From: Phycisphaerae bacterium
Lineage (GTDB): Bacteria > Planctomycetota > Phycisphaerae > UBA1845
Assembly: GCA_020056715.1 (NCBI GenBank)
Contig: JAGVHG010000057.1
Location: forward strand, 1,256 to 65,255
Reading direction: 5' to 3'
Length of the DNA stretch: 64,000 nucleotides
In this document: piece after piece, positions 1-64,000 of the stretch
How the letters are laid out: each line of letters starts with the position of its first letter
Numbering within the stretch: the stretch's first letter is position 1
Made by a program: the position numbers and the translations under genes
The notes under the pieces: generated by a model
Database searches by the model: none
What the model saw: the letters and a program-made list of their open reading frames with translations, nothing else
What the model was told of the DNA's origin: nothing

Positions 1-2469
1 GCCGCACTGGCCGCCGCCGAGGTCTTCCTCCAAGCCGGGTTCCCGATTGCCGATAGTCCCGATCCGCTGGATCTCTCTTCGCTCGGCAATCTTCCGGATG
101 TGGAAATCACGACGCCTAGCGAGCTTTTTGCGATGGGCAATCCGCTCACTGATGATTTCACCAAAGCCGGAGAGGACATCCCGGCTGCTCAGGCACTACC
201 GGGCGGAATCGGAATGGAACCGACGGTCTACTACAGCACCGTTGCCGAACCGGACCGGAACTTCTCGGATGAGGAATCCAATGCGGATGCACCCCCCGGT
301 CCCAGGCTCCCGATGATCAACGATCATCTGCTCTTGCAAATGGCCCGCATGCAGCTCGAAAGACGCCAGATCACTCTCGCTGACGTACACGAACTGCTCA
401 CCAGCTTGGACGACGGAATCGGTGCTCGATTGACGTATTTCGTCTTCGATCCGACCGTATCCGGGCCTCCGGCCACCGTCTTTGAGACCAGCGACGGCAC
501 CGGCAAGGCCATTCATATGCAGGAAGTGTTCGCTCGAATCTCCGCCGGCGGCTTCCAACAAATGTCGCAGGAGGAACTGCAACAGCGTGACGCCGATCTG
601 CGTACATTGCTTCGCGACCTCCTCAGCGGCACGGTGGCGCCGAGCCTGGAGATCGTGGCTGGTGCGCTCATGACCGATCGCGTGGGCAGCGTTGACGAAT
701 TGGCCTCGAAAGTACGTGAGGCCATGGTACACCTTCCCGTGAGCCGCACGGGATCGAGCACCTTCTTCGTTGTGGCCGACGGTGATCCTTTCCGCTCCAC
801 TACGACCGTTTCGCCGGTAACTGTGGACGCGGTTGTTTCGGCCAATGGAGTGGTAAGCTCCGTTGCCTACAATGCGAGCGGCGAGGGAAAGTTCTACCTC
901 ATGTGCACCGAGGGCACCGAGGGTGAAGGCATCGTCGGACTCATTGGTCGTGAGGCTGGACGTCCACTGCACGGGCCTCGCGGCCCAATTCGCCTGAACA
1001 TGCACGATGAAACGATCTTCGGCCGCGTCAACGATTTGTCGTTCGTCGAGTTCGTGTCCGACACGGGCAGCTTCTTCCCCGGAGTCAACGTATCGATCGT
1101 AAGCAGCTCGTTTGTTCCCGAAGCGACTGATCCGAACGCAGCGGGTCCCGCCGAGGGCGGTCCCAGCGGTCCTAACCAACAGATGTTCGTACTCGCTAGC
1201 GCCCCGACCCCGGGTTCCGAACCGGTTCACGTGGAATACGACACGACAACCGGCATCGCAACGTACAATCTCACGGGGCGGTTTCTGCTCCAATTCATCC
1301 CCGAAACGCAGGACACCGGAATGTTCATGCTCTTCAACGAGAGCACCGGACGCCCGGCCGGTCAGGAGGATCCGACCACGTTCTTCGCGGCCCCGCCGCC
1401 TCCGCGCGACGGCGGTATGCCGTTCCCGGACGGCACTATGCCTCCGCCGGATGGCGGAATGCCGCCCCCGGATGGCACCATGCCGCCGCCGGATGGCACT
1501 GTGCCTCCGCCGGATGGCACCGTGCCTCCGCCGGATGGCACCGTGCCTCCCCCTGACGGAACAATACCGCCTCCAGATGGCACCGTGGTTCCACCTGGCG
1601 GAGATGTGCCGCCCGGGCAGGACGTCGGTGTACCCACCGATCCAACTGCGGGAACGGATCCGACGGTCGATGTCCCCCCGCCGCCCACTGACGGCGCGCC
1701 TCCGCCCGACGGCAACGCGCCTCCGCCCGACGGGAGCATGCCTCCGCTACCTGGTGGGCCGATGCCGCCCCCCAGTCTGATCACCGTGTCGATTGACAAC
1801 ATCGTGGGCCTGCCGATCAGCCGCCAGACGTTTACCCATGTGTTCGGCGTTGAGGTGCCCAACCCACGGTACAACCCCGACGGCGATCCGTACTTCGACG
1901 ACATCAATGGCAACGGCGTGCAGGATGCAGACGAACCAACTACGCCGTTCCGACCGGCGCTGTTCAAGACCGACGATTGGCGATCCACCGACATCCGTAT
2001 GTATTACCGCCGTGGGGATACCAATGCGGCCGTGACGTTCGAAGACGTGGCCTTCGACGCCCAGACCCCGCAGACGCGCGACGGCGCACCGTTGGTCCCG
2101 CGCGTTCTTCTTCCGCGACTGAACGCTTTTCGGTTCGGGCGTCCGAACTCGGCGCTCACCCTTTTGACGACGTTCCTGCCGCCGGAGTTCTTTGACGGCG
2201 CCCACGCCTTTGACGCCTCGACTCAACTCGATGTGTTCGGCGCGGTCGCAGTGATGAATCTTATGATGGATCAATCGCAGAACGTGCAAGCCATCGTGGA
2301 CATCGACGGCCCGGGACCGTTGACCAGCCAGAACACGCTCATCGACGCGCACATCTTCGTGCCGCCGGTCGGCGATCCGTTCATGATGCTCTTGAAGGGC
2401 TTCGAGGCCCGCTCGCAAGTAGTCGCTCCGACGAACACAAAAACGACCGAATCGGGCGCGGCCCGGTAG
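1..2469 (+). CDS. Large hypothetical protein, 5'-partial, with central proline-rich heptad-repeat linker
   Basis: Frame 1 has no stop from nt 1, and the tracked ORF 100..2469 starts at an internal GTG, so the gene probably begins upstream of the window. Long ORF. No family recognised. Confidence 0.6.
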   Translation, partial: AALAAAEVFLQAGFPIADSPDPLDLSSLGNLPDVEITTPSELFAMGNPLTDDFTKAGEDIPAAQALPGGIGMEPTVYYSTVAEPDRNFSDEESNADAPPGPRLPMINDHLLLQMARMQLERRQITLADVHELLTSLDDGIGARLTYFVFDPTVSGPPATVFETSDGTGKAIHMQEVFARISAGGFQQMSQEELQQRDADLRTLLRDLLSGTVAPSLEIVAGALMTDRVGSVDELASKVREAMVHLPVSRTGSSTFFVVADGDPFRSTTTVSPVTVDAVVSANGVVSSVAYNASGEGKFYLMCTEGTEGEGIVGLIGREAGRPLHGPRGPIRLNMHDETIFGRVNDLSFVEFVSDTGSFFPGVNVSIVSSSFVPEATDPNAAGPAEGGPSGPNQQMFVLASAPTPGSEPVHVEYDTTTGIATYNLTGRFLLQFIPETQDTGMFMLFNESTGRPAGQEDPTTFFAAPPPPRDGGMPFPDGTMPPPDGGMPPPDGTMPPPDGTVPPPDGTVPPPDGTVPPPDGTIPPPDGTVVPPGGDVPPGQDVGVPTDPTAGTDPTVDVPPPPTDGAPPPDGNAPPPDGSMPPLPGGPMPPPSLITVSIDNIVGLPISRQTFTHVFGVEVPNPRYNPDGDPYFDDINGNGVQDADEPTTPFRPALFKTDDWRSTDIRMYYRRGDTNAAVTFEDVAFDAQTPQTRDGAPLVPRVLLPRLNAFRFGRPNSALTLLTTFLPPEFFDGAHAFDASTQLDVFGAVAVMNLMMDQSQNVQAIVDIDGPGPLTSQNTLIDAHIFVPPVGDPFMMLLKGFEARSQVVAPTNTKTTESGAAR
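1417..1626 (+). repeat. Ten tandem 21-bp units encoding (M/V/I)PPPDGT
   Basis: Counted directly: atgccgttcccggacggcact, atgcctccgccggatggcgga, and so on. In frame inside the CDS. Further PPPDG copies at about 1696-1745. Confidence 0.9.
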
Positions 2470-2500
2470 CAGGGGGGTTGCTTCAGGGATGATTACGACC

Positions 2501-2531
2501 GGGCGGTCGTCGGGTGATCCGGCGACCGCCC
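2501..2531 (+). terminator. Stem-loop downstream of the first CDS (possible terminator)
   Basis: gggcggtcg / cgaccgccc, a 9-bp stem with 13-nt loop, 32 nt after the stop. The following T-run is weak (gcttctatctt). Confidence 0.3.
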
Positions 2532-2638
2532 GCTTCTATCTTGGAGGGGCGGCGGTTCAGCATACATACGATGCGGCGCGGTGAGTGACGCGCACCGAGT
2601 ATCGCGGCGCTGATCGGTGCGTCTTATTCCTTCCTACT

Positions 2639-3934
2639 TTAATCGGAGACGTTGCCGACTTTGACGGGTTGGCGGCAGTGCGGGCAGATGGTGGCCGACA
2701 GTCGAGACCAACGTTGGGCAACGGCGTGTTCGCGGCGGATCATTTCCTGATCGCGGCGGGCGAGGTCGTCTTCTCGCTGGTCGCAGGCATTGCGGGCTTT
2801 GGCGAGAGCGTCTGTCCCTGCTTGAAGTTCGGCGATTTTGACCGCCAGCTCCCGCTCGCGGGTTGTGATCTGTTCGTGGAAGCGGGTGATATCGTAGAGC
2901 TGCCCGCGGAGTGCCGTATCTTTGGCACCGACCTCGGCTTCGCGGGCATGCAAGCTGGTTCTTTGCTCGTCGAGCGTGGAAGCGCCGTCACGCAACAGCG
3001 CTCGCCAGAGATTCAGCCGCTCCCAGGCCTCGGAGAGGTTGCCCTGCAAGTTTTCCAGATCCGGTTCGGCAATGGCGTACGGACGATCGACCTGAGCGGC
3101 GAAGGTTGAGCCGGCGGCGGTGGGTGATTCGTGCGGCGACGTCTTAGGAGCAATTTCGTGAACTCCGCCAATGAGCGAAGGTGTCAAAACCCCGGCAAAC
3201 GGCTGCACAACGGGCATATCCACGTGAGTGCCGACACTTGGCTCTAGGCACTTGAGCGACAGGCCGAAGGTGCCGACGCTGATCCGATCATCGTTCTGCA
3301 GGGGCATTAACGAGCAGCGTTTACCGTTGACCCACAGGCCCGTACGACTGCCCAAGTCGAAGATCGCCGGCCCGGTCCCGAATCTGAATAGTAAGGCGTG
3401 CCTTGAGGACATGTCTGCATGGTCGAGGCGGACGGTCGCGTCGTCGTGCCGACCGATGAGGACGACGGCGTCCTCAATCGACCATTGTTTGTCGGTATGA
3501 ATCAAGTGCAGCGATACCGGGCCGGGGAACTTAGTCGGGTCGGCGAACTTCATGCCGAATCCGGAATCGTCCGAACCACCGTCGGGAACTTGGATCGCCA
3601 CCTGGATCGTCGTGTCGCCGAGGGTGATGACGTCGCCGTCGGCGAGTACGGCGAGGTTCACACGGGTCTTGTTGAGTTGGGTGCCGCTGCTGGTGTGGAG
3701 GTCCTTGAGGAGTACCTCGGTCCCGGTGTTCACGATGACGCAATGGGCGTTGCTCATGTCCTCGTCGTGGAGGACGATGTGCGCCGGCCGCCGCGAGCCG
3801 ATGACGGTCACGGGGCGGCGGAGGTTCCACGTTTTCTGCCCGGCCGATCCCATTCCAGTAGTGATTCGGATCAACGGGGCGTCTGTGGGAAGTTCTACGG
3901 TAAGTTCAAGGATTTGCGCCGCTTGGTCATTCAT
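2639..3934 (-). CDS. FHA-domain protein: two FHA domains, coiled coil, C-terminal CxxC zinc-ribbon-like tail
   Basis: FHA-like segments VTVIGSRRPAHIVLHDEDMSNAHCVIV...LLKDLHTSSGTQLN and VVLIGRHDDATVRLDHADMSSRHALL...DLGSRTGLWVNG. C-terminus is CPHCRQPV. Confidence 0.85.
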   Translation of the reverse strand: MNDQAAQILELTVELPTDAPLIRITTGMGSAGQKTWNLRRPVTVIGSRRPAHIVLHDEDMSNAHCVIVNTGTEVLLKDLHTSSGTQLNKTRVNLAVLADGDVITLGDTTIQVAIQVPDGGSDDSGFGMKFADPTKFPGPVSLHLIHTDKQWSIEDAVVLIGRHDDATVRLDHADMSSRHALLFRFGTGPAIFDLGSRTGLWVNGKRCSLMPLQNDDRISVGTFGLSLKCLEPSVGTHVDMPVVQPFAGVLTPSLIGGVHEIAPKTSPHESPTAAGSTFAAQVDRPYAIAEPDLENLQGNLSEAWERLNLWRALLRDGASTLDEQRTSLHAREAEVGAKDTALRGQLYDITRFHEQITTRERELAVKIAELQAGTDALAKARNACDQREDDLARRDQEMIRREHAVAQRWSRLSATICPHCRQPVKVGNVSD

Positions 3935-3953
3935 CGCTTCTTATCCCTGCCCC

Positions 3954-4060
3954 CAGTTACGAGTTACCAGTTACCAGTTACGAGTGACCAATAACAATAA
4001 ATGGGATCGACTTGTCTCGGGTTCGTACATGGTAACTGGTAACTCGTAACTCGTAACTCG
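3954..4060. repeat. Palindromic heptamer-array element (CAGTTAC/GAGTTAC arm and its complement)
   Basis: Left arm cagttacgagttaccagttaccagttacgag (3954-3989). Right arm ggtaactggtaactcgtaactcgtaactcg (4031-4060). About 40-nt loop. Intergenic between the FHA gene start and surE. Confidence 0.85.
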
Positions 4061-4192
4061 CAAAGCACTGTTATGCGGTCTGCGCAATGTAGGCGTTCCC
4101 CCGATTGAATGTACAATTGCGCCCGAACGATCGGCAACTTGTCGATCCATCGTTATACGGACGGACCGAGATATGGCCACCAGGGATTGCGA

Positions 4193-4918
4193 ATGAATAT
4201 CGTATTGACCAATGATGACGGTTATGACGCCGCGGGGCTTCATGCCGCCTTTGACGCCCTTTCCGGTTTTGGGACGGTACACGTGGTCGCGCCGAAGGGG
4301 GAGCGGTCGGCTTGCAGCCACACGATTACGCTTCGTCGACCGATAACCGTCGAACGCCGGACGCACGCTGGATATGGTATCAGCTACGCGGTCGATGGAA
4401 CGCCGGCGGATTGCGTTCGATTGGCCGTGTCCGCACTCGTCGATCGGCCGATCGGGTTGATTGTCTCCGGGATCAACCACGGCGCGAACGCCGGGGTGGA
4501 TACTTTTTACTCCGGAACGGTTGCGGGTGCGCGCGAGGGGGCAATTTTGGGACTTCCCGCGATTGCCGTATCCCAGGCCATGCGCGGAACGGAGCCTAAT
4601 TGGCCTTTGGCGACGGAGATCACGGCCTTGCTCATCAAGGAGCTATTGGCCGAGCCGCTTCCCGGCCCGGGTTTTTGGAGCATCAACTTGCCATCGCCGA
4701 TTCCGCCCGACGCACGCAAGCACGTTCAGCGCGTGCCCCTCGCGGTCCATCCCATGCCGATGACCTTCGATCGTTCGGAGAGCGAGGACGGTAAGCTCAT
4801 GGAGTTTGACTACGGTGCGTCGTATTGGCTGCGCGACGTGACCGGCCCCAGCGACTACAGCGTCATTCGCGACGGCGGCATAGCGGTCACGGCCATCCCG
4901 CTCTACGGACGGTTTTGA
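4193..4918 (+). CDS. surE: 5'/3'-nucleotidase SurE
   Basis: MNIVLTNDDGYDAAGL N-terminus typical of SurE. ATG at 4193 is in frame within tracked ORF 4109..4918. Confidence 0.9.
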   Translation: MNIVLTNDDGYDAAGLHAAFDALSGFGTVHVVAPKGERSACSHTITLRRPITVERRTHAGYGISYAVDGTPADCVRLAVSALVDRPIGLIVSGINHGANAGVDTFYSGTVAGAREGAILGLPAIAVSQAMRGTEPNWPLATEITALLIKELLAEPLPGPGFWSINLPSPIPPDARKHVQRVPLAVHPMPMTFDRSESEDGKLMEFDYGASYWLRDVTGPSDYSVIRDGGIAVTAIPLYGRF

Positions 4919-5029
4919 CGCTGTTGGGAGTTCGCAAGAAGTGCCGAGCTGCGGATTTCGCCCGCGCGCGGAGCCTCCGTGCAAGCCGAAACATGCGGCG
5001 CGTTGCGACGAACACACGGGTGGGTCCGG

Positions 5030-5647
5030 CTAACGATCTTCGAGTTGGAGGAATTCGATCAAATATTGATCGTAGGCCTGCTGGCCGGCGGGGCTGCTGA
5101 GGACCAGCCCAAGCTCATTGATGACCTTGGTGCCCATGCCGATCCACTCTTTCCAGCAGCCGGCGCAGACGTTGGCCAAGATTTTCTCACCCAGCGGGCC
5201 TTTGAAGGGTCGCTTGGCGAGCGGCCCATCCGGGCGTCCGCAACGGGAGCATTGGAAACCGGGCGCGGCAGCGCCGCCCGTATCGGCATCGGGGCCGGGC
5301 CGATCGACCGCCTTGAAAGTCGGGACGGGTGCGCCCCAGTCGCGTAGGACATTGGCCATTGCATCGCGGGGCATGCGCTCGCCTTGTTCATCGGCGACGG
5401 TGACACCCTTTGTCATCACCTCGATCGCTTTCGCTCGTTTCCCGGCGCGGTCGAAGGCGTCGCCCAGAACCTGATACCCTTTGGACATCGAGGGATTCAA
5501 GTCGAGCGCTCGGGTGAGCGACCCGACGGCGTCGTCGAATCGCCCGGCGTCGAGGTACGCTTTGCCGAGGCTGAAGTGGCCCAACTCGTTATCGGGGTCG
5601 GCCTCAGCCATCTGCTTGAACTGTTGGATGCGTTGGTCTAAATCCAT
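5030..5647 (-). CDS. TPR-repeat protein fused to a YggX-like Fe(II)-trafficking / oxidative-damage-protection domain
   Basis: N-terminal TPR-like repeats (GKAYLDAGRFDDAVGSLTRALDLNP...). The C-terminal CSRCGR...PLGEKILANVCAGCWKEWIGMGTKVINE...QYLIEFL resembles YggX. Start placed at ATG 5647 and is uncertain. Confidence 0.7.
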   Translation of the reverse strand: MDLDQRIQQFKQMAEADPDNELGHFSLGKAYLDAGRFDDAVGSLTRALDLNPSMSKGYQVLGDAFDRAGKRAKAIEVMTKGVTVADEQGERMPRDAMANVLRDWGAPVPTFKAVDRPGPDADTGGAAAPGFQCSRCGRPDGPLAKRPFKGPLGEKILANVCAGCWKEWIGMGTKVINELGLVLSSPAGQQAYDQYLIEFLQLEDR

Positions 5648-5750
5648 TCGTCGTCTTTCGAGACCTCGCGTTCGCCCCACTGCTCAAGAGCAGTGGCACC
5701 AAGTTTCCCGTTTTCTCTTCCTGGCTTCGTGCCTTCGTGCCTTCGTCTTA

Positions 5751-5834
5751 TGCGGATGAGAGGAGTCGAACCTCCAAGGGGTTACCCCCACTGGTACCTG
5801 AAACCAGCGCGTCTGCCAATTCCGCCACATCCGC
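5751..5834 (-). tRNA. tRNA-Leu (anticodon CAG), long variable arm
   Basis: Reverse complement folds as GCGGATG acceptor, anticodon stem CTGGT/ACCAG with loop TTCAGGT, variable arm TGGGGGTAACCCCTT and T-arm GGAGGTTCGACTCCTCT. 84 nt, no encoded CCA. Confidence 0.9.
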
Positions 5835-5970
5835 CGCAGCGTGCGCGTCCTCGCCGGCCTTCGGGCTTGGGCGACACGAACGGGACCAGCATAAGGCCGA
5901 CGCATCGCGTGTCAATCGGCCCGTGCGACCCGGAGATGAGCGCGAGGCCAAACGTGAGTATACTCCCAGT

Positions 5971-7017
5971 ATGAATGAGTCGCGGAAGATACGATTGACC
6001 GATTACGCAAGCTGCGCGGGCTGAGCCGGCAAGCTCCCTATGGGAGCCTTGGCGCAGGTCGTGCGCAACTTGCCTAGAGCCGCTGATCCAAACCTGCTCG
6101 TGGGGGCGGACCACTTCGACGATGCGGGCGTCTACAAGCTCGATGCGTCGACGGCTCTCGTATTGACCGTGGACTTCTTCCCGCCATTGGTGGACGACCC
6201 GTACGAGTACGGGCGCATCGCCGCCGCCAACAGCCTCTCCGACATCTACGCCATGGGCGGGCGACCGCTCGCTGTACTCAATATCGTGGGATTCCCCGAC
6301 AAGGAGTTACCCATCGAGATTCTCGGCGAAATCCTTCGCGGCGGGGCGGAGCGCGTCGCGGCCGCCGGAGCGGTGGTCGCCGGCGGGCACAGCGTGCGGG
6401 ACGCGGAAATCAAGTTCGGGCTGTCCGTTACCGGCCTGGTCCATCCCGATCGAATCCTCACCAACGGCGGGGCCAAGGTCGGCGACGTGCTCGTGCTCAC
6501 CAAACCGATCGGAAGCGGCGTGCTCACGACGGCGGCCAAGAAAGGGCTTATCGCCGAATCGGACCTCGCGGAGGCGATCGACGTGATGACCGACCTGAAC
6601 CGCGGCGCGTGCGATGCGGCTTTGGAAGTCGGCGTTCACGCCGCGACCGACATCACCGGGTTCGGCCTGATCGGCCACGCCCACGAAATGGCCGAGGCCA
6701 GCGGCGTCACCATCGAGATCGACGCCAAAAGTGTGCCTCTGATGGCCCGCACGCTTGAATTCGCCCGCGGCGGCGTAGTCACTCGTGCAGCCGCGTCGAA
6801 TCTCGAACACCTCGGCGACCGCTTTACTGCAAAAGGCGTCGATGAAACACTCACAAAGGTTCTCGCTGACGCGCAAACGTCGGGTGGATTGCTGCTCGCA
6901 GTCGCACGTGACCGCGCCGATGCGCTCGTGGCTGCCCTCAGAAAGCGCCACACCCGCGCCGCGGCGGTCATTGCGCGTGTCACTCCGAAGTCGGGGAACA
7001 CCATCGTGCTATCGTAG
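5971..7017 (+). CDS. selD: Selenide, water dikinase (selenophosphate synthetase) SelD with in-frame UGA (probable selenocysteine) at 6022-6024
   Basis: ORF 5737..6024 (MNESRKIRLTDYASCAG-TGA) and ORF 6040..7017 share one frame. The junction LTDYASCAG-U-AGKL matches the SelD N-terminal glycine-rich loop with Cys/Sec and Lys. The rest of the protein is clearly SelD-like. Confidence 0.85.
6030..6051 (+). promoter_or_regulatory. Candidate bacterial SECIS hairpin
   Basis: caagctccc-tat-gggagccttg: 9 base pairs with one bulged C, starting 5 nt after the TGA. Confidence 0.5.
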
Positions 7018-7025
7018 CAGGTGAA

Positions 7026-7087
7026 CAGAGCCGCGGGCGCAAGCCAGCGGACATGCCGTGTCACCAGGCTTGCGCCTGGTGCTCAGA
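7026..7087. repeat. REP-like intergenic element (family with hairpin caccaggc..gcctggtg)
   Basis: cagagccgcgggc...gcggaca...tgtcaccaggcttgcgcctggtgctcaga. A second copy lies at 16079-16160. Both sit between convergent genes. Confidence 0.8.
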
Positions 7088-8030
7088 TCGATTGGTCATT
7101 CCTAACCGCTAGCCGGCTCAAACGTCTTTGCGTGTTGAGCATGATGACCGCCCCGACCATGGCCGTCAGACCGCTCAGCCATTGGCCGATGGTCAGTCTC
7201 TCACTGAAAAGGAAATATGAACACGTACTGGTGATGAACGGCTGCAAAAGGATGACGCCGACGGAGAGTGCGACGCCGATGCGGGCGATGGCCGCGTAGT
7301 ATGTCACGTGGGTGATGGCGATGCCCGCGAACGCCGACGCAACCAACATCCCAAACTGTCCCCAGGTGAGCGACCAGGCGACCGCTCCGTGGTCCCGGCC
7401 TCTCACCAGCATGACGCTTACGACGCCGATCGCGGTATAGAGGCTGATCGTCGCGAAGGCGACGATGGGGTTGATGTCATGCACGTAGCGTCGGACGGCC
7501 AACGAGTATCCGCCGTAGAGTATCCCGGCGGTGATCGCCAGCCCCACTCCCAATGCCGTGGCGCCGCGCGGTAGCGTCTCGCCAAGAAAACACAATCCTA
7601 GTAATCCACCGAACACAATCACCACGCCGAAACAATACGTCGGTGAACGCAAGACCGGCCGCTCCGCGGGGAACAGCAGGTACGCACCGAGGGCGACGAA
7701 GACGATCTGCAAGCGCAGCAGAAAGGTGATCAGCCCGGGATTGATGTAGTAGGGCGCCCACGCGAAGCAGATTTGAGCCGCAATGTTGAATAGGCTCGGA
7801 ACCAGTGCCGCTCGCCATAACCCGGCAGGCAGCGTGCGACGCCACACGCCCCATACCAACACCGGCGCCCAAAAAAGTGCCGAGATTCCGTAGCGCCACC
7901 CATTGGCCGTCCAGGCGTCGATGTACGCGGTGAGGTATTTGAGGAAAAGCGGAACGCTGGACCATCCCAGCAGCGTCAGCAGGATGAGCACGACGCCGCC
8001 CGCGTCGCTCTTGGTCGACTTCACACTCAT
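7083..8030 (-). CDS. EamA/DMT-family membrane transporter
   Basis: About 10 predicted TM helices in a duplicated EamA-like pattern. 315 aa. Confidence 0.75.
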   Translation of the reverse strand: MSVKSTKSDAGGVVLILLTLLGWSSVPLFLKYLTAYIDAWTANGWRYGISALFWAPVLVWGVWRRTLPAGLWRAALVPSLFNIAAQICFAWAPYYINPGLITFLLRLQIVFVALGAYLLFPAERPVLRSPTYCFGVVIVFGGLLGLCFLGETLPRGATALGVGLAITAGILYGGYSLAVRRYVHDINPIVAFATISLYTAIGVVSVMLVRGRDHGAVAWSLTWGQFGMLVASAFAGIAITHVTYYAAIARIGVALSVGVILLQPFITSTCSYFLFSERLTIGQWLSGLTAMVGAVIMLNTQRRLSRLAVRNDQSI

Positions 8031-8264
8031 CGTCGCATGGTACGCGGATTACGGGCGACGACGAGGGCACCCCAATAAGCGTGGCGATTTAGAGTGGGTG
8101 GCCCCTCCCGGCGCGCCGGGATTGGGGTTCTGTTAGACGCTCTAATCATCGAAGGAGCACCGCTCCTACTTCTACTTAACCCGATCCCCCAAGCGTCCGA
8201 TAGACTCGCGGCGGATGCTCTGCGGGACGCGGTTGTCCCTGGGGCTCATCAAGGAACGTCCGGT

Positions 8265-9506
8265 ATGGCGCGGGTTCATTTTGTCGTCGTTTTTATCGGC
8301 CTGTCGGCCTTTGGTCCGTGGAACGCGGCGGCGTCCGCCGCAGGCGGACCGGACGAAGCCGCGCTGCTCCGTGAGGAACTGGCGGCCCAGCGGACACTCA
8401 ACCAACAACTCCTGCAGCGCCTCGAAGCTCTGGAAGCCGGACAGGGCGCGCTTCTCGAAAAGGTCCGTCTTCTCGAGGACCGGGCGCCTTCGGAGCAAGG
8501 CGAGGCCGGTGAAAGCAGAGAGGCGCTGGAAGAGGTTCGTCACGGGTACTTCGAAATGCAGGAGGCCTTGGACCGCGCGCCGAACCTGGCGGGGTACTAC
8601 GACTTCGAATACATCAACGACGACCGCAAGAACAGCCCCGGTGAGTTCCGCCAACACCGCCTCACGCTTCTGCTCACCAAGGAGCTTCCGAAATATCGTT
8701 TCTTTGGGGAAGTCGAGTTCGAATACGGAGCTAAATTCGAGGGCGAGGGCGGGACGGAGTTGGAGGAATCTACCGGCGAGGTCAAGCTCGAGGAAGTCTG
8801 GGGGGAATATATCCATTCCGACAGCCTGACGCTTCGCGCAGGAAAGATTTTCGTTCCGAGCTACGTTTCTATCCACCATTGGCCCAACCTTTGGCTCTCC
8901 ACCCGGTATCCGTTGATGCGCAACAAGGTATTCCCGGATACCTTCGTGGGCGTGATGGCGTACGGCTCGAAGTATTGGGAGAAGTTGGGAGTCACCTACA
9001 AAGGCTACGTCGCTAACGGCGTCTCCGAGTTCGAGGCTAAGGAGGACACCAACGAGAACAAAGCCGTGGGCGGGCAACTCACGTTTCATCTTCCCTCTCA
9101 TGGCTTGCTGGACACCTTTGATGTGGCGGTGAGCGGCTACATGGAAAGTCCGCCCGATGCCGAGCGGACTCAAACCTGGGGGTTGGAAAGTCAGATTCGC
9201 AAAGGTAAGTGGGAAGTGCTCACTGAGCTTGCACTCCGAGGGGGGGAGGAGAGCCGTACCGGTTTCTATTTGCAGCCCTCTTACCGCTTCAACGAGCGGT
9301 GGGCGACGTTTTACCGCTACGACTTCTTGGATGTTGACCCTGACTTCTGGGATGTTAACCCTGTAGGGAAAAAGCAGGAACACACGATCGGTGTGAACTA
9401 TCGTCCGATCACGGATGTTTCGCTAAAGCTTGAGTACTTCTATTCGAGTCAGTCGGAGGATGGCGATTTCAGCGGCGTAGCCGCATCCGTGGCGATTCGA
9501 TTTTAA
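8265..9506 (+). CDS. Putative outer-membrane beta-barrel porin with N-terminal coiled coil
   Basis: Signal peptide MARVHFVVVFIGLSAFGPWNAAASAA at ATG 8265. Alternating beta-strand pattern and C-terminal ...VAIRF (terminal Phe). Possibly related to phosphate-selective porins, unverified. Confidence 0.55.
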   Translation: MARVHFVVVFIGLSAFGPWNAAASAAGGPDEAALLREELAAQRTLNQQLLQRLEALEAGQGALLEKVRLLEDRAPSEQGEAGESREALEEVRHGYFEMQEALDRAPNLAGYYDFEYINDDRKNSPGEFRQHRLTLLLTKELPKYRFFGEVEFEYGAKFEGEGGTELEESTGEVKLEEVWGEYIHSDSLTLRAGKIFVPSYVSIHHWPNLWLSTRYPLMRNKVFPDTFVGVMAYGSKYWEKLGVTYKGYVANGVSEFEAKEDTNENKAVGGQLTFHLPSHGLLDTFDVAVSGYMESPPDAERTQTWGLESQIRKGKWEVLTELALRGGEESRTGFYLQPSYRFNERWATFYRYDFLDVDPDFWDVNPVGKKQEHTIGVNYRPITDVSLKLEYFYSSQSEDGDFSGVAASVAIRF

Positions 9507-9553
9507 GTTGAAACGCAGAATGATCCACCCAAACATGTTCCGAGAACAAGCAC

Positions 9554-9745
9554 GTCCCGTAGGGACGACCGAACATAGCCCAGCACTTCAGTGCTGGGTT
9601 TCTGATCGCCGCACGGCACAAAGTCCCGTAGGGACGACTGAGCGTTATTCAGTTTTTCAATCGTCCCTACGGGACTTAAGGTTTCATCCGGTATCTTCCC
9701 CAGCGTTGAAACGCTGGGCTATTCTCGTACCGTGCCTACGGCACG
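9554..9745. repeat. Cluster of six small palindromic (REP-like) hairpins
   Basis: Small palindromes: gtcccgtagggac (9554, 9623), gtccctacgggac (9663), cccagcacttcagtgctggg (9579), cccagcgttgaaacgctggg (9698), cgtgcctacggcacg (9731). Positions 9623-9637 and 9661-9675 form a perfect 15-bp inverted repeat. Confidence 0.85.
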
Positions 9746-9838
9746 AATCCAGGCTCGTTGCCGTCTCGAGCCGAATGGGTTTCCATGTCGATACGAGTAA
9801 TCCTTTCCGCGGTTCTACGTAGAGGAACTTTTTGCGTG

Positions 9839-10462
9839 ATGAGCAACCCAGGAATCGCATTCTCCGCCGCATGGGTGGTGACGCTATGCGCACTGGGATC
9901 GGACCCGTCGCGGAACGCGGAGCCCCCACCTGCGGCGCCTCCGCCCGCGCCTGCGCGCCCCGCGGACGAAAAACCCAAGGATGAGAAGAAGCCCGACACG
10001 GGAACGGGCCCCTCGGATGACAAAAAGGACGACAAGAAAAGAAACGATCCCGCAACGGCGACTTCCGAGCCGCAACCCCGCAAACTCGTTGTGGTCGTCT
10101 CCAAAGAAAACCCCTCGGATTCTCTGCGCGAGGACGAGCTGCGGCGGATCTTTCTCCGCGAAGTCGCACACTGGAAGGACAACGAAAACATCTCTGTGTT
10201 CGAGCGCCCCGCCGACAGCCCCATAGGACTGCAATTCTCGCAGTGGGTCCTCAAGAAAACGGCGGAGGAGCTAAAGGACTATTGGATTAAGCTGCAAATT
10301 ACGCGAGGGATGAAGCCCCCGAAAGTCCTCCGCTCGGCCAGTATGGTGAAGGAATATCTACAACGGGTGCGCGGCGGAATCGGCTACCTATATGAGGACG
10401 AGGTTGATGAGTACGTCAAAGTCCTTGTGATCACGGATCGAAAGGATGAGGATGGGTCGTAA
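9839..10462 (+). CDS. Secreted PBP-like (phosphate/phosphonate-binding-type) domain protein with Lys/Asp/Pro-rich linker
   Basis: Signal-like MSNPGIAFSAAWVVTLCALGS. The C-terminal domain VVVVSKENPSDSL...ELRRIFLREVAHW...ADSPIG...YLYEDEVDEYVKVL resembles periplasmic binding domains. Start uncertain (alternative ATG 9785). Confidence 0.5.
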   Translation: MSNPGIAFSAAWVVTLCALGSDPSRNAEPPPAAPPPAPARPADEKPKDEKKPDTGTGPSDDKKDDKKRNDPATATSEPQPRKLVVVVSKENPSDSLREDELRRIFLREVAHWKDNENISVFERPADSPIGLQFSQWVLKKTAEELKDYWIKLQITRGMKPPKVLRSASMVKEYLQRVRGGIGYLYEDEVDEYVKVLVITDRKDEDGS

Positions 10463-10477
10463 GAGTATATCCTCAAA

Positions 10478-10556
10478 CCCCCTCACCCTGCCCTCTCCCC
10501 CGAAGCGGGGGAGAGGGTTTGGAACCCCTCTCCCCGAAGCGGGGGAGAAGGGTTTG
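10478..10556. repeat. Two tandem hairpins of the ccctctcccc..ggggagaggg REP family
   Basis: ccctcaccctgccctctcccccgaagcgggggagagggtttgg followed by aacccctctccccgaagcgggggagaagggtttgg. Related copies at 46097-46135 and 56206-56240. Confidence 0.85.
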
Positions 10557-13500
10557 GTGACGCACTCTAAGCGTCAACCGACGAGTTGGTCAGGCTCGCT
10601 GCTCCTGGCCAGCCTCATCCTCGTCGTTATGGCGGGAGCAAACTACTTCGTCTACCGGCATGGTCGGCAAATCGTGCTCGCGGAAACCGAAGCACGCTTG
10701 CAGCGGCAACTAACCTACAACGCCACGATGGTGGAAGAGTCGATCGCCAAACATGTCAAGGAAGCGTCGTCGTGGGCTAAACAACCCATCATGGCGAGGG
10801 TGCTCGACGATGACAAGGACCATGAGATCGCAGAGCTTCTGGACGCCTTGGCCCGCCACGACCCATCCTTGCGGGAGCTGAGCTGCATCAACCGGGAGGG
10901 GGTGGTGCTTGCTTCGACCAACCCATCCATGCTGAGCAAAACGGATCCCTCGTCTGCAGCGCTAGTTCCGCGGTTCGAAGAGGGCCTACGCTACTCGATC
11001 GTGAACCAAGGGCAGGAATGGATCTTCCGCGCGCCGCTGCTTGTCGAGTTTGACCGAATGGAGGTGATCGGCGTTCTGCAGGTGGTCGACCTAGACGCCG
11101 GACTTATTCACGCTGGGACCCAATGGTGGACGGGGCTTGTAACGGCATCGGGAGATATCCTGTTCGAGCAGGGGGTGCCGGTGGGGCATCGCTGGCCGCT
11201 GGAGGCCGCTGCAACGGATCCGTCGAACCCGGAAGGCGTGATGACGCAAACGTTGCCCATCGCATTGCCGCCCGGCGGGGAAGGCCCGGAGTGCTTCCTG
11301 GCTATAGCCGAGCGGTACGACACTCTGTTTGCTCCGGTGCGCGTCCTCTGCGCCATGTTCGTCTGGACCACGGCAGGCTCATCGTTTGTGGTCATCCTGT
11401 TAATCACCATTTTTGCCCGTCGCCGTCATCTGCTGTTGCTGCAGTTGGAAGAGAGTGCCGCCCGGACGCAGAATATTCTCGACTCGGCCCTGGACGTGAT
11501 CATCAGCATGGACGCAGGCGGCGTCATCACCACCTGGAACCCGCAGGCCGAAAAGGTGTTCGGCTGGACGGCCGACGAGGCCGTGGGTCGCAAGCTGGCT
11601 GAGACCATCATTCCCGAACGCTTACGCGATGCGCACCTGGCGGCGCTGGGCCGCTCCCTGCAAACCGGCGAAGGACGCGTGCTGAACAAGCGAGTCGAGC
11701 TGTCCGCGCTTCACCGGGACGGCCACGAGTTCCCCGTTGAAATCAGCCTCTCGGCGGTTTCCTCCGCCGGCGGGTACACGTTCAACGGTTTCCTGCGGGA
11801 CATCACCGAACGGTTGCGACAGGAACAGGAACTGCGCAAGCTATCGCAGGTGGTCGAGCACACGTCCGCTTCCGTCATAATCACGGATATGGAGGGGCGG
11901 ATCGAGATCGTCAACCAGGCGTTCGTGGACATCACCGGGTACACCCCCGAGGAAGTCAAGGGGAAGAACCCCCGTTTCCTCAAATCCGGCCTGACACCCG
12001 CGCGGACCTATGGCGAGATGTGGAATGAGTTGTCGGCGGGACGGAACTGGCGAGGGGAGCTGCACAACCGCGGGAAGAACGGTGAACTGTTCTGGGTCCT
12101 GTCGGCCATCTCCCCCGTGCAGGATGCACAGGGTAAGACCACGCACTACGTGTCGGTGCAAGAAGACATCACGGTGCGGAAGCAGATGGAGGACGACCTT
12201 CGATCCGCCGCGCGCACGGACAAGCTCACCGGCCTGCCCAACCGGGCGCTCCTCCTGGATCGTCTGCAGCACTCAATTGAACGCGCCAAGCGTCTGCCCG
12301 AATACTACTTTGCGGTCATGTTCCTGGACTTTGATCGCTTCAAGCTCGTCAACGACAGCCTGGGGCATGATGTCGGCGATCTGCTCCTTCGGGCGATCGC
12401 CGCGCGGCTCCGGGATAGCCTGCGGACCGGCGATTCGATGAGCCGCGATGCGGAAGGCACGTCGGTGGGCCGGTTAGGCGGCGATGAGTTCGTTATTCTC
12501 TTGGATAGCATCAAGAAGCCGGAGGACGCCGCTATGGTGGCCGCCCGATTGCTCAAGGACCTTGAGGCCCCCTATCAACTGGGCGAGCACGAAGTTCACT
12601 CGACGGCGAGCATCGGGATCGTCTGCAGCAATACCCAATACGATAATGCTGAGGACATCCTACGCGACGCCGACACCGCGATGTACGAAGCGAAAACACA
12701 CGGCAAGGCGCGCTTCGTCATGTTCGATGCGGGCATGCAAACGGCCGTTCAGAACCGTCTTCAGCTCGAAAACGACCTGCGGACGGCCATCGACGAGGGC
12801 GCCATAACGCTTGCGGCGGAGGTGGGTGGTCCAGGTTCTTTGTCGGGTGGCCCAGGTCCTTTGGACCTGGGGGAGCCGATGATTTACGCTCCGCGCCATA
12901 CCCACGCATCTTCGCCTCCCCCACCTCCAAAGGAGGTGGGCCACCCAAAGGAGGTGGGCCACGCGCTTGGTTCAGTCCCCCAGCCCAAGGACTGGGGCAC
13001 CCGCGCCCGCACCGACCAATTCTTCCTCGTTTACCAACCGATAGTATCCCTGGAAGATGGGGAACTTCTCGGCGTGGAAGCCCTCGTCCGTTGGGATCAT
13101 CCCACACGCGGGCTGGTCTCGCCGGGCGAGTTCATCCCCATCGCCGAGGAGACGCGGTTGATCCTGCCGCTAAGCAACTGGATCATCGAGCAAGCTTGTG
13201 CCCAGTTCATGAAGTGGCGGCAGCAGGCCCCGGATCGGGCGCCCGCCTACATCAGCGTCAACCTGTCGCGGGTTCAGTTGGCGGAACAGGACCTGGTCGA
13301 GCAGATCGTCCGGATGGTTCAACGGGCGGGGATGGAACCCGGCCAGTTGCAGCTTGAAATGACCGAATCCGGACTCCTCCAGGACCGCAAAGCGGCCAAG
13401 AAGGTCCTTAGAGCACTGAAGGACGCGGGCATTCGTCTGGCGATGGACGACTTCGGCACCGGACAATCTTCGCTATCGTGCCTGCACGAGCTTCCTTTCG

Positions 13501-13784
13501 ACGTGCTCAAGATCGATCAATCGTTTGTCCACAATCTGGAGCGTGGGCGGCAGTTCATCGCTATGGCACGTACGGTCGTCACGCTGGCCGAGAATCTGGG
13601 CATGACCTGCGTGGCCGAGGGCGTTGAGAACCGCGCTCAGATCGCTGCGCTGCAGTCCATGGGCTGCGCTTGTGCCCAAGGGTATTACTTTGGCAAGCCC
13701 ATGTCGGCAGAGGCCTTGATCGATGGGAAGTGGATCGAGGGGTGTCATTTCACGGGAAAAGAGACATCGAGGCTCATGGTGTAA
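10557..13784 (+). CDS. Membrane sensor with periplasmic domain, two PAS domains, GGDEF diguanylate cyclase and EAL phosphodiesterase
   Basis: RLGGDEFVILL (GGDEF). EALVRW, QLEMTES and DDFGTGQSS (EAL). PAS-like segments around 11.45-12.2 kb. The tracked ORF starts at 10446 inside the REP element, so a GTG 10557 / TTG 10554 start is inferred. Confidence 0.88.
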   Translation: MTHSKRQPTSWSGSLLLASLILVVMAGANYFVYRHGRQIVLAETEARLQRQLTYNATMVEESIAKHVKEASSWAKQPIMARVLDDDKDHEIAELLDALARHDPSLRELSCINREGVVLASTNPSMLSKTDPSSAALVPRFEEGLRYSIVNQGQEWIFRAPLLVEFDRMEVIGVLQVVDLDAGLIHAGTQWWTGLVTASGDILFEQGVPVGHRWPLEAAATDPSNPEGVMTQTLPIALPPGGEGPECFLAIAERYDTLFAPVRVLCAMFVWTTAGSSFVVILLITIFARRRHLLLLQLEESAARTQNILDSALDVIISMDAGGVITTWNPQAEKVFGWTADEAVGRKLAETIIPERLRDAHLAALGRSLQTGEGRVLNKRVELSALHRDGHEFPVEISLSAVSSAGGYTFNGFLRDITERLRQEQELRKLSQVVEHTSASVIITDMEGRIEIVNQAFVDITGYTPEEVKGKNPRFLKSGLTPARTYGEMWNELSAGRNWRGELHNRGKNGELFWVLSAISPVQDAQGKTTHYVSVQEDITVRKQMEDDLRSAARTDKLTGLPNRALLLDRLQHSIERAKRLPEYYFAVMFLDFDRFKLVNDSLGHDVGDLLLRAIAARLRDSLRTGDSMSRDAEGTSVGRLGGDEFVILLDSIKKPEDAAMVAARLLKDLEAPYQLGEHEVHSTASIGIVCSNTQYDNAEDILRDADTAMYEAKTHGKARFVMFDAGMQTAVQNRLQLENDLRTAIDEGAITLAAEVGGPGSLSGGPGPLDLGEPMIYAPRHTHASSPPPPPKEVGHPKEVGHALGSVPQPKDWGTRARTDQFFLVYQPIVSLEDGELLGVEALVRWDHPTRGLVSPGEFIPIAEETRLILPLSNWIIEQACAQFMKWRQQAPDRAPAYISVNLSRVQLAEQDLVEQIVRMVQRAGMEPGQLQLEMTESGLLQDRKAAKKVLRALKDAGIRLAMDDFGTGQSSLSCLHELPFDVLKIDQSFVHNLERGRQFIAMARTVVTLAENLGMTCVAEGVENRAQIAALQSMGCACAQGYYFGKPMSAEALIDGKWIEGCHFTGKETSRLMV
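12803..13017. repeat. In-frame palindromic insertion in the GGDEF-EAL linker
   Basis: Left arm ggtggtccaggttctttg + ggtggcccaggtcctttgg (12826-12865). Right arm ccaaaggaggtgggccac x2 (12927-12962). The arms are imperfect inverted repeats. The element adds about 70 low-complexity residues between AIDEG and QFFLVYQPIV. Confidence 0.75.
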
Positions 13785-13833
13785 GAGCCACTAACAGAAC
13801 CGGGCGGGAGAGCGACCGGACAATCAGAGCTAC

Positions 13834-13907
13834 AGGCGGCGGTGGGATTCGAACCCACGAATAACGGATTTGCAATCCGTCCCCTTAGTCCACTTGGGTA
13901 CGCCGCC
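13834..13907 (-). tRNA. tRNA-Cys (anticodon GCA)
   Basis: Reverse complement is GGCGGCG..ACGGA-TTGCAAA-TCCGT..GTGGGTTCGAATCCCAC-CGCCGCC-T. 74 nt. Confidence 0.9.
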
Positions 13908-13997
13908 GGACTTCAGCCACAAACGCCCCGATCACGCCCAACGATGGAGCGGTGCTGGGGGGCTACCTATACCGGAACGCGCCAACGCAGGCAAGTC

Positions 13998-14996
13998 TCA
14001 ACTGCGGTTCTCGAACAGGTTGGAGAGCTTGCCGATCAACGACCCCTCATCCTTACCGCCGCGCGGTCCGAGGTTGGCAAGGATACGACCGGCCAGCCGC
14101 GTGAACGGAAGCGACTGGATCCAGATCGTCCCCGGCCCGCGGAGCGTCGCCAGGAACAACCCCTCACCGCCGAAGATCGAATTCTTGATCCCGCCGGTCA
14201 TCTGGATGTCGTAATCCACGGAGGGTTGAAGGGCGACGAGGCATCCCGTGTCGAGTCGTAAGGTTTCCCCTGAAGCAAGCTCGCGTCGCTGGATCGTTCC
14301 GCCGGCATGAACGAACGCCAGGCCGTCACCCGTCAGCCGCTGCAAGATGAATCCCTCGCCGCCGAACAATCCGGCGAGGATTTTCTTCTGAAAGGCGATG
14401 CCGATCTGCACCCCGCGTGCCGCGCAGAGGAAGGCGTCCTTCTGACAAATCAACTCGCCGCCGAGTTCGTCGAGGTGCATGGGGATGATCTTCCCCGGAT
14501 ACGGGGCCGCAAAGGCGACCTGTTCCCGCTTGTTGCTCACCGCGCCGAACGTGGTGAGGAACAGCGATTCGCCGGTGACCATCCGCTTGCCCGCATCGAC
14601 GAGCTTGCCGAGGAAGCCTTGCTCCTTGCTGGGATCGCCGAAGACAGTCTGCATCTCGATGCCCTCGGACATGTACATCATGCCCCCGGCCTCCGCGACC
14701 ACGACCTCGCCGGGATCGAGCGTGACCTCCACGAACTGCATGTCGTCGCCGAAGATTTCGTAGTCAATCTCATCCGCGCGGCGACCGGACGGCGGACGTG
14801 GCGGCGCCGCGGCGTGCGTCGCCCCGCTTCCGAGTGACACAACGTGCCTGGCCTCGGTCCACTCGCTCACCCCCGGTCCCCACACCATCGTCGCCGGCCC
14901 GTCCGCTGCGGGGATCGCCTTAACCAATTCCTCCCGCGGCATCGGCCCGACCGTCTGACCGTTCTTTACGTAATACCAACCACCGTCATCGGACAT
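13998..14996 (-). CDS. AIM24 / TIGR00266-family protein with N-terminal GYF_2-like domain
   Basis: MSDDGGWYYVKNGQTVGPM...VWGPGVSEWTEA (GYF_2-like), then EIDYEIFGDDMQFVEVTLDPGEVVVAEAGGMMYM (AIM24-like). ATG at 14996. Confidence 0.7.
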   Translation of the reverse strand: MSDDGGWYYVKNGQTVGPMPREELVKAIPAADGPATMVWGPGVSEWTEARHVVSLGSGATHAAAPPRPPSGRRADEIDYEIFGDDMQFVEVTLDPGEVVVAEAGGMMYMSEGIEMQTVFGDPSKEQGFLGKLVDAGKRMVTGESLFLTTFGAVSNKREQVAFAAPYPGKIIPMHLDELGGELICQKDAFLCAARGVQIGIAFQKKILAGLFGGEGFILQRLTGDGLAFVHAGGTIQRRELASGETLRLDTGCLVALQPSVDYDIQMTGGIKNSIFGGEGLFLATLRGPGTIWIQSLPFTRLAGRILANLGPRGGKDEGSLIGKLSNLFENRS

Positions 14997-15045
14997 CAGC
15001 TTGTCTCCTTCGTATGGCGGGCTATGCCCGCCGAAAAAGTATACC

Positions 15046-15504
15046 TCAACGACGATCCGGCATCTTGCCCAGGCGCATGTACGTGACTTGCGCGACCGCA
15101 ACTTGCGTTCCCTTGGCGTCGAACAAGTCGATGGCCACCGGACACAGCGTGCGTCCAAGCTTAATGACTCTCGCAACCACCGTAACGTCCGTCAGGCACG
15201 GGGCGAGAAAGCGGATGTTCATGTCGGTAGTCGTCAGCGGCTCGTCAGGGCCGGTGTGGGTCATGATCGCAAAACAGGCGATGCTGTCCGCGACGGTCAT
15301 TAGCAAACCGCCATGAAAGGACTCAAAGATCCCGTCGTAGCGCACGTCGTGCGGGACGACGGCCTTGCAGTAGCCCTCGCTGAACTCCTCGACGCGCATG
15401 CTCAGCGTCTCGAATATCGGTATTCTTCGGACCCGCGTGAGCAGCGCCTGTTTGGATCGTTCATCGAGCAGATTCATTTCACTTTCCTCGCCTGGGTGCC
15501 CCAC
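15046..15504 (-). CDS. PaaI-family hotdog-fold thioesterase
   Basis: FHGGLLMTVADSIACFA motif. 152 aa. Confidence 0.7.
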   Translation of the reverse strand: MGHPGEESEMNLLDERSKQALLTRVRRIPIFETLSMRVEEFSEGYCKAVVPHDVRYDGIFESFHGGLLMTVADSIACFAIMTHTGPDEPLTTTDMNIRFLAPCLTDVTVVARVIKLGRTLCPVAIDLFDAKGTQVAVAQVTYMRLGKMPDRR

Positions 15505-15649
15505 TCCTTGGGGTGGGAGACGGAGTATAGCGGACTCTTACTCACCGTCTCCATAACCGGCCCCATAACCGTTCGGCAATCTTTTCGTCGCCCTCCAGGT
15601 ATCGTACCTAAGAGGTAGATACGAGTCCTTCGATGGATGGAGGCGGGGT

Positions 15650-16045
15650 ATGAACACTGCGGAAATTTGTGCGTTGACCGAGCAATCGATCGGTGAACTC
15701 TTGGCCAAACGGCAATCGTGGGCCTCTCGTGCCGACGCCAGCGGCCGACGCCGCACGATGCGTTGGCCTTTCCCCGGAACCGTTGAACTGTGGATCCCCG
15801 ACGAAGATGGGGGCGAGCACTATGACCTCGCGACTTCGATCAACCTCAGCATGGACGGAATCGGTATTCGCGCCAACGAGGAGCTTCGCCCCGGCCTGCA
15901 ACTCGCCATCGCCATCCACGAGCCGGAGATGAGCTTCCATGGCCAGGCCGTGGTGCGCCATTGCACCGAGATCGACAATGGTTCCTACATCCTCGGCTTG
16001 CAATTCGTCTACGACAAGAACCACGATAAAGACTGTAGGCCATAG
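15650..16045 (+). CDS. PilZ-domain protein (c-di-GMP receptor type)
   Basis: RRRTMR ... NLSMDGIG fits the RxxxR ... (D/N)xSxxG PilZ signature. Confidence 0.65.
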   Translation: MNTAEICALTEQSIGELLAKRQSWASRADASGRRRTMRWPFPGTVELWIPDEDGGEHYDLATSINLSMDGIGIRANEELRPGLQLAIAIHEPEMSFHGQAVVRHCTEIDNGSYILGLQFVYDKNHDKDCRP

Positions 16046-16078
16046 GCTCTAGGCTGCAGGCGCGGAGGCACGAAGGAT

Positions 16079-16160
16079 CAGAGCCGCGGGCAGAATGAAA
16101 TCCCGGCGCGCCGGGAGCCCGCGGACACCCCTTGTCACCAGGCTCGCGCCTGGTGCTCTG
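16079..16160. repeat. REP-like element, second copy of the 7026-7087 family, with an extra cccggcgcgccggg hairpin
   Basis: cagagccgcgggc..tcccggcgcgccggga..gcggacaccccttgtcaccaggctcgcgcctggtgctctga. Confidence 0.8.
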
Positions 16161-16208
16161 AACAATCGCAATGCTATGAATGTCGATTGACCGTCGGATC
16201 GCAGTGCG

Positions 16209-17786
16209 TCACGGGGCGGTGAAGACAAGCTGAAACGCCGCGAAGTCGAGCAAGTCCACGGTTAAGTCGGCGTTGAAATCGAACGCCTCGCAGACAGCGG
16301 CGTGTGGCACTGCTGTGTCAGCAGTGGCGGAGGGATCCGTCATGCACGCCGACCAGTTGGCGAAATCGGTCAGGTCCACCGCTTGATCGCAGTCATAATC
16401 CCCGATGCCGAATTCGTAGGCTCCCATATCCACCCGCCCGCACAGCACCCGCGCGTGCCCCTCGAGATCGGTCTCTCCGGGCTTAGCGACAAACCCAGGA
16501 TCGCCCGCGTCGTTGCAAGGCGACCCCGCTCGGAGTCGCAGGTCGCCGTAGTCGTCATCCACACCGTCCCACGATCCGTCAGGCCCAGGGTCCGGCGAAC
16601 GCACGAACATGGGGTCCAGATTGATATTCCCGCCGCCGTCGACCGCCCCGACCGGTAATCCGCCCTGTACGTCGCTGAAGCGGAAGGTGGGCGCAGATAC
16701 ATAGCGGTTCACGATCTCTTGGGGGCTATCGCCCCAAAGAACGCAGTTGGTCACCGTTGGATTGCTCGTGGTGTAGTTGTACAACGCGCCGCCGGACTCG
16801 TTCCCCACGTTGCCGCTGAACGTACAACTGGTAATCTTCGGGTTGCTGTATCCACTGTATATCCCGCCGCCTTGCCAAGCACTATTCCCGCTAAATGTAC
16901 AGTTGATCAGCGTCGAGCTGTCCATGTAATTCGCTATCCCACCGCCGATGTAGGAAGCCGTATTCCCGCTGAACGTACAGTTGGTCATCGTCAGGTTGGT
17001 GCGTTGATTGGAAATCCCACCGCCGGATTCATGGGCCGTATTCCCGCTAAAACTGCAATCGGTAAGCGTCAGGTTGCTGTGGGAGTTGTGCATCCCACCG
17101 CCGGAGTACAGGGTAGTGTTCCCTTCGAATGTGCAGTTGGCCACCGTTGGGCTGCTGCCAGAATTCAACATCGCGCCGCCATAGCTGCCCACGTTGCCGC
17201 TGAACGCACAATGAGTCACCGTCGGGTTGCTGCCGTAGTTGTACATCCCGGCGCCGTCGCCGCCCAAATTATCGCTGAACGTGCAGTTGGTCACCGTCGG
17301 GCTGCTGTCATCATTGTACATCCCCCCACCCGTGAAGAAGTTCGTGTTCCCGCTGAAGGTGCAGTTCGTAACGGTAGGGCTGCTGTTCGCGTTGTACATC
17401 CCGCCGCCGTACCTGACTCCGGACTGAGCCTCATACGTTCCCGTTCCGCCAGTGATTGTGAAACCATCCAGAATGGTCTCCGGGCCTTCACTGCTGACGC
17501 AGGTGACGACGCTGCCGCCGATGCCGGTGGCGTCGATCGTGGTCACGTCTGCTCCACCGGAGCTGCGCAGGGTGATCGCCTTGCCGAGGAAGTTGATCGT
17601 CTCGTGGTACGTCCCCGGAGCTGCGACGCACTCATCGACACCGCTGACTGCCGCGTCGATGCACGCCTGGATGGTGGGATAATCGGCGGGGACGTTGAGG
17701 GTTGCGGCCAGGGAAAGACCCGGCAGACCGATGCTCACCCAGGCCACCGCAGCCATTACCCAACGTCTTGTCTGAAACATTCTCAT
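16209..17786 (-). CDS. Secreted right-handed parallel beta-helix repeat protein with C-terminal dockerin/EF-hand-like repeats
   Basis: Signal peptide. About 10 repeats of NCTFSGNT..GGG(M/I)YN. C-terminal DYDCDQAVDLTDFANW and DFNADLTVDLLDFAAF. Confidence 0.75.
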   Translation of the reverse strand: MRMFQTRRWVMAAVAWVSIGLPGLSLAATLNVPADYPTIQACIDAAVSGVDECVAAPGTYHETINFLGKAITLRSSGGADVTTIDATGIGGSVVTCVSSEGPETILDGFTITGGTGTYEAQSGVRYGGGMYNANSSPTVTNCTFSGNTNFFTGGGMYNDDSSPTVTNCTFSDNLGGDGAGMYNYGSNPTVTHCAFSGNVGSYGGAMLNSGSSPTVANCTFEGNTTLYSGGGMHNSHSNLTLTDCSFSGNTAHESGGGISNQRTNLTMTNCTFSGNTASYIGGGIANYMDSSTLINCTFSGNSAWQGGGIYSGYSNPKITSCTFSGNVGNESGGALYNYTTSNPTVTNCVLWGDSPQEIVNRYVSAPTFRFSDVQGGLPVGAVDGGGNINLDPMFVRSPDPGPDGSWDGVDDDYGDLRLRAGSPCNDAGDPGFVAKPGETDLEGHARVLCGRVDMGAYEFGIGDYDCDQAVDLTDFANWSACMTDPSATADTAVPHAAVCEAFDFNADLTVDLLDFAAFQLVFTAP

Positions 17787-18167
17787 CCCCCCAGTGGCAC
17801 CCGCTACTCTCGCTGTCTGCGGCGCGGCGGTCTATGTACGTGTCCGTAGCCAAGGGTCTCGAGGGCGGCGATGTGCAGGAAAGGGATCAGCGTCCAACGA
17901 TCGGATCGCGGCGCGGCGACGCTCTACGCCGCCATGATCGCGCACATCGCCCAAGGCCGCCTGCCGCCCCGCGACAACCGGATCAAGCCTCGCGTCATCA
18001 AAAGGAAGATGTCCAACTTCCCCAAAAAACGCGCCGAACACTACCACCTCCAACATCCACAAACCTCGTTCGAACAGGCGGTTAGAGTTCTTAAGTGAAC
18101 CGTATTGGGGCTAACCCTTGTCGGGAGGAAAAGGAGTATTCGTGGCCGTGCTCGTTGCGAGAAACGC

Positions 18168-18989
18168 CTACGAGGCCAATGCGGCCGCGGCCGTCTCCAC
18201 AATGGCGCGAATTTTGGCCTGGGCGAACATGAGCTGGGCCGTCTTCTCGTCCGAGGTTTCCTCCGTGCCTACGATGTAGGTGATCGGCTTGCCCGACTCC
18301 TTGGCCTTGGCGCCGGCCATCTGGCTGCAACAGAAGGACTGGCCGTCGACTTTGTAGTTCATTTTCACGCCGGCGACCGCCTCGTCCACCAGTTGGATCG
18401 CCTTCTCCGCCTTCGCCTGTTCAGCGAAGTCCAAGCCGCCGACACGGTAAGCCACCGTAGTATTGTTCTTCTCGGCGATGCTCTTAGCAACGAGAGGGTA
18501 GGGGGTACACGCTCCCCCGGCAGAGAACTGCATGGCCCGCAGTGCGGCGGCTTCCTGCTCGAGCAGGGCTGTCAACTTTACGGTTGCTTCGGCCTGGTCG
18601 GCAACGACCTCTTCCCCGACGAGGTACTTGACGGGCTGGCCGGTTTTCTCGGACATCGCCGCCGCGCTTTTGGGACAGCCGATCTTTTCCGAGCCGACCT
18701 GGTACTTCATCGAGGGGAGAGAAGCGAGGACGGCCTCAACCTTCTGGCTGACCGGACGAGCGGCGTCCCCACTATCCGACGCCGCGGTACCAGTCCCACC
18801 CGCCATCGCCCCGCAGGGCTTATTGCACCCGTCCGGCTTCTGCCCTACGGTCGTCGTAGCCTCACCGGCCGAAGCGGCTGCCTTTTTTTTCCCCCCGCAC
18901 GCGCAGTTGGAACCGCACTGGGCGGCGGCGGATGCAACAAAACAACCGACGGCCCATGCGCAAACGAAAGACATTATTTTGCAGTTCAT
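18168..18989 (-). CDS. Secreted Cys-containing protein with three internal ~58-aa repeats, function unknown
   Basis: Signal MNCKIMSFVCAWAVGCFVASAAA. Repeats of the pattern xYxVG..C...A..K.G.P.xYxVG.E + helix. Strong SD (aaggag) 7 nt upstream of ATG 18989. Confidence 0.6.
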   Translation of the reverse strand: MNCKIMSFVCAWAVGCFVASAAAQCGSNCACGGKKKAAASAGEATTTVGQKPDGCNKPCGAMAGGTGTAASDSGDAARPVSQKVEAVLASLPSMKYQVGSEKIGCPKSAAAMSEKTGQPVKYLVGEEVVADQAEATVKLTALLEQEAAALRAMQFSAGGACTPYPLVAKSIAEKNNTTVAYRVGGLDFAEQAKAEKAIQLVDEAVAGVKMNYKVDGQSFCCSQMAGAKAKESGKPITYIVGTEETSDEKTAQLMFAQAKIRAIVETAAAALAS

Positions 18990-19055
18990 CAAAAGTCTCC
19001 TTGAATCAGGGTTAACTGAATAAGAGGAGTTACTCCCTCCCCCACGGTTCGTTGA

Positions 19056-19085
19056 AATATACCTTGGTGACCGCTGATCTGTCAA
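19056..19085 (-). promoter_or_regulatory. Near-consensus sigma70-type promoter for the 18168-18989 gene
   Basis: Minus strand reads TTGACA (19085-19080), 18-nt spacer, TATATT (19061-19056), in a locally AT-richer region. Confidence 0.45.
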
Positions 19086-19180
19086 GTCCAGAATTAGCAG
19101 CCAAAAGCTATGCCGAAGCGACATAAGTTTAGCGGGGGCCACGACTTAAATCGCCAGCCAAGCGGACGATGTTTTTCGGC

Positions 19181-20140
19181 TCAGGAAGATGCGGCCGTTT
19201 CTCGCAGGAGCAGTTCCCACGCCCGACGCTCGCGCGCGGGGGTGACCAATCGGGCTTGACGCCGGCAATGATCCTTGAGTGATCGGTAGAACCGGCGGTC
19301 ACATTCCGCTCGCCCAAGCATCGCGGCCAACGCTCGCGTGTCGCCGACGGGAAAATAGCCGGGATAGTCGGACCCAAGAATGCCGACCGAACCCGCGATT
19401 CGCGAACTCACAATCGGAACGCCGGCAGCAAGCGCCTCGGAGACCACGTTGGCACCTCCCTCCAGCCGTGAGGTGAGAACCAAAAGGCGACTTCTCGCGA
19501 GGATGCGCAGAGTTTTCGCACGGGGAACCTCCCCGAGCCAGCGATAGCGCGGATTTCGTTGCATCTCCATCCGGGCGCGGACGGCCATCGCGTGGGTCAG
19601 CGCGGCGCCGAGGTGGATCACTCGAATGCAGGAAGACAGAGGCAGACTCCGCACCGCCATGGCCGCCCGAAAGGGGTCTTTAACCGGGCGCAAGTGTCCC
19701 AAGACGCAGATCTCGAACAGTCGCTTGAGCGATGGGACTTTCTTAGGCGGTCTTTCAAGAGATTGGTAAATGACACGCGATTTTCGGCGCACATGTCGCG
19801 GCAGTTCTTTGATACCCAGCGGCTGCAAGAGGATCAGGCGTGACGCGAATTCAAGCGACTTCCGGGCCGCGTTGCTTGTATTGATGTCGCTGTAAAGGTC
19901 CGTCCCCGTCAACACGACGATCAATGGAGCATCAGGGTGTTTCCGGTGGAACCGTTCAATCGAGTCCGCGCTCCGTCGTGCGTGCAAAGCCACCATCAAG
20001 TCGCAGGGTCGATCGTTCCAACTCTCCATGACCACGACACGGTGTCCGAGTCCGCGAAGGATTCTCGCCCACCGCAGGGCCGTCACGCGGTTTCCCTTGC
20101 GGGAGCCTGCCGGTGCGGGCGTTACAATAGCGATTCTCAT
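19181..20140 (-). CDS. GT-B fold glycosyltransferase (GT4/GT1-like), short form
   Basis: C-terminal LEGGANVVSEALAAGVPIVSS (E-x7-E type motif). N-terminal MRIAIVTPAPAGSRKGNRVTALRWARIL. 319 aa. Confidence 0.8.
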   Translation of the reverse strand: MRIAIVTPAPAGSRKGNRVTALRWARILRGLGHRVVVMESWNDRPCDLMVALHARRSADSIERFHRKHPDAPLIVVLTGTDLYSDINTSNAARKSLEFASRLILLQPLGIKELPRHVRRKSRVIYQSLERPPKKVPSLKRLFEICVLGHLRPVKDPFRAAMAVRSLPLSSCIRVIHLGAALTHAMAVRARMEMQRNPRYRWLGEVPRAKTLRILARSRLLVLTSRLEGGANVVSEALAAGVPIVSSRIAGSVGILGSDYPGYFPVGDTRALAAMLGRAECDRRFYRSLKDHCRRQARLVTPARERRAWELLLRETAASS

Positions 20141-20162
20141 AGGCGCAAGCCTCGAACAGTCC

Positions 20163-20900
20163 TCATCCGCATGATCGCGGGCGCGGCGGGATTACAATGC
20201 AACCGGGCGCCAACGCGGTCCGCGCCGCTTCGAGATACAACATATACTCGCTTGGGCCGGCTGCTTCGCGTAGGGATTCGAGCGACCAGGAATTCTCCAC
20301 CGTGAACGGGCCGACCCGGCTCCGCGTGAGCGACGTCAAGCAACCGCCAGTTCCAAGTCTTAGTCCCAAATCGCGGATCAGTGATCGCACATAGGTCCCC
20401 CGGCCGCAGCACATCTCGAAGTCCATCGTCGGCCAGGCGAGGGCATGGATGTGCAACCAGTAGACGGTCACCGGCCTAGCCGCAAGAACCAACGGACCTT
20501 CACTGGCTTTTCGTTTGTACGCGGGCATACCGCCGACCTTGATGGCACTGATTTGCGGCGGAATTTGCTCGATAACCCCCTCGAAGTCCGCGCAGCCGGC
20601 GCGGACGGCTTCGATCGTCGGGATAACCGAAACCTCCACCGCCGTTAGCGGACGATCACTGTCAAAGCTTTCGCTGGTCACATCGAACCGCGCCGTCGCC
20701 CGGTACACTTTCGGCTGGTTCATGATCGACTCGACGAGCTTGGTCGCCTTTCCAAGGCATAGAACGAGCACGCCGCTCGCCGCGGGGTCGAGCGTCCCCG
20801 CGTGTCCGCTCTTACGCTCACCGGTGATGGACCGAACGCGATAGAGGGCCTTGGCCGAGGTGATCCCGGTCGGCTTGTTGAGAGTGATGATCCCGTCCAC
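20163..20900 (-). CDS. truB: tRNA pseudouridine(55) synthase TruB
   Basis: GHAGTLDPAASGVLVLCLGKATKL catalytic motif and overall TruB layout. Confidence 0.92.
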   Translation of the reverse strand: MDGIITLNKPTGITSAKALYRVRSITGERKSGHAGTLDPAASGVLVLCLGKATKLVESIMNQPKVYRATARFDVTSESFDSDRPLTAVEVSVIPTIEAVRAGCADFEGVIEQIPPQISAIKVGGMPAYKRKASEGPLVLAARPVTVYWLHIHALAWPTMDFEMCCGRGTYVRSLIRDLGLRLGTGGCLTSLTRSRVGPFTVENSWSLESLREAAGPSEYMLYLEAARTALAPGCIVIPPRPRSCG

Positions 20901-20924
20901 AGAGTACCGATGGAATGGAGTTGC

Positions 20925-21329
20925 TTATGGCTTTGCCGGAGTGAACACCGCGGTGACTTCGCGATCCTGCCCCGGCACTTTCAAGGTCATCACTAACTTC
21001 CCGTCCAACCGACGACGGGTATTATATTCCAAGGACTGTCCGCCGAAAGGCGAGACGCGCACCGTCTGCCACTTCCTCGTATAAACGCCGGTCGTCGTGT
21101 GTATATCGCCGCTATACGTTCCTTGGGCGCTAAGAGCGCCGGTGGCTGTATACTTCCCCTGCTCGTCGAACGTCACTTGGTTGATCGGAAACCCCGCCCC
21201 CTGCGGACGAACCTCCGACGTCTCCCACGACCCGGCAATGCTGCTACTGCATCCGGATAATAACAACGTGCTACACAATGTCAGCCAAAGACAACGTATG
21301 CGGGGCATATCAGTCTGCCTCATGTACAA
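20925..21329 (-). CDS. Small lipoprotein, function unknown
   Basis: Lipobox LLLSGCSS after a hydrophobic stretch. Start may be the internal ATG at 21308. Confidence 0.5.
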   Translation of the reverse strand: MYMRQTDMPRIRCLWLTLCSTLLLSGCSSSIAGSWETSEVRPQGAGFPINQVTFDEQGKYTATGALSAQGTYSGDIHTTTGVYTRKWQTVRVSPFGGQSLEYNTRRRLDGKLVMTLKVPGQDREVTAVFTPAKP

Positions 21330-21459
21330 CCCCGGAGCACCTATGTACTGCGGGCATGCACGGGGCGCCCTTACTGAGACGCATCACCCGTGCCTCATCG
21401 AAACACATACACGATCCGACCGCAACCTGTCAAACAGACGGTGGGAGGTGGGGAAGGCG

Positions 21460-24400
21460 TCAGGCCGCTTGAATTTTGCCCTTAGGCCCGATGATCGAGT
21501 AGAAAACAGGTAGTACGAGCAGGGTCAGGAGCATCGAAGTAACGACACACCCGATCACGACGGTGGCAAGCGGTCGTTGGACTTCGGCCCCGACGCCGGT
21601 GTTGAAGGCCATCGGAACAAAGCCCAAGCTGGCCACCAGCCCGGTCATCAAGACCGGTCGGAGCCGCGTAAGTGCCGCTCGTTCGATTGCCGCGCGCAGT
21701 TCGACGCCCTGCTGAAGCAGTCCGCGCAGGTAGGAGACGAAGACCATGTCGCCCAACACCGACACGCCGGACATGGCCACGAAGCCGACGCCAGCGGAGA
21801 TGCTAAACGGCATGTCGCGTATCTGAAGAGCCAGCACTCCACCGACGGCCGCGAGCGGGATCGTGGCGAAGATACGCACCACGTCCGTGAGCCGTCCATA
21901 GGTGAGATACAGGAGAAAAAAAATCAAAATAAGAGCCATCGGAACGACAAACATCAGACGGCGGCTGGCGCGTTCCAAATGCTCAAACTGACCGCCGTAG
22001 GTGATGAAGTAGCCTGACGGTAGTTTGGGTTCGAGTTCCGCGCGAATGCGATGCTGGGCCTGGGCGACGAAACCGGAGATATCCCGCCCGCGGACGTTGG
22101 ACTGGACGACGATGCGGCGCTTGCCCCATTCACGGTTGATCGTCGAAGGCCCCTTGGCGATCTTCAAATCGGCGAGAAGCGAGAGTGGCAATCGTTGGCC
22201 TGCTGCGGTGGGGATCAGCAAGTTCGCCAATCGCTCCGGGTCTTTACGGTATTCGTCGGGCAGACGCACGGTCAGCGGGAAACGCACTTGCTCTTGTTTG
22301 ATTTCTCCGACCTCGATGTTGCCGACCGCGGCGACGAAATCGAGCACTTCGCGGCCGGGCACGCCGTACCGCGCGAGCTGGTCTTGTTTCAGTTTGATCT
22401 CCAAGACCGGCTGACCGGTGAGTTGCTCGGTTACAACGTCCGCATTGCCGGGAGTGCTCCGCAGAATTTTTTCGACGTCGCCCGCAATTCGTTTCAACTG
22501 TTCGAAGTCGTCGCCGAAGACTTTGACTCCCAGATCACTGCGAATACCGGCAATCATCTCGTTGACCCGCATCTCGATCGGTTGGGTGAAGGTCGTGCGC
22601 ATCGCGGGCATGCCGGACAGCTCGGCCTCCATACCCGCGACAAGTTCCTCTTGGGTTGCGGCGCGCGTCCAACGGTTGCGAGGATGAAGGGTGATGAACA
22701 CATCGGTGAGTTCCAACCCCATCGGGTCGGTGGCGACCTCGGCCGTTCCGGTTCGCGACCAGATGTGCTTGATCTCGTCGGGGAATCGTTCGAGAAGCAG
22801 CTTTTCGATTTGCGTGCCGTAGCGCACCGACTCCTCGACCGAAACTCCGGCGAGCCGCACGGTGTTGATCACGATCGCCTCTTCGGAGAGGCGAGGGATG
22901 AAAACGGCCCCCAAGTCCAGGGCGAAAAGTATTCCGCCCGCCAGGACGATGCCCACGGCGACGAGAACCGGTGCCCGCGCGCCGAGTACAAAATGTAGCA
23001 AGGGAGCATAGAGGCGTTTGGCCCAGCGGACGACCCACGGTTCACGTTCGCGCCGAGCGCGGCGTAATGCGAAGCTCGCCAAAACGGGCATCAAGGTCAA
23101 TGAAAAAACGAGCGATCCACCCAAGGCGAAGAGCACCGTCCAGGCCATTGGGGAGAATAGCTTACCTTCCATCCCCTCGAGGGTCAGGATCGGCAAATAC
23201 ACAATCATGATGATGAGTTCACCGAACATGGTCGGCTTGCGGACTTCAATAGCGGCATCGCGCACGACGTCGAGTTGGGATACGGAACCATCGCTCTCGG
23301 CCAGACGACGCACGCTGTTTTCGACCATGATGACGGAGCTATCGACGATCAGTCCGAAGTCGATGGCCCCCAAACTCATCAGGCTCCCCGCGATTCCAGC
23401 GCGGAGCATCAAGTTCCCGGCGAACAACATGGAGAGCGGGATCGCCAAGGCGACGATTAGACCGGCCCGTAGGTCGCCTAGGAACAAAAAGAGGACGACG
23501 ACAACCAACAGAGCGCCTTCAAACAAGTTGATCTTCACTGTTCGAAGTACGTGGTCGACCAACTCCGTCCGGTCGTAGACGGTGGTGACTTCGACGCCTT
23601 CAGGCAGGCTCGGTTTGATCTCCTCCATGCGGGTCTTGAGGGCTTGGGTGACATCGCGGGTATTCTCGCCCATACGCATGAAACCCAAACCCAGAACGCT
23701 TTCTCCTTTGCCCCGGTTGGTCACCGCCCCGCGGCGGATTTCGTGGCCGTCGATGACCTCGCCGATATTGCGGATGTAAATCGGGGCGCCGTCCTCGGCG
23801 GAGATGACGATTCCGCCGACCTCATCGAGGGTGGTCACGCGCCCCAAGCCCTGGACGAGGATGGATTCACCGGCGCGGGTGATCTGCCCGCCGCCGACGT
23901 TGTCGTTGTTTCGGCGCAAGGCCTCGAACACCTCGCTGAGCGTCACGTGGTGTTTCAGCAGCTTGGAGGGATCGACGACAACCTGATACTGCCGTTCGAG
24001 GCCGCCCCAACTGTTCACCTCCGCGACGCCGTCCACGGTGCGGAGCCGCGGGCGGATGATCCAATCCTGTATGCTTCGCAACTCTGAAAGGCTCTTCGTT
24101 TCGCTGGTGACGACATAATGAAAGACCTCACCAAGTCCCGTCGCCACCGGCCCCATGACCGGTCGATCCAATCCCTCCGGCAATTGCACTGTCGTGAGTC
24201 GTTCCATGATGAGTTGCCGGGCGAGATAGATTTCGCTGTCGTCGTCGAAGATGACGGTGACTTGCGACAATCCGAACTTGGAGAGGGATCGCACCTCGGT
24301 CAGGCCCTTCACTCCGCTGATCGCTTGTTCGACGGGCGTGGTGATTTGTTGCTCGACCTCGGTGGGGGAGAGGGCCGCGGCGACGGTGTTGATCTGCACT

Positions 24401-24537
24401 TGGACAGGGGTGGTGTCGGGGAAGGCGTCGATGGGCAAGCGGTAGAGCGAGTACGCGCCGGTGAGGGCGAGGATGCCGGACAGGCCGATCACGACCAGCC
24501 GGTGGCTCAACGACCAGGTAATGATCGCGTTCAGCAT
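21460..24537 (-). CDS. CusA/CzcA-family heavy-metal efflux RND transporter (pump 2)
   Basis: 1025 aa with 12-TM RND architecture. N-terminus MLNAIITWSLSHRLVVIGL...AFPDTTPVQVQI is typical of the HME-RND family. Confidence 0.92.
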   Translation of the reverse strand: MLNAIITWSLSHRLVVIGLSGILALTGAYSLYRLPIDAFPDTTPVQVQINTVAAALSPTEVEQQITTPVEQAISGVKGLTEVRSLSKFGLSQVTVIFDDDSEIYLARQLIMERLTTVQLPEGLDRPVMGPVATGLGEVFHYVVTSETKSLSELRSIQDWIIRPRLRTVDGVAEVNSWGGLERQYQVVVDPSKLLKHHVTLSEVFEALRRNNDNVGGGQITRAGESILVQGLGRVTTLDEVGGIVISAEDGAPIYIRNIGEVIDGHEIRRGAVTNRGKGESVLGLGFMRMGENTRDVTQALKTRMEEIKPSLPEGVEVTTVYDRTELVDHVLRTVKINLFEGALLVVVVLFLFLGDLRAGLIVALAIPLSMLFAGNLMLRAGIAGSLMSLGAIDFGLIVDSSVIMVENSVRRLAESDGSVSQLDVVRDAAIEVRKPTMFGELIIMIVYLPILTLEGMEGKLFSPMAWTVLFALGGSLVFSLTLMPVLASFALRRARREREPWVVRWAKRLYAPLLHFVLGARAPVLVAVGIVLAGGILFALDLGAVFIPRLSEEAIVINTVRLAGVSVEESVRYGTQIEKLLLERFPDEIKHIWSRTGTAEVATDPMGLELTDVFITLHPRNRWTRAATQEELVAGMEAELSGMPAMRTTFTQPIEMRVNEMIAGIRSDLGVKVFGDDFEQLKRIAGDVEKILRSTPGNADVVTEQLTGQPVLEIKLKQDQLARYGVPGREVLDFVAAVGNIEVGEIKQEQVRFPLTVRLPDEYRKDPERLANLLIPTAAGQRLPLSLLADLKIAKGPSTINREWGKRRIVVQSNVRGRDISGFVAQAQHRIRAELEPKLPSGYFITYGGQFEHLERASRRLMFVVPMALILIFFLLYLTYGRLTDVVRIFATIPLAAVGGVLALQIRDMPFSISAGVGFVAMSGVSVLGDMVFVSYLRGLLQQGVELRAAIERAALTRLRPVLMTGLVASLGFVPMAFNTGVGAEVQRPLATVVIGCVVTSMLLTLLVLPVFYSIIGPKGKIQAA

Positions 24538-24543
24538 CGGCGG

Positions 24544-26331
24544 TTACCGTCCCGGATCGACTTCGCAGCAACCGGCCCCGATGTTGCCCTTGAGGATTTC
24601 GGTTTTCATCAGAAAACTCCCGGCGGTCACGACAACCTCGCCGATCTGAAGCCCTTTGTGGATTTCCACATAGCCACCGGCGGCGGCGCCGAGGGCGACC
24701 TTTCGCGGGCGATAGAGGGCGTCGCTCTCTTGGACGAAGACGAGTTGGCAACAGCCGTCGGTTTGGACGGCCTCATCGGGAATCGTAAGCACTTCGTCAT
24801 GGTCATGAAGCACGACGCGGGCACGACCGAACATATTGGCGCGGAGAACACCCGTATCGTTGGGCAAATCGGCCCGGGCCTTGACCGTACGCGTGCGGTC
24901 ATCGACCTGGCTACTGATCCAAGTGAGTGTGCCTTGAAAGCTGTTCCCCGGTAAACCGTCGACGGTGAAGAGGATGGGTAGGCCGATTCTTAGCCCAATC
25001 AGATCGCGCTCGGGGACATCGAGCATCAACCATACTGAGGATAAGTCGGCGACCGTGTAGAGGGCGTCTTTCTCATCGACGGATTCGCCGACGACGGCGT
25101 GCCGCTCCACGACCCGGCCGTTTAATGGGCTGCGAAGCTCGTAGGCGAGGAGGGCCGTGTCGGGCGTCGTCTCCAGCGCGGCGACAGCTTCATGGTCAAT
25201 GCCGAGAATGTGCAATTGACGCTCGGCCACATCCAGGGCGTTCTTGGCGATGTGGAGCATCTTTTCGGCGGATAGATGCTCTCGCTCGGCGGTGAAAGCG
25301 ATTTCTTCGTGGGTGGCGTGAAACTGAGCTTCGGCGGCATGAAGGTTGCCGCGGGCGGTTTCATAGGCCTGTTCGCTGCTGATCTTTTGTTCACGCAGCC
25401 GGGATTCACGCTCGAAGGTCGCCCGTGTCAACTCCAAGTCGGCATGAGACTTTAGCAATCGGCTCTTGGCTTCGCCGATCCGCACCTCGCCGAATTTCTT
25501 GCGGACTTCTTCCGCCGAGGTCATCGTCTCACATTGATCGAGGATTGGTTGGATGCCCGTGTGGACGAGCTTGGCACGTTCGAAGTCCACTTGGGCGAGC
25601 AGGTATTTTTCTCGAAGCTCAATGTAGCGACTTTTGGCCTCACCAAGGGCGGGGCTGTCGATGACCGCCAACACGTCGCCGCTCTTGACGGCGCTTCCGA
25701 GTTCCCCAACCGCGCGGGCGATGACGCCTTTGACCCTAGGCGTAACACGCGCAAGGCGGGTCCCGTCGTAAGCAATCTCGCCGGGGAATTCGACCACGGT
25801 GGAGATCCGACGCAGCGCGACGGCCTCCGTCTTGATCCCCGCTTTGTCCGCCACCGATCCGTCCTTCAGGCGTATTTGCAGACGGTCAACCTGACAGAGC
25901 GGGTCGTTGTTTGCCGTGAGCATCCGCCCTGTCGGCTCGGTTCTAACGGTGTCGTCTGTCGGCACAACCGTCGGCGCGGTTGACTTCGTGGTGATCGCCT
26001 CCCACTTGGGCTTGAGCTGCGGGTTGCAAACGAGGCACTGTGACTCGGGGAGGTTGTGCCCGTCGCACCAATCGCCGTCCTGCTTAAACTTTGGAATCAG
26101 CGACGGGTTGCAACGAGCGCATAGGGATTCGGGCACTCCATGTTCGGAGCACCACGGGGTTCCTTCGGCCAAATGTTGGGGAATACGGTCCTCAATCGTT
26201 GACGGGGGGGCGGGTGTTATCGGTGGCGGGCCAGTCGGCGTGTTCTCACCGCGGCAGCCGCCGAGGGCGAAGAAAGCGACGACCACGGCCAGACAAGCCG
26301 ATGCGCGGGTGAGGGATGCGGTCATATTCAT
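24544..26331 (-). CDS. Efflux RND periplasmic adaptor (MFP) with N-terminal duplicated Cys/His motif
   Basis: Lipoprotein-type signal ...FALGGC. WCSEHGVPESLCARCNP and WCDGHNLPESQCLVCNP repeats. Barrel-sandwich/hairpin MFP core. The ATG at 26331 overlaps the upstream RND stop (ATGA). Confidence 0.85.
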   Translation of the reverse strand: MNMTASLTRASACLAVVVAFFALGGCRGENTPTGPPPITPAPPSTIEDRIPQHLAEGTPWCSEHGVPESLCARCNPSLIPKFKQDGDWCDGHNLPESQCLVCNPQLKPKWEAITTKSTAPTVVPTDDTVRTEPTGRMLTANNDPLCQVDRLQIRLKDGSVADKAGIKTEAVALRRISTVVEFPGEIAYDGTRLARVTPRVKGVIARAVGELGSAVKSGDVLAVIDSPALGEAKSRYIELREKYLLAQVDFERAKLVHTGIQPILDQCETMTSAEEVRKKFGEVRIGEAKSRLLKSHADLELTRATFERESRLREQKISSEQAYETARGNLHAAEAQFHATHEEIAFTAEREHLSAEKMLHIAKNALDVAERQLHILGIDHEAVAALETTPDTALLAYELRSPLNGRVVERHAVVGESVDEKDALYTVADLSSVWLMLDVPERDLIGLRIGLPILFTVDGLPGNSFQGTLTWISSQVDDRTRTVKARADLPNDTGVLRANMFGRARVVLHDHDEVLTIPDEAVQTDGCCQLVFVQESDALYRPRKVALGAAAGGYVEIHKGLQIGEVVVTAGSFLMKTEILKGNIGAGCCEVDPGR

Positions 26332-29300
26332 GTTGTGGTTTCCCTTCCTTGTAAGCGGGGCTGCGACACATCCCGACCGCCGAACATGACGTAGATCGCG
26401 GGCAGCACCACGAGCGTGAGCAGTGTACTGCTTATAAGCCCGCCGATTACCACTGTGGCAAGCGGCTTCTGCACTTCGGCTCCCGTGCCCGTCGCCAGCG
26501 CCATCGGCACGAAACCCAGTGAGGCCACGAGCGCGGTCATCAGCACCGGGCGCAAACGTGTTAGGCTCCCCTGCACAATCGCCTCGAGTACGTCTTTTCC
26601 TTCCTGCCGCAGTTGATTGATGAAGCTTACCATGACCAACCCGTTCAACACAGCGACACCGGACAGGGCGATGAAGCCAACGCCTGCGGAAATCGAAAAC
26701 GGAATGCCTCTCAGCCACAGCGCGAGAATGCCGCCGGTAAGCGCCAACGGCACGCCGGTAAACACGAGCAAGGCCTGGCGGAGTGAGTTGAACGTGGCAA
26801 ACAGCAGAATGAAGATCAGCCCCAAGGCGAGGGGAACAACGATCGTCAGCCGCTCGCGCGCCCCGATGAGATTCTCAAACTGACCACCCCAGCCGAGCCA
26901 GTAGCCCTCCGGCAGTCGGCCGAGCTTCTTCTCGACGCGGTCTTGAGCCTCGGCGACAAAACTTCCCAGATCCCGGCCGCCCCGGATGTTGCACTGCACG
27001 ACGACGCGCCGGTGTCCATTTTCCCTCCGGATCATACGCGGGCCTTCATCGATCTTGATCCGGGCCACGCTCGACAGTGGGATGTAGCCGGGCATCGATC
27101 TGCCCGCATCGCCGACCAATGATGCGTATTCGCTGCTCGCGAGTGCCGCGACTTGGGTCGGCTGAGTCCGGTCTTCTGTCCTGCGTTCGGCCGGCAGGGG
27201 TACGGGCATTGCGCCGATCGCCTGGATATTGCTGCGCAGAGACTCCGGCAACCGCACAACCAGCTCAAAGCGTCGGTCGCCCTCGATTACCTGCCCAGCG
27301 TTGGCGCCGCCGAGGGCGGTTTCAACGACGTGCTGGACATCGGCGACGTTCAGTCCGTAGCGGGCCACGGTGGGCCGGTCAATCTGGATCGTAACGAAGG
27401 GCAGACCGGCCACTGCTTCAATCTTGATGTCCTGTGCCCCACGGATGTTCCGCAACTCGGCTGCGACTTGGTTCGCGTATTTGAGCATTTGTTCCAGGTC
27501 ATCCCCATAGACCTTAACGGCCAGGTCGCCGCGCACGCCGGCGATCAGTTCGTTCATCCGTAGCTCGATGGGCTGGCTGAACTCATAGTTCTGACCGGGG
27601 AGCTTGCGGACAACCTCCTCCATCGCCTCGACGAGTTCTTCCTGTGTGTGGGCCTTCGTCCACTGCGGGCGCGGCTTGAGCATAATGTACGTATCGGATA
27701 CCTCCGGGCCGCACACGTCGGTAACGACTTCCGAGGTCCCTGTTCGGGAAAAAATGCTCGCGATCTCTTCGGGAAATGCTTTCAGCAACGCCTGTTCCAC
27801 TTGCTCCTGCATCTCGACGCTGGAGGTCAGAGCGATACTGGGCATACGCGTCGGCTGGAGCGCGATCGCTCCTTCACCTAACTTGGGTACAAACTCACTG
27901 CCCATCGTCCCGGCGAGCAGCAGCGTACCTCCCAGAATCAGGACGGCGCCGCAGACGACCGCGCCGCGATATTGCACGGCCCAGGTCACGATCGGCTGGT
28001 AGACCGCCTTCGCCCAGCGAACGAGCGCCACTTCCCGCTCGGCGATCCGCCCGCCCAGCAGCAGCGCGGCCAGCGCCGGAACCGTCGTGAACGTCAGGAT
28101 CATAGCTCCCGCCAGCGCCAGCAGCACAACCTGCGCCATAGGCCTGAACATCTTGCCTTCAACGCCGCTGAGCGTAAGGATCGGCAGGTACACGATCATG
28201 ATGATCGCGACGCCGAAGACGACGGGCCGGCCGACTTCGCGGCTGGCCTCTTCGACGAGTTGAAGGCGTTCGCCGCCGGTGAGACGGCGCCCGAGTTCGA
28301 GCTGCCGCTGGCCGAGCCGGCGCATGAGGTTCTCCACCAGGACCACCGCGCCGTCCACGATGATCCCGAAGTCGATGGCCCCCAGGCTCATGAGGTTGGC
28401 GCTGATCTGGTTCTGCACCATGCCGGTGATGGCGAAAAGCATGGAGAGCGGGATCGCTAGGGCCACGATCACTGCTGCGCGTACGTTTCCGAGCAGCAGA
28501 AACAACACGATGACAACGAGAATCGCCCCTTCGGTCAGGTTCTTCCGAACGGTCTCCAGCGTCGCGTCCACGAGGTAGGTTCGATCGTAGAGCGTCGTGA
28601 CGCTCACGTTCTCGGGCAGCGTCTTGTTGATTTCATCGAGCTTTCGGGCCACGCTATGGGCGACCGTGCGGCTGTTCTCGCCGTACAGCAGGATCGCGGT
28701 GCCGACGACCGCCTCGTGACCGTTGGCCGTTCCGGAACCGGTGCGCAGCTCCTTGCCAAGGCCGACCTCGGCCACGTCCTTCACGAAGATCGGGGAACCG
28801 TCCACCGCGCCCAGCTTGATGTTGCGGATGTCGTCCATACTTTCGATCAACCCGGTGGACCGGATGATGTACTGCTCGCCGCCGTGCTCGATGTAGCCGC
28901 CGCCGACGTTCGCGTTGTTCGCCGCCAGTGCTTCCAGCACGTCGCGGAAGCCCAATCCGTAGGCGATGAGCTTCATCGGGTCCGGCGTCACGTGATACTG
29001 CTTGTCGTAACCACCGATGCTGTTGACCTCGGTGATACCGGGGACCGAACGCAGTTGCGGCTTGATGACCCAGTCCTGGATGGTGCGCAGATCCGTCGGG
29101 GTGTAGGGCGTGCCGTCCGGCTTTGGGCCCGCCGCGTTCACGCTCCAGAAGTATATCTCGCCAAGCCCGGTCCAGATCGGACCCATGACCGGCGTGCTTA
29201 CGCCGACCGGCAGGCTCTCCGCGGCCTGCCCGAGGCGCTCCGCCACAAGCTGCCTAGCCCGGTAGAGGTCCACTTCGTCTTTGAGGATGACGGTGACCTG

Positions 29301-29573
29301 TGAAACGCCATAGAACGAGACCGAGCGGATCTCATCAACGCCCGGAATGCCTTGCATAGCCCATTCAATGGGGAAGGTGATCTGCTTCTCGATCTCGACC
29401 GGCGAAAGCCCGGTCACCGCGGTGTTGATCTGCACTTGCTTGTTGGTGATGTCCGGCACGGCATCGATGTTGAGCCGGGTAAAATTCCAGGTGCCCAGCG
29501 CCGCCAAGGCGATCGTCGCGAGGACAATTAGCAGCCGCTGTTGGGTCGAAAAACGTAGGATGCGTTCAATCAT
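26328..29573 (-). CDS. CusA/CzcA-family heavy-metal efflux RND transporter (pump 1)
   Basis: MIERILRFSTQQRLLIVL...AVPDITNKQVQI and RND architecture throughout. Start placed at ATG 29573. Confidence 0.92.
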   Translation of the reverse strand: MIERILRFSTQQRLLIVLATIALAALGTWNFTRLNIDAVPDITNKQVQINTAVTGLSPVEIEKQITFPIEWAMQGIPGVDEIRSVSFYGVSQVTVILKDEVDLYRARQLVAERLGQAAESLPVGVSTPVMGPIWTGLGEIYFWSVNAAGPKPDGTPYTPTDLRTIQDWVIKPQLRSVPGITEVNSIGGYDKQYHVTPDPMKLIAYGLGFRDVLEALAANNANVGGGYIEHGGEQYIIRSTGLIESMDDIRNIKLGAVDGSPIFVKDVAEVGLGKELRTGSGTANGHEAVVGTAILLYGENSRTVAHSVARKLDEINKTLPENVSVTTLYDRTYLVDATLETVRKNLTEGAILVVIVLFLLLGNVRAAVIVALAIPLSMLFAITGMVQNQISANLMSLGAIDFGIIVDGAVVLVENLMRRLGQRQLELGRRLTGGERLQLVEEASREVGRPVVFGVAIIMIVYLPILTLSGVEGKMFRPMAQVVLLALAGAMILTFTTVPALAALLLGGRIAEREVALVRWAKAVYQPIVTWAVQYRGAVVCGAVLILGGTLLLAGTMGSEFVPKLGEGAIALQPTRMPSIALTSSVEMQEQVEQALLKAFPEEIASIFSRTGTSEVVTDVCGPEVSDTYIMLKPRPQWTKAHTQEELVEAMEEVVRKLPGQNYEFSQPIELRMNELIAGVRGDLAVKVYGDDLEQMLKYANQVAAELRNIRGAQDIKIEAVAGLPFVTIQIDRPTVARYGLNVADVQHVVETALGGANAGQVIEGDRRFELVVRLPESLRSNIQAIGAMPVPLPAERRTEDRTQPTQVAALASSEYASLVGDAGRSMPGYIPLSSVARIKIDEGPRMIRRENGHRRVVVQCNIRGGRDLGSFVAEAQDRVEKKLGRLPEGYWLGWGGQFENLIGARERLTIVVPLALGLIFILLFATFNSLRQALLVFTGVPLALTGGILALWLRGIPFSISAGVGFIALSGVAVLNGLVMVSFINQLRQEGKDVLEAIVQGSLTRLRPVLMTALVASLGFVPMALATGTGAEVQKPLATVVIGGLISSTLLTLVVLPAIYVMFGGRDVSQPRLQGRETTT

Positions 29574-29725
29574 AACGACACTCCGATGCACACCCGGCCG
29601 CTCGCTCCGGCAGGACGTGGTTTAATAGCATGTTCATTCTGGTCGGCGCACGACACGGCTGCATCGTCGGCAGGGTCCAAGCCTTCGATGCAAATGCTTA
29701 TCCGGCCCATCCGCTTCTCCTCCAT
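29570..29725 (-). CDS. Possible 51-aa small ORF translationally coupled to RND pump 1
   Basis: Hand translation: MEEKRMGRISICIEGLDPADDAAVSCADQNEHAIKPRPAGASGRVCIGVSL. Its TGA overlaps the pump ATG (ATGA) and it starts 14 nt after the P-II stop. The RBS is weak, so it may be spurious. Confidence 0.25.
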   Translation of the reverse strand: MEEKRMGRISICIEGLDPADDAAVSCADQNEHAIKPRPAGASGRVCIGVSL

Positions 29726-29739
29726 AGAAACCGTCTTCT

Positions 29740-30090
29740 TCACACCGCTTCCTCCTGTTCCTGACCCGTGCGAATTCGGACGACCCGCGCCAGGTCAATC
29801 ACCGTGACGACGCCGTCGCCCGGGTTTCCGGTATGGGCGGCTTCGCGGATCGCCCGCACGATGTCGTCACAAGCCTCGTCCGGGCAGAACACTTCCAGCT
29901 TGGTCATCTTCTTGAAGAAGGCCGTCTCTTCAGTCGCCACGTAAGCGCCGGATCGGCCGCGCCCGCGGCCCTGGCCGTGGCAGTCGCTGACCGTAACGCC
30001 CGGAAAGTGCGGCAAGCTGTGCAAGCGCTCCATCACATGGTTAAGCATGTGCGGCTGAATAATCGCTTTGATCTCTTTCATCGTGTTCAC
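29740..30090 (-). CDS. P-II (GlnB-like) family protein embedded in the efflux operon
   Basis: MKEIKAIIQPHML..V..L......GVTVSDCHGQGRGRG... ferredoxin-like P-II pattern. 116 aa. Confidence 0.7.
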   Translation of the reverse strand: MNTMKEIKAIIQPHMLNHVMERLHSLPHFPGVTVSDCHGQGRGRGRSGAYVATEETAFFKKMTKLEVFCPDEACDDIVRAIREAAHTGNPGDGVVTVIDLARVVRIRTGQEQEEAV

Positions 30091-30132
30091 TCCGTTGACC
30101 GGGCCTGTGAGTGTTCAGTCCCGCGAGGGGCG

Positions 30133-31422
30133 CTAGTGTTCATGTACCGCCTCGCGCTTCCCAAGGTCAGCTTTCAGAATCGATGCTCCTTTGACCGCGA
30201 AGCGCTCGCCCGGTCGCAAGCCGGAGACGATATCGGCGTGCGTTGGGCTGGTCCGCCCAACGACGACCGGCCGTGGTTGGAAAACGATGTTTCCTTTCTC
30301 GCTACCCTCCTCAGCGATGAAGACCACAGTCTGGTTCTTGAGGCGCTGGATGGCGTCCAGCGGCACCAGAACCGGGACTTCGGCGGAATTGAGCACGATC
30401 GCCGCCGTGATGAACGTACCGGGCCGCCATTGGCGTTGAGTGTTCGGCAGATCGACTCGGGCCAGCGCCGATCGCGTTGTTTCGCTAAGCACGGACGCGA
30501 TGTATGCAATGGTTCCGGTTGCCTTGGCGCCGTCGCCGGCAACCTGGATATGAACCGTTTGCCCCACGCGCACTTGGCCGACATCCTGGGCGTAGACCGT
30601 AATGTTCGCCCACACGGTGGAGAGGTCGGCGAGCATGAAAGCGTCCGTCTGGTCGTTGACCACCTCGCCCAACGCGCAGTGTTTGGCGATCACCGTTCCG
30701 GTAAACGGCCCCCGCAGTTCGTACAGGGTTAGCTTACCGGGTTCATTGGTCAGCTCGGCGGTACCCTGTTGGGAAAGTCCGATCGCGTGCAGTTTGTTTT
30801 CTGCGACACGCAGTTCGATCTCGGCCTCGGCCAATTGCTTGCTGGCGTTCAGGAAGTCGAGCTCCGGAAGGATCTTCTTCGCCTTCAGATCCTCCGAAGT
30901 TTTGAACGTGGCTTGGGCCAGTGACAGACGCTCCTTGCCCGCGAGGTACGTCCCCTTGGCCTCCGCCAGCTCGCGACTTTCGATGATCGCCATCACCTCC
31001 CCGGGCTGAACCTCCTCACCCAGGAACTTGCGTACCTCACGCACGATGCCGCCGACGCGGGGGACGACGTGAGCCACGCGGTCTGCGTTCAGAGCGATTT
31101 CACCGGGCAAACTGAGCATCTGTTCCAACCGACCGCCGGCGGCCTCCGCGACTTCAACGCCCATTTGGGCACGCACTTCGGCGGAGAGCGCAATGCCTTC
31201 CTCCTCGTGCGATTCCCCCTCACTTCCGTGGTCTTCGTGATCGCCCACGCTCGCCTTTTGCCCGTGTTCGGCCTCAGAATGGCCGTCGCCCTCAGGTTGG
31301 TCCCCGGGAGCAGCGACACCGTGCTCCTCCCGGGCCTGTAACCAGAAATACGTCCCGGCGCTGCCACCGCCTACGCCCAGAAGAAGTGCTAACGCACAGA
31401 TAACGGTCGCTCGTGTGTTCAT
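30133..31422 (-). CDS. Efflux RND periplasmic adaptor (MFP) with His/Glu/Asp-rich N-terminal region
   Basis: GDGHSEAEHGQKASVGDHEDHGSEGESHEEEG metal-binding-like stretch followed by an MFP core. Confidence 0.85.
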   Translation of the reverse strand: MNTRATVICALALLLGVGGGSAGTYFWLQAREEHGVAAPGDQPEGDGHSEAEHGQKASVGDHEDHGSEGESHEEEGIALSAEVRAQMGVEVAEAAGGRLEQMLSLPGEIALNADRVAHVVPRVGGIVREVRKFLGEEVQPGEVMAIIESRELAEAKGTYLAGKERLSLAQATFKTSEDLKAKKILPELDFLNASKQLAEAEIELRVAENKLHAIGLSQQGTAELTNEPGKLTLYELRGPFTGTVIAKHCALGEVVNDQTDAFMLADLSTVWANITVYAQDVGQVRVGQTVHIQVAGDGAKATGTIAYIASVLSETTRSALARVDLPNTQRQWRPGTFITAAIVLNSAEVPVLVPLDAIQRLKNQTVVFIAEEGSEKGNIVFQPRPVVVGRTSPTHADIVSGLRPGERFAVKGASILKADLGKREAVHEH

Positions 31423-31436
31423 ATCGTTTACGTCTC

Positions 31437-31589
31437 CTACAACAGGAAGGCCGCTGTGGCCTGGAGGGCCAACTCGCGCATGAACGTGGCGATGTTCTCG
31501 GCTTCGGTTGGCGTACAGCCGATCAAAGGGATGCAGAACAACGCGGCCAGTGTCATCATCACAACGTTTGCTAACTTTCTTCGATTCAT
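31437..31589 (-). CDS. 50-aa lipoprotein ORF between the OMF and adaptor genes (below the ORF-track size cutoff)
   Basis: Hand translation: MNRRKLANVVMMTLAALFCIPLIGCTPTEAENIATFMRELALQATAAFLL. Basic n-region, hydrophobic core and lipobox LIGC. Its ATG overlaps the OMF stop (ATGA). It ends 14 nt before the adaptor ATG. Confidence 0.5.
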   Translation of the reverse strand: MNRRKLANVVMMTLAALFCIPLIGCTPTEAENIATFMRELALQATAAFLL

Positions 31590-33121
31590 CATTGAGGCGA
31601 CCTCTCTAAAAGTTGATTATCCGCCGAATCCTGGGACGGTCCGGTCGGGACAGTGGATACCAGTTCACGAAACGGCAACCCGACGGTTCGTTCCAATTCA
31701 GGAATGGCGCTGGCTGCGGTTTGGGCGGCATCGATATACCTGGCCCGGCTGTCCAGGAACACGCGCTGGGCTTCGAGCACGGTAAGGAACGATGCCCGTC
31801 CGGCCTGATAGGCGTCGCGCGATAAATCCAGGTTACTTTGTGCCAGCGGGATCGAACGGTCGCGATAGACCTGTGCAACCTTCCAAGCGGTTTGGAGTTT
31901 GTCGACGGCGCCACGAACCTCCTGACTGACGGAGCGTTCGAGCGCCTCCAGGGTCTTGTCCGCTTGCTCGTAGGCGAACCTCGCCTTGGCGATTTGCGCT
32001 TGGTTCTGGTCGAAGAACGGCAGCTCCAAATTGAGGCTCGGGCCGATGATGAGATCGGTGTGCCGCCTACGCGCGGAGCGCGGCTGAATCTCGGGGGCGG
32101 TTAGACCGCCGTTGGCAATCGATGCTCGCGCGGTGTCCGCCAGCACATCACGGCCGCCCTGTGCCTTTCGCTCGCCGCGTTCCAGCTCTAACCCGACATC
32201 AACCCTGGGGAACACTCGCCTGTATTGCTTCAGCAGTTCCGCCTCTGCCGCGGCAACAGTCTGTTCAGCGGCGCGGAGATCGAGTCGAGAACTCATCGCC
32301 ACCTCGACGAGGTGCTCCACGTCCGGCAGCGTGGTAGGCACTTCCGGCAGCGGATCGAGCAGCACCAGGGAATCCGCGTTGCTCGTCAGGCCCAAGAGTG
32401 TGGCCAACGTCCGGCGACGGTCAGCGGCGGCAAGCCGGTCCGACTCGACGGCCAACTCCGCTTGCAACACCGAACTCCGCGAGAGGTTTGTGTCCAGTTC
32501 CGTGGCCGCACCGGCTTGCTGTCGCGCCTGTGCCAGGTCCAGCAGCGTCTTTGCCACCCCAAGATTCTGCTGTCCGATCGCGTGCCGTTCCTGCGCCCCG
32601 ACAGCCTGAAAGTAGGCGGCCTTCGCCTCGGCGGCGAGGCTTGCGGCGCGTCTTGCCAGATCAAGAATCGTCCGATCGAGTAATCGCTCGGCCGCTCGTT
32701 TTCGCGGCGGAATCTGCCACAGATCGGCGATGTTCTGGGCTAGGCCGGCGTTGACGTTGGCGAGTCCTCCGCCCGACGGCAACCGCACGGCAGCACTCAG
32801 CGACGGGTTGGACAGTAATCCCGCTTGGACAAGGTCCGCCCGCGCGACGCCGATGTCCATAAACGCAGCCTGGAGCGAGGGGTTATTCAGCAAACAGATC
32901 TGTACGGCCTCGTCGGCTGTTATCCCGCCTTCTAGGAGTTCGTCGACCCGCGCGGCGCAGGCCTCCTCGTCTCCAGGTTGGTAGACCTCCGCTTGCCCGG
33001 TGGCGCCCGTGATCCGGGCGGCAGCACGATCGTAATCGGGCCGTGGATGGACCGTAGCGCACCCGGCGATCATCAGCCACGCGGTGGAATAGAAGATATT
33101 TCGTCGTTGTTTTCGATCCAT
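31589..33121 (-). CDS. TolC/CzcC-family outer-membrane efflux factor (lipoprotein type)
   Basis: MDRKQRRNIFYSTAWLMIAGC lipobox start at ATG 33121. Two OEP-type helical repeats. Confidence 0.85.
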   Translation of the reverse strand: MDRKQRRNIFYSTAWLMIAGCATVHPRPDYDRAAARITGATGQAEVYQPGDEEACAARVDELLEGGITADEAVQICLLNNPSLQAAFMDIGVARADLVQAGLLSNPSLSAAVRLPSGGGLANVNAGLAQNIADLWQIPPRKRAAERLLDRTILDLARRAASLAAEAKAAYFQAVGAQERHAIGQQNLGVAKTLLDLAQARQQAGAATELDTNLSRSSVLQAELAVESDRLAAADRRRTLATLLGLTSNADSLVLLDPLPEVPTTLPDVEHLVEVAMSSRLDLRAAEQTVAAAEAELLKQYRRVFPRVDVGLELERGERKAQGGRDVLADTARASIANGGLTAPEIQPRSARRRHTDLIIGPSLNLELPFFDQNQAQIAKARFAYEQADKTLEALERSVSQEVRGAVDKLQTAWKVAQVYRDRSIPLAQSNLDLSRDAYQAGRASFLTVLEAQRVFLDSRARYIDAAQTAASAIPELERTVGLPFRELVSTVPTGPSQDSADNQLLERSPQ

Positions 33122-33250
33122 GAGTCGGTTCCCAAAACGTATGTATTCAGCGTACACGCAACACAGGAAATCCGAACCCCAAGCGCAAGCGCGGGGTCGA
33201 CGTTTAAGCCCGTCGCTGGCGCTCCGGGTTCGGTTGGCGTAAAGGATCGA

Positions 33251-33595
33251 CTAGATCAGGAGTGGAAGGTCGCTATCGGCATACGGGCGATTGTCTTGCC
33301 CGGGAGCTTCGACCAAGCGAAGGGTAAATCTGCACAGCATCGCATCGACGGCGACGAGCGGAGCGTGGTCAATCGGCGCGGCGACGAGTTCGGAAAGGTC
33401 GAACGCTCGAACCGACGAGTCGTTCTGAACGATGACGATCACGTTGCACGGATCGTCCGAGCACTCGGTCTCGTGGTCGCAACCGGTCGGAGACTCGCAG
33501 TCGCACGGATGCACGAGCACACCGGCCGTGCAAAGCAACGGTATCGAGAACGCCCAACAGGCCGACAGCAATGTCATGGTTCGACACATAGCCAT
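33251..33595 (-). CDS. Small secreted Cys/Asp/His-rich protein upstream of the efflux operon
   Basis: Signal-like N-terminus, then HPCDCESPTGCDHETECSDDPCN. Same strand, 129 nt upstream of the OMF gene. No family recognised. Confidence 0.45.
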   Translation of the reverse strand: MAMCRTMTLLSACWAFSIPLLCTAGVLVHPCDCESPTGCDHETECSDDPCNVIVIVQNDSSVRAFDLSELVAAPIDHAPLVAVDAMLCRFTLRLVEAPGQDNRPYADSDLPLLI

Positions 33596-33735
33596 ACCTG
33601 AGCTTAATCCCTACTTCATAGCGGGTCAACCGACGATCGTCACCCGCGCGCAACGTGGGAGGAAAATCGTCTCAGACTTATCGGCACATGGCCCACCCGG
33701 CTCCAGGAACTCCGAGCACAACCACTAGCCGGCCT

Positions 33736-36273
33736 TTAAGGAGGCGGGCAGGTGGTGCCACGCGTCGGAAGGGGTTCTCCAAACCAGGGGTCCCACAATT
33801 GCGTTCCGTTCATTAAGTCGATGACGCCGAGGATGTCGGCGGGAGTCACGAGGTTGGAACGGTCGATATCGCAACTGTAAGCCCCCCACACCGGACCCTC
33901 GGGGCACGGGCCGCTCGGCCCGCCAAGGCAGCAGTCGACGTGCTCACCAACATCCAACGCATCGATAAACGCGACGCCGTCTACGTTCGCGGGGTCGGCG
34001 ATATATTCAATAAACCTAACATCTCCCTGACCCTCATCGGCTCCAAGATACTCAATGGTGGTGACCCCGCCCGCTGTGATCGCATGGTTGAGCACCAGTT
34101 CGTAGACGCCGGTGCCGTGGTAGGTGACGCCCGCGATCGCGATGTTGTTTGCGCCGAGTATCGGGTCGACGCGTGTTTCGCATAATTTGAAACACTCTTG
34201 GTCGATAACCGGCTCGACTGGTCGGAGGACGATGATGATGGATTCACGGACTGAGCCTGATGCTCCGGGCGATCCGATCCCTTGCCGGGGAGTGGACGCA
34301 GTGGCGGAGTTCGGCTGCCGGGCGTCCACCGTGCCGGACGTTGGTAACGCTCCGATGATGGTCTTTCTCGGACAGGGGTCACAGACGTCGTAGATGCCGT
34401 TGTTGTTCAAATCGTAGCCACAAGACCCGCCGGGACACTCCAAAGCATCGAAGCATTTCCCGCCGGTGTTGGAACCGTCCAAGCATACGCCGCAAAATGA
34501 CCCAGGGCCGAGAGGAGTGCCGAAGATGGGGGAGGCCTCGCACACCGAAGCAGTCGCGAGACCGCACAGCCCGTTCGGATTGCAGCACGCGTTCTTACAT
34601 TCCCCGACCAGAAGTGTGTAGTTCCCGGACGCACCGCTGCGACCGGATACTCGGATGGTGTACGTGGTGCCCGCCGTGACATCGAGCGTGACTTTGGATT
34701 GCGGGGAGCAAACGTTTCCGTCGTCATTGCACGCCAGTTGCGTTCCGACGCCCGGACTGGGACATTGATCATAGACGGCCAGCGTCGTATCAAACGAACT
34801 GCCGCATGTAGTGATATCCACGCGGCCCGTGCAGTCCGCCGTCCAACAATTCCATACGTCCAATGTGTCGTTGGTGGCACAAGTGGTGATGTCCGTCCCT
34901 GTGGCCGCACGGGTTCGACCGTGGTATGCCACGCCGGTCTCGACGCGGATGCAATCCGTACACGCATCGTTCGTCGGCGGCGTAATCGGACAGGCGTAAC
35001 TCGGACAACTTCCGCCTTGGAACCAAGTGCCGTTTTGATTCTGGCAATCCACTTCGGTCTGGGTGCCGAGGCAGACGCCGTCGTCGCAGCACGCCCCGCT
35101 GGGCGGCGGGATGATGCTGCAGCTCAATCTCATCGTGCCGCTTCCCTGATAACCGAAGTAGCCGCCGATCCGAATCGTGAGGCACTGCCCGGTGACAACG
35201 GGTACCGTCGCGTACGAATGAATGCCGCAACCGCCGAAGTCGTCATTGCAATCCAAAGGAGGGCTTTCCACGGGACAGTCGTGAATCACCGAACATGTCG
35301 GAGAATTGTAGACCGCGACCTTGGTGTCATAGTTACTGTTGCAAAGGTCGACGGTTAGGTTTCCGATGCACGTGGCCGTGTACCGGTACCAGATGTCCGA
35401 TCCAATGTCGGAGTACGAAAGGAAATTGCATGCCGTAGGCTCGTCGGGACCGTCCGTGGTCGCCCCGATGGTGCTGAAGGCGGTGTCACCATCCGTCACT
35501 GGAATCTGGTCGCGACAACCGTCATTCGCCACTAAGAGGGATTTTTCGGTCTGCAACGAGAGCCGCACTCCGTTGAATCCGTTGCCCGCGCCATTGGGCA
35601 ACGTGATTTCGACCACGCCGTTCCACGGAACTGAAAAGAAGCTGATGGCGTCGAACGGTCCGGCCACGACCACGTCGTTTGTAAGAAACTCAATGGTCGC
35701 AGTGAGGATAGTATCCAAACCGACCCAGGTCAGCGCATCCACCAGACCGATCGCGAAACAGGCGTCCGTCAATGGATGGCCGCCCTGGTTCAACCCAAGT
35801 GGAAACAAATCCGTGCCCGTCTGGGATCGGGTGAGGATAGTAATTTCTCGGCGTCCATCGGGTAGTGCGGTGTCCGACTCGGTGACTATCGGGATCGTTC
35901 CATAAAGGTCGGTCCGGATCGCTTCGGGGAACCCGTCGAAATTGACAACGTCGTCGGGCGCACCGGGGAGCGTGGGAATGAATAAGCACGTGACCGACTG
36001 TGGCCCGTTTCCGTCCAGATCGGCGCCCACACGGTGATTGACGCTGTAGGTGGTGCCGGTCGGACTGGCGACCACTGACGGCTGGAATTCATAGGCCTCT
36101 CCGGAAACGTACAGCAGCTCACAGTCGTCACCGCACCCGGGCCGTATGTTCCAGCCACCGGGCCGAACGACGACCTCGCCGGCGCTGATCGCCACGAACG
36201 AAAGAGCAACCGTAAGAAACCCGCCGAGCGCGCGGCCGGCACGTAATGAGTAAAGTGATCCGTGGGTCAACAT
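33736..36273 (-). CDS. Large secreted Cys-rich repeat protein with C-terminal dockerin-like segment
   Basis: ATG 36273 is preceded by the SD-like ggggggaag. Signal peptide. Repeated modules ...D(I/V)W(Y/N)..TA.C.G.(L/V).(V/I).(L/T)C.S..DT..AVY... C-terminal DIDRSNLVTPADILGVIDLMNG. Confidence 0.7.
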   Translation of the reverse strand: MLTHGSLYSLRAGRALGGFLTVALSFVAISAGEVVVRPGGWNIRPGCGDDCELLYVSGEAYEFQPSVVASPTGTTYSVNHRVGADLDGNGPQSVTCLFIPTLPGAPDDVVNFDGFPEAIRTDLYGTIPIVTESDTALPDGRREITILTRSQTGTDLFPLGLNQGGHPLTDACFAIGLVDALTWVGLDTILTATIEFLTNDVVVAGPFDAISFFSVPWNGVVEITLPNGAGNGFNGVRLSLQTEKSLLVANDGCRDQIPVTDGDTAFSTIGATTDGPDEPTACNFLSYSDIGSDIWYRYTATCIGNLTVDLCNSNYDTKVAVYNSPTCSVIHDCPVESPPLDCNDDFGGCGIHSYATVPVVTGQCLTIRIGGYFGYQGSGTMRLSCSIIPPPSGACCDDGVCLGTQTEVDCQNQNGTWFQGGSCPSYACPITPPTNDACTDCIRVETGVAYHGRTRAATGTDITTCATNDTLDVWNCWTADCTGRVDITTCGSSFDTTLAVYDQCPSPGVGTQLACNDDGNVCSPQSKVTLDVTAGTTYTIRVSGRSGASGNYTLLVGECKNACCNPNGLCGLATASVCEASPIFGTPLGPGSFCGVCLDGSNTGGKCFDALECPGGSCGYDLNNNGIYDVCDPCPRKTIIGALPTSGTVDARQPNSATASTPRQGIGSPGASGSVRESIIIVLRPVEPVIDQECFKLCETRVDPILGANNIAIAGVTYHGTGVYELVLNHAITAGGVTTIEYLGADEGQGDVRFIEYIADPANVDGVAFIDALDVGEHVDCCLGGPSGPCPEGPVWGAYSCDIDRSNLVTPADILGVIDLMNGTQLWDPWFGEPLPTRGTTCPPP

Positions 36274-36536
36274 TTTTCTTCCCCCCAGGCTTCCGCCTGC
36301 CTTTCGAGGATGCAACGCCTCGTCGTGCCCACCGACGATCTGCCTATCCCGACGATAGACCGATAACCCTTACGGCAAGCTCGGCGTATGTAACATATGA
36401 TACCCGTCTCGGACGCCGATTCCACCCCGAGCGCGACGTTCATTGTACGTATTCCGCACAGGACGTAACATGCCCTAAGAGCGGATTTGTAGTAGATGCA
36501 CGGTTGTGTTTACGTTATGGGTTGAGGAAAGTCGAA

Positions 36537-37529
36537 ATGAAATTAATATTCCGATGGTTTTCGGCCCTTGGCGTCGTAGCGCCCATGCTTGCAGCCGGTT
36601 GCACACCGCCCAGTCTGCTGATTACGCCGGTCAGCGGGCGACGTGGGCTGACAGAGACCGAAATATCCCGTGATTCACTTTTCGCCTTCGACAAAATCGC
36701 ATTGATCGACGTCAGCGGCACGATCCAGAACGGGTCCACCATGCGGCTTTTCGGCGAGGGCGAGAATCCCGTGAGCGTGTTGCTCGAGCAGTTGGACAAG
36801 GCCCGTCGCGACCCCTTGGTTAAGGCCATGATCCTACGCATCAATTCGCCGGGCGGTACCGTAGTGGCCAGCGAGCTGATGCACGACGAGATCATCCACT
36901 TCAAAAAGAGCGGCAAGCCCGTGGTTGCGGTGATGATGGATGTTGCGGCCAGCGGAGGATACTACATCGCCTGCGCCTGTGACGAGATCGTGGCACAACC
37001 TTCGACCATCACGGGCAGCATCGGCGTCATCATGCTCATGTTCGATGTGAGCGGCACGATGCAAAAGATCGGCGTCAGGTCCGACGCCATCACCTCCGGC
37101 GTCCACAAGGACAGCGGTTCGCCGTTCCGCCCCATGAGGCCCGAGGAACGGCAGTTGTTCGAGAACGTGGTCAAGGACATGTACGATCGCTTCGTCAAGG
37201 TAGTCGACGAGGGCCGACCCGCACTCGACGAGGCCAAGGTCCGCTCGCTTGCCGACGGACGCATCTACACCGCCAACCAGGCCGTCGAGTTGGGGCTGAT
37301 CGACAGGATCGCCTCCCTGCGAGAAACGATCGAGGCCACGAAGAAACGCGTCGGCGTGAAGAACGTACGCTTGGTGGCCTATCAACGTGCGAGTGAATAC
37401 CGGCCCAACTACTACGCCCAGGCCCCTGCGACGCCGACGGGGAACATCAACCTGCTCAACGTGGACATGGCCTCCGCCCTGACCCCGCCCACGCCGCAGT
37501 TCTTGTATCTGTGGACCCCGGGGCAATAG
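36537..37529 (+). CDS. sppA: Signal peptide peptidase SppA (36K type)
   Basis: INSPGGTVVASE and AASGGYYIACACDEIVAQPSTITGSIGV motifs. Lipoprotein-like N-terminus from ATG 36537. Confidence 0.88.
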   Translation: MKLIFRWFSALGVVAPMLAAGCTPPSLLITPVSGRRGLTETEISRDSLFAFDKIALIDVSGTIQNGSTMRLFGEGENPVSVLLEQLDKARRDPLVKAMILRINSPGGTVVASELMHDEIIHFKKSGKPVVAVMMDVAASGGYYIACACDEIVAQPSTITGSIGVIMLMFDVSGTMQKIGVRSDAITSGVHKDSGSPFRPMRPEERQLFENVVKDMYDRFVKVVDEGRPALDEAKVRSLADGRIYTANQAVELGLIDRIASLRETIEATKKRVGVKNVRLVAYQRASEYRPNYYAQAPATPTGNINLLNVDMASALTPPTPQFLYLWTPGQ

Positions 37530-37795
37530 GCATCATATTAACGCTTCGCACCGCGGCTCACGGGCTGCGGCGCTGCTGCTGCTCGCATCCGAACCCGGAG
37601 CGCAAGTGACGTGATAAGTGCCACACGTTGTCACTTGCGATGTTCCACGTGGAACAAAACTCACACTCCCGGCGCGCACCGCTACCGGTCCGCCGTCCAC
37701 CTACTGACACGGTCGTAATCGTACAGTCTCTACCCCTATAACTTGACGGGTGATCGGTGGAGACCGCGTGATCGACCGATCATGCGCCGACCGCC

Positions 37796-37827
37796 AATTA
37801 CGAATTACAAATGACGAATTACAAAAG
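37796..37827. repeat. Direct heptamer array AATTACG/AATTACA/AATGACG overlapping the res stop codon
   Basis: aattacgaattacaaatgacgaattacaaaag. No inverted partner seen nearby. Confidence 0.7.
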
Positions 37828-40800
37828 GGGGGAAACGCGGGCGAGGGCGGCGGGGACGTCGGTCACGGTGCTGACGACATCGTAGGACCAGTGGCCGAAG
37901 CGGGCGTCGGCGTTGACGGCGTCGACCCAGCGCTGGGCGGCCTGGGTCTTTATATCGCGCAGGGGATCGTATCCCTTGGTTTCGAGAATCAGGTATCGTT
38001 CACCGTCGCAGCGTAGGCGAATGATGAAGTCGGGCACGTAGTCATGGGTCTGGCCGTTGTGGAAATAGGGAATGGCAAAGCCGAGTCCCGCATTCTTGAC
38101 GAAAGCGACGACTACTTCGTGCGTGTCGATGTGGTAGGCCGCGGACTGCTCCCACTTTTTCGTATCCGCAACCACATAGTTCACGTGGCTCCGGATAACC
38201 GGGCGCACATCGCGACTGGTTCTGAAGTCCACCTCCGCTGTCGATCCCGGGCCGCGATTGGCCTCGTAACGGGGAATCTCCGGCGCCTCGCCGGCCGTCG
38301 AGTCGGGCTTGATCCCCTCGACCAGACGCTCAACGATCCAGCCGTAATACGGCGAGAGGAACGCATCGACCAATTGAGTCGGCGGTAAGGGTTGGACCTT
38401 CTCGCGAAGATATCGCTCAATAATCCGAACAATCTGCTGGAATAGCACGTGGGCGGGAGCTTCACATCCGGGCTGGCTCACGTAATCGCGCGTCAAGTCC
38501 CGCGCCATCTCAAAGCACAGCGCCTGGAATCGCTGTCCCTTCCGATACGGGCTTAAATCCACATGCTGCAACTTTCCCGGCCCAACCAACGACGGCCGCC
38601 CCTGATTATTCGGCAGCATCCCCTTCATTTGGACTTCGGGGGGAATGTTCATGGGGTCCAGTTGAAGCGGTGCCAGCGCCGACCACTCCACCGTCACACG
38701 ATTTCGAATCGCCTGTTGATACCCCTCGACGCGCGGGAACCGAATTTCCAAGTGTGCTCGTTCCGGAAGCGAATGGACGTGATGCCTCTTTTCCTTCGGC
38801 GGCTTCGGTCCGCCTTGCTGCGCTTTGAACGGAATGACTTCGAACGGGACGCCGAAGACGGTCGCGACCTCTTCGGGAAACTTGTCGCCCGGTCCAATAT
38901 CGGGGTAGTTTTTCCGCCGCAGCCCACGTCCCACAACTTGTTCGCAAAGAAGCTGCGACATGAATGGCCGCAAACCGATGATGTGCGTCACGGTGTTGCA
39001 GTCCCACCCCTCGGTGAGCATCCCCACGCTGACGATGCAACGAATATCGCGCCCTGGCGGATGCAACGGGCGCTCCAGTTTTTTCGCCAACTCCTCGAAT
39101 CCCTCGGGGTAGATGGGCATACCCTGCCGGTTGGTCGGCCACTGCGTCTTACCAACAGTGTCCAAGGTCAGTCGCATCCATCGCGTCTCGTCCGCTTTCG
39201 CCTCTCCGCTGTCGGTTTCGCGCACGACTTTCGAGTCCACGCGAATGGTGTTGATCTGACCGTCGCGATTGACGAACCCCATAATCCGCGCCGACGGAAT
39301 CCCCATCGGGAGCTTGTCCTCGCCGAGCCATTCGAAAACGATCTTCGCAATCCGCGTGTTCTTACAAACGGTGATGAACACCGGCGGGCGCGGATCATCC
39401 TTGGGTTCCTCCCATTCGCAACGTAACTGCTCCCACAGCCCGCCGAGCATGGCGATGGGCGTGTGCGCCCATTTCAAAATGGCCTCCGGTTTCGGGCTGG
39501 CCTTCTTGCCGCCTCGTTCAGCGGGTGTGAGCTTCGGTAGAATCCACCGCCAGATGTTCAGATACCCCGGAATCTCCGACCCTGTCGTATCCCGCACCGC
39601 AAGCTGCGGAATCTTTACCAACCCCGACTCAATGGCGTCCGTCAGCCCGAAGTCGCTGACCACCCACGGAAACGTGCGATTGGTTTCCTGTCCGACACGC
39701 CCCAAGAAATAAGGAGTCGCGGAGAGGTCCACGCAAAAGTTGATCCCTCGCAACTTCTGTATACGGTCCAGCCCGTCGATCCATACCGTGGCCTCTTTGA
39801 AGAACTCATCGGCCTCGTCCTCGCCGATCGTCTCGTCTTCGTCCTCATCCGGTTCGGGGCGGCGGATACGGTACGCGTGATGCGCCTCATCGTTCATAAT
39901 GAGGATGTTCTGTTTACCGCGCACCCCCGAACCCAACACCTTGTTCACCAGCGACGTGTCGCTCTCCACATACTTGTATGATTCGACCTTGACCTTCCGA
40001 AGACACCCGTCACGGTCACGGTCCTCTTCGAGCACAGTGAGCAACCCCGCCGCCACCTGTCGATCAAACTCGTCCTGCGTCAGATACCGCGTCCCCCGCG
40101 CCGTCGTCGTCTTGGGACCGATCTTGATTTTTTCCGTGATCCGCACCGGTCGACCGGTTTTCGCAACCTTTGCCGATGTTCCGCCCACCTGCACCGACTG
40201 CGGTTCGAATACGTGCTAGTTGGTCACGAGCACGCGGCCGCGAGTGAGCAAGGGCATCAAGTGGGATGGAACAAGGTCGCGCGTTCGGTACAGGCTTGCC
40301 TCGCCGCGTTCGGGCTTGAGTTCGTCAAGGCGATTGCGGATGGTCACGTTGGGGCAGACGACCAGCACCACGTCTGAGAACCGCGCATCGCCCCGCGAGT
40401 TGATCTTGTTGAGAATGGTCCAGGCCGCCAGCATTCCCATGACGGTCGTCTTACCCGCGCCGGTGGCCATTTTGCAGGCGTAGCGCCGGAACGCCGCGAT
40501 GCCCTCGGTTTTCCGCTCGTCGCTAGGCTCGTCAGGCGGAACGTCGATGCCTTGCAGGAAATCCGCCCGCGCTTCGGTCAGGAAGACGATGACCTCAGCG
40601 GCTTCGAGCTGGGCGAAGAAGAGGCGCTTATCACGGCCGTCGCGTTGCCAATACTCCAGCAATTCGAGGGTTGTCCGGGTGACGCCCGGCCAGCCTTGAG
40701 CGCGCCAGTCTTTGACACGCTGGCGGATAAGGTTAACCAATTGGAGCTCGACCCAAACTCCGCGCGCGGGGTGATTCGGGTCGGTGAGTTGTTCTCGCGG

Positions 40801-40935
40801 GTCACGATAGAAATACCCTGCGGCGCGCCGGCCCGGTAGCCGCTTCGGCTCTTCACCTTCCTCGATGTACCAGTGTTCGGCGGGTTCCGCGTAGGGTGAA
40901 TTGAGGATCGGCTCGGCGACTTCGAAGTTGCTCAC
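37819..40935 (-). pseudogene. res: Type III restriction enzyme Res subunit (SF2 helicase + PD-(D/E)xK nuclease) interrupted by one in-frame TAG at 40216-40218
   Basis: ORFs 40216..40935 (Walker A KMATGAGKTTV) and 37819..40194 (NDEAHHAY, helicase motifs, VPDFII...LILETKG nuclease) share one frame. The junction reads VLVTN-TAG-HVFEPQS. Confidence 0.85.
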
Positions 40936-41780
40936 GGGGTGCCGAGCCTTCTGAGCTTTTTGACTCTGGCTGGAGGTAGGTAGTTCTGCCCGGTAACCAC
41001 CCTTTGGCCAGTTTTTTGCTCCAACTCCAATCGGGCCTTTTTGGCGATGTTTCCGCCGCTCTTGGCGGCGAACTTGTTTTCATCCATGCCGGTGGCGTCG
41101 GTTTTTTCGGCGATCTGTCGCGTGGATAGCTCGGCGAGGGCGGTGAAGATGAGTTCGGCCTCGCTCATGTGGTCACGAAGGTTCTGGCTCTTGAGACCCT
41201 TGAGTGCCTTGTGATCTTGAACCGTGACCTCGGACCATTCCTGATGGATGATGTTGGTGAGAACGGCGTACTCCTCGCCTTTCTTGATTTCGTGGCCGGC
41301 CCAGTAGTCGGTCAGCTTGTTACGGGTCTCCTGCCCGGTCATGCGTTGCTGAATCCACTTTTCGCTGCGGCCGTGCTTCTGCCAGGTCTCGCGGGCACGG
41401 TCGAGGGAACGGGCAGGGTCGGCCATTTCCTGCATCCGTTCGTAAACGACCTTGGCCAGCCAGAGCTTGATGGGCTCGGCTTTGGGGCTGGGAACGCTCT
41501 GGACGAGGCGGAGCAGGGTTTCGGGGCTGGCTACGTCGGTTAGGCGCTGCTTCCCGTCTTCCGCCGCCATTTTCAACTGGTAACAACTTGTTACCACTTC
41601 ACTTCCCTCTTTAGTCAAGCGGCCTTTTAAGACTTTCCAGTACTTTCTGGACGCTTGGTGGTCCGGCTGTTGGGTCAGCACCTGGATGATGTCCACGACG
41701 GAGAATAACCAGGTTTCGCTCTTCTCGTCGTAAACACGACGGATCTCCCGCTCTTCGAACACGACGGGGAGCATTTTCAT
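40932..41780 (-). CDS. Bro-N domain / DinD-like protein inserted between mod and res
   Basis: N-terminal VVFEEREIRRVYDEKSETWLFSVVDIIQVL (Bro-N-like). The C-terminal half resembles E. coli DinD (recalled from memory). Its stop overlaps the res ATG. Confidence 0.65.
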   Translation of the reverse strand: MKMLPVVFEEREIRRVYDEKSETWLFSVVDIIQVLTQQPDHQASRKYWKVLKGRLTKEGSEVVTSCYQLKMAAEDGKQRLTDVASPETLLRLVQSVPSPKAEPIKLWLAKVVYERMQEMADPARSLDRARETWQKHGRSEKWIQQRMTGQETRNKLTDYWAGHEIKKGEEYAVLTNIIHQEWSEVTVQDHKALKGLKSQNLRDHMSEAELIFTALAELSTRQIAEKTDATGMDENKFAAKSGGNIAKKARLELEQKTGQRVVTGQNYLPPARVKKLRRLGTP

Positions 41781-41807
41781 AGAAGTTCCTTGAACTTGAG
41801 CAACACC

Positions 41808-44800
41808 CTACTCCATGTCACGAAGACTCTTCACTACCAATAACTCATTGCCGCGGTCGTCGATGACCTTCACGGCGACCTCGCCGTGCTTACCGGCTTC
41901 GAAGGGTGCGCTCACGGTACCTGCGAGGTGCTCCCAGACCGACGGGTCGAACTCGGCCTTGAGGGAGCGTTTAAGGTCATCCCAGGCGGCCGTGCGGGGA
42001 AAAAACGCTTGGCAGACGTGGAAGCACAGGCCGTTGTAGTCGGTGTCGAGGAACCACGCGGGTACGTCGTTTCCGGGGCGCGGGTCCGTCTGCATGGTGA
42101 TGGGATCGAACACGTCGAGGCCCAGAAGCTCGACTTGGTACAACGAGTTGTCAGTTGTCAGTTTTCGGTTGTCAGTTGCTGAGTGCTGACCGCTGACAAC
42201 TGATAACTTCACGTCCGGCAGGCCGCACACACTGAAGCTTTGGCTGCTGCGCATGTTCTTGAGCAGGTCGCCCATGGTGAGGTCCATGGTGGCCTGCACG
42301 TAGGTGGCCGGAACGCCGACGGCGCGCTCGCAGTCGTCGATCAATTTGCGGGCGTTAGACTGGATCGCAAAACCGATGACGAACAAGTGCGCGTACTGCT
42401 TGGCGTGCGCTTCGCGGGCGGCCTCATAGACCGTGCGTTCGCTGATGGCGCCGTTTTCGGGTCCGAAGACGATGGCGACCGGGGAAGTTGTCAGTTTTCG
42501 GTTGTCAGTTGTCAGGGACGAAGGGACGTCAGGAGGCCGTTGAGGATCCGACCCACTTCCGACGCCTGTGCCAGAAGCTCCGCTGATGCCGTCGACGCAA
42601 GAAACGTCAGGTTTGTCGCGATCTCGATCTGGGTCTCCAGTTCCGACAGACTCCCCCTCGCGTGTCGCACGAACTGGCGAAACTCCCCCGGAGATTGCCG
42701 GCCGTGGCCCTCGGCGATGTTGCTGGGGATCGACACGGCCGCCCGCCGCATCTGGCTCACCAACCCGTACCGTTCCTCCGCCGGAAACGTCTGTGTCGCC
42801 CGATAAATTCCCGTCACGAGGTCCATCGCCTTCTGCCACGCTACCAAGTCCCGATACCCTTGCCCCATTTTCTTCTCCTGACAACTGACAACTGATAACT
42901 GATTCAACAATGGCCTCGGCGGATAGCGAAAGCGTCTTGGCCGGGGGGCGAACATTCTTGAGGGTTACGCTCTTTCCGCCGCCGAGTTGGAGGACGGGGC
43001 TGCGGCGGAGGACTTCCAACATGCGATCGACGAAGCGGGACGAGGACGAGTTGTCAGTTATCAGTTGTCGGTTGGACGAGTTGTCAGTTATCAGTTTTCG
43101 GTTATCAGTTACTGACAACTGAGAACTGACAACTTCGTCGTCTTCCCAATCGACGGGCGTCGGGATGGTCGCTTCGACGCAGAAGGGGCCGGTGACGCGG
43201 GTGATCTTGGGATCCTTTTCGGGGCGGTCGACGAGGACTTCTTCCTTGGGCGGCTCGTTGTTGGCGATGGATTCGAGGGTGACGTGAGGCACGATGCCGC
43301 CGACTTCCTCGCCCTTTTTGTTTTGCTTGCGCTGGTAAACGAACCCGCCGGCCGGGCCGCGGGATTCGTCTTGCAACTCGTAGTAATCGAAGGTGGCGGT
43401 GAGCAGCCGCTGCCGGGCCAAAGCCAACGGCACGCGGCTGGTGTCGATGGTGATCCACCGTCGGCCCCATTGCTCGGCCACGTACGCCGTCGTCCCGCTG
43501 CCGCACGTCGGATCGAGCACAAGGTCGCCAGGGTCGGTTGTCATCTGTAGGCAACGCTCGATTATGGGTAGCGCGGTCTGTACGACATACATCTTCGCGC
43601 CTCCAAATTGGTTTTGGCCGACGGTGTCGGTCCATATAGTTGTCAGCGGAAAAACCGGGAAGTCGTTGAAAAATCGAAGATAGGCTAATCCGTTCTTTGA
43701 GGCACGAACACGCCCACTTTTGACCAACGTCTTCATGCCGTCTTCGCTCGTGCTCCAAAACCGCTTTCCTGGGCGGTAGGCTTTGCCTTCAACCTCGACT
43801 GGAAAATCGCCGGGTGGCTTTGATGAAGTGATGTCGCCCAAACCGAACATCTTTGCGCCATCCGGAATCGAAACTCTTCCGCTGAGTTCATCTGGTGTCA
43901 GTCTTCGCTCTGTCCCGTCAGCGTGTAAGACGTGAGTGATCCCTGTGCCTCCGATGCCGCCGGGAATTTTGTCCGCAAAAAGCATCTTTGTTTTGACCCG
44001 CTCGTGATCCTTGGAATACCAAAGCACGAAATCATTTACGATTGGCAGATAGTCCCCAGACGCGGTGCTCGTCTTTTGAGCGATAATCACACGCTGGAAA
44101 TTCTCCGCCCCGAACACCTCCTCCAGCAACTCGCGGACGTGATGAAGATTCGCATCGCTGATTTGTACAAACATGCTCCCGCTCGGGGCGAGTAGTTCCC
44201 GTGCAACCAGTAATCGGTCGCGCATGTAAGTAAGGTAGGAGTGCAAGCCGAGTTCCCAGGTATTGCGGTAGGCTTGGACCATTTCCGGCTCGCGGGTCAT
44301 ATCTTCGTCGTCGTTGTGCTCGACGCCGCGTTTGCGGACGAAGGGCTGGAAGTTGCTGCCGAACTTCACGCCGTAGGGCGGGTCCATGTAGATGCACTGG
44401 ACCTGCCCGCCGAGGCCTTCGTAGTTGAGCAGGGAGTTCATCACCACCAGCGAGTCGCCGAGGATGCAGCGGTTCACCCAGCCGTTTTTGTGTTCGTAGG
44501 CGCGGAGGACCTGGTCGTGGATGGGGTGCTCGCGGTCGCCGAAGAGGTCGAAGAGGGAGAGCTGCTTGTCGCGCTTGTGGCCTTTGAGGGTTTCGAGGAT
44601 GGCGGCGGTGGAGAGGCGCTCGTGGATGAAGAGGGGGAGGGTGGGTACGTCGAAGCTGAGGCGCTCGGCCTTGCCCGCCCAGTTGAGGAAGGGCTTGGCG
44701 AGGCGCTTGAGCTGCTCAGCCGCGTTCGCGGCCTCGCTTAAGTTGTCAGTTGTCAGTGGCCAGTTGTCAGTGAGTAGGCGCTCGATCGCTGCAGCGAGCT

Positions 44801-45143
44801 CGTCGTCGCCATTTTGCTTGGCCCGGACAGCGAGGTTGTGAAGCTCTTCGGCGAGCAAAGCGAGCCGCCCGCTGACAACTGATAACTGAGAACTGACAAC
44901 TCGTATCTGCTGTTCGCCCAACTCACGAGCGGGATTCTGGCCGTCCCAATTCAGCTCGGGCGATAGCGATGAGTCGTAGCGGTAGGTCTTTGGGGGCTTT
45001 TTCTTGCGGAACTGGGCCTGGGTGCCGACGTCGGGGCGGAGGAGGGCAGCGGCGGTGGGGTGAGTGTAGCTCTCGGCCGACCGTGCGGCTGTATTTGGCT
45101 TCGCAACTTTGCTGCGCTTCGTCGCTGAGACTCGCTTGGCCAT
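41808..45143 (-). CDS. mod: Type III-like DNA methyltransferase (Mod, beta-class N6A/N4C), carrying several in-frame repeat-element insertions
   Basis: IYMDPPYGVKFGSNF (motif IV) lies before DPTCGSGTTAYVAEQWGRRWITID (motif I). Conserved C-terminal domain. Start placed at ATG 45143 (MAKRVSATKR). Low-complexity inserts read QLSVVS / TDNRKLTTDN. Confidence 0.85.
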   Translation of the reverse strand: MAKRVSATKRSKVAKPNTAARSAESYTHPTAAALLRPDVGTQAQFRKKKPPKTYRYDSSLSPELNWDGQNPARELGEQQIRVVSSQLSVVSGRLALLAEELHNLAVRAKQNGDDELAAAIERLLTDNWPLTTDNLSEAANAAEQLKRLAKPFLNWAGKAERLSFDVPTLPLFIHERLSTAAILETLKGHKRDKQLSLFDLFGDREHPIHDQVLRAYEHKNGWVNRCILGDSLVVMNSLLNYEGLGGQVQCIYMDPPYGVKFGSNFQPFVRKRGVEHNDDEDMTREPEMVQAYRNTWELGLHSYLTYMRDRLLVARELLAPSGSMFVQISDANLHHVRELLEEVFGAENFQRVIIAQKTSTASGDYLPIVNDFVLWYSKDHERVKTKMLFADKIPGGIGGTGITHVLHADGTERRLTPDELSGRVSIPDGAKMFGLGDITSSKPPGDFPVEVEGKAYRPGKRFWSTSEDGMKTLVKSGRVRASKNGLAYLRFFNDFPVFPLTTIWTDTVGQNQFGGAKMYVVQTALPIIERCLQMTTDPGDLVLDPTCGSGTTAYVAEQWGRRWITIDTSRVPLALARQRLLTATFDYYELQDESRGPAGGFVYQRKQNKKGEEVGGIVPHVTLESIANNEPPKEEVLVDRPEKDPKITRVTGPFCVEATIPTPVDWEDDEVVSSQLSVTDNRKLITDNSSNRQLITDNSSSSRFVDRMLEVLRRSPVLQLGGGKSVTLKNVRPPAKTLSLSAEAIVESVISCQLSGEENGARVSGLGSVAEGDGPRDGNLSGDTDVSGGGTVRVGEPDAAGGRVDPQQHRRGPRPAISGGVSPVRATREGESVGTGDPDRDRDKPDVSCVDGISGASGTGVGSGSDPQRPPDVPSSLTTDNRKLTTSPVAIVFGPENGAISERTVYEAAREAHAKQYAHLFVIGFAIQSNARKLIDDCERAVGVPATYVQATMDLTMGDLLKNMRSSQSFSVCGLPDVKLSVVSGQHSATDNRKLTTDNSLYQVELLGLDVFDPITMQTDPRPGNDVPAWFLDTDYNGLCFHVCQAFFPRTAAWDDLKRSLKAEFDPSVWEHLAGTVSAPFEAGKHGEVAVKVIDDRGNELLVVKSLRDME
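42147..42208. repeat. Heptamer-array palindrome (GTTGTCA arm / CTGACAAC arm) in frame inside mod
   Basis: gttgtcagttgtcagttttcggttgtcagttgc ... ctgacaactgataac. Translated in mod as KLSVVSGQHSATDNRKLTTDNS. Confidence 0.85.
42486..42902 (-). mobile_element. IVS-like cassette: inverted heptamer arms flanking a four-helix-bundle gene, nested in frame in mod
   Basis: Arms gttgtcagttttcggttgtcagttgtcag (42487-42515) and ctgacaactgacaactgataactg (42878-42901) are inverted repeats. The cargo has its own SD (caggagaagaaaATG). The mod frame stays open across all ~139 codons. Confidence 0.75.
42512..42868 (-). CDS. Four-helix-bundle protein (23S rRNA intervening-sequence protein / Avd-like family)
   Basis: 118 aa: MGQGYRDLVAWQKAMDLVTGIYRATQTFPAEERYGLVSQMRRAAVSIPSNIAEGHGRQS..EFRQFVRHARGSLSELETQ. 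Matches the remembered signature of this family. Reading frame differs from mod. Confidence 0.85.
   Translation of the reverse strand: MGQGYRDLVAWQKAMDLVTGIYRATQTFPAEERYGLVSQMRRAAVSIPSNIAEGHGRQSPGEFRQFVRHARGSLSELETQIEIATNLTFLASTASAELLAQASEVGRILNGLLTSLRP
43049..43133. repeat. Heptamer-array palindrome in frame inside mod
   Basis: gttgtcagttatcagttgtcggttg..gttgtcagttatcagttttcggttatcagtt / actgacaactgagaactgacaac. Translated as VVSSQLSVTDNRKLITDNSSNRQLITDNSS. Confidence 0.85.
44742..44901. repeat. Inverted heptamer arms bracketing ~100 nt of the mod N-terminal coiled-coil region
   Basis: gttgtcagttgtcagtggccagttgtcagtg (44742-44771) and ctgacaactgataactgagaactgacaac (44872-44901). Peptide reads VVSSQLSVVSG...LLTDNWPLTTDN. 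Confidence 0.8.
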
Positions 45144-45248
45144 TCGACTCCTCGCTGCGTGCTGTCGCCGACGCTGTCTTCCAAGGGCGGATTGGAGTCG
45201 GAGTATAGGCGAAGCGACGGGGGGCGGGCAACGGGAGGAAGGCAGGAA

Positions 45249-45470
45249 GCGACGGATGGGCGAAGGGTTGAAGGGCGGAAGAAACGTCAAAAAGACAAAA
45301 CGTCAAAAAGTCGAAATGAGGCACGAAGGCATCCGCCGCAGGCGGACCCTGCTCCGGCACGAAGGGTTGAAGGGATGAAGGGCGGAAGAAACGTCAAAAA
45401 GTCAAAACGTCAAAAAGTCGAAATGAGGCACGGAGCGACGGAGCGACGGATGGGCGAAAGGTTGAAGGGG
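45249..45470. repeat. Tandem ~100-bp direct repeat (about 2.3 copies) upstream of mod
   Basis: The unit gcgacggatgggcgaagggttgaagggcggaagaaacgtcaaaaag(a/t)caaaacgtcaaaaagtcgaaatgaggcacg occurs at about 45249 and 45361, with a partial third copy at about 45435. It contains an internal acgtcaaaaag duplication. Confidence 0.8.
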
Positions 45471-45472
45471 CG

Positions 45473-45514
45473 CAAGAAAAAACTTGGGAGGCCGCCTTTG
45501 CGGCCTCCCAAGTT
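45473..45514 (-). terminator. Rho-independent terminator of the RRM-protein gene
   Basis: Minus strand: aacttgggaggccgc-aaag-gcggcctcccaagtt, a 15-bp perfect stem followed by ttttttc. Lies 20 nt after the stop codon. Confidence 0.85.
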
Positions 45515-45533
45515 CTCACGTTTCGACTAGGTT

Positions 45534-45830
45534 CTAGTACCGGCGTGAACCACCGCCGCCACCACCACCGCCGCCGGAACTGGTCTTCGGCTTGGCCTCG
45601 TTGACCTTGAGCGCCCGGCCGTCATGCTCCTTGCCGTTCAAGGCGGCGATAGCCGCCTCGGCTTCCGCGCTCGTGTTCATCTCCACGAAACCGAAGCCCT
45701 TGCTCCGACCCGTGTCTCGGTCGTTGATGACCTGCGCGGATTGCACGGTGCCGTGTGCACCGAACAATTGCTGCAGGTCGGCATCAGTGGCCGAGTAACC
45801 CAAATTTCCGACATACAACTTGTTGCCCAT
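45534..45830 (-). CDS. RRM-type RNA-binding protein with Gly-rich tail
   Basis: KLYVGNL (RNP2), KGFGFVEM (RNP1), C-terminal GGGGGGGGS. Confidence 0.9.
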   Translation of the reverse strand: MGNKLYVGNLGYSATDADLQQLFGAHGTVQSAQVINDRDTGRSKGFGFVEMNTSAEAEAAIAALNGKEHDGRALKVNEAKPKTSSGGGGGGGGGSRRY

Positions 45831-46096
45831 GTACTTTTCTCCTGTTCAAGGGCCGCTTGACCCGATTTTACTTTCCGGGTCAACTCGAAAGAGGCCGACC
45901 GTCCGGCCCAAAGGTAGGAGCGGCGAAGTGAGCAAAAAGATGGGAGCCTTACCAAGCGAACCACAACTTAAAACCCGGTCGTCAGATCCAACCATCCTTA
46001 TTGTACCACAGGTCCGGGTAGATGCCAAGACCGTCCTAAAAAAAATAGGCCCTGTCGAAAACCCCCACCCAAGGCGATTATGAGTGCGTCCTGAAA

Positions 46097-46135
46097 CCCC
46101 CTCACCCTACCCTCTCCCACCAGTGGGGGAGAGTG
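46097..46135. repeat. REP hairpin of the ccctctccc..gggagag family
   Basis: ccccctcaccctaccctctcccaccagtgggggagagtgg. Confidence 0.8.
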
Positions 46136-46164
46136 GTTCTAGGATGCACTCTTGTTAGCCCAGC

Positions 46165-48384
46165 CTACTTTTCGCCCGTCGGCTTAGCCTTTGGGGAGGG
46201 TGACGACCCTTTAAGCTTTTCGTCCACCGACATATTGAGCGACCGAACGAGGAACGCCCAACGATCCGCCGATTCCTCGATTTGCTTCGAGGTCGGCTTA
46301 CCAGCGCCGTGGCCCGCTTTGGTCTCGATGCGGATCATTACCGGGTTCGGGCCGGAGTTCGCCTCCTGCAGCGCCGCCGCGAACTTGAAGCTATGCCCCG
46401 GCCAGACACGATCGTCATGATCGGCCGTGGTAACCAGCGTCGCCGGGTAACTCGTGCCTGGTTTCAGATTTTGTAGCGGCGAGTACTTATAAAGCGCCTG
46501 GAACTCCTCCGGGTTGTCGACCGACCCGTAGTCCGACGCCCACATATATCCGATCGTGAACTTGTGGAAACGCAGCATGTCCAACACGCCGACGGCGGGT
46601 AGGGCAGCGCCGAACAGTTCCGGACGTTGCGTGATGCACGCCCCAACCAGCAATCCGCCGTTGCTACCGCCGCCGATGGCAAGCTTGGGAGTCGAGGTGT
46701 ACTTGTTGGCGATGAGCCATTCGGCCGCCGCAATGAAATCGTCGAAGCAGTTTTGCTTCGTGAGCTTCTTGCCACCGTCGTGCCAGTCCTTGCCGTATTC
46801 GCCCCCGCCGCGGATGTTGGCCACGGCGTATAAGCCGCCCATTTCCATCCAAACTGCGTTCGACACCGAGAACGACGGCGTGATGGAGATGTCAAAGCCG
46901 CCGTATCCGTAGAGGTATGTCGGATTGGCGCCATCGAGCTTGATTCCTTTTTTGCTGGTGATGAACATCGGGATCTTCGTGCCGTCCTTGCTGTTGTAAA
47001 AGACCTGCTTGGTCTCATAGAGGTCGGGATTGATGTCCACCTTAGGTTTGCGGAGGACCGTGCTTTCGCCGCCGGCCACGTCGTACCGGAAAATCGTCGC
47101 AGGATAAACAAAGCTCGTGAAGACGTAGTACGTCTCGGAATCCTTCCGCCGTCCCCCGAACCCTCCGGCGCTTCCCAGGCCCGGCAACGTGACCTCCCGC
47201 GTCGGTTTTCCGTCCAACTCAAACACCTTGACCTGCGATCGGGCATCCTTCAGATAGGTAGCAATGAACTTGTTTCCCACTGCGCTCACGCTCTGCAGCG
47301 CGTCCTCCGCCTGAGGTATGATCTCCTTCCAGTTGGCCTTGTCAGGTTTGGTGATGTCGATGGCGACGACGCGGCTCCGCGGAGCGTCCCGATCGGTCTG
47401 GAACCAGAAAACTGGCCCGTCATTGTCGATCAAGCCGTATTGCGCCTCCCACTCTTTGATGAGTTCCACAACCGGCGCATCCGGTTTTTGCAGGTCTTTG
47501 TAGTAGACCAGGTTCTTTCGCTCGGTGCCGTGCGAGACCGTGATGATGAGATATCGTCCGTCATCGGTTACGTTGCCGCTGAACTCCCACTCCTTTTCGT
47601 CTTTTCGCTCGTACACAATGGGATCGGCGGACTGGGGCGTCCCGAGTTTGTGGTAGCACAACTTGTGATAGTAGTTCAGCGCTTTGAGCTTTCCCGATTC
47701 GGTCGTCTCCTTCGGTTCATCGTAGCGACTGTAGAAGAAGCCCGTGCCGTCGTGGGTCCAGGAGGCCCCGGAGAACTTCACCCACTTGAGGAGGTCCTCC
47801 AGGTCCTTGCCGGTCTCGATGTCGCGGACCTTCCACTCGTTCCAGTCGGAGCCCGATGCCGACAAACCGTAGGCCATGTACTTCCCGTCTTCCGTGACGT
47901 CATATCCCGCCAGCGAAACGGTTCCATCCGAGGCCAGCAGGTTCGCGTCGAGCAGCACCTTGGGCTCTTCGCTCATGGATTTCGTCGTGTACAGCGGGCT
48001 TTGGTTTTGAAGGCCGTCGTTCTTGTTGAAGAAATATCGCCCGCCGCGCTTAAACGGCACGCCGTAGCGCTCGTAGTTCCACATCGCCGTCAGACGATTT
48101 TGGATCGCCTTCCGCTGGGGGATGCTTTCGAGGAACGGGAAAGTGACCTTGTTCTCTGCGTCGACCCAGGCTTGCGTATCGGTCGAGTCCGGGTCCTCCA
48201 GGCCGCGATAGGGGTCTGCGACTTTCGTGCCGTGATAGTCATCGACCTGCTCGACCTTCTTGGCCTTGGGGTAGACAAACGGCGTGTCGCCGCCTGCTTT
48301 CGCGGGCAACGAAACGAGCAACCCGCTCGCCACCACGATCCCGACCGACCAACGCATAACACGATTTAGCTTCCATTTCGACAT
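46165..48384 (-). CDS. Prolyl oligopeptidase (S9A) family serine peptidase, secreted
   Basis: GGSNGGLLVGA nucleophile elbow, beta-propeller N-domain, D..V and H catalytic context. Signal peptide from ATG 48384. Confidence 0.9.
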   Translation of the reverse strand: MSKWKLNRVMRWSVGIVVASGLLVSLPAKAGGDTPFVYPKAKKVEQVDDYHGTKVADPYRGLEDPDSTDTQAWVDAENKVTFPFLESIPQRKAIQNRLTAMWNYERYGVPFKRGGRYFFNKNDGLQNQSPLYTTKSMSEEPKVLLDANLLASDGTVSLAGYDVTEDGKYMAYGLSASGSDWNEWKVRDIETGKDLEDLLKWVKFSGASWTHDGTGFFYSRYDEPKETTESGKLKALNYYHKLCYHKLGTPQSADPIVYERKDEKEWEFSGNVTDDGRYLIITVSHGTERKNLVYYKDLQKPDAPVVELIKEWEAQYGLIDNDGPVFWFQTDRDAPRSRVVAIDITKPDKANWKEIIPQAEDALQSVSAVGNKFIATYLKDARSQVKVFELDGKPTREVTLPGLGSAGGFGGRRKDSETYYVFTSFVYPATIFRYDVAGGESTVLRKPKVDINPDLYETKQVFYNSKDGTKIPMFITSKKGIKLDGANPTYLYGYGGFDISITPSFSVSNAVWMEMGGLYAVANIRGGGEYGKDWHDGGKKLTKQNCFDDFIAAAEWLIANKYTSTPKLAIGGGSNGGLLVGACITQRPELFGAALPAVGVLDMLRFHKFTIGYMWASDYGSVDNPEEFQALYKYSPLQNLKPGTSYPATLVTTADHDDRVWPGHSFKFAAALQEANSGPNPVMIRIETKAGHGAGKPTSKQIEESADRWAFLVRSLNMSVDEKLKGSSPSPKAKPTGEK

Positions 48385-48574
48385 TGGCTGACCCTTTCGC
48401 ATACGTACCAACCGAGAAAACCGCACATGTAAAACGGAACCCGGCGCGCCGGGTTCCGTGCATACTTCTAAAGTACCGAGGCACGGCTAAACAACGCTTT
48501 CATCCTATCCGAACCTCCCTGCGGACCCAAGTCCACCCCCGTCAGAATGTGTCGGGTAACGTTGAAAGCCTACA

Positions 48575-49972
48575 ATGCGTTGCATGGACGAATCTCACCT
48601 TGAGGCCATTCGCAAGCATATCGCCGCGTTCCCCAAGACGCCCGGCGTCTACCTCATGAAGGACCAGGAAGGCCGGGTGCTTTACGTCGGCAAGGCCAAG
48701 GAACTCCGCTCCCGGGTGATGAGCTACTTCCAGCCGTCCGCTGACCTGCTCAACACGCGTGGCCCGGATATCTGCCGCATGGTCGAGAAAGTTGTCACCA
48801 TTGACTGCCTCGAATGCGAAAGCGAGGTCGACGCCCTCCTCAAGGAAGCTCGCCTCATCAAGGATGTCCGGCCTCCGCACAACGTCTTGCTCCGCGACGA
48901 CAAGACCTTTCCCTACATCGAGATCACCATCGGCGATGATTTCCCCGGCGTCTACGTCACGCGGACGCCGCGCTTGAAGGGCAGCAAATTGTATGGTCCC
49001 TTCTTGTCGGCCACCGCCATCCGCGACGCCATGAACGCTTTACAGAGGGTGTTCAAGTTCCGCACCTGTGAGTTGGAAATCCATGAGGGCGACGAGTCTC
49101 GGAAGTATTTCCGGCCATGCCTGCTGCACGCGATCAACCAGTGTACGGCCCCATGCGCCGCGCTTATCAGCAAAGAAGAGTACAAGAAGGACATCGACCG
49201 CCTCAAGAAGTTCCTGGCCAGCAAACGCACCATTCTCATCCGCCAAATGACCAAGGAAATGGAGGCGGCGTCGAAAGAGCATCGCTTTGAAGAGGCCGCC
49301 AAACTTAGAGATCGCCTCAAGGCCATTCAGGCGCTGGCCCTTTCCGGTGACGTCCTCGAAGACATTCAACCTGAAGTGTTCTACATCGACCCGCGAAAGG
49401 GCTTGGAAAAGCTCGCCGAGCTTTTGGAGTTGGAGGCCCCGCCGCGCTGCATGGAGTGCATCGACATCGCCCACTTGCAGGGCGAAGCGACCGTAGGCTC
49501 GCTTGTTTGCTTCATCGACGGCAAAGCTTTCAAGAGCGGCTACCGGCGATTCAAGATCGGGACGGTCGAAGGCGTGGACGACTACGCCGCGATCCGCGAG
49601 GTCATTTCCCGCCGCTATCGCTACGCCGCTGAGGGCGAGGAACTGTACCCAGACCTGATCCTGATCGACGGCGGCCTGGGGCAACTCCACGCCGGACTCG
49701 AAGCCTTCGGCGAAATGAATGTCCGCCCGCCGATGGTCATTTCATTGGCCAAACGCGAGGAGGAGGTCTACATCCAGGCCAAATCCGCCCCTGTGCGCCT
49801 CGCCCGCAACAATGAAGCGTTGCGGTTGCTTCAACAGATGCGCGACGAGGCCCACCGCTTCGCCCAGGCCTATCATCACAAACTGCGACAAAAGAAAACC
49901 TTCGACGAAGACGTCCGCCAAGGCCGCCGTCCGCCCACCCGTCAGTCGGGTCATCGACACGACGCTATGTAA
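48575..49972 (+). CDS. uvrC: Excinuclease ABC subunit C (UvrC), short form lacking the C-terminal (HhH)2 domain
   Basis: GIY-YIG (GVYLMKDQEGRVLYVGKAKELRSRV), UVR-domain region (EEAAKLRDRLKAIQ) and RNase H-like endonuclease region. Ends at 465 aa. Confidence 0.85.
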   Translation: MRCMDESHLEAIRKHIAAFPKTPGVYLMKDQEGRVLYVGKAKELRSRVMSYFQPSADLLNTRGPDICRMVEKVVTIDCLECESEVDALLKEARLIKDVRPPHNVLLRDDKTFPYIEITIGDDFPGVYVTRTPRLKGSKLYGPFLSATAIRDAMNALQRVFKFRTCELEIHEGDESRKYFRPCLLHAINQCTAPCAALISKEEYKKDIDRLKKFLASKRTILIRQMTKEMEAASKEHRFEEAAKLRDRLKAIQALALSGDVLEDIQPEVFYIDPRKGLEKLAELLELEAPPRCMECIDIAHLQGEATVGSLVCFIDGKAFKSGYRRFKIGTVEGVDDYAAIREVISRRYRYAAEGEELYPDLILIDGGLGQLHAGLEAFGEMNVRPPMVISLAKREEEVYIQAKSAPVRLARNNEALRLLQQMRDEAHRFAQAYHHKLRQKKTFDEDVRQGRRPPTRQSGHRHDAM

Positions 49973-51216
49973 CTATCCCTATGCTTCGCTCCGCGCCGAC
50001 CCGCAAGGATCGTGCCCGCAGTGAGAGTCGCGAGGGCCAAAATGACCATGCCCCACACCGACACGGCAGGGATGCAACACGGAGATACAGCTCCATCGGT
50101 AAAGGCCCAATCGAAATACGTGATACTTCCTCCATTCGGAACCACGAACTCCGTGTAGATCTTGACTGTCTGATTCTGCGGCACCACCTCTCCGCAGCCG
50201 AATTGCCACTCGACTTCGATGTACTCCCCGCAGTCCGTCGTGCAATCCAGAGCAGTTGGGTGATGCTTAACGATCCGCGGAACGTCGCGCGTCGGCCAGT
50301 CGAGCGTCGTTCGATACGTACAGATGCGTGACGGTCCATCGGCACGGACCTTGTATTTCAGTCCCGTGGCGGGAACCGGGCTGGTCTGCGGGATGCTGAG
50401 TGAATCGTGGATCGTCAATCCCGTTCCGTCGCAGGTCGTATCAGGCTTTGAGAGTGTGACGACGTTGTCCAAGAATGGGTCATTCGGATCCGAGTAATCA
50501 TCGAGGTACCAGTCGTTATTCGTCGTGTGTCGATAGGCGTACGTCTGAACGGAAGGAGTTGGAGGTGCTGGGGGGTCGGGAATGGGTTTGTCCGAGTCGG
50601 TAACCTTCACGTGGTCCGGATTGCCCGTAAGCGGTTCCGTTTTGTTCGCACCGTCGTCGCCCCAGGCCGTGATCACATGCTTGACTTGGTTCTGGTATGT
50701 ACAGCCCGGCGGGGTAGGCGTCCCTGTCGGAAATCGCATGTACAGTCCCACGTAGTTGCACGCGCGAAGCTGGTTGGCGATGAACCTGGGAAGGTAGGGG
50801 TCTTGCAACGGGTCTTCGTTGTGGCCGCCGTAGAGGGTCACGACCGTGTAGGGAGGATTGTTGTCCGACCCCCGGTTGTTGCACGACTGAAGCCACCAAC
50901 TGATGGCCATATCGAGCCAGCCTCACCCATATGATTGCATTTCCGGGCTGTTTTTGAACTGTGTATAGATTTCCTCGGCCCGCTCCTGGACCGTGTTGCC
51001 GCTGGTTCCATAGCCCGCGCCGGCGAGCATGTTGGCGGCCGTGGCCAGCCAGCAGCTTATGTCGGCACCAGTCGCCGGCTTGTTGGCATCCGGTGGCAGG
51101 GGGCCCGTTTCTGCGTACGGCGACTTGAGGTAGCCGTCAGCGAAGGCCAGGGGCGGGAAGAAGAGAACCAGAAGGGTAGACCAGCGAAGCAGTGCATTGA
51201 CTCTCAGTGGGTTCAT
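49951..51216 (-). CDS. Secreted papain-like (Cys-His-Asp) protein with IPTL/PEP-CTERM-like tail, interrupted by in-frame TGA at 50923-50925 (pseudogene or recoding)
   Basis: ORFs 50923..51339 and 49951..50910 share one frame. The junction reads EMQSYG-TGA-GWLDMAISWW. Candidate triad: DISCWLATAANML, KHVITAWGDDG, VKVTDSD. C-terminal IPAVSVWGMVILALATLTAGTILAGRR. Confidence 0.6.
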
Positions 51217-51369
51217 GGGAAGTGTCCTTTCTTCGGTAAGGGGATGGGTGCGGAACGACGGTCGGGCGACCACACGTCGCGCGGAGATGCTTGCGAAAAG
51301 AACCGTTGCTCGGGCCGGTGCATGCCCACTCACCCCCAAAGACGCACCAACAACCTAGTTCAACCGCTA

Positions 51370-51397
51370 ACATTAGGTAGTTAGACTAACTTGTCAA
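51370..51397 (-). promoter_or_regulatory. Candidate sigma70-type promoter with palindromic spacer upstream of the papain-like gene
   Basis: Minus strand reads TTGACA (51397-51392), 16-nt spacer agttagtctaactacc containing the inverted repeat agtta/taact, then TAATGT (51375-51370). Confidence 0.35.
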
Positions 51398-51483
51398 GAG
51401 GAAAAAAAGTGTCCCCATGAAGCGATGCCTGAGGTCTCGTTCCGATACTTGCAAGTGCCTGCGGCGTCCGCGTTCGGGCGGCA

Positions 51484-52296
51484 CTACAACCCGGCCTGGA
51501 CGGCCATACCGCATGCGAGCACGACCAATCCCGCGAGGGCGTGACCGAAGCGATGCCAGCGACGTAACGGCGCCATTCCAACCACCCAAGCCGAGGATAG
51601 GACTACGGCGAGCATCGTGGCGATGGTGATGACGCTGAAGACGATGGTCACGCCGATAACAGTCCACGCGGTTCCCTTGGCCGCCGCGTACATGACGATC
51701 GGGATCAACGGCTCGCATGGTCCGAAGAGGAAGATCGTGAACAAAATCCAAGGAGTGAGCGACGGGGCGGAGTCGCAAGTGGGTGTCGGTGCATGATGAC
51801 CCGGCGCTTGCGCGCTGTGTTCGGACTGACCGCTCCTTTGCAGTCGCGGTTCTGATCCGGCGGGTTCGGATGCGTTATGAACGTGAACGTGGTCGGCATG
51901 GTGCATGTGTTCATGGGTGTGGATCACGCCATCGGCGTGGGGGTGGAAGTGCGCGTGTGGTTGATTGCGGATCGCGCGTCGGACGCCCCAGAGGAAGTAC
52001 ACCAACCCGAATGCGATCAGAAGCCAGCCCGCAAGGTCGCCGCGGAACCGCTCGATCCCTTCGAGTTTGAACACTGCAACTCCAAACGCGATGCCGATCA
52101 GGCCCAAGGCGACTGAGCTGAGCACGTGTCCCAGCCCGCAGAGCAGCGTGATGACGACAGTCTTTCGCACCGACCAGCCGCTCGCGCGGGACATGGCCAC
52201 GAACGGCAGATAGTGATCCGGTCCAAGCAGGGTATGCACGAAGGCAACCGACGCGGAGGTGACATACAGCATGATAGCGCTGTCAATCATTCGCAC
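51484..52296 (-). CDS. Metal (Ni/Co-type?) membrane transporter, NiCoT/UreH-related, with His-rich loop
   Basis: TM1 motif FVHTLLGPDHYLPF (HxxxxxDH). Central loop HAHFHPHADGVIHTHEHMHHADHVHVHN. About 6 TM segments. Confidence 0.5.
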   Translation of the reverse strand: MRMIDSAIMLYVTSASVAFVHTLLGPDHYLPFVAMSRASGWSVRKTVVITLLCGLGHVLSSVALGLIGIAFGVAVFKLEGIERFRGDLAGWLLIAFGLVYFLWGVRRAIRNQPHAHFHPHADGVIHTHEHMHHADHVHVHNASEPAGSEPRLQRSGQSEHSAQAPGHHAPTPTCDSAPSLTPWILFTIFLFGPCEPLIPIVMYAAAKGTAWTVIGVTIVFSVITIATMLAVVLSSAWVVGMAPLRRWHRFGHALAGLVVLACGMAVQAGL

Positions 52297-52359
52297 CCTC
52301 GCTCAACTGACACGGCCAATCTACGCTTGACGGTGCCACTCTTGTAGCAATTCGCATAC

Positions 52360-53640
52360 TCAAAACCGCTCCGCCGTAACGAGATCATCGTATTTTTCGC
52401 GTCGCCGGATCAGACGGGCCGCGCCGCCGTCCACCAACACTTCCGCCGCCCGCGGGCGGGAGTTGTATTGACTGCTCATTGTGAAGCCATAGGCCCCGGT
52501 CGAAAAGATGCAAACGAAATCGCCACGCGAAACCGGCGGCAGCCAACGGTCCTTGGCCAGAAAATCTCCGCTTTCGCACACCGGACCCACTATATCCACC
52601 AATACCGATCCGGCCAGGTGTACGTCGGCTCGTCGATCCGGCGGGATCGCGCCGTCCTTTGGTTCTACCGGCCAAGCGAAATGGAAAGAACCGTACAGCG
52701 CCGGGCGGATCAACTCCGTGATCGCGGCATCGACGATGATGAACTGCCGATCGCCGGAGGCTTTGGTGTAAAGCGTTCGGGTGAGGAGGACTCCGGCGTT
52801 TGCGGCGATACTCCGGCCCGGTTCGAGCAGCACGGTGAGTCCGCGACCACGCAGCAACGGCACAATCCGCTCGGCGTAGGCCGACGCGGGAGGGGCCTCG
52901 CCGCCGTCGTAGTGCGCTCCGAATCCACCGCCGATATTGATCGCTTTTATGCGGTGGCCATCGCCACGCAGTTCGTCGATCAATGTAAGCCCTTTGCCGA
53001 TCGACGCGACATACGGCTCGATGGTGTTGACCGGCGAGCCGATGTGCATGTGGATGCCGCACAGCTCCAGCCCCGGTCGACTATGAAAGTCTTTGAAAAC
53101 TTGACGGGCGCGTTCCAGGTCCACGCCGAATTTCGTTTCGCGCTTTCCCGTGGTCGTGTACACATGCGTCTTCGGATCGACATCGGGATTCACTCGCAGA
53201 GCAACGCGGGCAACCTTACCCAGCTTGGCCGCAATCGTTGCAACATTGTCCAGTTCGGCCTCGGACTCTACGTTGAACCAGCCGATTCCGACCTCCAGCG
53301 CCGCACGGATTTCCGTGTCCGTCTTGCCGACACCTGCGAAGACGATCCGCGATGGGTCGGCATCGACCTCCAACGTGCGTTTCAACTCGCCCCCGCTGAC
53401 CACGTCGAAGGCCGCGCCGCATTCTTTGAGAAGCCGTAATATCGAAAGATTGTGGCAACTCTTCACCGAGAAGCAGATCACCGCGTCCAGCGGAGCGAAG
53501 GCCAGGGCGAACCGATCGTAGTGGTCCAGCAGCGTCTTTTTCGAGTAAACGTACAGCGGCGTGCCGAACTGATCGGCGAGAGTCGGCAGATCGACGGACT
53601 CGCAATGGAGTACGCCGTCGTGGTATGAAAAGTGGTCCAT
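52360..53640 (-). CDS. lysA: Diaminopimelate decarboxylase
   Basis: FGTPLYVYS N-terminus, PLP-fold type III pattern, CESGD motif near the C-terminus. Confidence 0.92.
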   Translation of the reverse strand: MDHFSYHDGVLHCESVDLPTLADQFGTPLYVYSKKTLLDHYDRFALAFAPLDAVICFSVKSCHNLSILRLLKECGAAFDVVSGGELKRTLEVDADPSRIVFAGVGKTDTEIRAALEVGIGWFNVESEAELDNVATIAAKLGKVARVALRVNPDVDPKTHVYTTTGKRETKFGVDLERARQVFKDFHSRPGLELCGIHMHIGSPVNTIEPYVASIGKGLTLIDELRGDGHRIKAINIGGGFGAHYDGGEAPPASAYAERIVPLLRGRGLTVLLEPGRSIAANAGVLLTRTLYTKASGDRQFIIVDAAITELIRPALYGSFHFAWPVEPKDGAIPPDRRADVHLAGSVLVDIVGPVCESGDFLAKDRWLPPVSRGDFVCIFSTGAYGFTMSSQYNSRPRAAEVLVDGGAARLIRRREKYDDLVTAERF

Positions 53641-53727
53641 CGCCTCGCGCCTCGCCCGTGGCAGGCTCCTCGAACGTGACTATACTAGCGGAAGCGTCGC
53701 GGGCTGCACGCGCGGGAGCGAGCCTTC

Positions 53728-54234
53728 TTGGATGAGACACCGGAAGTCATTCTGTACACCGATGGTGCGTGCAGCGGCAACCCCGGTCCCGGCGGTTGGG
53801 CTGCAATCCTCAAACATCCCCAAAGTCGCAAGCTGAAATCGCTTTCCGGCGGCGATCCCCATACGACCAACAACCGCATGGAGCTGACCGCCGCGATCGA
53901 AGGCCTGCGAAGCCTCAAGACCGACCGGCGCTACCGAGTCCACCTCATCAGCGACAGCGAGTACTTGATTTTCGGGCTGACGCAGTGGATCAACGGCTGG
54001 ATCGCCAAGAACTGGCGGCGTGGCAAAAGCATCGCCTCTGAGCCGGTCAAGAACGTGGATTTATGGAAGACGCTGCACGAACTCGCCCAACGGCATGACA
54101 TGAGCTATGAACACGTCGCCGCCCACACCGGCCATCCGGAAAACGAGGAGTGCGACCGCCTCGCCACCGAGGAGATCAAGGCCCTACGCCGCGCGGCCAA
54201 GGACGCAAAAATGCTGGATGAAGAAAAGTTCTAG
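53728..54234 (+). CDS. rnhA: Ribonuclease HI
   Basis: VILYTDGACSGNPGPGGWAAIL..TNNRMEL..DSEY. Apparent TTG start. Confidence 0.9.
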   Translation: MDETPEVILYTDGACSGNPGPGGWAAILKHPQSRKLKSLSGGDPHTTNNRMELTAAIEGLRSLKTDRRYRVHLISDSEYLIFGLTQWINGWIAKNWRRGKSIASEPVKNVDLWKTLHELAQRHDMSYEHVAAHTGHPENEECDRLATEEIKALRRAAKDAKMLDEEKF

Positions 54235-55364
54235 CGGTCTGCGGTTCTTACCGAAGGCACTGCCCGGATGAGTTGTTCGACGGCGGAGTCAATCTCCCAC
54301 TCCGTGGTGTGGCGTCCGACGCTGAAACGTACCGCGCCGAAGGCGATCTCCTCAGGAACGTTCATCGCGGCGAGCGTCGCCGACCGTTCCCTACGCCCGG
54401 AGTGACACGCAGTTCCGGTGCTGGCGCAGATTTCCAGACACGCGGAGAGAACGTCCGCTCCGATCCGACCGCGAAAGCCCACGCACAACGTGTTCGGCAA
54501 GCGGTTCGTCGGATGACCAAGGATAACCACTTGATCGCCAAGCGAATGCCTCAGCCCGTCGTAGAGTCGATCGCGTAACACGGACAATCGCGCGGTCCCT
54601 TCGTACTTCCGGGTGACTTCAGCGGCCGCTCCCAGCCCGACGATCAGCGCGGACGGCTCGGTGCCGGATCGGCGACCTTGCTGATGTCCGGCCCCGTGAT
54701 GCAAGGCTTCGAGGGTGACGCCGCGGCGAATGTAAAGAGCGCCGATCCCTTGTGGGGCGTAGAGCTTGTGTCCCGCGACGGTGAGGAAATCCACCCCCAG
54801 CCGATCGACGCGCGTTTCAATCTTTCCGCACGATTGGGCGGCGTCGGTGAACATGAACACGCCTCCCTCGCGGGCGATTTCCGCGATCTCGGCGATCGGC
54901 TGGATCGTGCCCACCTCGTTGTTGGCGTGCATGATGGAGATCAGGATGGTGTCGTGCCGGACCTCGTGAGCGATCGCCTTGGGATCGACGCGGCCGTTGG
55001 AGTCCACCTCCAAGTACGTGATTTCGTACCCCTGCTGCTCTAAGAATCGGCAGGCGTTAAGCACGGCGGCGTGCTCGATGGCGGAGGTGATGATGTGTTT
55101 CCCGCGGTCACGAAGGGCGTACGCGACGCCCTTGATGACGTGGTTGCAGCCTTCGGTCCCACCGGAGTTGAAAATGATCTCCTCCGGAGTCGCCCCAAGA
55201 AGCTCGGCCACTTGCGCTCGTGCTTTTTCGATAGCCTCCCGGAGCGGTCGGCCCGCGGCGTGGGAACTCGATGGATTCCCGTAGCTTCGTCCCAAGTACG
55301 GCAGCATGGCCTCGCGAGCGGCGTCGTCCAACGGCGTCGAAGCGTTGTAATCGAGGTAAATCAT
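54231..55364 (-). CDS. Cysteine desulfurase (NifS/IscS class)
   Basis: IYLDYNASTP, GNPSSSH, AGHKLYAPQGIGALYIRRG (PLP Lys), STGTACHSG (active-site Cys). Confidence 0.88.
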   Translation of the reverse strand: MIYLDYNASTPLDDAAREAMLPYLGRSYGNPSSSHAAGRPLREAIEKARAQVAELLGATPEEIIFNSGGTEGCNHVIKGVAYALRDRGKHIITSAIEHAAVLNACRFLEQQGYEITYLEVDSNGRVDPKAIAHEVRHDTILISIMHANNEVGTIQPIAEIAEIAREGGVFMFTDAAQSCGKIETRVDRLGVDFLTVAGHKLYAPQGIGALYIRRGVTLEALHHGAGHQQGRRSGTEPSALIVGLGAAAEVTRKYEGTARLSVLRDRLYDGLRHSLGDQVVILGHPTNRLPNTLCVGFRGRIGADVLSACLEICASTGTACHSGRRERSATLAAMNVPEEIAFGAVRFSVGRHTTEWEIDSAVEQLIRAVPSVRTADR

Positions 55365-55643
55365 TCGACCTTACCTGTGGGTGGTTCGTAGTTCGCCAAA
55401 CGGCGGTCGGATGAACTACTCGCCGTAAGACTCAAGGGTCCTGCGGTTGCCGCACCCAGCGAACCGGCCGGCCGCGTAGTCCGATCATACCTTGAACCGA
55501 CTGTTCCAGCGAATAGCCCTAATGGGATTTGTTCAACCGCGCGTCTGCTCCGGTCGATGCTTCGATGAAGGATCTTCGGTTTGCCTAGGGGGGCAGTAGC
55601 AGTGGCGTGATGGGATAATTGAGAGCGTCCAAGGAGTTCACCG

Positions 55644-56189
55644 ATGACGATGGTCGACACGGATCAACTGGTTGATACGGTTCAGGGATTGAAGGAAGCG
55701 GCGACGAGCGCGCTGGCCAATGAATCGGCTGAAGACTTCGAGGCCTTCGAGCGATACCTCAACGAGGTCGATGCCTTCGTCCGCGAAACGCAGCAGTCCC
55801 TTTGGGCAGACGAAGCCCGCGCCACGCAACGCCGGCTGGAGAAGGGCGATCCCCTCAACACCCAAGACCGCGAACTACTCCGCGCCTTCCTCATCTCCGA
55901 CGCTCAAAGCTACCTAGCCCATGAAAACAACTACAACGATTGGCTCAACGAACTAAGGCGGCTTGTGGACGACGTGTGTAAGCGGGTCAATACCGTGGGC
56001 CGCGAGACCATCGCCGACTTGCGTGGGGTGCTCAAGGACGCCATCCGACTGGTTCCTGACATCCGCAACTATCTCGACGAAAAGCGGCGGGTAGAGAAGT
56101 TCGAACATGCCCTGGGCACCCTCGACAAGTCGTCCCGGGATATGCTGGTCCGCGTCCTGCGGGAGCAACTGCGCAGTCCCAGCCGGTAA
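55644..56189 (+). CDS. Hypothetical all-helical protein
   Basis: 181-aa ORF with coding-like composition. No family recognised. Confidence 0.5.
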   Translation: MTMVDTDQLVDTVQGLKEAATSALANESAEDFEAFERYLNEVDAFVRETQQSLWADEARATQRRLEKGDPLNTQDRELLRAFLISDAQSYLAHENNYNDWLNELRRLVDDVCKRVNTVGRETIADLRGVLKDAIRLVPDIRNYLDEKRRVEKFEHALGTLDKSSRDMLVRVLREQLRSPSR

Positions 56190-56205
56190 ATCGTTACTGA
56201 CAACG

Positions 56206-56240
56206 CCTCTCCATCCCCAAGGAGAGGGTCGAGGTGAGGG
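56206..56240. repeat. REP hairpin of the cctctcc..ggagagg family (inverted orientation)
   Basis: cctctccatccccaaggagagggtcgaggtgaggg. Confidence 0.75.
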
Positions 56241-56349
56241 CCGCCTCCTGTCCACCGCCTATCACTGATTTGCTGTTTCCCACACGATCGGTTATCCTCC
56301 CGCCTCGTGTCCGCCGTTGGGGCGGATTGTTGCCCGTAACTCAACGAGG

Positions 56350-56553
56350 ATGCCGATGCCACGACCGACCAAAGCGTTCAAACGCCAAAAGATCAACGCC
56401 GCCGCCGCCTGGAAAAAGGGTGAGCGGAAGGAAGCCTACGTGCTATGGGAAAAGGCCGCCAAGGGGATGCAGGAACATCTGGCCAAAAAGAAGAACAAGA
56501 ACAAGCCGGCTGCCGACGCTGCAGCCCCCGCCGCTCCCGAAGCGACGGGCTGA
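56350..56553 (+). CDS. Small Lys/Ala-rich hypothetical protein
   Basis: MPMPRPTKAFKRQKINAAAAWKKGERKEAYVLWEKAAKG.... GAGGA lies just upstream. Uncertain. Confidence 0.35.
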   Translation: MPMPRPTKAFKRQKINAAAAWKKGERKEAYVLWEKAAKGMQEHLAKKKNKNKPAADAAAPAAPEATG

Positions 56554-56642
56554 TACGGCTTGTCCAGAGGCGGGCCGTTACACTTTCGGGGACGAGCGGC
56601 TAGAATAATCCTCCTTGGCAACGTTAGGTGGAGTTCGCGTCC

Positions 56643-56882
56643 ATGCGGTATCAGATCGTTTTGCGCCCGGAACCGGAGGGAGGGTATACCGTCTTCGTTC
56701 CAACCTTACCTGGTTGCATCACCTGGGGGAGGACACTGCGCCAAGCCCGAAAGATGGCTGCCGACGCCATCGGCGGATACATCGAGAGCTTGGCAAAACA
56801 CGGCGAGCCTATCCCGGTCGACGATGATAACCTGACCGCCAACGTCGAGATCGAATTGCCTTCCGAGTATTCGCGTGTCTAA
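56643..56882 (+). CDS. hicB: HicB-family antitoxin
   Basis: MRYQIVLRPEPEGGYTVFVPTLPGCITWGRTLRQARKMAADAI is a typical HicB N-domain. Confidence 0.8.
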   Translation: MRYQIVLRPEPEGGYTVFVPTLPGCITWGRTLRQARKMAADAIGGYIESLAKHGEPIPVDDDNLTANVEIELPSEYSRV

Positions 56883-57081
56883 ACGACCAGCGCTCACGTC
56901 GCGGAAGGTCTTGCAGCTTCTCAAGAACCACGGTTTCGTCGTGGATCATCAAACGGGAAGTCATCTTGTGCTACGCCATTCGAAGGACGGGCGTCGCGTT
57001 GTCGTTCCTGTCCACTCCAAGGACCTCCCGACAGGCACGCTCCACGCTATTCTCAAACAAGCCCAGATTCGTATGAACTAA
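56875..57081 (+). CDS. hicA: HicA-family mRNA interferase toxin
   Basis: KVLQLLKNHGFVVDHQTGSHLVLRH...VVVPVHSKDLPTGTLHAILKQA. GTG start overlapping the hicB end by 8 nt. Confidence 0.8.
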   Translation: MSKRPALTSRKVLQLLKNHGFVVDHQTGSHLVLRHSKDGRRVVVPVHSKDLPTGTLHAILKQAQIRMN

Positions 57082-57132
57082 GAGCCTCGATTGTCGCCTC
57101 ACTCTGGTGGGTGGTCACTTGCCATCCGTTCT

Positions 57133-58695
57133 TCACCATGTGTAATGAACGGTGTATCGAATCGTTACTTCGCCGTCTTTGTCGATTTCGACAGGGAAGT
57201 GGATCGTCCGTGAATCGACCTTCTCGAATTCGTGCGTCTTCTTGGTGATCTGCCAGTTTGTCCAGCGGTAGAGGTTTTCCTTGACGATGACCTTGACCTT
57301 CTCTTCCTTGTGGTTGCGGACCTTGATCTCGATGGTCTCGTCCATCGTACGGCGGGCGGTGTCCACGGCGAAGTCGGTCTGTTTACGCTCCCCGACCACG
57401 TCGAAGGCGCTGCCCATCTTGATGAGCACTTCTTCGTCCTTGGGCGTGTGGTCGATGGTGTCCTCGCCGATGAACTCCAACGTCTCGTCGGCCGGGTCCA
57501 GCTTGCTCACGCGAATCCGCCCCGACGGCAGCGGCATGCCCATGCCGATCGCTTTTTCGTTCTTGAACTTAAGGTAGATGTCCACCTTGGGGTTGGACTG
57601 GATGCCGAAGTTGCGGTCGGTCATCGGGCTTCCATACGCCGGGTACCGTGAACCCAAGCCGTAATACAGCATTACCTTCTCACAGGGCACTTTTCGGGCC
57701 GTGGGGAATAGTTCGATCTGCTTGGTCGAGTTGTCCGGCAACGTCGTCGGCCGCCCCAGCGTGTAGAGGTGGTACTCGAAGAATGCCTTTTCCTCGAAGC
57801 CGGCATCGGCGCCGGCCATCGCCGGTTCCATCATCGCACTCTTTCTGTTCATCATTCGCGGCGGCGTCGGCTGCGGCGCGCGGTGCACATCGCCCGCGAT
57901 CAGCTTGAGCTTGGCCTCGGGATAGGTCGCCCCGGATTGATTGATAATGCTCACCCAGGCCCCGATGTCGAGGACTCCGCTGTTGGCGTCCTTGCCCTCG
58001 GCGAAGACGATGTTGTAATCGGTCCACCAGGTCATGGCCTTGGTTTCGTAGGTCACCCGCGTGCGGTGGTCGCCCGGCTTTTCCGTGAAGATATCCCAAA
58101 CCAGCGTCGGCTTGGTGATGAGTCCGCCGGGCAGCTCGGGGAACCGAACGTTGGAGTATCCGTTGATGACTTGTACGCCTCCATCGGCGCTTTTGAGCAA
58201 CAATCCGCCGGCCGTACTGAGAAGCGTTCCCATAATCGTCTCGACCTTCTCCCCGTGAGCCTGTTCGACGGTGATCTGTCGGTCCAAGTAGCGTTGCATC
58301 AGCTTATCCGTGCTGACTAGGTCGAACTCGTAGTTCTGTTCGAGCACGTGCGTGCTGACGGGATCGGTGATCGAGGCGAAGGAAACCGTCGTCGGCTCGA
58401 TCTCCGAGGCCACGTCGGTGAAGCGGATGGTGCTCCGCCCTTGGCCGAGCTTGATGGGGCGCTCCTGCTTGACGATGGCGTAGCCGGGAATCTGCTGTCG
58501 CCATTGCACCCCGTAGGTGGCCTGTTGCATCCCTGGTTGGTACATCTCCGGTGGAATCGACCCGGGCGTCGCGGTGCTATAAATCGTCAGGGCCGTCGAC
58601 TCCTTGGCGTCGTCTGCGCCCCATGCGACCCCGGAGAGTGTTACGGCGACAAGGATGACGATGAGGTTCGTACGAAAGACCTGTGTGGAATTCAT
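57133..58695 (-). CDS. Secreted DUF4139-like protein
   Basis: Signal peptide. 520 aa, beta-rich. The layout resembles the DUF4139 / CHP02231 family as I remember it. Unverified. Confidence 0.5.
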   Translation of the reverse strand: MNSTQVFRTNLIVILVAVTLSGVAWGADDAKESTALTIYSTATPGSIPPEMYQPGMQQATYGVQWRQQIPGYAIVKQERPIKLGQGRSTIRFTDVASEIEPTTVSFASITDPVSTHVLEQNYEFDLVSTDKLMQRYLDRQITVEQAHGEKVETIMGTLLSTAGGLLLKSADGGVQVINGYSNVRFPELPGGLITKPTLVWDIFTEKPGDHRTRVTYETKAMTWWTDYNIVFAEGKDANSGVLDIGAWVSIINQSGATYPEAKLKLIAGDVHRAPQPTPPRMMNRKSAMMEPAMAGADAGFEEKAFFEYHLYTLGRPTTLPDNSTKQIELFPTARKVPCEKVMLYYGLGSRYPAYGSPMTDRNFGIQSNPKVDIYLKFKNEKAIGMGMPLPSGRIRVSKLDPADETLEFIGEDTIDHTPKDEEVLIKMGSAFDVVGERKQTDFAVDTARRTMDETIEIKVRNHKEEKVKVIVKENLYRWTNWQITKKTHEFEKVDSRTIHFPVEIDKDGEVTIRYTVHYTW

Positions 58696-58809
58696 GATTA
58701 TTTCCTATTCTGTTGTCCCATAAGCGATCTAGTTCGTGCCATGCGTTCCCATTCTTAATGTTTGACACCCATCCCGTCCAATGGTTCCAACATTCCGCAG
58801 GCGTGTCGC

Positions 58810-59595
58810 TCAGTCTGTGCCAAGGACGTTGCGCATCGAGTATAGCCCCGGGGGCTTTCCAATGATCCATGCAGTCGCGCGGAGCGCTCCCGCGGCGAAC
58901 GTCTCCCGCGAATGGGCGGTGTGACGGATCGTAATCGTCTCACCCGGTCCGCTGAAGTGGATCTCGTGTTGCCCCACGACCTCGCCCATTCGCACCGCGT
59001 GTACGCCGATCTGGCCATTAGGCCGCTCACCGACCTGGCCATGACGACCGAAGATGACTGGGGTCGTATCCGAACCACGATCGCCAGCGAGCGGGTCCGC
59101 GCCCGGCCCGTCGCTTGCGCTCCGGGTTCGGATGGGCTGCGCCGCGACGATCTGTTCAACCATCGCTTTCGCCGTTCCACTTGGGGCGTCGAGTTTATGG
59201 CGATGATGTGTCTCGACGATCTCGACGTCGTACTCGTCGCCAAGCACGTTTGCAATTCTTCCGAGCACGTTCAACACGGCCTGCATGCCCACGCTAAAGT
59301 TCGCGGCCTTGACGATGGGAATGCTCCGGGCAACCTGCGCGATCCGCGAAAGCTGTGCCTCATCGTGACCCGTCGCCCCGATCACCATCGGAATCCGTCG
59401 CGTTTCGCACACTTCCAGCCATTGCATCGTGCCGGCGGAGTCGGTGAAGTCGATCAGTGCATCGCACACCGGAACGGGCTGCTGCGTGCCCAGGTCGATC
59501 GTAGCGGCGATCTCGAATCGCGGATCGTGCGAGGCAAGCTCCACCACGCATCGTCCCATCCGTCCCGCTGCACCGGCCAGCGCAATTCGGATCAT
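58810..59595 (-). CDS. dapB: 4-hydroxy-tetrahydrodipicolinate reductase
   Basis: MIRIALAGAAGRMGR Rossmann start and EIVETHHRHKLDAPSGTA motif. Confidence 0.9.
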   Translation of the reverse strand: MIRIALAGAAGRMGRCVVELASHDPRFEIAATIDLGTQQPVPVCDALIDFTDSAGTMQWLEVCETRRIPMVIGATGHDEAQLSRIAQVARSIPIVKAANFSVGMQAVLNVLGRIANVLGDEYDVEIVETHHRHKLDAPSGTAKAMVEQIVAAQPIRTRSASDGPGADPLAGDRGSDTTPVIFGRHGQVGERPNGQIGVHAVRMGEVVGQHEIHFSGPGETITIRHTAHSRETFAAGALRATAWIIGKPPGLYSMRNVLGTD

Positions 59596-59604
59596 GTCGG
59601 ATTC

Positions 59605-61002
59605 CTAGGTGTCCAGCAGCTTCGCGATCGCCTCAATATCCGCCGCACAGCGTACGGGTGGATTAGCGTACGATCCCGCACCCGTGCCATCGCGCGACCC
59701 TCGATGATAATTCACGGTCACGTCCGGGTCTTTCAGTTGATGTCCCGTCAGAATGCATACCACCCGGTCCGACGGCGAGATGGCTCGTTCTTCGAGCAAC
59801 AGTCGCAGGCCCGCGATGGACGCCCCGCTGGCCGGTTCGCATCCGTACCCATACGCGCCCACGAGGGCCTTGCCGTCAAGAATGGCTTCGTCGCTGACTT
59901 GCCGCACGACACCGTCCATCGCTTCCAGACTTCGCAATGCCCTAGGCAGGTTCACCGGTCGGCCGATCTCGATGGCGCTGGCGACGGTCTTCGCCCGTCG
60001 TCCTTCAGCCGACATGCGTGCATACCACGCCTCGACCCGTGTCCGATCCCACCGTCCGTTGTCGAAACGTATTTTCTCACGCTCATGGAGTTCGTAAAGC
60101 GTATTCGCCCCGACTGCGTTAATGACCGCCATTCGCGGGATGCGTTTCAGCAAGCCCAACTCGCGAAGCTCAATGAACGCCTTGCCGAAGGCGCTCGTAT
60201 TACCAAGGTTTCCGCCCGGCACGATGACCCAATCGGGGACCTCCCAACCTAGTCCTTCGAGGACGCGGTACATGATCGTCTTCTGTCCTTCGATGCGGAA
60301 GGGGTTGACCGAGTTCATGAGGTACAGTCCGAGACGATCGGCGGCCTCTTGGACGAGCTTCATGCACTGGTCGAAGTCGCCGTCGATCTGGATGGTTTTC
60401 GCCCCGAAATCGAGGGCCTGGGCGAGTTTGCCGAACGCGATTTTATCGCCGCCCACAAACACCACGGCCTGCATCGAATGGCCGTTCGAGGAAGGCGTGT
60501 GTCGTGCGTACATGGCCATCGAGGCACTGGTGTTCCCCGTCGATGCGCACCCGATCCGCGATCGACCCAACCGCCGTGCCATTGTGAACGCGGCGGCCAT
60601 GCCGTTGTCTTTGAAGCTGCCGCTGGGGTTGAACCCTTCGTACTGCAAGTACAAGCAGCCCGGCTTGACGCCGAGCTTTTTAGCGAGTTCATCCGCCTGT
60701 TGCAGTAGCGTTCGCCCCTCACCTATCGTCACAAGTTTTTCGATGGATTCAAAGGGCAGCAATTCCCGGAACCGCCACACCCCGCTGAAATCCGCCCGCG
60801 CTTCCGGTGATCGTCCCGGAGTTGGCCAACGCGATTCAAAGAACGAGAGCGACTTGGGGACCGTGCAACGGGACCAGTCGTAGCGGATATCGAGCAGCGC
60901 CCCACAGCGCCGACAAGCATAAAGCACTACGTCGAGGCCATAGGCCGCCCCGCAGTCAGGAGCCATGCACTGCTGAAAAGCGAGGTCGCTCATTACCGAC
61001 AT
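59605..61002 (-). CDS. thrC: Threonine synthase (long form with N-terminal zinc ribbon)
   Basis: CMAPDCGAAYGLDVVLYACRRCGALL. PLP site NPSGSFKDNG. Start placed at ATG 61002. Confidence 0.9.
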   Translation of the reverse strand: MSVMSDLAFQQCMAPDCGAAYGLDVVLYACRRCGALLDIRYDWSRCTVPKSLSFFESRWPTPGRSPEARADFSGVWRFRELLPFESIEKLVTIGEGRTLLQQADELAKKLGVKPGCLYLQYEGFNPSGSFKDNGMAAAFTMARRLGRSRIGCASTGNTSASMAMYARHTPSSNGHSMQAVVFVGGDKIAFGKLAQALDFGAKTIQIDGDFDQCMKLVQEAADRLGLYLMNSVNPFRIEGQKTIMYRVLEGLGWEVPDWVIVPGGNLGNTSAFGKAFIELRELGLLKRIPRMAVINAVGANTLYELHEREKIRFDNGRWDRTRVEAWYARMSAEGRRAKTVASAIEIGRPVNLPRALRSLEAMDGVVRQVSDEAILDGKALVGAYGYGCEPASGASIAGLRLLLEERAISPSDRVVCILTGHQLKDPDVTVNYHRGSRDGTGAGSYANPPVRCAADIEAIAKLLDT

Positions 61003-61085
61003 CGTCAGGTCATTGATGGGAAGATGCAACTGACGCATAGTCCATGTCGCCCATGAAGGGCGGCGTAGCGAACAATCGCGTTAGT

Positions 61086-62147
61086 TCACCGGGCAGTTGA
61101 ATCGCGCTGCCGCCGGGTCTCTTCCTCGAGTATCCGACGTTCTTTCGGTGTGAGCGAGCCAAGTCCCGCGATGGAAACCTTCCGAAGCACGTCCTCAACG
61201 GCCCGCTGGTGTTCCTCACGTTGGCGGCGTTCTTTTTCGGCGCGGGAGGCGGTACGCCGTGTCTTACGTCGCTCGAAGAACCCCGGACGCCGCTCTCGAC
61301 TCTCGCTCCGGCCAAGTGAGGTGTAGCCTCCGCTGAAGTCGTGCCCCCATTCGCCCATTTCCGAGTCCGGCTGCTCGCGCAGGCTGCGCCGCGTCTGCCA
61401 ACAGGTGATGTATCCGAACACCGCGATCATCATCAGCAACCAGCTCTGCTCGGTGAACAACCCGAACAGGCCAACCACGATCGCCCCGACCATCCCCGTA
61501 CCGGTAGCGATTTCGGTCGCGGCGCGATACCCCTTCCTCGGCCAGAGCCAGGCGTGGACCAGGCGACCGCCGTCAAACGGAAAGATCGGCAGCAAGTTCA
61601 CAAGGAGGATAAAATAAGACATCCCATAGAAGCGCATCACCCACATCTGTCCCGTCGTCGGGATGATGGATTCATCGACGGGAGAAGTCGGATGAAGCGG
61701 GTTCCAGGGCACGGCGCCGAGGCTACCCGTCCACACGGCCAGCACGCCGGAGCAAACCGCGCAGAGAATCACGTTCACCATCGGCCCGGCGATCGTCGTG
61801 ACCGCGTGGGCACGAGGATGGTGGGGGGGGTTGACCGACGCCAGCCCGCCCAGCGGCCAAAGGAGAATCTCATCGGCCTCACCGCCCACATAGCGTGCCC
61901 CGAAACAATGTCCGAATTCATGGAGCAGAACTACGGCGAATAGCATCGCGTACGTTCCGAATGCGTCCACGACGGCGCGACCCAGCGAAACGGATTCTCC
62001 CGAACCCGGTTTGGGCAACTCCATCCAAAGGAGAACGATCGCGCAAATGACGAACGAGACGTGGACCCGGACGTCAATCCCCCAGAGTCGCCCGGCCCGA
62101 AACGACCAGTTAATGGGGTTGTCGAGGGGTCTTTGCGTTGGAACCAT
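61086..62147 (-). CDS. Site-2 protease (M50) family metalloprotease
   Basis: HEFGHCFGARYVGG zinc motif in a TM helix, multiple TM segments, basic C-terminal tail. Confidence 0.85.
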   Translation of the reverse strand: MVPTQRPLDNPINWSFRAGRLWGIDVRVHVSFVICAIVLLWMELPKPGSGESVSLGRAVVDAFGTYAMLFAVVLLHEFGHCFGARYVGGEADEILLWPLGGLASVNPPHHPRAHAVTTIAGPMVNVILCAVCSGVLAVWTGSLGAVPWNPLHPTSPVDESIIPTTGQMWVMRFYGMSYFILLVNLLPIFPFDGGRLVHAWLWPRKGYRAATEIATGTGMVGAIVVGLFGLFTEQSWLLMMIAVFGYITCWQTRRSLREQPDSEMGEWGHDFSGGYTSLGRSESRERRPGFFERRKTRRTASRAEKERRQREEHQRAVEDVLRKVSIAGLGSLTPKERRILEEETRRQRDSTAR

Positions 62148-62306
62148 GATCTTTACTTCCCCCCTTCCGAGCTGCAGGCTGGGATGTCATGGCCAAGCGG
62201 AGCGCCGCCATGCCGGCGTCCGGCGGACCCTCCCTTTTCGGTCGGCTCGTCTGACGCGCCAGGCTTGGGCATGCCACCATCTATCCACTATTTCCTTCTT
62301 GCGGCA

Positions 62307-63245
62307 CTACAGTCGATCCGCGTGCCCGGCCTCCGTCTGGCGCTGCCGCTCGGTGGCGTCACGCAGTGCCCGCTTTTCTTCCTCCGTCAGGCTGTGGATG
62401 CCACCTTCGTAAACCTTCTTGAGAATCCGATCAACGGTCTGGGCATCGTCGCGTCGCTGGTCCACTCTAGCGCCGAAGTCGGAAGGCGCACGTTCCCGCG
62501 TCCTAGTCCGCCAACTTGATGCCCGCCATCCGACCCTGTCCCACCAAGTCTCTCCGCGGTATGCCCACCAGGCGCCGAAGAGCATCCCCGCAATATGGCA
62601 GGCGTCGCCCCCGGCGTTGGGTCCCTGATCCAGAAGATTCCAAATGTACCACGCACCGAACAGCAAGGCCGCCGTGCGAATTTTGATGGGGAAGAGAAAA
62701 TAAATGAGCACCTCCGCATGGGGATAGCGGACCGCGCACGCTCCGAGCAATCCCAACACGCAACCCGACGCTCCGGCGGCCACTCCCTGCATGGGCAACC
62801 AGCCGATCAGCGTCAGGATCATGTAGAAGACCATCCCCAGCGTGCCGGCGATCAGGTAGATGAAGAAGAACCGCTTCGACCCCCAGTCTCGTTCCAGAGC
62901 CCGGCCGAGGAAGTGCAGCCCGAGCATGTTCATTAGGATGTGGCCAAACGACCAGTGCAGGTATTGCGCCGTGATGATCCGCCAGACTTGCCCCCGCATC
63001 ACTAGGCTCGTCTTCATGGCGGAGAATTGAAAGACCGGACTGGTGATGATTTCTTCGCCGCGAAGCTCCGGGTACCGCGCCGCATTACGGTCGATGGTCA
63101 TCTGACTGAGAATGAAGACGGCCACGTTGATCACTATCAACGTGGTGACGACGCTGCCGCCGAGCAGCGCAACCCGCCGGGTCGGCGGCCAGACCCGGCC
63201 ACCACCCTGCGCGCCCCTTGCGTAATCTCGGTCTCGCCAACTCAT
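62307..63245 (-). CDS. Rhomboid-family intramembrane serine protease
   Basis: HWSFGHILMNM and GASGCVLGLLGA motifs. Confidence 0.85.
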   Translation of the reverse strand: MSWRDRDYARGAQGGGRVWPPTRRVALLGGSVVTTLIVINVAVFILSQMTIDRNAARYPELRGEEIITSPVFQFSAMKTSLVMRGQVWRIITAQYLHWSFGHILMNMLGLHFLGRALERDWGSKRFFFIYLIAGTLGMVFYMILTLIGWLPMQGVAAGASGCVLGLLGACAVRYPHAEVLIYFLFPIKIRTAALLFGAWYIWNLLDQGPNAGGDACHIAGMLFGAWWAYRGETWWDRVGWRASSWRTRTRERAPSDFGARVDQRRDDAQTVDRILKKVYEGGIHSLTEEEKRALRDATERQRQTEAGHADRL

Positions 63246-63254
63246 GCGGCACGG

Positions 63255-63361
63255 ATTGTCGATTGGAGATTGTCGATTGTCGATTGAGAGTTCGGCGATA
63301 GGTGATCAAATACCGGCCTAATCGATTCGCCGCAGGCGGACAAATCGACAATCGACAATTG
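63255..63361. repeat. Palindromic heptamer-array element (ATTGTCG arm / CGACAAT arm)
   Basis: attgtcgattggagattgtcgattgtcgattgagag (63255-63290) and caaatcgacaatcgacaattg (63341-63361). Lies between the NUDIX and rhomboid genes. Confidence 0.85.
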
Positions 63362-63395
63362 GGCAGCCACCAGGGTCTCGGCTTCCGGCGTGATG

Positions 63396-63908
63396 TCACA
63401 GCCTCGCAAAATAGGTTCCCAACACCGCAATCGTTTTCCCGTCGCGCAATTCGCCGTTGACCAACCAGCGGCGGACGAGGTCCAATTCAACGACCTCCGC
63501 GACGATCCGTTCTCCGTGCTCTAACCGCTGGCCGACCGATGTCAGGTCCGTCGCCACGAACGCGAACATCCGCTCGGTCAGCACACCCGGCGAGGTGTAG
63601 AACTCCGTGAGCGGAGTCATCGTCCCCGCCCGATAGCCGGTTTCTTCCTCCAACTCCCGTCGGGCCGTCTCGATCGGGGACTCGTTCGGCTCCGCCGTCC
63701 CCGCGGGCAGCTCCCATAGCTCCTGCTCTATTGTGTAACGGAAGTTGCGGATCATCACGATGCGGTGTGCGTCGATGATGGGCAGAATCACCACCGCCCC
63801 GGGATGAACGACCACCTCGCGGGTGATCGATCGCCCGTCGGCCCCGGCGAACACCCGTCGTTCGACGCTAAATCGAGATGTCGAGAGAAGATGCTCTTGC
63901 ATCCACAT
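63396..63908 (-). CDS. NUDIX hydrolase (ADP-ribose pyrophosphatase-like)
   Basis: Nudix box GTAEPNESPIETARRELEEETGY. Confidence 0.85.
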   Translation of the reverse strand: MWMQEHLLSTSRFSVERRVFAGADGRSITREVVVHPGAVVILPIIDAHRIVMIRNFRYTIEQELWELPAGTAEPNESPIETARRELEEETGYRAGTMTPLTEFYTSPGVLTERMFAFVATDLTSVGQRLEHGERIVAEVVELDLVRRWLVNGELRDGKTIAVLGTYFARL

Positions 63909-64000
63909 GCCCTAGCGCTTCGAAGCAACCTTGGCTGTCATATTCGTGTTTAGCTTCCCAGTGGGACGAAGGAGCAAACGTGGGGTTCGTGGAGCAAACC

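What the first reader, a model, noticed from the sequence alone, without database searches (positions are those of the whole stretch)
42486..42902. Four-helix-bundle (23S-rRNA-IVS / Avd-like) gene nested inside the Type III mod ORF, bracketed by inverted heptamer arrays, while mod stays open
A complete 118-aa four-helix-bundle gene (42512-42868) with its own SD (caGGAGaagaaaATG) sits on the same strand as mod but in a different frame. On the coding strand it is bracketed by CAGTTATCAGTTGTCAGTTGTCAG (5') and CTGACAACTGACAACCGAAAACTGACAAC (3'). These arms are inverted repeats that could form a stem of about 20 bp in the mRNA. The mod frame reads through the whole ~139-codon cassette without a stop, as low-complexity SVISCQLSGEENGARVSG...PSSLTTDNRKLTT. 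The native sequence resumes on either side (...LSAEAIVE | cassette | SPVAIVFGPENG...). This family was originally described as an ORF inside 23S rRNA intervening sequences, whose flanking stems are excised by RNase III. The DGR accessory protein Avd has the same fold. Here the same module type sits in a protein-coding defence gene. Inference: this is a compact selfish cassette whose stem could be processed to release its own mini-mRNA and split the mod transcript. Alternatively the cassette is tolerated as a disordered loop at a domain boundary. I know of no description of such in-ORF, frame-preserving insertions of this family.
Basis: partly seen in the sequence, partly recalled or inferred. 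Interest (0 to 1): 0.85.

Follow-up and report, generated by a model that had tools for sequence, protein, structure and literature searches.

The report
Hairpin-bracketed gene nested in methylase gene
A small complete gene, of a family otherwise known from the spacers that interrupt ribosomal RNA, sits inside a DNA-methylase gene between two repeat-built hairpin arms; the methylase is still read straight through it, and the arrangement recurs in at least ten related methylase genes, so it is a rare gene-carrying insert that its host tolerates by translating it.

Summary
A 118-aa PF05635/TIGR02436 four-helix-bundle (4HB) gene (42512-42868, minus strand) lies in frame +1 inside a Type III-like mod ORF (41808-45143). 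It is bracketed by inverted arrays of the heptamer GTTGTCA/TGACAAC. The mod frame stays open.

New findings:
- mod carries three more hairpins of the same heptamer, and all four keep the frame.
- Every 3' arm unit that starts in the mod frame has lost its TGA (5 of 5). Every out-of-frame unit keeps it (14 of 14).
- Ten distinct mod variants carry a 4HB cassette at the same codon position. Their arms differ between lineages but stay complementary.
- About 97% of the listed orthologues lack the cassette.
- The 4HB frame is under purifying selection. The mod frame is only kept stop-free.
- Against its closest relative, identity is 97% through the cassette and falls to 78% exactly after the last arm unit.
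- Free-standing relatives share the architecture and sit just downstream of co-directional housekeeping genes.

Best reading: a 23S-rRNA-IVS-type hairpin-plus-ORF module, inherited as a discrete unit, lodged in a permissive loop and translated through as a disordered linker. RNase III processing, 4HB function and the mobility mechanism remain untested. I rate it a new variant of a known kind.

The parts
41808..45143 (-). Host gene: Type III-like DNA methyltransferase (mod), 1111 aa from the ATG at 45143. It stays open through four hairpin inserts.
   Evidence: PF01555 E 1e-29. PADLOC MTase_III PDLC03632 E 8e-164. The core matches the solved Type III Mods 6k0w and 4zcf. An identical 1111-aa protein, P0001, is on record.
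42486..42902 (-). Site C cassette: 5' arm, SD, 4HB gene and 3' arm. In the mod frame it is read as residues ~747-887.
   Evidence: Absent from most orthologues. Identity to L188 is 97% inside the cassette and 78% immediately outside the 3' arm.
42877..42902 (-). 5' arm: TCAGTTA TCAGTTG TCAGTTG TCAGG, an array of the heptamer GTTGTCA. It has no stop in any frame.
   Evidence: (pair I2).
42875..42878 (-). Shine-Dalgarno-like GGAG of the 4HB gene. It is buried in the predicted terminal stem.
   Evidence: A purine-rich SD-like run precedes the start codon in all seven lineages aligned.
42512..42868 (-). Four-helix-bundle gene (118 aa plus a TGA that is the first unit of the 3' arm), in frame +1 relative to mod.
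   Evidence: PF05635 E 2.3e-39. TIGR02436 and NF008911. Purifying selection: pairwise differences per codon position are 0.31/0.24/0.51.
42486..42516 (-). 3' arm: TGACAAC TGACAAC CGAAAAC TGACAAC. The one unit that starts in the mod frame is CGA, not TGA.
44741..44901 (-). Site A hairpin: two 30-nt arms of the same heptamer around 101 nt. It is translated as part of a long helical hairpin (residues ~81-134).
   Evidence: I1; same codon position in L001 with a different heptamer; arm-like peptides at this position in P0017, P0059 and P0083; helices 71-111 and 115-162, pLDDT 75-89.
43049..43134 (-). Site B hairpin with no gene inside (5' arm, then 3' arm with a 30-nt duplication), in a disordered linker.
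   Evidence: I3, I5. RNA fold z -5.7. Same site in L005 with its own heptamer.
42146..42208 (-). Site D hairpin with no gene inside, in a loop between two beta strands.
   Evidence: I12, I15. RNA fold z -2.8. In the distant homologue L054 the equivalent linker holds a full 4HB cassette. P0022 shows a heptamer-hairpin-like peptide there.
40932..41780 (-). Variable middle gene of the mod-X-res operon (Bro-N domain; PADLOC candidate PDC-S13).
   Evidence: Other loci hold different genes at this position.
37819..40935 (-). res: BPTD_3080-family restriction endonuclease, interrupted by an in-frame TAG at 40216-40218 (LVTN*H).
   Evidence: NF046055 matches both fragments. Translation and sequence.

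Best explanation
This is an intervening-sequence-type module. It is a promoter-less four-helix-bundle (S23p/Avd-like) gene held in the loop of a long hairpin whose arms are inverted arrays of a 7-nt repeat. It sits in a permissive surface loop of a Type III-like Mod methyltransferase.

Shown:
- The module is a discrete hereditary unit with a history different from the mod sequence next to it.
- It recurs at the same codon position in at least ten mod variants. The arm sequences differ between lineages, but the two arms of each copy stay complementary.
- The 4HB reading frame is under amino-acid-level purifying selection.
- The overlapping mod frame is kept merely free of stops, both in the gene and in the arms. 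Mod is therefore translated straight through. The model of the resulting ~140-residue Gly/Arg/Asp-rich stretch has very low confidence and no secondary structure, which fits a disordered linker between two beta strands.
- Gene-less hairpins of the same repeat occupy three other linkers of the same protein.

Inferred:
- The 4HB gene depends on the mod transcript. It is translated from its own SD, which the stem hides until a ribosome translating mod, or a nuclease, opens it.
- The module spreads or is exchanged as a unit. This would be either site-specific insertion into hairpin-prone or permissive sites, or recombination between mod alleles with a breakpoint at the arm.
- Selection then removes every copy that breaks the host frame.

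In short, it behaves as a selfish hitch-hiker on host transcripts, like its free-standing relatives and like the 23S rRNA IVS. It is not an integral part of the restriction system.
For: Family and anatomy:
- PF05635 and TIGR02436 matches.
- The arms pair in both MFE and centroid folds, and the stem buries the GGAG.
- No promoter-like site lies before the 4HB gene inside mod.

Selection for read-through:
- The mod frame is open across the cassette in all lineages examined.
- Synonymous-codon resampling gives P(open) of 0.05-0.19 per lineage.
- Only 3 of 81 free-standing relatives are open in that frame, and 0 of 81 in the other.
- In the four 3' arms of this gene, 5 of 5 units starting in the mod frame are CGA/TGG variants. 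14 of 14 out-of-frame units keep TGA.
- The intergenic hairpin at 3953-4064 keeps a TAA in every unit.

Selection on 4HB:
- Pairwise differences per codon position are 0.31/0.24/0.51.
- Amino-acid identity is 62% in the 4HB frame against 36% in the mod frame.

Recurrence and covariation:
- Cassettes sit at the same site in L001, L004, L005, L132, L133, L139, L187, L188 and L189.
- Arm units are GTTGTCA, GTTTCGA, GTTGTCG, GTGGTCA and GTTGGCG, each matched by its own 3' arm.
- A 5' arm pairs more weakly with the 3' arm of a lineage that uses a different heptamer than with its own.

Discrete unit:
- Window against L188 is 97% identical from the 5' arm to the last 3' arm unit, apart from one divergent patch. 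Identity is 78% from the next base on (Fisher p 3e-7).
- Pairwise 4HB and ModC identities are uncorrelated (r -0.13).
- Cassette-bearing Mods do not cluster in the Mod comparison.

Loop location.

Free-standing relatives:
- 44 of 78 have complementary heptamer flanks, against 0 of 78 after shuffling.
- 63 of 76 follow a co-directional gene (p 5e-9); for those 63 the median distance from that gene's stop to the 4HB start is 81 nt.
- Their neighbours are housekeeping genes, with no R-M enrichment.

Precedent: the Coxiella 23S IVS carries an S23p ORF preceded by tandem heptamers and is excised by RNase III (PMC4990558).
Against: - No mobility machinery (transposase, integrase, reverse transcriptase) and no target-site duplication were found. 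No presence/absence polymorphism between near-identical genomes was seen, so movement is inferred only from patchiness and mosaicism.
- The breakpoint at the 3' arm could be an ordinary recombination junction between mod alleles.
- Six of the seven nested 4HBs compared fall in one small clade, and the window's copy lies just outside it. That also fits a single old insertion followed by many precise losses.
- Several cassette-bearing systems are decaying: res nonsense codon here, an in-frame stop in the L132 mod, and frameshifts in the L133 mod. Read-through selection may therefore be past rather than present in this genome.
- Expression of either protein is not shown.
- The AlphaFold model is poor overall (mean pLDDT 59). 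Low confidence in the insert is expected for any unaligned segment.
Confidence: 0.6

Rival explanations
1. RNA-level intervening sequence. As in 23S rRNA, RNase III cuts the heptamer stem in most transcripts, releasing a 4HB mini-mRNA and splitting mod mRNA. The cassette would then mainly down-regulate Mod or yield separate N- and C-terminal products.
For: - A long, nearly perfect terminal stem is predicted in both the MFE and the centroid fold.
- The same module type is excised from 23S rRNA by RNase III in Coxiella (PMC4990558).
- The arms co-vary so that pairing is kept across lineages.
Against: - Selection keeps the mod frame stop-free through ~140 codons in every lineage. It has also edited exactly the in-frame TGA units of all four 3' arms. 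That is pointless if no ribosome reads through.
- No start codon follows the cassette that could restart a C-terminal product.
- ModC stays conserved at ~64-77% among six of the seven lineages compared (50% for L132).
- Partial cleavage is not excluded.
Confidence: 0.15
2. Domesticated accessory. The 4HB protein is a working partner or regulator of this R-M family. Nesting it in mod behind a stem that hides its SD couples its synthesis to Mod translation. The hairpins would be regulatory RNA or DNA structures.
For: - Ten mod variants keep an intact 4HB under purifying selection.
- Nested 4HBs are mostly each other's closest relatives: 62% mean identity against 51% to free-standing copies, and 6 of 7 fall in one 8-leaf clade.
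- The three closest database relatives of this 4HB are all nested in mod.
- The SD is sequestered in the stem.
- A more distant Mod homologue independently has a cassette at site D.
Against: - Only 4 of the best 120 orthologues carry it, and each carrier's nearest Mod relatives lack it.
- Free-standing relatives sit next to housekeeping genes with no R-M enrichment.
- The 4HB has no match in PADLOC.
- The 4HB stays intact where mod or res is broken. This points to selection on the cassette itself.
Confidence: 0.15
3. Phase-variation device. Slippage in the 7-nt arrays shifts the mod frame and switches Mod off. A -7 nt slip in the 5' arm would fuse the Mod N-part in frame to the 4HB domain.
For: - A repeat unit that is not a multiple of 3, inside a Type III mod, is the classic setting for phase variation (established knowledge).
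- The 4HB frame is open for 32 codons upstream of its ATG, so a fusion is possible.
- Arm length differs between the close relatives L188 and L189.
- L133 and L176 carry a 1-nt frameshift right after the 3' arm.
Against: - The arrays are short and imperfect, with 2-3 identical units.
- The one length difference seen is 24 nt and in frame.
- Cassette and flanking sequences are identical in L004, L124 and L179, and contigs from at least eight samples encode the identical L001-type Mod.
- The same arrays flank free-standing 4HB genes and intergenic hairpins, where frame is irrelevant.
Confidence: 0.06
4. Assembly or annotation artefact: a chimeric contig or collapsed repeat places a free-standing 4HB gene inside mod.
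For: Repeat arms do break assemblies. The contigs of L187 and L188 end in or near the 5' arm.
Against: - The same junctions, on both sides, occur in independent assemblies from many samples and pipelines: JGI, ENA, Logan and NCBI.
- In each case the host frame is kept.
Confidence: 0.01

Closest known systems
23S rRNA intervening sequences carrying an S23p ORF (Leptospira, Coxiella, Xanthomonas, Brucella)
   Same: - Same protein family (PF05635).
- The ORF lies in the loop of a long stem made by flanking inverted repeats, in sense orientation within a host transcript, with no promoter of its own.
- Tandem heptamers lie next to the ORF start in Coxiella (PMC4990558).
- Fixed insertion sites in a conserved host gene, with a patchy distribution across lineages.
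- Gene-less versions occur at equivalent sites (established knowledge).
   Different: - The host here is a protein-coding gene, not rRNA.
- The insert is tolerated by translation through it rather than by excision. The element is therefore under an extra constraint: no stops in the host frame, with edited arm units.
- RNase III processing is untested here.
Rickettsia palindromic elements and other MITEs inserted in frame in ORFs (Ogata et al. 2000; review PMC10969869)
   Same: Palindromic selfish DNA sits inside protein-coding genes, is translated as an extra peptide at structurally permissive positions, and the host frame is preserved. The three gene-less hairpins at sites A, B and D are of this kind.
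   Different: - RPEs are ~150 bp and do not carry a conserved gene family. Here the hairpin carries a complete conserved gene in another frame, creating a ~120-codon gene overlap.
- The arms are tandem heptamer arrays whose unit differs between copies.
Avd, the accessory protein of diversity-generating retroelements
   Same: Homologous four-helix-bundle fold. The window protein gives weak matches to PF22296 (bAvd) and NF033474.
   Different: - Both scores fall below the family cut-offs (37 against 40 bits; 30 against 80 bits).
- I saw no reverse transcriptase or template/variable repeat pair in the mod-res operon, and I did not scan the rest of the window for them.
Inteins and homing introns in conserved genes
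   Same: A self-contained genetic element at a fixed position of a conserved host gene, with patchy phylogenetic distribution. The element's history is decoupled from the flanks, with a sharp identity break at its boundary.
   Different: There is no splicing domain, no ribozyme and no homing endonuclease. The insert appears to remain in both the mRNA and the protein.
REP/BIME hairpin repeats mobilised by RAYT (Y1) transposases
   Same: Dispersed short hairpin repeats lie between co-directional genes. At least three separate heptamer hairpin loci occur in this 64-kb window.
   Different: - I did not scan the window for a RAYT. One Y1_Tnp gene lies between mod and res in L186, which is probably coincidental.
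- The arms are tandem heptamers with a copy-specific sequence, not a conserved REP consensus.

Membership tests
PF05635 / TIGR02436 four-helix-bundle (23S rRNA IVS protein, S23p) | Full-length match to the family profile above the curated cut-off | tested here: met
   PF05635: 134.3 bits against a cut-off of 33.8, profile positions 1-106 of 106. TIGR02436: 127.6 bits against 24. NF008911: 137.7 bits against 137.
PF05635 / TIGR02436 four-helix-bundle (23S rRNA IVS protein, S23p) | Four-helix-bundle fold, homopentameric toroid | not tested
   I did not model the structure of the 118-aa protein. The fold is inferred from family membership (Lin et al. 2006, as cited in PMC4990558).
23S rRNA intervening sequence (IVS) | Located in a 23S rRNA helix (9, 25 or 45) | tested here: not met
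   The host is a protein-coding mod gene.
23S rRNA intervening sequence (IVS) | Flanking inverted repeats form a long stem with the ORF in the loop, in sense with the host transcript | tested here: met
   Arms are 26 nt and 92% complementary. They pair in the MFE and centroid folds. The ORF is on the same strand as mod.
23S rRNA intervening sequence (IVS) | Excision from the transcript by RNase III | not testable with these tools
   This needs RNA end-mapping or an in-vitro cleavage assay.
DGR accessory protein Avd | Profile match above cut-off | tested here: not met
   PF22296: 37.4 bits against a cut-off of 40. NF033474: 30.2 bits against 80.
DGR accessory protein Avd | Adjacent reverse transcriptase and TR/VR repeat pair | not tested
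   I saw none while examining the mod-res operon, but I ran no systematic scan for a reverse transcriptase or a TR/VR pair.
In-frame palindromic insert (RPE/MITE-like) | Palindromic element inside an ORF, host frame preserved, absent from orthologues | tested here: met
   Four hairpins sit in mod and all keep the frame open. Orthologues lack them.
In-frame palindromic insert (RPE/MITE-like) | Multiple near-identical copies dispersed in one genome; target-site duplication | tested here: inconclusive
   Four copies of one heptamer type lie within mod. Two other hairpins in the window have different units. No TSD is evident at the junctions. Only 64 kb of the genome is available.
Type III restriction-modification Mod subunit | N6/N4 methyltransferase core similar to Type III Mods, with res downstream in the same operon | tested here: met
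   PADLOC MTase_III E 8e-164. Solved Mods 6k0w and 4zcf match. A BPTD_3080-family endonuclease lies downstream, though it is broken by a TAG codon here.
Intein / homing intron | Splicing domain or ribozyme, and a homing endonuclease | tested here: not met
   The only Pfam matches for the nested ORF are PF05635 and bAvd. Rfam gives no intron family in 41700-45400.

The most novel reading that the evidence does not exclude
The heptamer-hairpin plus 4HB module may be a previously unrecognised class of mobile element, the same class that produced the 23S rRNA IVS. On this reading it needs no transposase and lives inside host transcripts. It would home to specific hairpin-prone sites of conserved genes, here four linkers of one Mod family. 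The pentameric 4HB protein would recognise or maintain its own 7-nt repeat arms. That would explain why all hairpins within one gene share a heptamer type while orthologous sites in other genes carry a different, still self-complementary one. The mod cassettes would then be the first case in which such an element has adapted to a protein-coding host by keeping the overlapping host frame open.
Probability: 0.25. Interest if true: 0.9.

Novelty: new variant of a known kind. Interest (0 to 1): 0.72.

Why it matters
- The origin, mobility and function of the 23S rRNA intervening sequences and their S23p ORF have been open since the early 1990s (PMC4990558). This locus shows the same module type living in a protein-coding gene. 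There selection leaves legible marks: edited stop codons in the arms, an overlapping frame kept open, co-varying arms, and a sharp identity break at the element boundary.
- These marks give tractable tests of whether the stem acts as RNA or DNA, whether the element moves, and what the 4HB protein binds.
- The survey suggests a general rule that I did not find stated in the literature. In the 78 genome loci sampled (mostly Acidobacteriota, with Planctomycetota, Desulfobaccales, Verrucomicrobiota and others), 4HB genes of this subfamily are typically flanked by inverted heptamer arrays with copy-specific units. They sit just downstream of co-directional host genes.
- In practice, gene callers miss the nested gene. 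It was not called in L001, L004 or L005, and the window's own 4HB is absent from the protein database. Mod proteins are therefore annotated with a spurious ~140-residue low-complexity segment.
- It is also a clean natural example of a long gene overlap created by insertion rather than by overprinting.

Tried and rejected
- Searching the 5.8-billion-protein database with a profile of the read-through peptides, to find every host protein that reads through a 4HB gene, failed. Low-complexity words swamped the candidate list and not even the known cases came back.
- An exact look-up of the window's Mod in the contig index found nothing. The nearest named relatives are Verrucomicrobiota, Planctomycetota and Acidobacteriota MAGs.
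- Testing whether 4HB genes are generally linked to R-M or defence genes gave no enrichment. Neighbours of 76 and 74 free-standing copies are housekeeping genes. The 4HB has no PADLOC match.
- Rfam returned only sub-threshold miRNA-like hairpin hits.
- A test of strict co-divergence of cassette and host found pairwise 4HB and ModC identities uncorrelated.
- A test of a single clade of cassette-bearing Mods found that they do not cluster.
- I considered translational bypassing (gene-60-like hopping) or RNA religation after excision. I set both aside because either would remove the need for the stop-free host frame that is observed.
- The whole-cassette RNA fold z-score is only -1.95. The case for the stem therefore rests on covariation and arm complementarity, not on folding energy.
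Full report
**1. What is at the coordinates**

On the minus strand, an ORF from 45143 (ATG) to 41808 encodes a 1111-aa DNA methyltransferase.
- It matches PF01555 and PADLOC MTase_III PDLC03632 at E 8e-164.
- Its catalytic core matches the solved Type III Mods 6k0w and 4zcf.

Downstream in the same orientation lie two more genes.
- A Bro-N/PDC-S13 gene occupies 40932-41780.
- A BPTD_3080-family restriction endonuclease (NF046055) occupies 37819-40935.
- This is a mod-X-res operon whose middle gene differs from locus to locus.

Inside mod, 42512-42868 encodes a 118-aa protein.
- It matches PF05635 end to end (E 2.3e-39) and TIGR02436 (E 2.2e-37).
- It is on the mod strand, in frame +1 relative to mod.
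- It is preceded by GGAG at 42878-42875, and its TGA stop is the first unit of the downstream repeat arm.
- The two arms (42877-42902 and 42491-42516) are 26 nt, 92% complementary and 360 nt apart.
- They pair with each other in both the minimum-free-energy and the centroid RNA fold. The resulting stem buries the GGAG.
- The mod frame has no stop across the ~140 codons. The third frame has five.

**2. More of the same in the same gene**

The heptamer pattern occurs 22 times in the 64-kb window against 0.1 expected, and every occurrence is inside mod. The hits resolve into four hairpins, listed in coding order:
- Site A, 44741-44901: two 30-nt arms around 101 nt.
- Site B, 43049-43134: no gene inside.
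- Site C: the 4HB cassette.
- Site D, 42146-42208: no gene inside.

All four keep the mod frame, and the way they do so is informative.
- A perfect (TGACAAC)n array puts a TGA in all three frames within 21 nt.
- In the four 3' arms, each of the 5 units that starts in the mod frame is a variant: CGAAAAC three times, CGACAAC once, TGGCCAC once.
- All 14 units that start in the other two frames keep TGA.
- Two other heptamer hairpins in the window lie between genes and use different units: [CG]AGTTAC at 3953-4064 and GATTGTC at 63256-63361.
- The first of these keeps a TAA in every unit of its 3' arm, so all frames are blocked.

The arms inside mod have therefore been filtered or edited for translatability.

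**3. The cassette is not unique to this genome**

Most Mod orthologues are 880-970 aa and lack the insert.
- Among the best 120 database hits, only four are long at this position. One of the four is the window's own protein.
- I retrieved DNA for those hits.
- I ran one metagenome scan for the junction signature, the 4HB C-terminal LNGL motif followed by the Mod FGPExG motif in another frame.
- I also looked up the contexts of the three closest 4HB proteins.

Together these give ten distinct sequences with a 4HB cassette at exactly this position: the window, L001, L004, L005, L132, L133, L139, L187, L188 and L189.
- In each, the 4HB ORF is intact and in frame +1.
- A purine-rich SD-like run follows the last 5' arm unit.
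- The 4HB stop lies in the 3' arm.
- The mod frame is open across the cassette.

The arm unit differs between lineages, and in each case the 3' arm is its complement:
- GTTGTCA in the window, L133 and L187-L189.
- GTTGTCG in L004.
- GTTGGCG in L139.
- GTTTCGA in L001 and L005.
- GTGGTCA in L132.

A 5' arm pairs more weakly with the 3' arm of a lineage that uses a different heptamer than with its own. This is compensatory covariation replicated over several units per arm.

Two further observations extend the pattern.
- L001 also has a hairpin at site A, and L005 has one at site B. Each uses its own gene's heptamer type.
- A more distant Mod homologue, L054 (29-39% identity in the C-terminal part), has a full 4HB cassette at site D and arm-derived peptide at site C.

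Many other orthologues show arm-like or GC-rich palindrome-derived peptides in the same four linkers. These linkers are therefore recurrent landing or retention sites for hairpin DNA.

**4. Which frame is selected**

- Across seven nested cassettes, pairwise differences per 4HB codon position are 0.31, 0.24 and 0.51.
- Amino-acid identity is 62% in the 4HB frame and 36% in the mod frame.
- The 4HB protein is thus under purifying selection, and the read-through peptide is not conserved as a sequence.

The read-through frame is nevertheless kept open.
- Resampling synonymous codons gives a stop-free mod frame in only 5-19% of trials per lineage.
- Among 81 free-standing relatives, only 3 are open in that frame and none in the other. 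Two of those three are themselves read through by a longer ORF.

Together with the arm edits, this shows that ribosomes translating mod pass through the cassette. The exception is genomes where the system has recently decayed.

**5. Where the inserts lie in the protein**

An AlphaFold model built with a 73-sequence alignment is poor overall (mean pLDDT 59) but locally informative.
- Residues 751-884, the read-through segment, have pLDDT 25-30 and no secondary structure. They lie between strands 742-747 and 886-893.
- Site B lies in a disordered stretch (612-699).
- Site D is a loop between strands 977-983 and 1001-1013.
- Site A is modelled as part of two long antiparallel helices (71-111 and 115-162, pLDDT 75-89).

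A tandem 7-nt repeat translates into a 7-residue repeat. An inverted DNA repeat may therefore encode a helical hairpin that projects from the host. This last point is inference only.

**6. Is the cassette a separate hereditary unit?**

- Cassette-bearing Mods do not cluster. Each has cassette-less nearest neighbours at 73-76% identity (59% for the outlier L132) but is only 52-71% identical to the other four full-length carriers.
- Pairwise ModC and 4HB identities are uncorrelated (r = -0.13). The most divergent Mod, L132 (50% to all others), carries a 4HB as close to the rest as any.
- Nested 4HBs are nonetheless mostly each other's closest relatives. Mean identity is 62% against 51% to free-standing copies. 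Six of seven fall in an 8-leaf clade of an 88-leaf tree.
- The three closest database relatives of the window's 4HB (80-90% identity) are all nested in mod.

The sharpest evidence comes from the closest relative.
- Window against L188 is 97% identical from the last 5' arm units to the last 3' arm unit, apart from a 55-nt divergent patch.
- Identity falls to 78% from the very next base (367/30 matches/mismatches against 180/52, Fisher p 3e-7).
- On the other side, L189 stays 87-98% identical for about 470 nt into ModN, apart from one indel at site B.

The cassette boundary thus coincides with a recombination or mobility boundary. I cannot tell site-specific re-insertion ('homing', possibly with co-conversion of one flank) from allelic recombination that happened to break at the arm. 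I also cannot exclude one old insertion followed by many precise losses.

**7. The wider family**

A scan of one genome per species returned 80 loci with relatives of the nested 4HBs at 47-66% identity. They are mostly Acidobacteriota, with Planctomycetota, Desulfobaccales, Verrucomicrobiota, Bacteroidota and others.
- In 44 of 78, the 90 nt before the gene and the ~100 nt around its stop contain complementary arms with a score of at least 14. None of 78 shuffled controls reach that score; their maximum is 12.
- The arms are period-7 arrays with copy-specific units, and 28 of 44 contain the core AGT.
- 63 of 76 copies follow a co-directional ORF (p = 5e-9). For those 63, that ORF ends a median of 81 nt before the 4HB start.
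- 52 of 70 copies are followed by a co-directional ORF. The ORF calling for these counts was crude.
- The neighbours are ATP synthase subunits, release factors, YchF and the like, with no enrichment of restriction or defence genes.

The module therefore looks like a promoter-less passenger of host transcripts. This is also the situation of the S23p-bearing IVS in 23S rRNA. For the Coxiella IVS, tandem heptamers next to the ORF start and RNase III excision have been described (PMC4990558).

In-frame palindromic inserts in ORFs are known from Rickettsia (review PMC10969869). I found no paper describing a PF05635 gene nested in a protein-coding gene, nor the general heptamer-arm architecture.

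**8. Mechanism, with steps marked**

Shown:
- The module's anatomy.
- Selection on the 4HB frame.
- Selection against stops in the host frame.
- Arm covariation.
- Recurrence at fixed linkers.
- Decoupled history at the 3' boundary.

Inferred:
- Transcription from the mod promoter. No promoter-like site lies before the 4HB gene.
- 4HB translation from an SD that is exposed when the stem is melted by a ribosome translating mod, or is cut.
- Spread as a unit.

Unknown:
- What the 4HB protein does.
- Whether the stem matters as RNA or as DNA.
- How all hairpins within one gene come to share a heptamer type while orthologous sites elsewhere carry another. Possible causes are gene conversion, recent local spread, or co-evolution with a factor that reads the repeat. 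The last would be the most novel.

**9. Caveats for this particular locus**

- res carries a TAG in place of the conserved Trp in LVTN[W]H (40216-40218).
- Two other cassette-bearing mods are damaged: L132 has an in-frame TGA, and L133/L176 have frameshifts, one immediately after the 3' arm.
- L001 and L005 have intact mod and res.
- The cassette therefore occurs in apparently functional systems, but the system in this window may be on its way out.

**10. Verdict**

RNase III splitting is untested and cannot be the sole fate of the transcript.
- It is a new variant of a known kind, with a realistic chance of pointing to a broader, undescribed class of hairpin-plus-4HB elements.

Noticed in passing
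window 40216-40218 (minus strand): The res gene (BPTD_3080-family endonuclease) has an in-frame TAG where the conserved motif LVTN[W]H would have Trp. This splits it into 239-aa and 791-aa ORFs. It is either a pseudogene or a sequencing error.
   Followed up: partly
window 3953-4064: An intergenic heptamer hairpin with a different unit ([CG]AGTTAC / GTAACT[CG]) and a 40-nt loop, with no gene inside. It lies between a divergent FHA-domain-like gene and a surE-like gene. Its 3' arm keeps TAA in every unit.
   Followed up: partly
window 63256-63361: A third heptamer hairpin with unit GATTGTC / GACAATC and a ~45-nt loop. It lies between two co-directional minus-strand ORFs (62307-63245 and 63396-63908).
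   Followed up: partly
window 45225-45469: Just upstream of the mod start lie two copies of a ~77-nt direct repeat (91% identical, 107 nt apart), with an internal 8-nt periodicity (GAAGGG-rich on the plus strand). A promoter-like site for mod lies at 45231-45202.
   Followed up: no
L190 (JGI Ga0673031_0023586), 1-7895: Three PF05635 genes lie within 8 kb of a reverse-transcriptase (RVT_1) gene, Cas1 and Cas2. One of them is 71% identical to the window's 4HB.
   Followed up: no
L186 3454-3906: The cassette-less orthologous operon of P0003 carries a Y1 (IS200/IS605- or RAYT-type) transposase gene and a nucleotidyltransferase between mod and res. The middle slot of this operon family is a hot spot for unrelated cargo: Bro-N, AAA_15/21, RhuM, DUF6978+DUF1828/1829, and Peptidase_M78+DUF4411.
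   Followed up: no
Mod orthologues P0005, P0012, P0022, P0024, P0026 and others, at linkers A-D: Many orthologues carry short Pro/Ser/Gly/Glu-rich inserts of the type PSPxxGEGxG in the same four linkers. They look like translated GC-rich REP-like palindromes. P0017 at site D encodes a perfect non-heptamer inverted repeat (APTFRSA...ADLKVGA).
   Followed up: partly
L133 / L176 just 3' of the cassette; L132 mod N-terminal part: Two independent contigs share a 1-nt deletion immediately after the last 3' arm unit, which puts ModC out of frame. The L132 mod has an in-frame TGA (IWNDT*VGG). Both 4HB genes are intact.
   Followed up: partly
window mod coordinates 2521-2575 = window 42569-42623: Inside an otherwise 97%-identical cassette (window against L188), a 55-nt patch encoding the start of helix 4 is only 64% identical. 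This may be a small conversion tract from another 4HB copy.
   Followed up: no

Follow-up and report, generated by a model that had tools for sequence, protein, structure and literature searches.

The palindromic elements of Rickettsia, reportedly described by Ogata and colleagues in 2000, are said to be short, selfish palindromic DNA that inserts in frame at permissive surface positions and is translated within the host protein. Phasevarions depend on phase-variable Type III mod genes, which are switched by simple-repeat tracts, and the cyanobacterial STRR repeats are a known tandem heptamer class comparable to the TAACTGA repeats. The latter are heptamer direct repeats with a patchy distribution across phyla, found in Beggiatoaceae, Cyanobacteria and Bacteroidetes (MacGregor 2015, PMC4679880). 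Almost all of them are intergenic and stand just upstream of start codons; the forward orientation carries stops in all three frames and is found only at ORF ends, and the reverse orientation occurs inside ORFs, in variable loops (PMC4679880). Intervening sequences are not mentioned in that work (the phrase occurs 0 times; PMC4679880). In Coxiella, the intervening sequence measures 428 nt and has a 28-bp terminal stem; RNase III cleaves it, and an SD-like AGAAGA together with tandem heptamers stands ahead of its S23p ORF (PMC4990558).

Ribosomal RNA intervening sequences with an S23p ORF, heptamer repeats shared across phyla, and translated palindromic selfish DNA inside genes have thus been known separately, each of them unexplained. 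The mod locus described here joins all three, with an S23p gene bracketed by inverted heptamer arrays within a protein-coding gene.

Heptamer arrays in the linkers of a Type III mod gene

The window, i.e., the whole 64,000-nt stretch of DNA that was analyzed, contains the following features:

37819-40935, minus strand: Type III res gene (ResIII and REase_III matches), downstream of mod, interrupted
40932-41780, minus strand: cargo gene between mod and res, encoding a Bro-N domain protein (PADLOC candidate PDC-S13)
41808-45143, minus strand: Type III-like mod gene, 1,111 codons (PF01555, E 1e-29; PADLOC MTase_III PDLC03632, E 8e-164)
42147-42208, unstranded: patch A, ORF-less heptamer hairpin in the last linker of Mod (RNA fold -25.9 kcal/mol, z -3.2)
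42486-42902, minus strand: patch B, intervening-sequence-type cassette of 417 nt (5' array 42878-42902; 3' array 42486-42515)
42512-42868, minus strand: nested four-helix-bundle gene (23S rRNA intervening-sequence protein / S23p family), 118 codons plus TGA (PF05635, E 5e-39; TIGR02436, E 4e-37; NF008911, E 5e-40)
43049-43133, unstranded: patch C, ORF-less heptamer hairpin (RNA fold -35.7 kcal/mol, z -6.6)
44742-44901, unstranded: patch D, inverted arms 44742-44771 / 44872-44901 (RNA fold -75.3 kcal/mol, z -5.5)

Mod is encoded by a single minus-strand ORF (41808-45290) that continues through every patch, and its start is likely the ATG at 45143, which is preceded by GAGGAG. It has the beta-class N6/N4 methyltransferase domain of Type III Mod proteins, with both the DPPY motif (IYMDPPYG) and the FxGxG-type motif I (DPTCGSGTT) intact, and its nearest solved structures are the Type III Mod subunits 6k0w and 4zcf. 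The 6,268 homologs are typically about 900 aa long. In every homologous locus, the slot between mod and res is occupied by another gene.

The first-pass annotation had reported arrays of the heptamer GTTGTCA at four places in mod, and this was borne out by 21 matches to GTTGTCAGTTGTCA (at most 2 mismatches) in the 64-kb window, against 0.22 expected. All of them lie within 42147-44900, inside mod, with no copy in the rest of the window, and they group into four hairpin patches (A, B, C and D). Independently, Tandem Repeats Finder called period-7 arrays at 42146-42178, 42486-42515, 42878-42902, 43049-43134, 44741-44771 and 44872-44901. Because no other copy of the heptamer is present in the window, the arrays may have arrived with the mod gene or have spread within it. 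The repeat unit is CAACTGA or TAACTGA (TGACAAC and TGATAAC in the arrays), which reads GTTGTCA on the plus strand, and, as had been calculated correctly, a perfect array has one TGA per 21 nt in each frame. When every unit of the five TGACAAC-sense arms was listed, the TGA was found to be kept in 0 of 5 units in the mod frame (four CGA, one TGG) and in 14 of 14 units out of frame (Fisher p = 8.6e-5). It is precisely by substitution of the units with an in-frame TGA that the mod frame remains open. The peptides were also as quoted earlier: the TGACAAC-sense arms encode TDNRKL (in three arms), NRQL and DNWPL, and the opposite arms encode QLSVVS-type sequences.

Elsewhere, 133 of 141 arrays of the GTTGTCA heptamer lie outside long open frames. 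In these non-coding arrays, 80% of the units retain the TGA and the commonest unit is the perfect GTTGTCA, so that the GTTTTCG variant of the mod arms cannot be the element consensus; the intergenic cassettes L173 and L180 carry 4-5 perfect TGACAAC units. The outcome by which the first-pass annotation would have been refuted, the same variant in intergenic copies, did not arise: GTTTTCG occurs once among 120 genome loci, and there too it encodes TDNRKLTT within an open frame. That three arms in mod share an identical GTTTTCG suggests that one arm was copied to others, and that the double mutation did not arise three times independently.

The four patch sites are hypervariable inter-domain linkers of the Mod family, and the elements sit only where length variation is tolerated. 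Across 120 homologs, the linkers have median lengths of 41.5, 18, 18 and 16 aa, compared with 68, 37, 144 and 24 aa here, the 37-aa linker being that of patch C. Other homologs have other palindrome-derived peptides at the four sites. One relative (P0003), with flanks of about 90% nucleotide identity, lacks all four patches and has unrelated sequences in their place. The elements are thus missing from close relatives of the gene; the arrays are insertions relative to most homologs, in frame and free of stops. Patch A is read in mod as KLSVVSGQHSATDNRKLTTDNSL, and the interior of patch C is a 30-nt tandem duplication with two copies of GGACGAGTTGTCAGTTATCAGTTGTCGGTT. The arms of patch D enclose 100 nt that are partly palindromic too and are read as VVSSQLSVVS...LLTDNWPLTTDNL, flanking a helical segment. 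The RNA stems of the patches reach z scores of -2.3 to -6.6. No gene of its own was detected in patch A, C or D.

An S23p-family gene nested in patch B

The array pair 42486-42515 / 42878-42902, at first taken for a bare palindrome, brackets a complete gene. Its reading frame is preceded by the Shine-Dalgarno sequence AGGAGAA at 42873-42879 and ends with a TGA supplied by the first TGACAAC unit in the 3' array. Since the gene is encoded in the +1 frame inside mod, 357 nt are shared by the two genes. Across the nested gene the mod frame has no stop, and the remaining alternative frame has 5. The two arms form the terminal stem in the minimum-free-energy fold of a 437-nt stretch. Patch B therefore has both the terminal inverted repeats forming a long stem and the internal PF05635-family ORF of an rRNA intervening sequence. 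An insertion in helix 25 or 45 of a 23S rRNA gene was ruled out by its location in mod, and no rRNA gene is present in the 64-kb window.

Five lineages (the window, P0004, P0015/L210, P0062 and L211) carry cassette B at one and the same position of Mod, each time in the +1 frame and with the host frame open. The identical junctions could reflect one ancient insertion rather than repeated colonization. L211 and L210 were found via the C-terminal domain, independently of read-through. Four of the read-through examples carry an ascertainment bias, as the query that found them contained the read-through peptide. In free-standing copies of the nested gene, the equivalent frame is open in 0 of 78, with a mean of 3.8 stops. 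For the five copies within Mod, synonymous shuffling gave probabilities of 0.12, 0.15, 0.17, 0.05 and 0.05 that no stop occurs across the nested gene, and +1 is the one frame in which the overlap with mod can stay stop-free via synonymous changes.

A comparison of L001 with L210 separates the two frames. In the nested gene, 16 of 21 substitutions fall at codon position 3, which leaves 4 amino acid changes in the nested protein and 18 (of 124 residues) in the host frame, whereas the Mod C-terminal domain shows 28 nucleotide changes and 2 amino acid changes (of 200). In this one pair of close variants, the substitution pattern shows purifying selection on the nested protein as well as on the Mod C-terminal domain, while the mod-frame peptide across the cassette drifts freely.

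Off-frame read-through of the same kind also occurs in PglX-like methyltransferases and in a Ser/Thr kinase. Of 70 free-standing cassettes, 55 are flanked by a heptamer array on one side or both; 27 have arrays at both ends, and in 25 of these the arrays are inverted. Array-bracketed S23p genes are also found outside rRNA, in housekeeping operons, and none of the 20 related cassettes tested is located in rRNA.

Possible explanations of the locus

In our judgment, the patches are probably selfish palindromic heptamer elements that are tolerated in permissive Mod linkers and were filtered or purged of stops by selection on mod, patch B being an intervening-sequence-type cassette. They would belong to a widespread class of tandem-heptamer elements and, arranged as inverted arrays, would have colonized the four linkers, with selection on mod acting as the filter and the stop-free GTTTTCG arm copied between patches. 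No transposase or target-site duplication was identified for the elements. Mod would be translated straight through them, which would produce a helical hairpin at patch D and disordered loops at patches B, C and A; because the AlphaFold model of Mod is poor overall (mean pLDDT 54), the disordered loops are proposed tentatively. Synthesis of the small four-helix-bundle protein would begin at its own start codon. The RNA stems would, in analogy to those of rRNA intervening sequences, probably be cut by RNase III, and cutting would sever the mod mRNA whenever translation fails to separate the arms, thereby releasing the message of the small gene.

The first-pass annotation had also considered that gain or loss of one 7-nt unit shifts the frame, an ON/OFF switch like that of phasevarions. 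Such slippage, whether it acts on Mod or on its C-terminal domain alone, we regard as unlikely. Seven is not divisible by three, and in L211 the cassette is followed on its 3' side by a 16-unit CC[AG]ACAA tract without a stop in any frame; the Mod C-terminal ORF there is +1 out of frame, and the loss of one unit would restore it, the unit count being uncertain because L211 is a short-read metagenome assembly. However, the window arrays consist of 3-4 imperfect units, of which never more than 2 consecutive ones are perfect and identical, and the unit substitutions that remove the TGA also destroy repeat perfection. Such arrays are far below the tract lengths that slip at useful rates in phasevarions. 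Heptamer copy number does vary among strains in the Coxiella intervening sequence (PMC4990558).

A similarly low probability is given to the inserted peptides having been recruited for a protein function, such as lengthening a coiled-coil arm at site D or tethering the Mod domains flexibly, and being kept for it rather than tolerated. AlphaFold residues 82-135, corresponding to patch D, are predicted as a confident helical hairpin (pLDDT 77-91) that is continuous with native helices, the rest of the model being of low confidence, and array-derived peptides (ISSQLSV...KLTTENL) recur at site D in several diverged homologs (P0017, P0059, P0083 and P0015). Recruitment fits poorly with the unrelated sequences at all four sites of the relative whose flanks are about 90% identical and with the short linkers of most homologs. 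Moreover, with 18 of 124 residues changed against 2 of 200 in the C-terminal domain, the mod-frame peptide of cassette B is unconstrained.

We consider it improbable to a further degree that mod is a decaying pseudogene, whose long ORF is open through the patches by chance in a sequence of 60% G+C. Long spurious ORFs do arise in this region from its high G+C content, and for a single gene the shuffle probability of an open frame across the nested gene is 0.12. In addition, res directly downstream contains one in-frame TAG (40216-40218) in place of the conserved W of VTNWHVFEPQ. Given this premature stop, the restriction-modification system may be decaying, and present-day selection on mod is therefore not assured. 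The earlier reading of the arrays is partly supported, the substitutions falling only on in-frame TGA units. Against a pseudogene speak the intact catalytic motifs, the 60-77% identity to homologs across 806 conserved columns, the substitution of all 5 in-frame TGA units and of none of the other 14, the 5 stops in the other alternative frame of the nested gene, the preservation of the arrangement in four other lineages, and the strong purifying selection on the C-terminal domain.

Finally, the inverted arrays could be recombination sites at which inversion of the enclosed segment switches mod, since 25-30 bp inverted repeats flank segments of 100 and 362 nt and inverting any patch or interior would give an OFF state by introducing at least one stop, but this is very improbable with no recombinase gene nearby, short and imperfect arms, and a nested gene of the same orientation in all five cassette-B lineages, among which no inverted variant was seen.

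Beyond the reading as tolerated selfish elements, a wider generalization seems possible, although we would rather bet against it. The S23p-type gene and its flanking inverted heptamer arrays might form one widespread autonomous cassette, with the multi-phylum heptamer repeats as its termini or solo remnants. It would ride in host transcripts (rRNA, housekeeping operons, and ORFs of defence methyltransferases and kinases), persist in ORFs as a dual-coding overlap in one compatible frame, and encode a pentameric protein that recognizes its own arrays and, together with RNase III, processes host RNA. If so, expression of Mod or PglX would be tied to the cassette element.

The locus offers handles on old questions, namely the role of intervening-sequence proteins and heptamer repeats and the persistence of selfish elements inside ORFs. 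With a 357-nt same-strand overlap kept open in at least five Mod lineages, in PglX-like methyltransferases and in a kinase, it is a clean natural case of selection on two overlapping frames, and it warns annotators that a nested gene may hide in 'long' Mod or PglX proteins.

Comparison with known systems

Phasevarion mod genes share with the mod gene of the window the host gene class and an in-gene repeat unit that is not a multiple of three. The long, near-perfect tract within the ORF is absent from the window's mod; its tracts are short, imperfect, palindromic and confined to linkers, and L211 is the only relative with a long one. The likeness to Rickettsia palindromic elements drawn in the first-pass annotation is apt as a description of behavior, as the mod patches are inserted in frame with the host ORF preserved. 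However, there is no sequence relation: the mod elements are built of tandem heptamers, one has its own gene, and the heptamer elements occur in free-living phyla. The Rickettsia elements are many dispersed genomic copies of a conserved consensus of 100-150 bp. The mod arms are repeat arrays without a fixed consensus, and their heptamer is found only in mod within the 64 kb.

The TAACTGA repeats have the same unit bar one base (CAACTGA here, with TAACTGA variants inside). The placement typical of NAACTGA/STRR-like repeats, mostly between genes and directly ahead of start codons, is not seen here, as all window copies are inside mod. There they form inverted pairs deep in the ORF, and their forward copies are translatable via TGA-to-CGA/TGG substitutions.

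The intervening sequences in the 23S rRNA of Coxiella burnetii and Leptospira resemble patch B in size (about 420 nt; 417 here, 428 in Coxiella), in a terminal inverted-repeat stem of roughly 25-30 bp, and in an internal PF05635 ORF with an AG-rich Shine-Dalgarno sequence and tandem heptamers beside it. In patch B, the stem consists wholly of heptamer arrays and excision by RNase III would be expected only by analogy. The host, moreover, is a protein-coding gene instead of helix 25 or 45 of 23S rRNA, and its frame is open through the cassette, so that two genes overlap.

Stop avoidance in the heptamer arrays of mod

The arrays are located in four patches of mod, a Type III methyltransferase gene, as listed below (linker medians from 120 homologs; RNA folds predicted for the mod strand).

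37819-40935 (minus strand): res-like gene downstream of mod
41808-45143 (minus strand): mod, 1,111 codons
42147-42208: patch A, site A linker 24 aa (median 16 aa), fold -25.9 kcal/mol, z -3.2
42486-42902: patch B, site B linker 144 aa (median 18 aa)
43049-43133: patch C, site C linker 37 aa (median 18 aa), fold -35.7 kcal/mol, z -6.6
44742-44901: patch D, site D linker 68 aa (median 41.5 aa), fold -75.3 kcal/mol, z -5.5

The likely start codon of mod is ATG 45143, with GAGGAG in front. The product carries a PF01555 methyltransferase domain, matches the PADLOC Type III methyltransferase model (E 8e-164) and has Type III Mod subunits as its nearest solved structures. Thousands of homologs exist, typically of about 900 aa, compared with 1,111 in the present gene. 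On the 3' side of mod, a Bro-N / PADLOC PDC-S13 gene (40932-41780) is followed by the res-like gene. This slot contains another cargo gene in each homologous locus (L001, L004, L005, L206, L208, L210, L211), namely an AAA_15/21 ATPase, RhuM, DUF6978 + DUF1828/1829, NTP_transf_2 + Y1 transposase, AAA_14/DUF4143, AAA_21 + DUF3226 or Peptidase_M78. The Y1 (IS200/IS605-type) transposase gene lies between mod and res at 3454-3906 of L206, the closest relative without heptamer patches. On the 5' side of mod, a block of approximately 65 nt containing many 8-nt repeats (GACTTTTTGACGTTTT among them) is duplicated at 45233-45450, flanked on one side by the terminator of a gene for an RRM protein and on the other by TTGCCC-18-TATACT, which resembles a promoter. 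In a terminator/promoter scan, terminator-like sites were no more frequent than in shuffled sequence.

With up to two mismatches allowed, the pattern GTTGTCAGTTGTCA has 21 matches in the window where 0.22 would be expected, exclusively within 42147-44900, and Tandem Repeats Finder also reported period-7 arrays at these places. All arrays are spanned by a single minus-strand ORF, whose translation includes the peptides quoted in the first-pass annotation (an example of a mod-frame linker peptide is GLGSVAEGDGPR). The claim made there, that GTTGTCA palindromes sit in frame in mod with every would-be in-frame TGA substituted, was fully confirmed. In the five coding-strand TGACAAC arms enumerated, each of the five would-be in-frame units was altered (CGAAAAC three times, CGACAAC and TGGCCAC once each), whereas TGA was kept in 14 of 14 out-of-frame units (Fisher p = 8.6e-5), which demonstrates the avoidance of in-frame stops.

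The annotation had also considered that the substituted variant might simply be the consensus of the element. However, 80% of the units in non-coding GTTGTCA arrays keep the TGA, the perfect unit is the commonest by far, and two intergenic cassettes (L173 and L180) contain four to five perfect TGACAAC units. The GTTTTCG middle unit occurred at only 1 of 120 loci, and there, too, it encodes TDNRKLTT in an open frame. Since non-coding units mostly keep the TGA and GTTTTCG is rare and found in an open frame, the substitutions in mod do not represent the element consensus. The identical double substitution in three arms appears best explained by the copying of one already translatable arm.

Permissive linkers as insertion sites

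When 120 homologs were aligned, the patches coincided exactly with the four length-variable linkers of Mod, demonstrating insertion at permissive sites. The AlphaFold model of Mod was poor overall (mean pLDDT 54); patch D formed a confident helical hairpin (pLDDT 77-91), patch B was unstructured (pLDDT < 30), patch C lay in a low-confidence linker, and patch A was placed between two strands.

Different palindrome-derived peptides occupy these sites in other Mod homologs. Site D of P0017 and P0059 reads ISSQLSV...KLTTENL, linkers of P0015 and P0062 contain FQVSS...KLETR-type peptides originating from a GTTTCGA heptamer, and PSP...GEG motifs derive from both arms of a CCCTCACC/GGTGAGGG hairpin. 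A hairpin resembling the palindromes behind the latter motifs (CCCTCTCCCCC-GAAG-CGGGGGAGAAGGG) is present in the window at 10491-10557, within a 34-nt unit that occurs twice in tandem. In the flanks, the gene is closest to P0003 (encoded in L206), with about 90% nucleotide identity on either side of every patch. The sequence of P0003 is, however, unrelated at all four patch sites, so the linkers change far more rapidly than the remainder of mod. The target-recognition region of P0003 also differs: the central region of Mod (43560-44110) has about 40% identity to P0003 against about 90% in the flanks, with a G+C content of 52% versus 60%, which suggests, as judged from sequence, that the recognition domain has been swapped.

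A nested gene conserved in two frames

Patch B differs in that its two arms bracket an entire gene, encoded on the same strand as mod:

42486-42515 and 42878-42902: arms of patch B
42512-42868 (minus strand): nested gene, 118 residues, preceded by AGGAGAA

The nested product belongs to the four-helix-bundle family of 23S rRNA intervening-sequence proteins (PF05635, E 5e-39; TIGR02436, E 4e-37) and matched the DGR protein Avd more weakly. The gene is read in the +1 frame with respect to mod, and the first unit of the 3' array supplies its TGA stop. Besides the window, the cassette (nested gene plus flanking arrays) was present in the Mod lineages P0004, P0015 (with the variant L210), P0062 and L211, always in +1 and with mod open throughout. 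It occupies the same position in Mod, the 5' edge agreeing within one or two codons and the 3' edge lying exactly before [S/R]PVA. As L210 and L211 were located via the C-terminal domain alone, they carry no bias toward read-through. A search for broken nested cassettes via C-terminal-domain fragments yielded three long-contig cases, all of them assemblies full of frameshifts and lacking a cassette.

Several comparisons indicate that the open frame is selected. In none of 78 free-standing members of the family was the equivalent frame open; it contained 3.8 stops on average, and one to three even in the copies richest in G+C. When synonymous codons were shuffled within each of the five nested genes, the probability of no stop was 0.12, 0.15, 0.17, 0.05 and 0.05, and the other alternative frame contained three to nine stops in the four copies counted. 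L001 and L210, two close variants, differ by 21 substitutions in the overlap, of which 16 affect third codon positions in the nested gene. Together, the 21 cause four amino acid changes in the nested protein versus 18 in the mod-frame peptide. In the Mod C-terminal domain just downstream, 28 substitutions caused only two amino acid changes. The position-3 bias and the few amino acid changes indicate purifying selection on both the nested protein and the Mod C-terminal domain, and dual-frame conservation is established by these comparisons. For the mod-frame read across the cassette, the sole constraint is to remain free of stops. The fixed frame can plausibly be attributed to stop removal, as a stop requires T at the third codon position of the nested gene before AA, AG or GA and would be removable synonymously.

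Translated in the mod frame, the cassette gives a peptide with a weak match to positions 282-389 of the PADLOC PglX model PDLC02522, whereas the true small protein did not match. A phmmer search with this single peptide against 1.84 billion representative proteins revealed seven proteins (P0244-P0250) sharing an off-frame signature in their sequences (EPDAxGG from SQMRRAA, QH[RS]GG from SNIAEG); at the protein level, the four-helix-bundle gene is here read through in the -1 frame. Where the flanks were inspected, heptamer-coded peptides border the insert. Three of the seven are Eco57I/MmeI-type (PglX-like) methyltransferases, two have no Pfam match, one is a 102-residue fragment, and P0244 is a Ser/Thr kinase whose insert immediately follows HRDLKPANIL. 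At this same kinase site, between HRDLKPANIL and DFG, a Ser/Thr kinase gene on the Gemmataceae chromosome OY969623.1 (L015, 3694-3780) contains a bare GTTGTCA palindrome in frame (MSVVSCQLSVVREDAARRPLTTDNWQLTT), its in-frame TGA changed to TGG.

A metagenome scan with four nested proteins as queries returned 80 loci. A heptamer array was found on at least one side in 55 of the 70 cassettes with enough flank, and two-sided arrays were inverted in 25 of 27. The heptamer varies by locus, with an ACT/AGT core common to most units. Cassettes were co-oriented between housekeeping genes (ychF-ZIP, lpxA-lpxI, argB-argF) or located before mutL or pheT; with such neighbors, a specific link to restriction-modification genes was unsupported. 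None of 20 related cassettes tested lay in rRNA. At least 120 genome loci, distributed over many phyla, contain GTTGTCA arrays; no four-helix-bundle gene accompanied them in the 8 kb fetched for each of 120 loci, so most arrays are solo. Outside long open frames lay 133 of 141 arrays, and seven of the eight inside were in the stop-free orientation. For the sister heptamer TAACTGA, a patchy distribution across phyla has been described, with stops in every forward frame and with reverse copies now and then in variable loops; intervening sequences go unmentioned in that paper (PMC4679880).

Within the window, intergenic heptamer palindromes were also observed at 3953-4062 (AGTTACC/AGTTACG) and 63254-63362 (GATTGTC), the latter followed after approximately 9 nt by a start codon. 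Several heptamer types thus coexist in the genome, the GTTGTCA type being seen in the window only in mod. The window also contains two convergent matches to the Acido-Lenti-1 RNA that exceed the gathering score (9553-9598, minus strand; 9699-9745, plus strand; one more in L131) and tandem repeats of period 21/42/63 at 1398-1747 (CCGGATGGCACCATGCCTCCG and related), which probably encode a proline-rich heptapeptide repeat.

Expression of mod and the rRNA intervening sequences

Predicted RNA stems on the mod strand were strong in all four patches, and in patch B the arms pair as a terminal stem that encloses the nested gene. No Rfam family covers the patches. The elements are probably selfish, and either mobile or expansion-prone. 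Mod would be translated through them, and the small protein would be made from its own start. By analogy with rRNA intervening sequences, the stems may act as RNase III sites, where cleavage would compete with mod translation.

Phase variation by unit slippage, which the first-pass annotation offered as an alternative, is unlikely for the window gene because its arrays have only three to four imperfect units. At the family level it gains from the Mod homolog in L211 (ERZ27247363 k141_1995739), in which a 16-unit CC[AG]ACAA tract (4537-4648), stop-free in all frames, follows 3' of the nested cassette. Its C-terminal domain is out of frame by +1, equal to one unit, and the frame of the N-terminal part has no stop across the entire C-terminal region, which it reads wrongly. 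The view of mod as a dead gene whose ORF is open by chance would agree with the state of res, where a single in-frame TAG (40216-40218, minus strand) replaces the conserved W of VTNWHVFEPQ in homologs and divides the gene into ORFs of 239 and 791 aa. This TAG reflects a nonsense mutation or else an error of sequencing, and a nonsense codon here shows that the restriction-modification system is not intact; for mod, however, the unit-specific TGA substitutions and the conservation evidence contradict this reading. An inversion switch via the inverted arrays was set aside, since inversion of any patch closes the mod frame, no recombinase is nearby, and nothing else supports inversion.

The 23S rRNA intervening sequence of Coxiella is an element of 428 nt that has a 28-bp terminal stem, is cut by RNase III and carries an S23p ORF preceded by AGAAGA and tandem GACAGAT heptamers (PMC4990558). 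The anatomy established for the 417-nt patch B, with its inverted arms, Shine-Dalgarno sequence, S23p ORF and heptamers, matches that of the Coxiella element.
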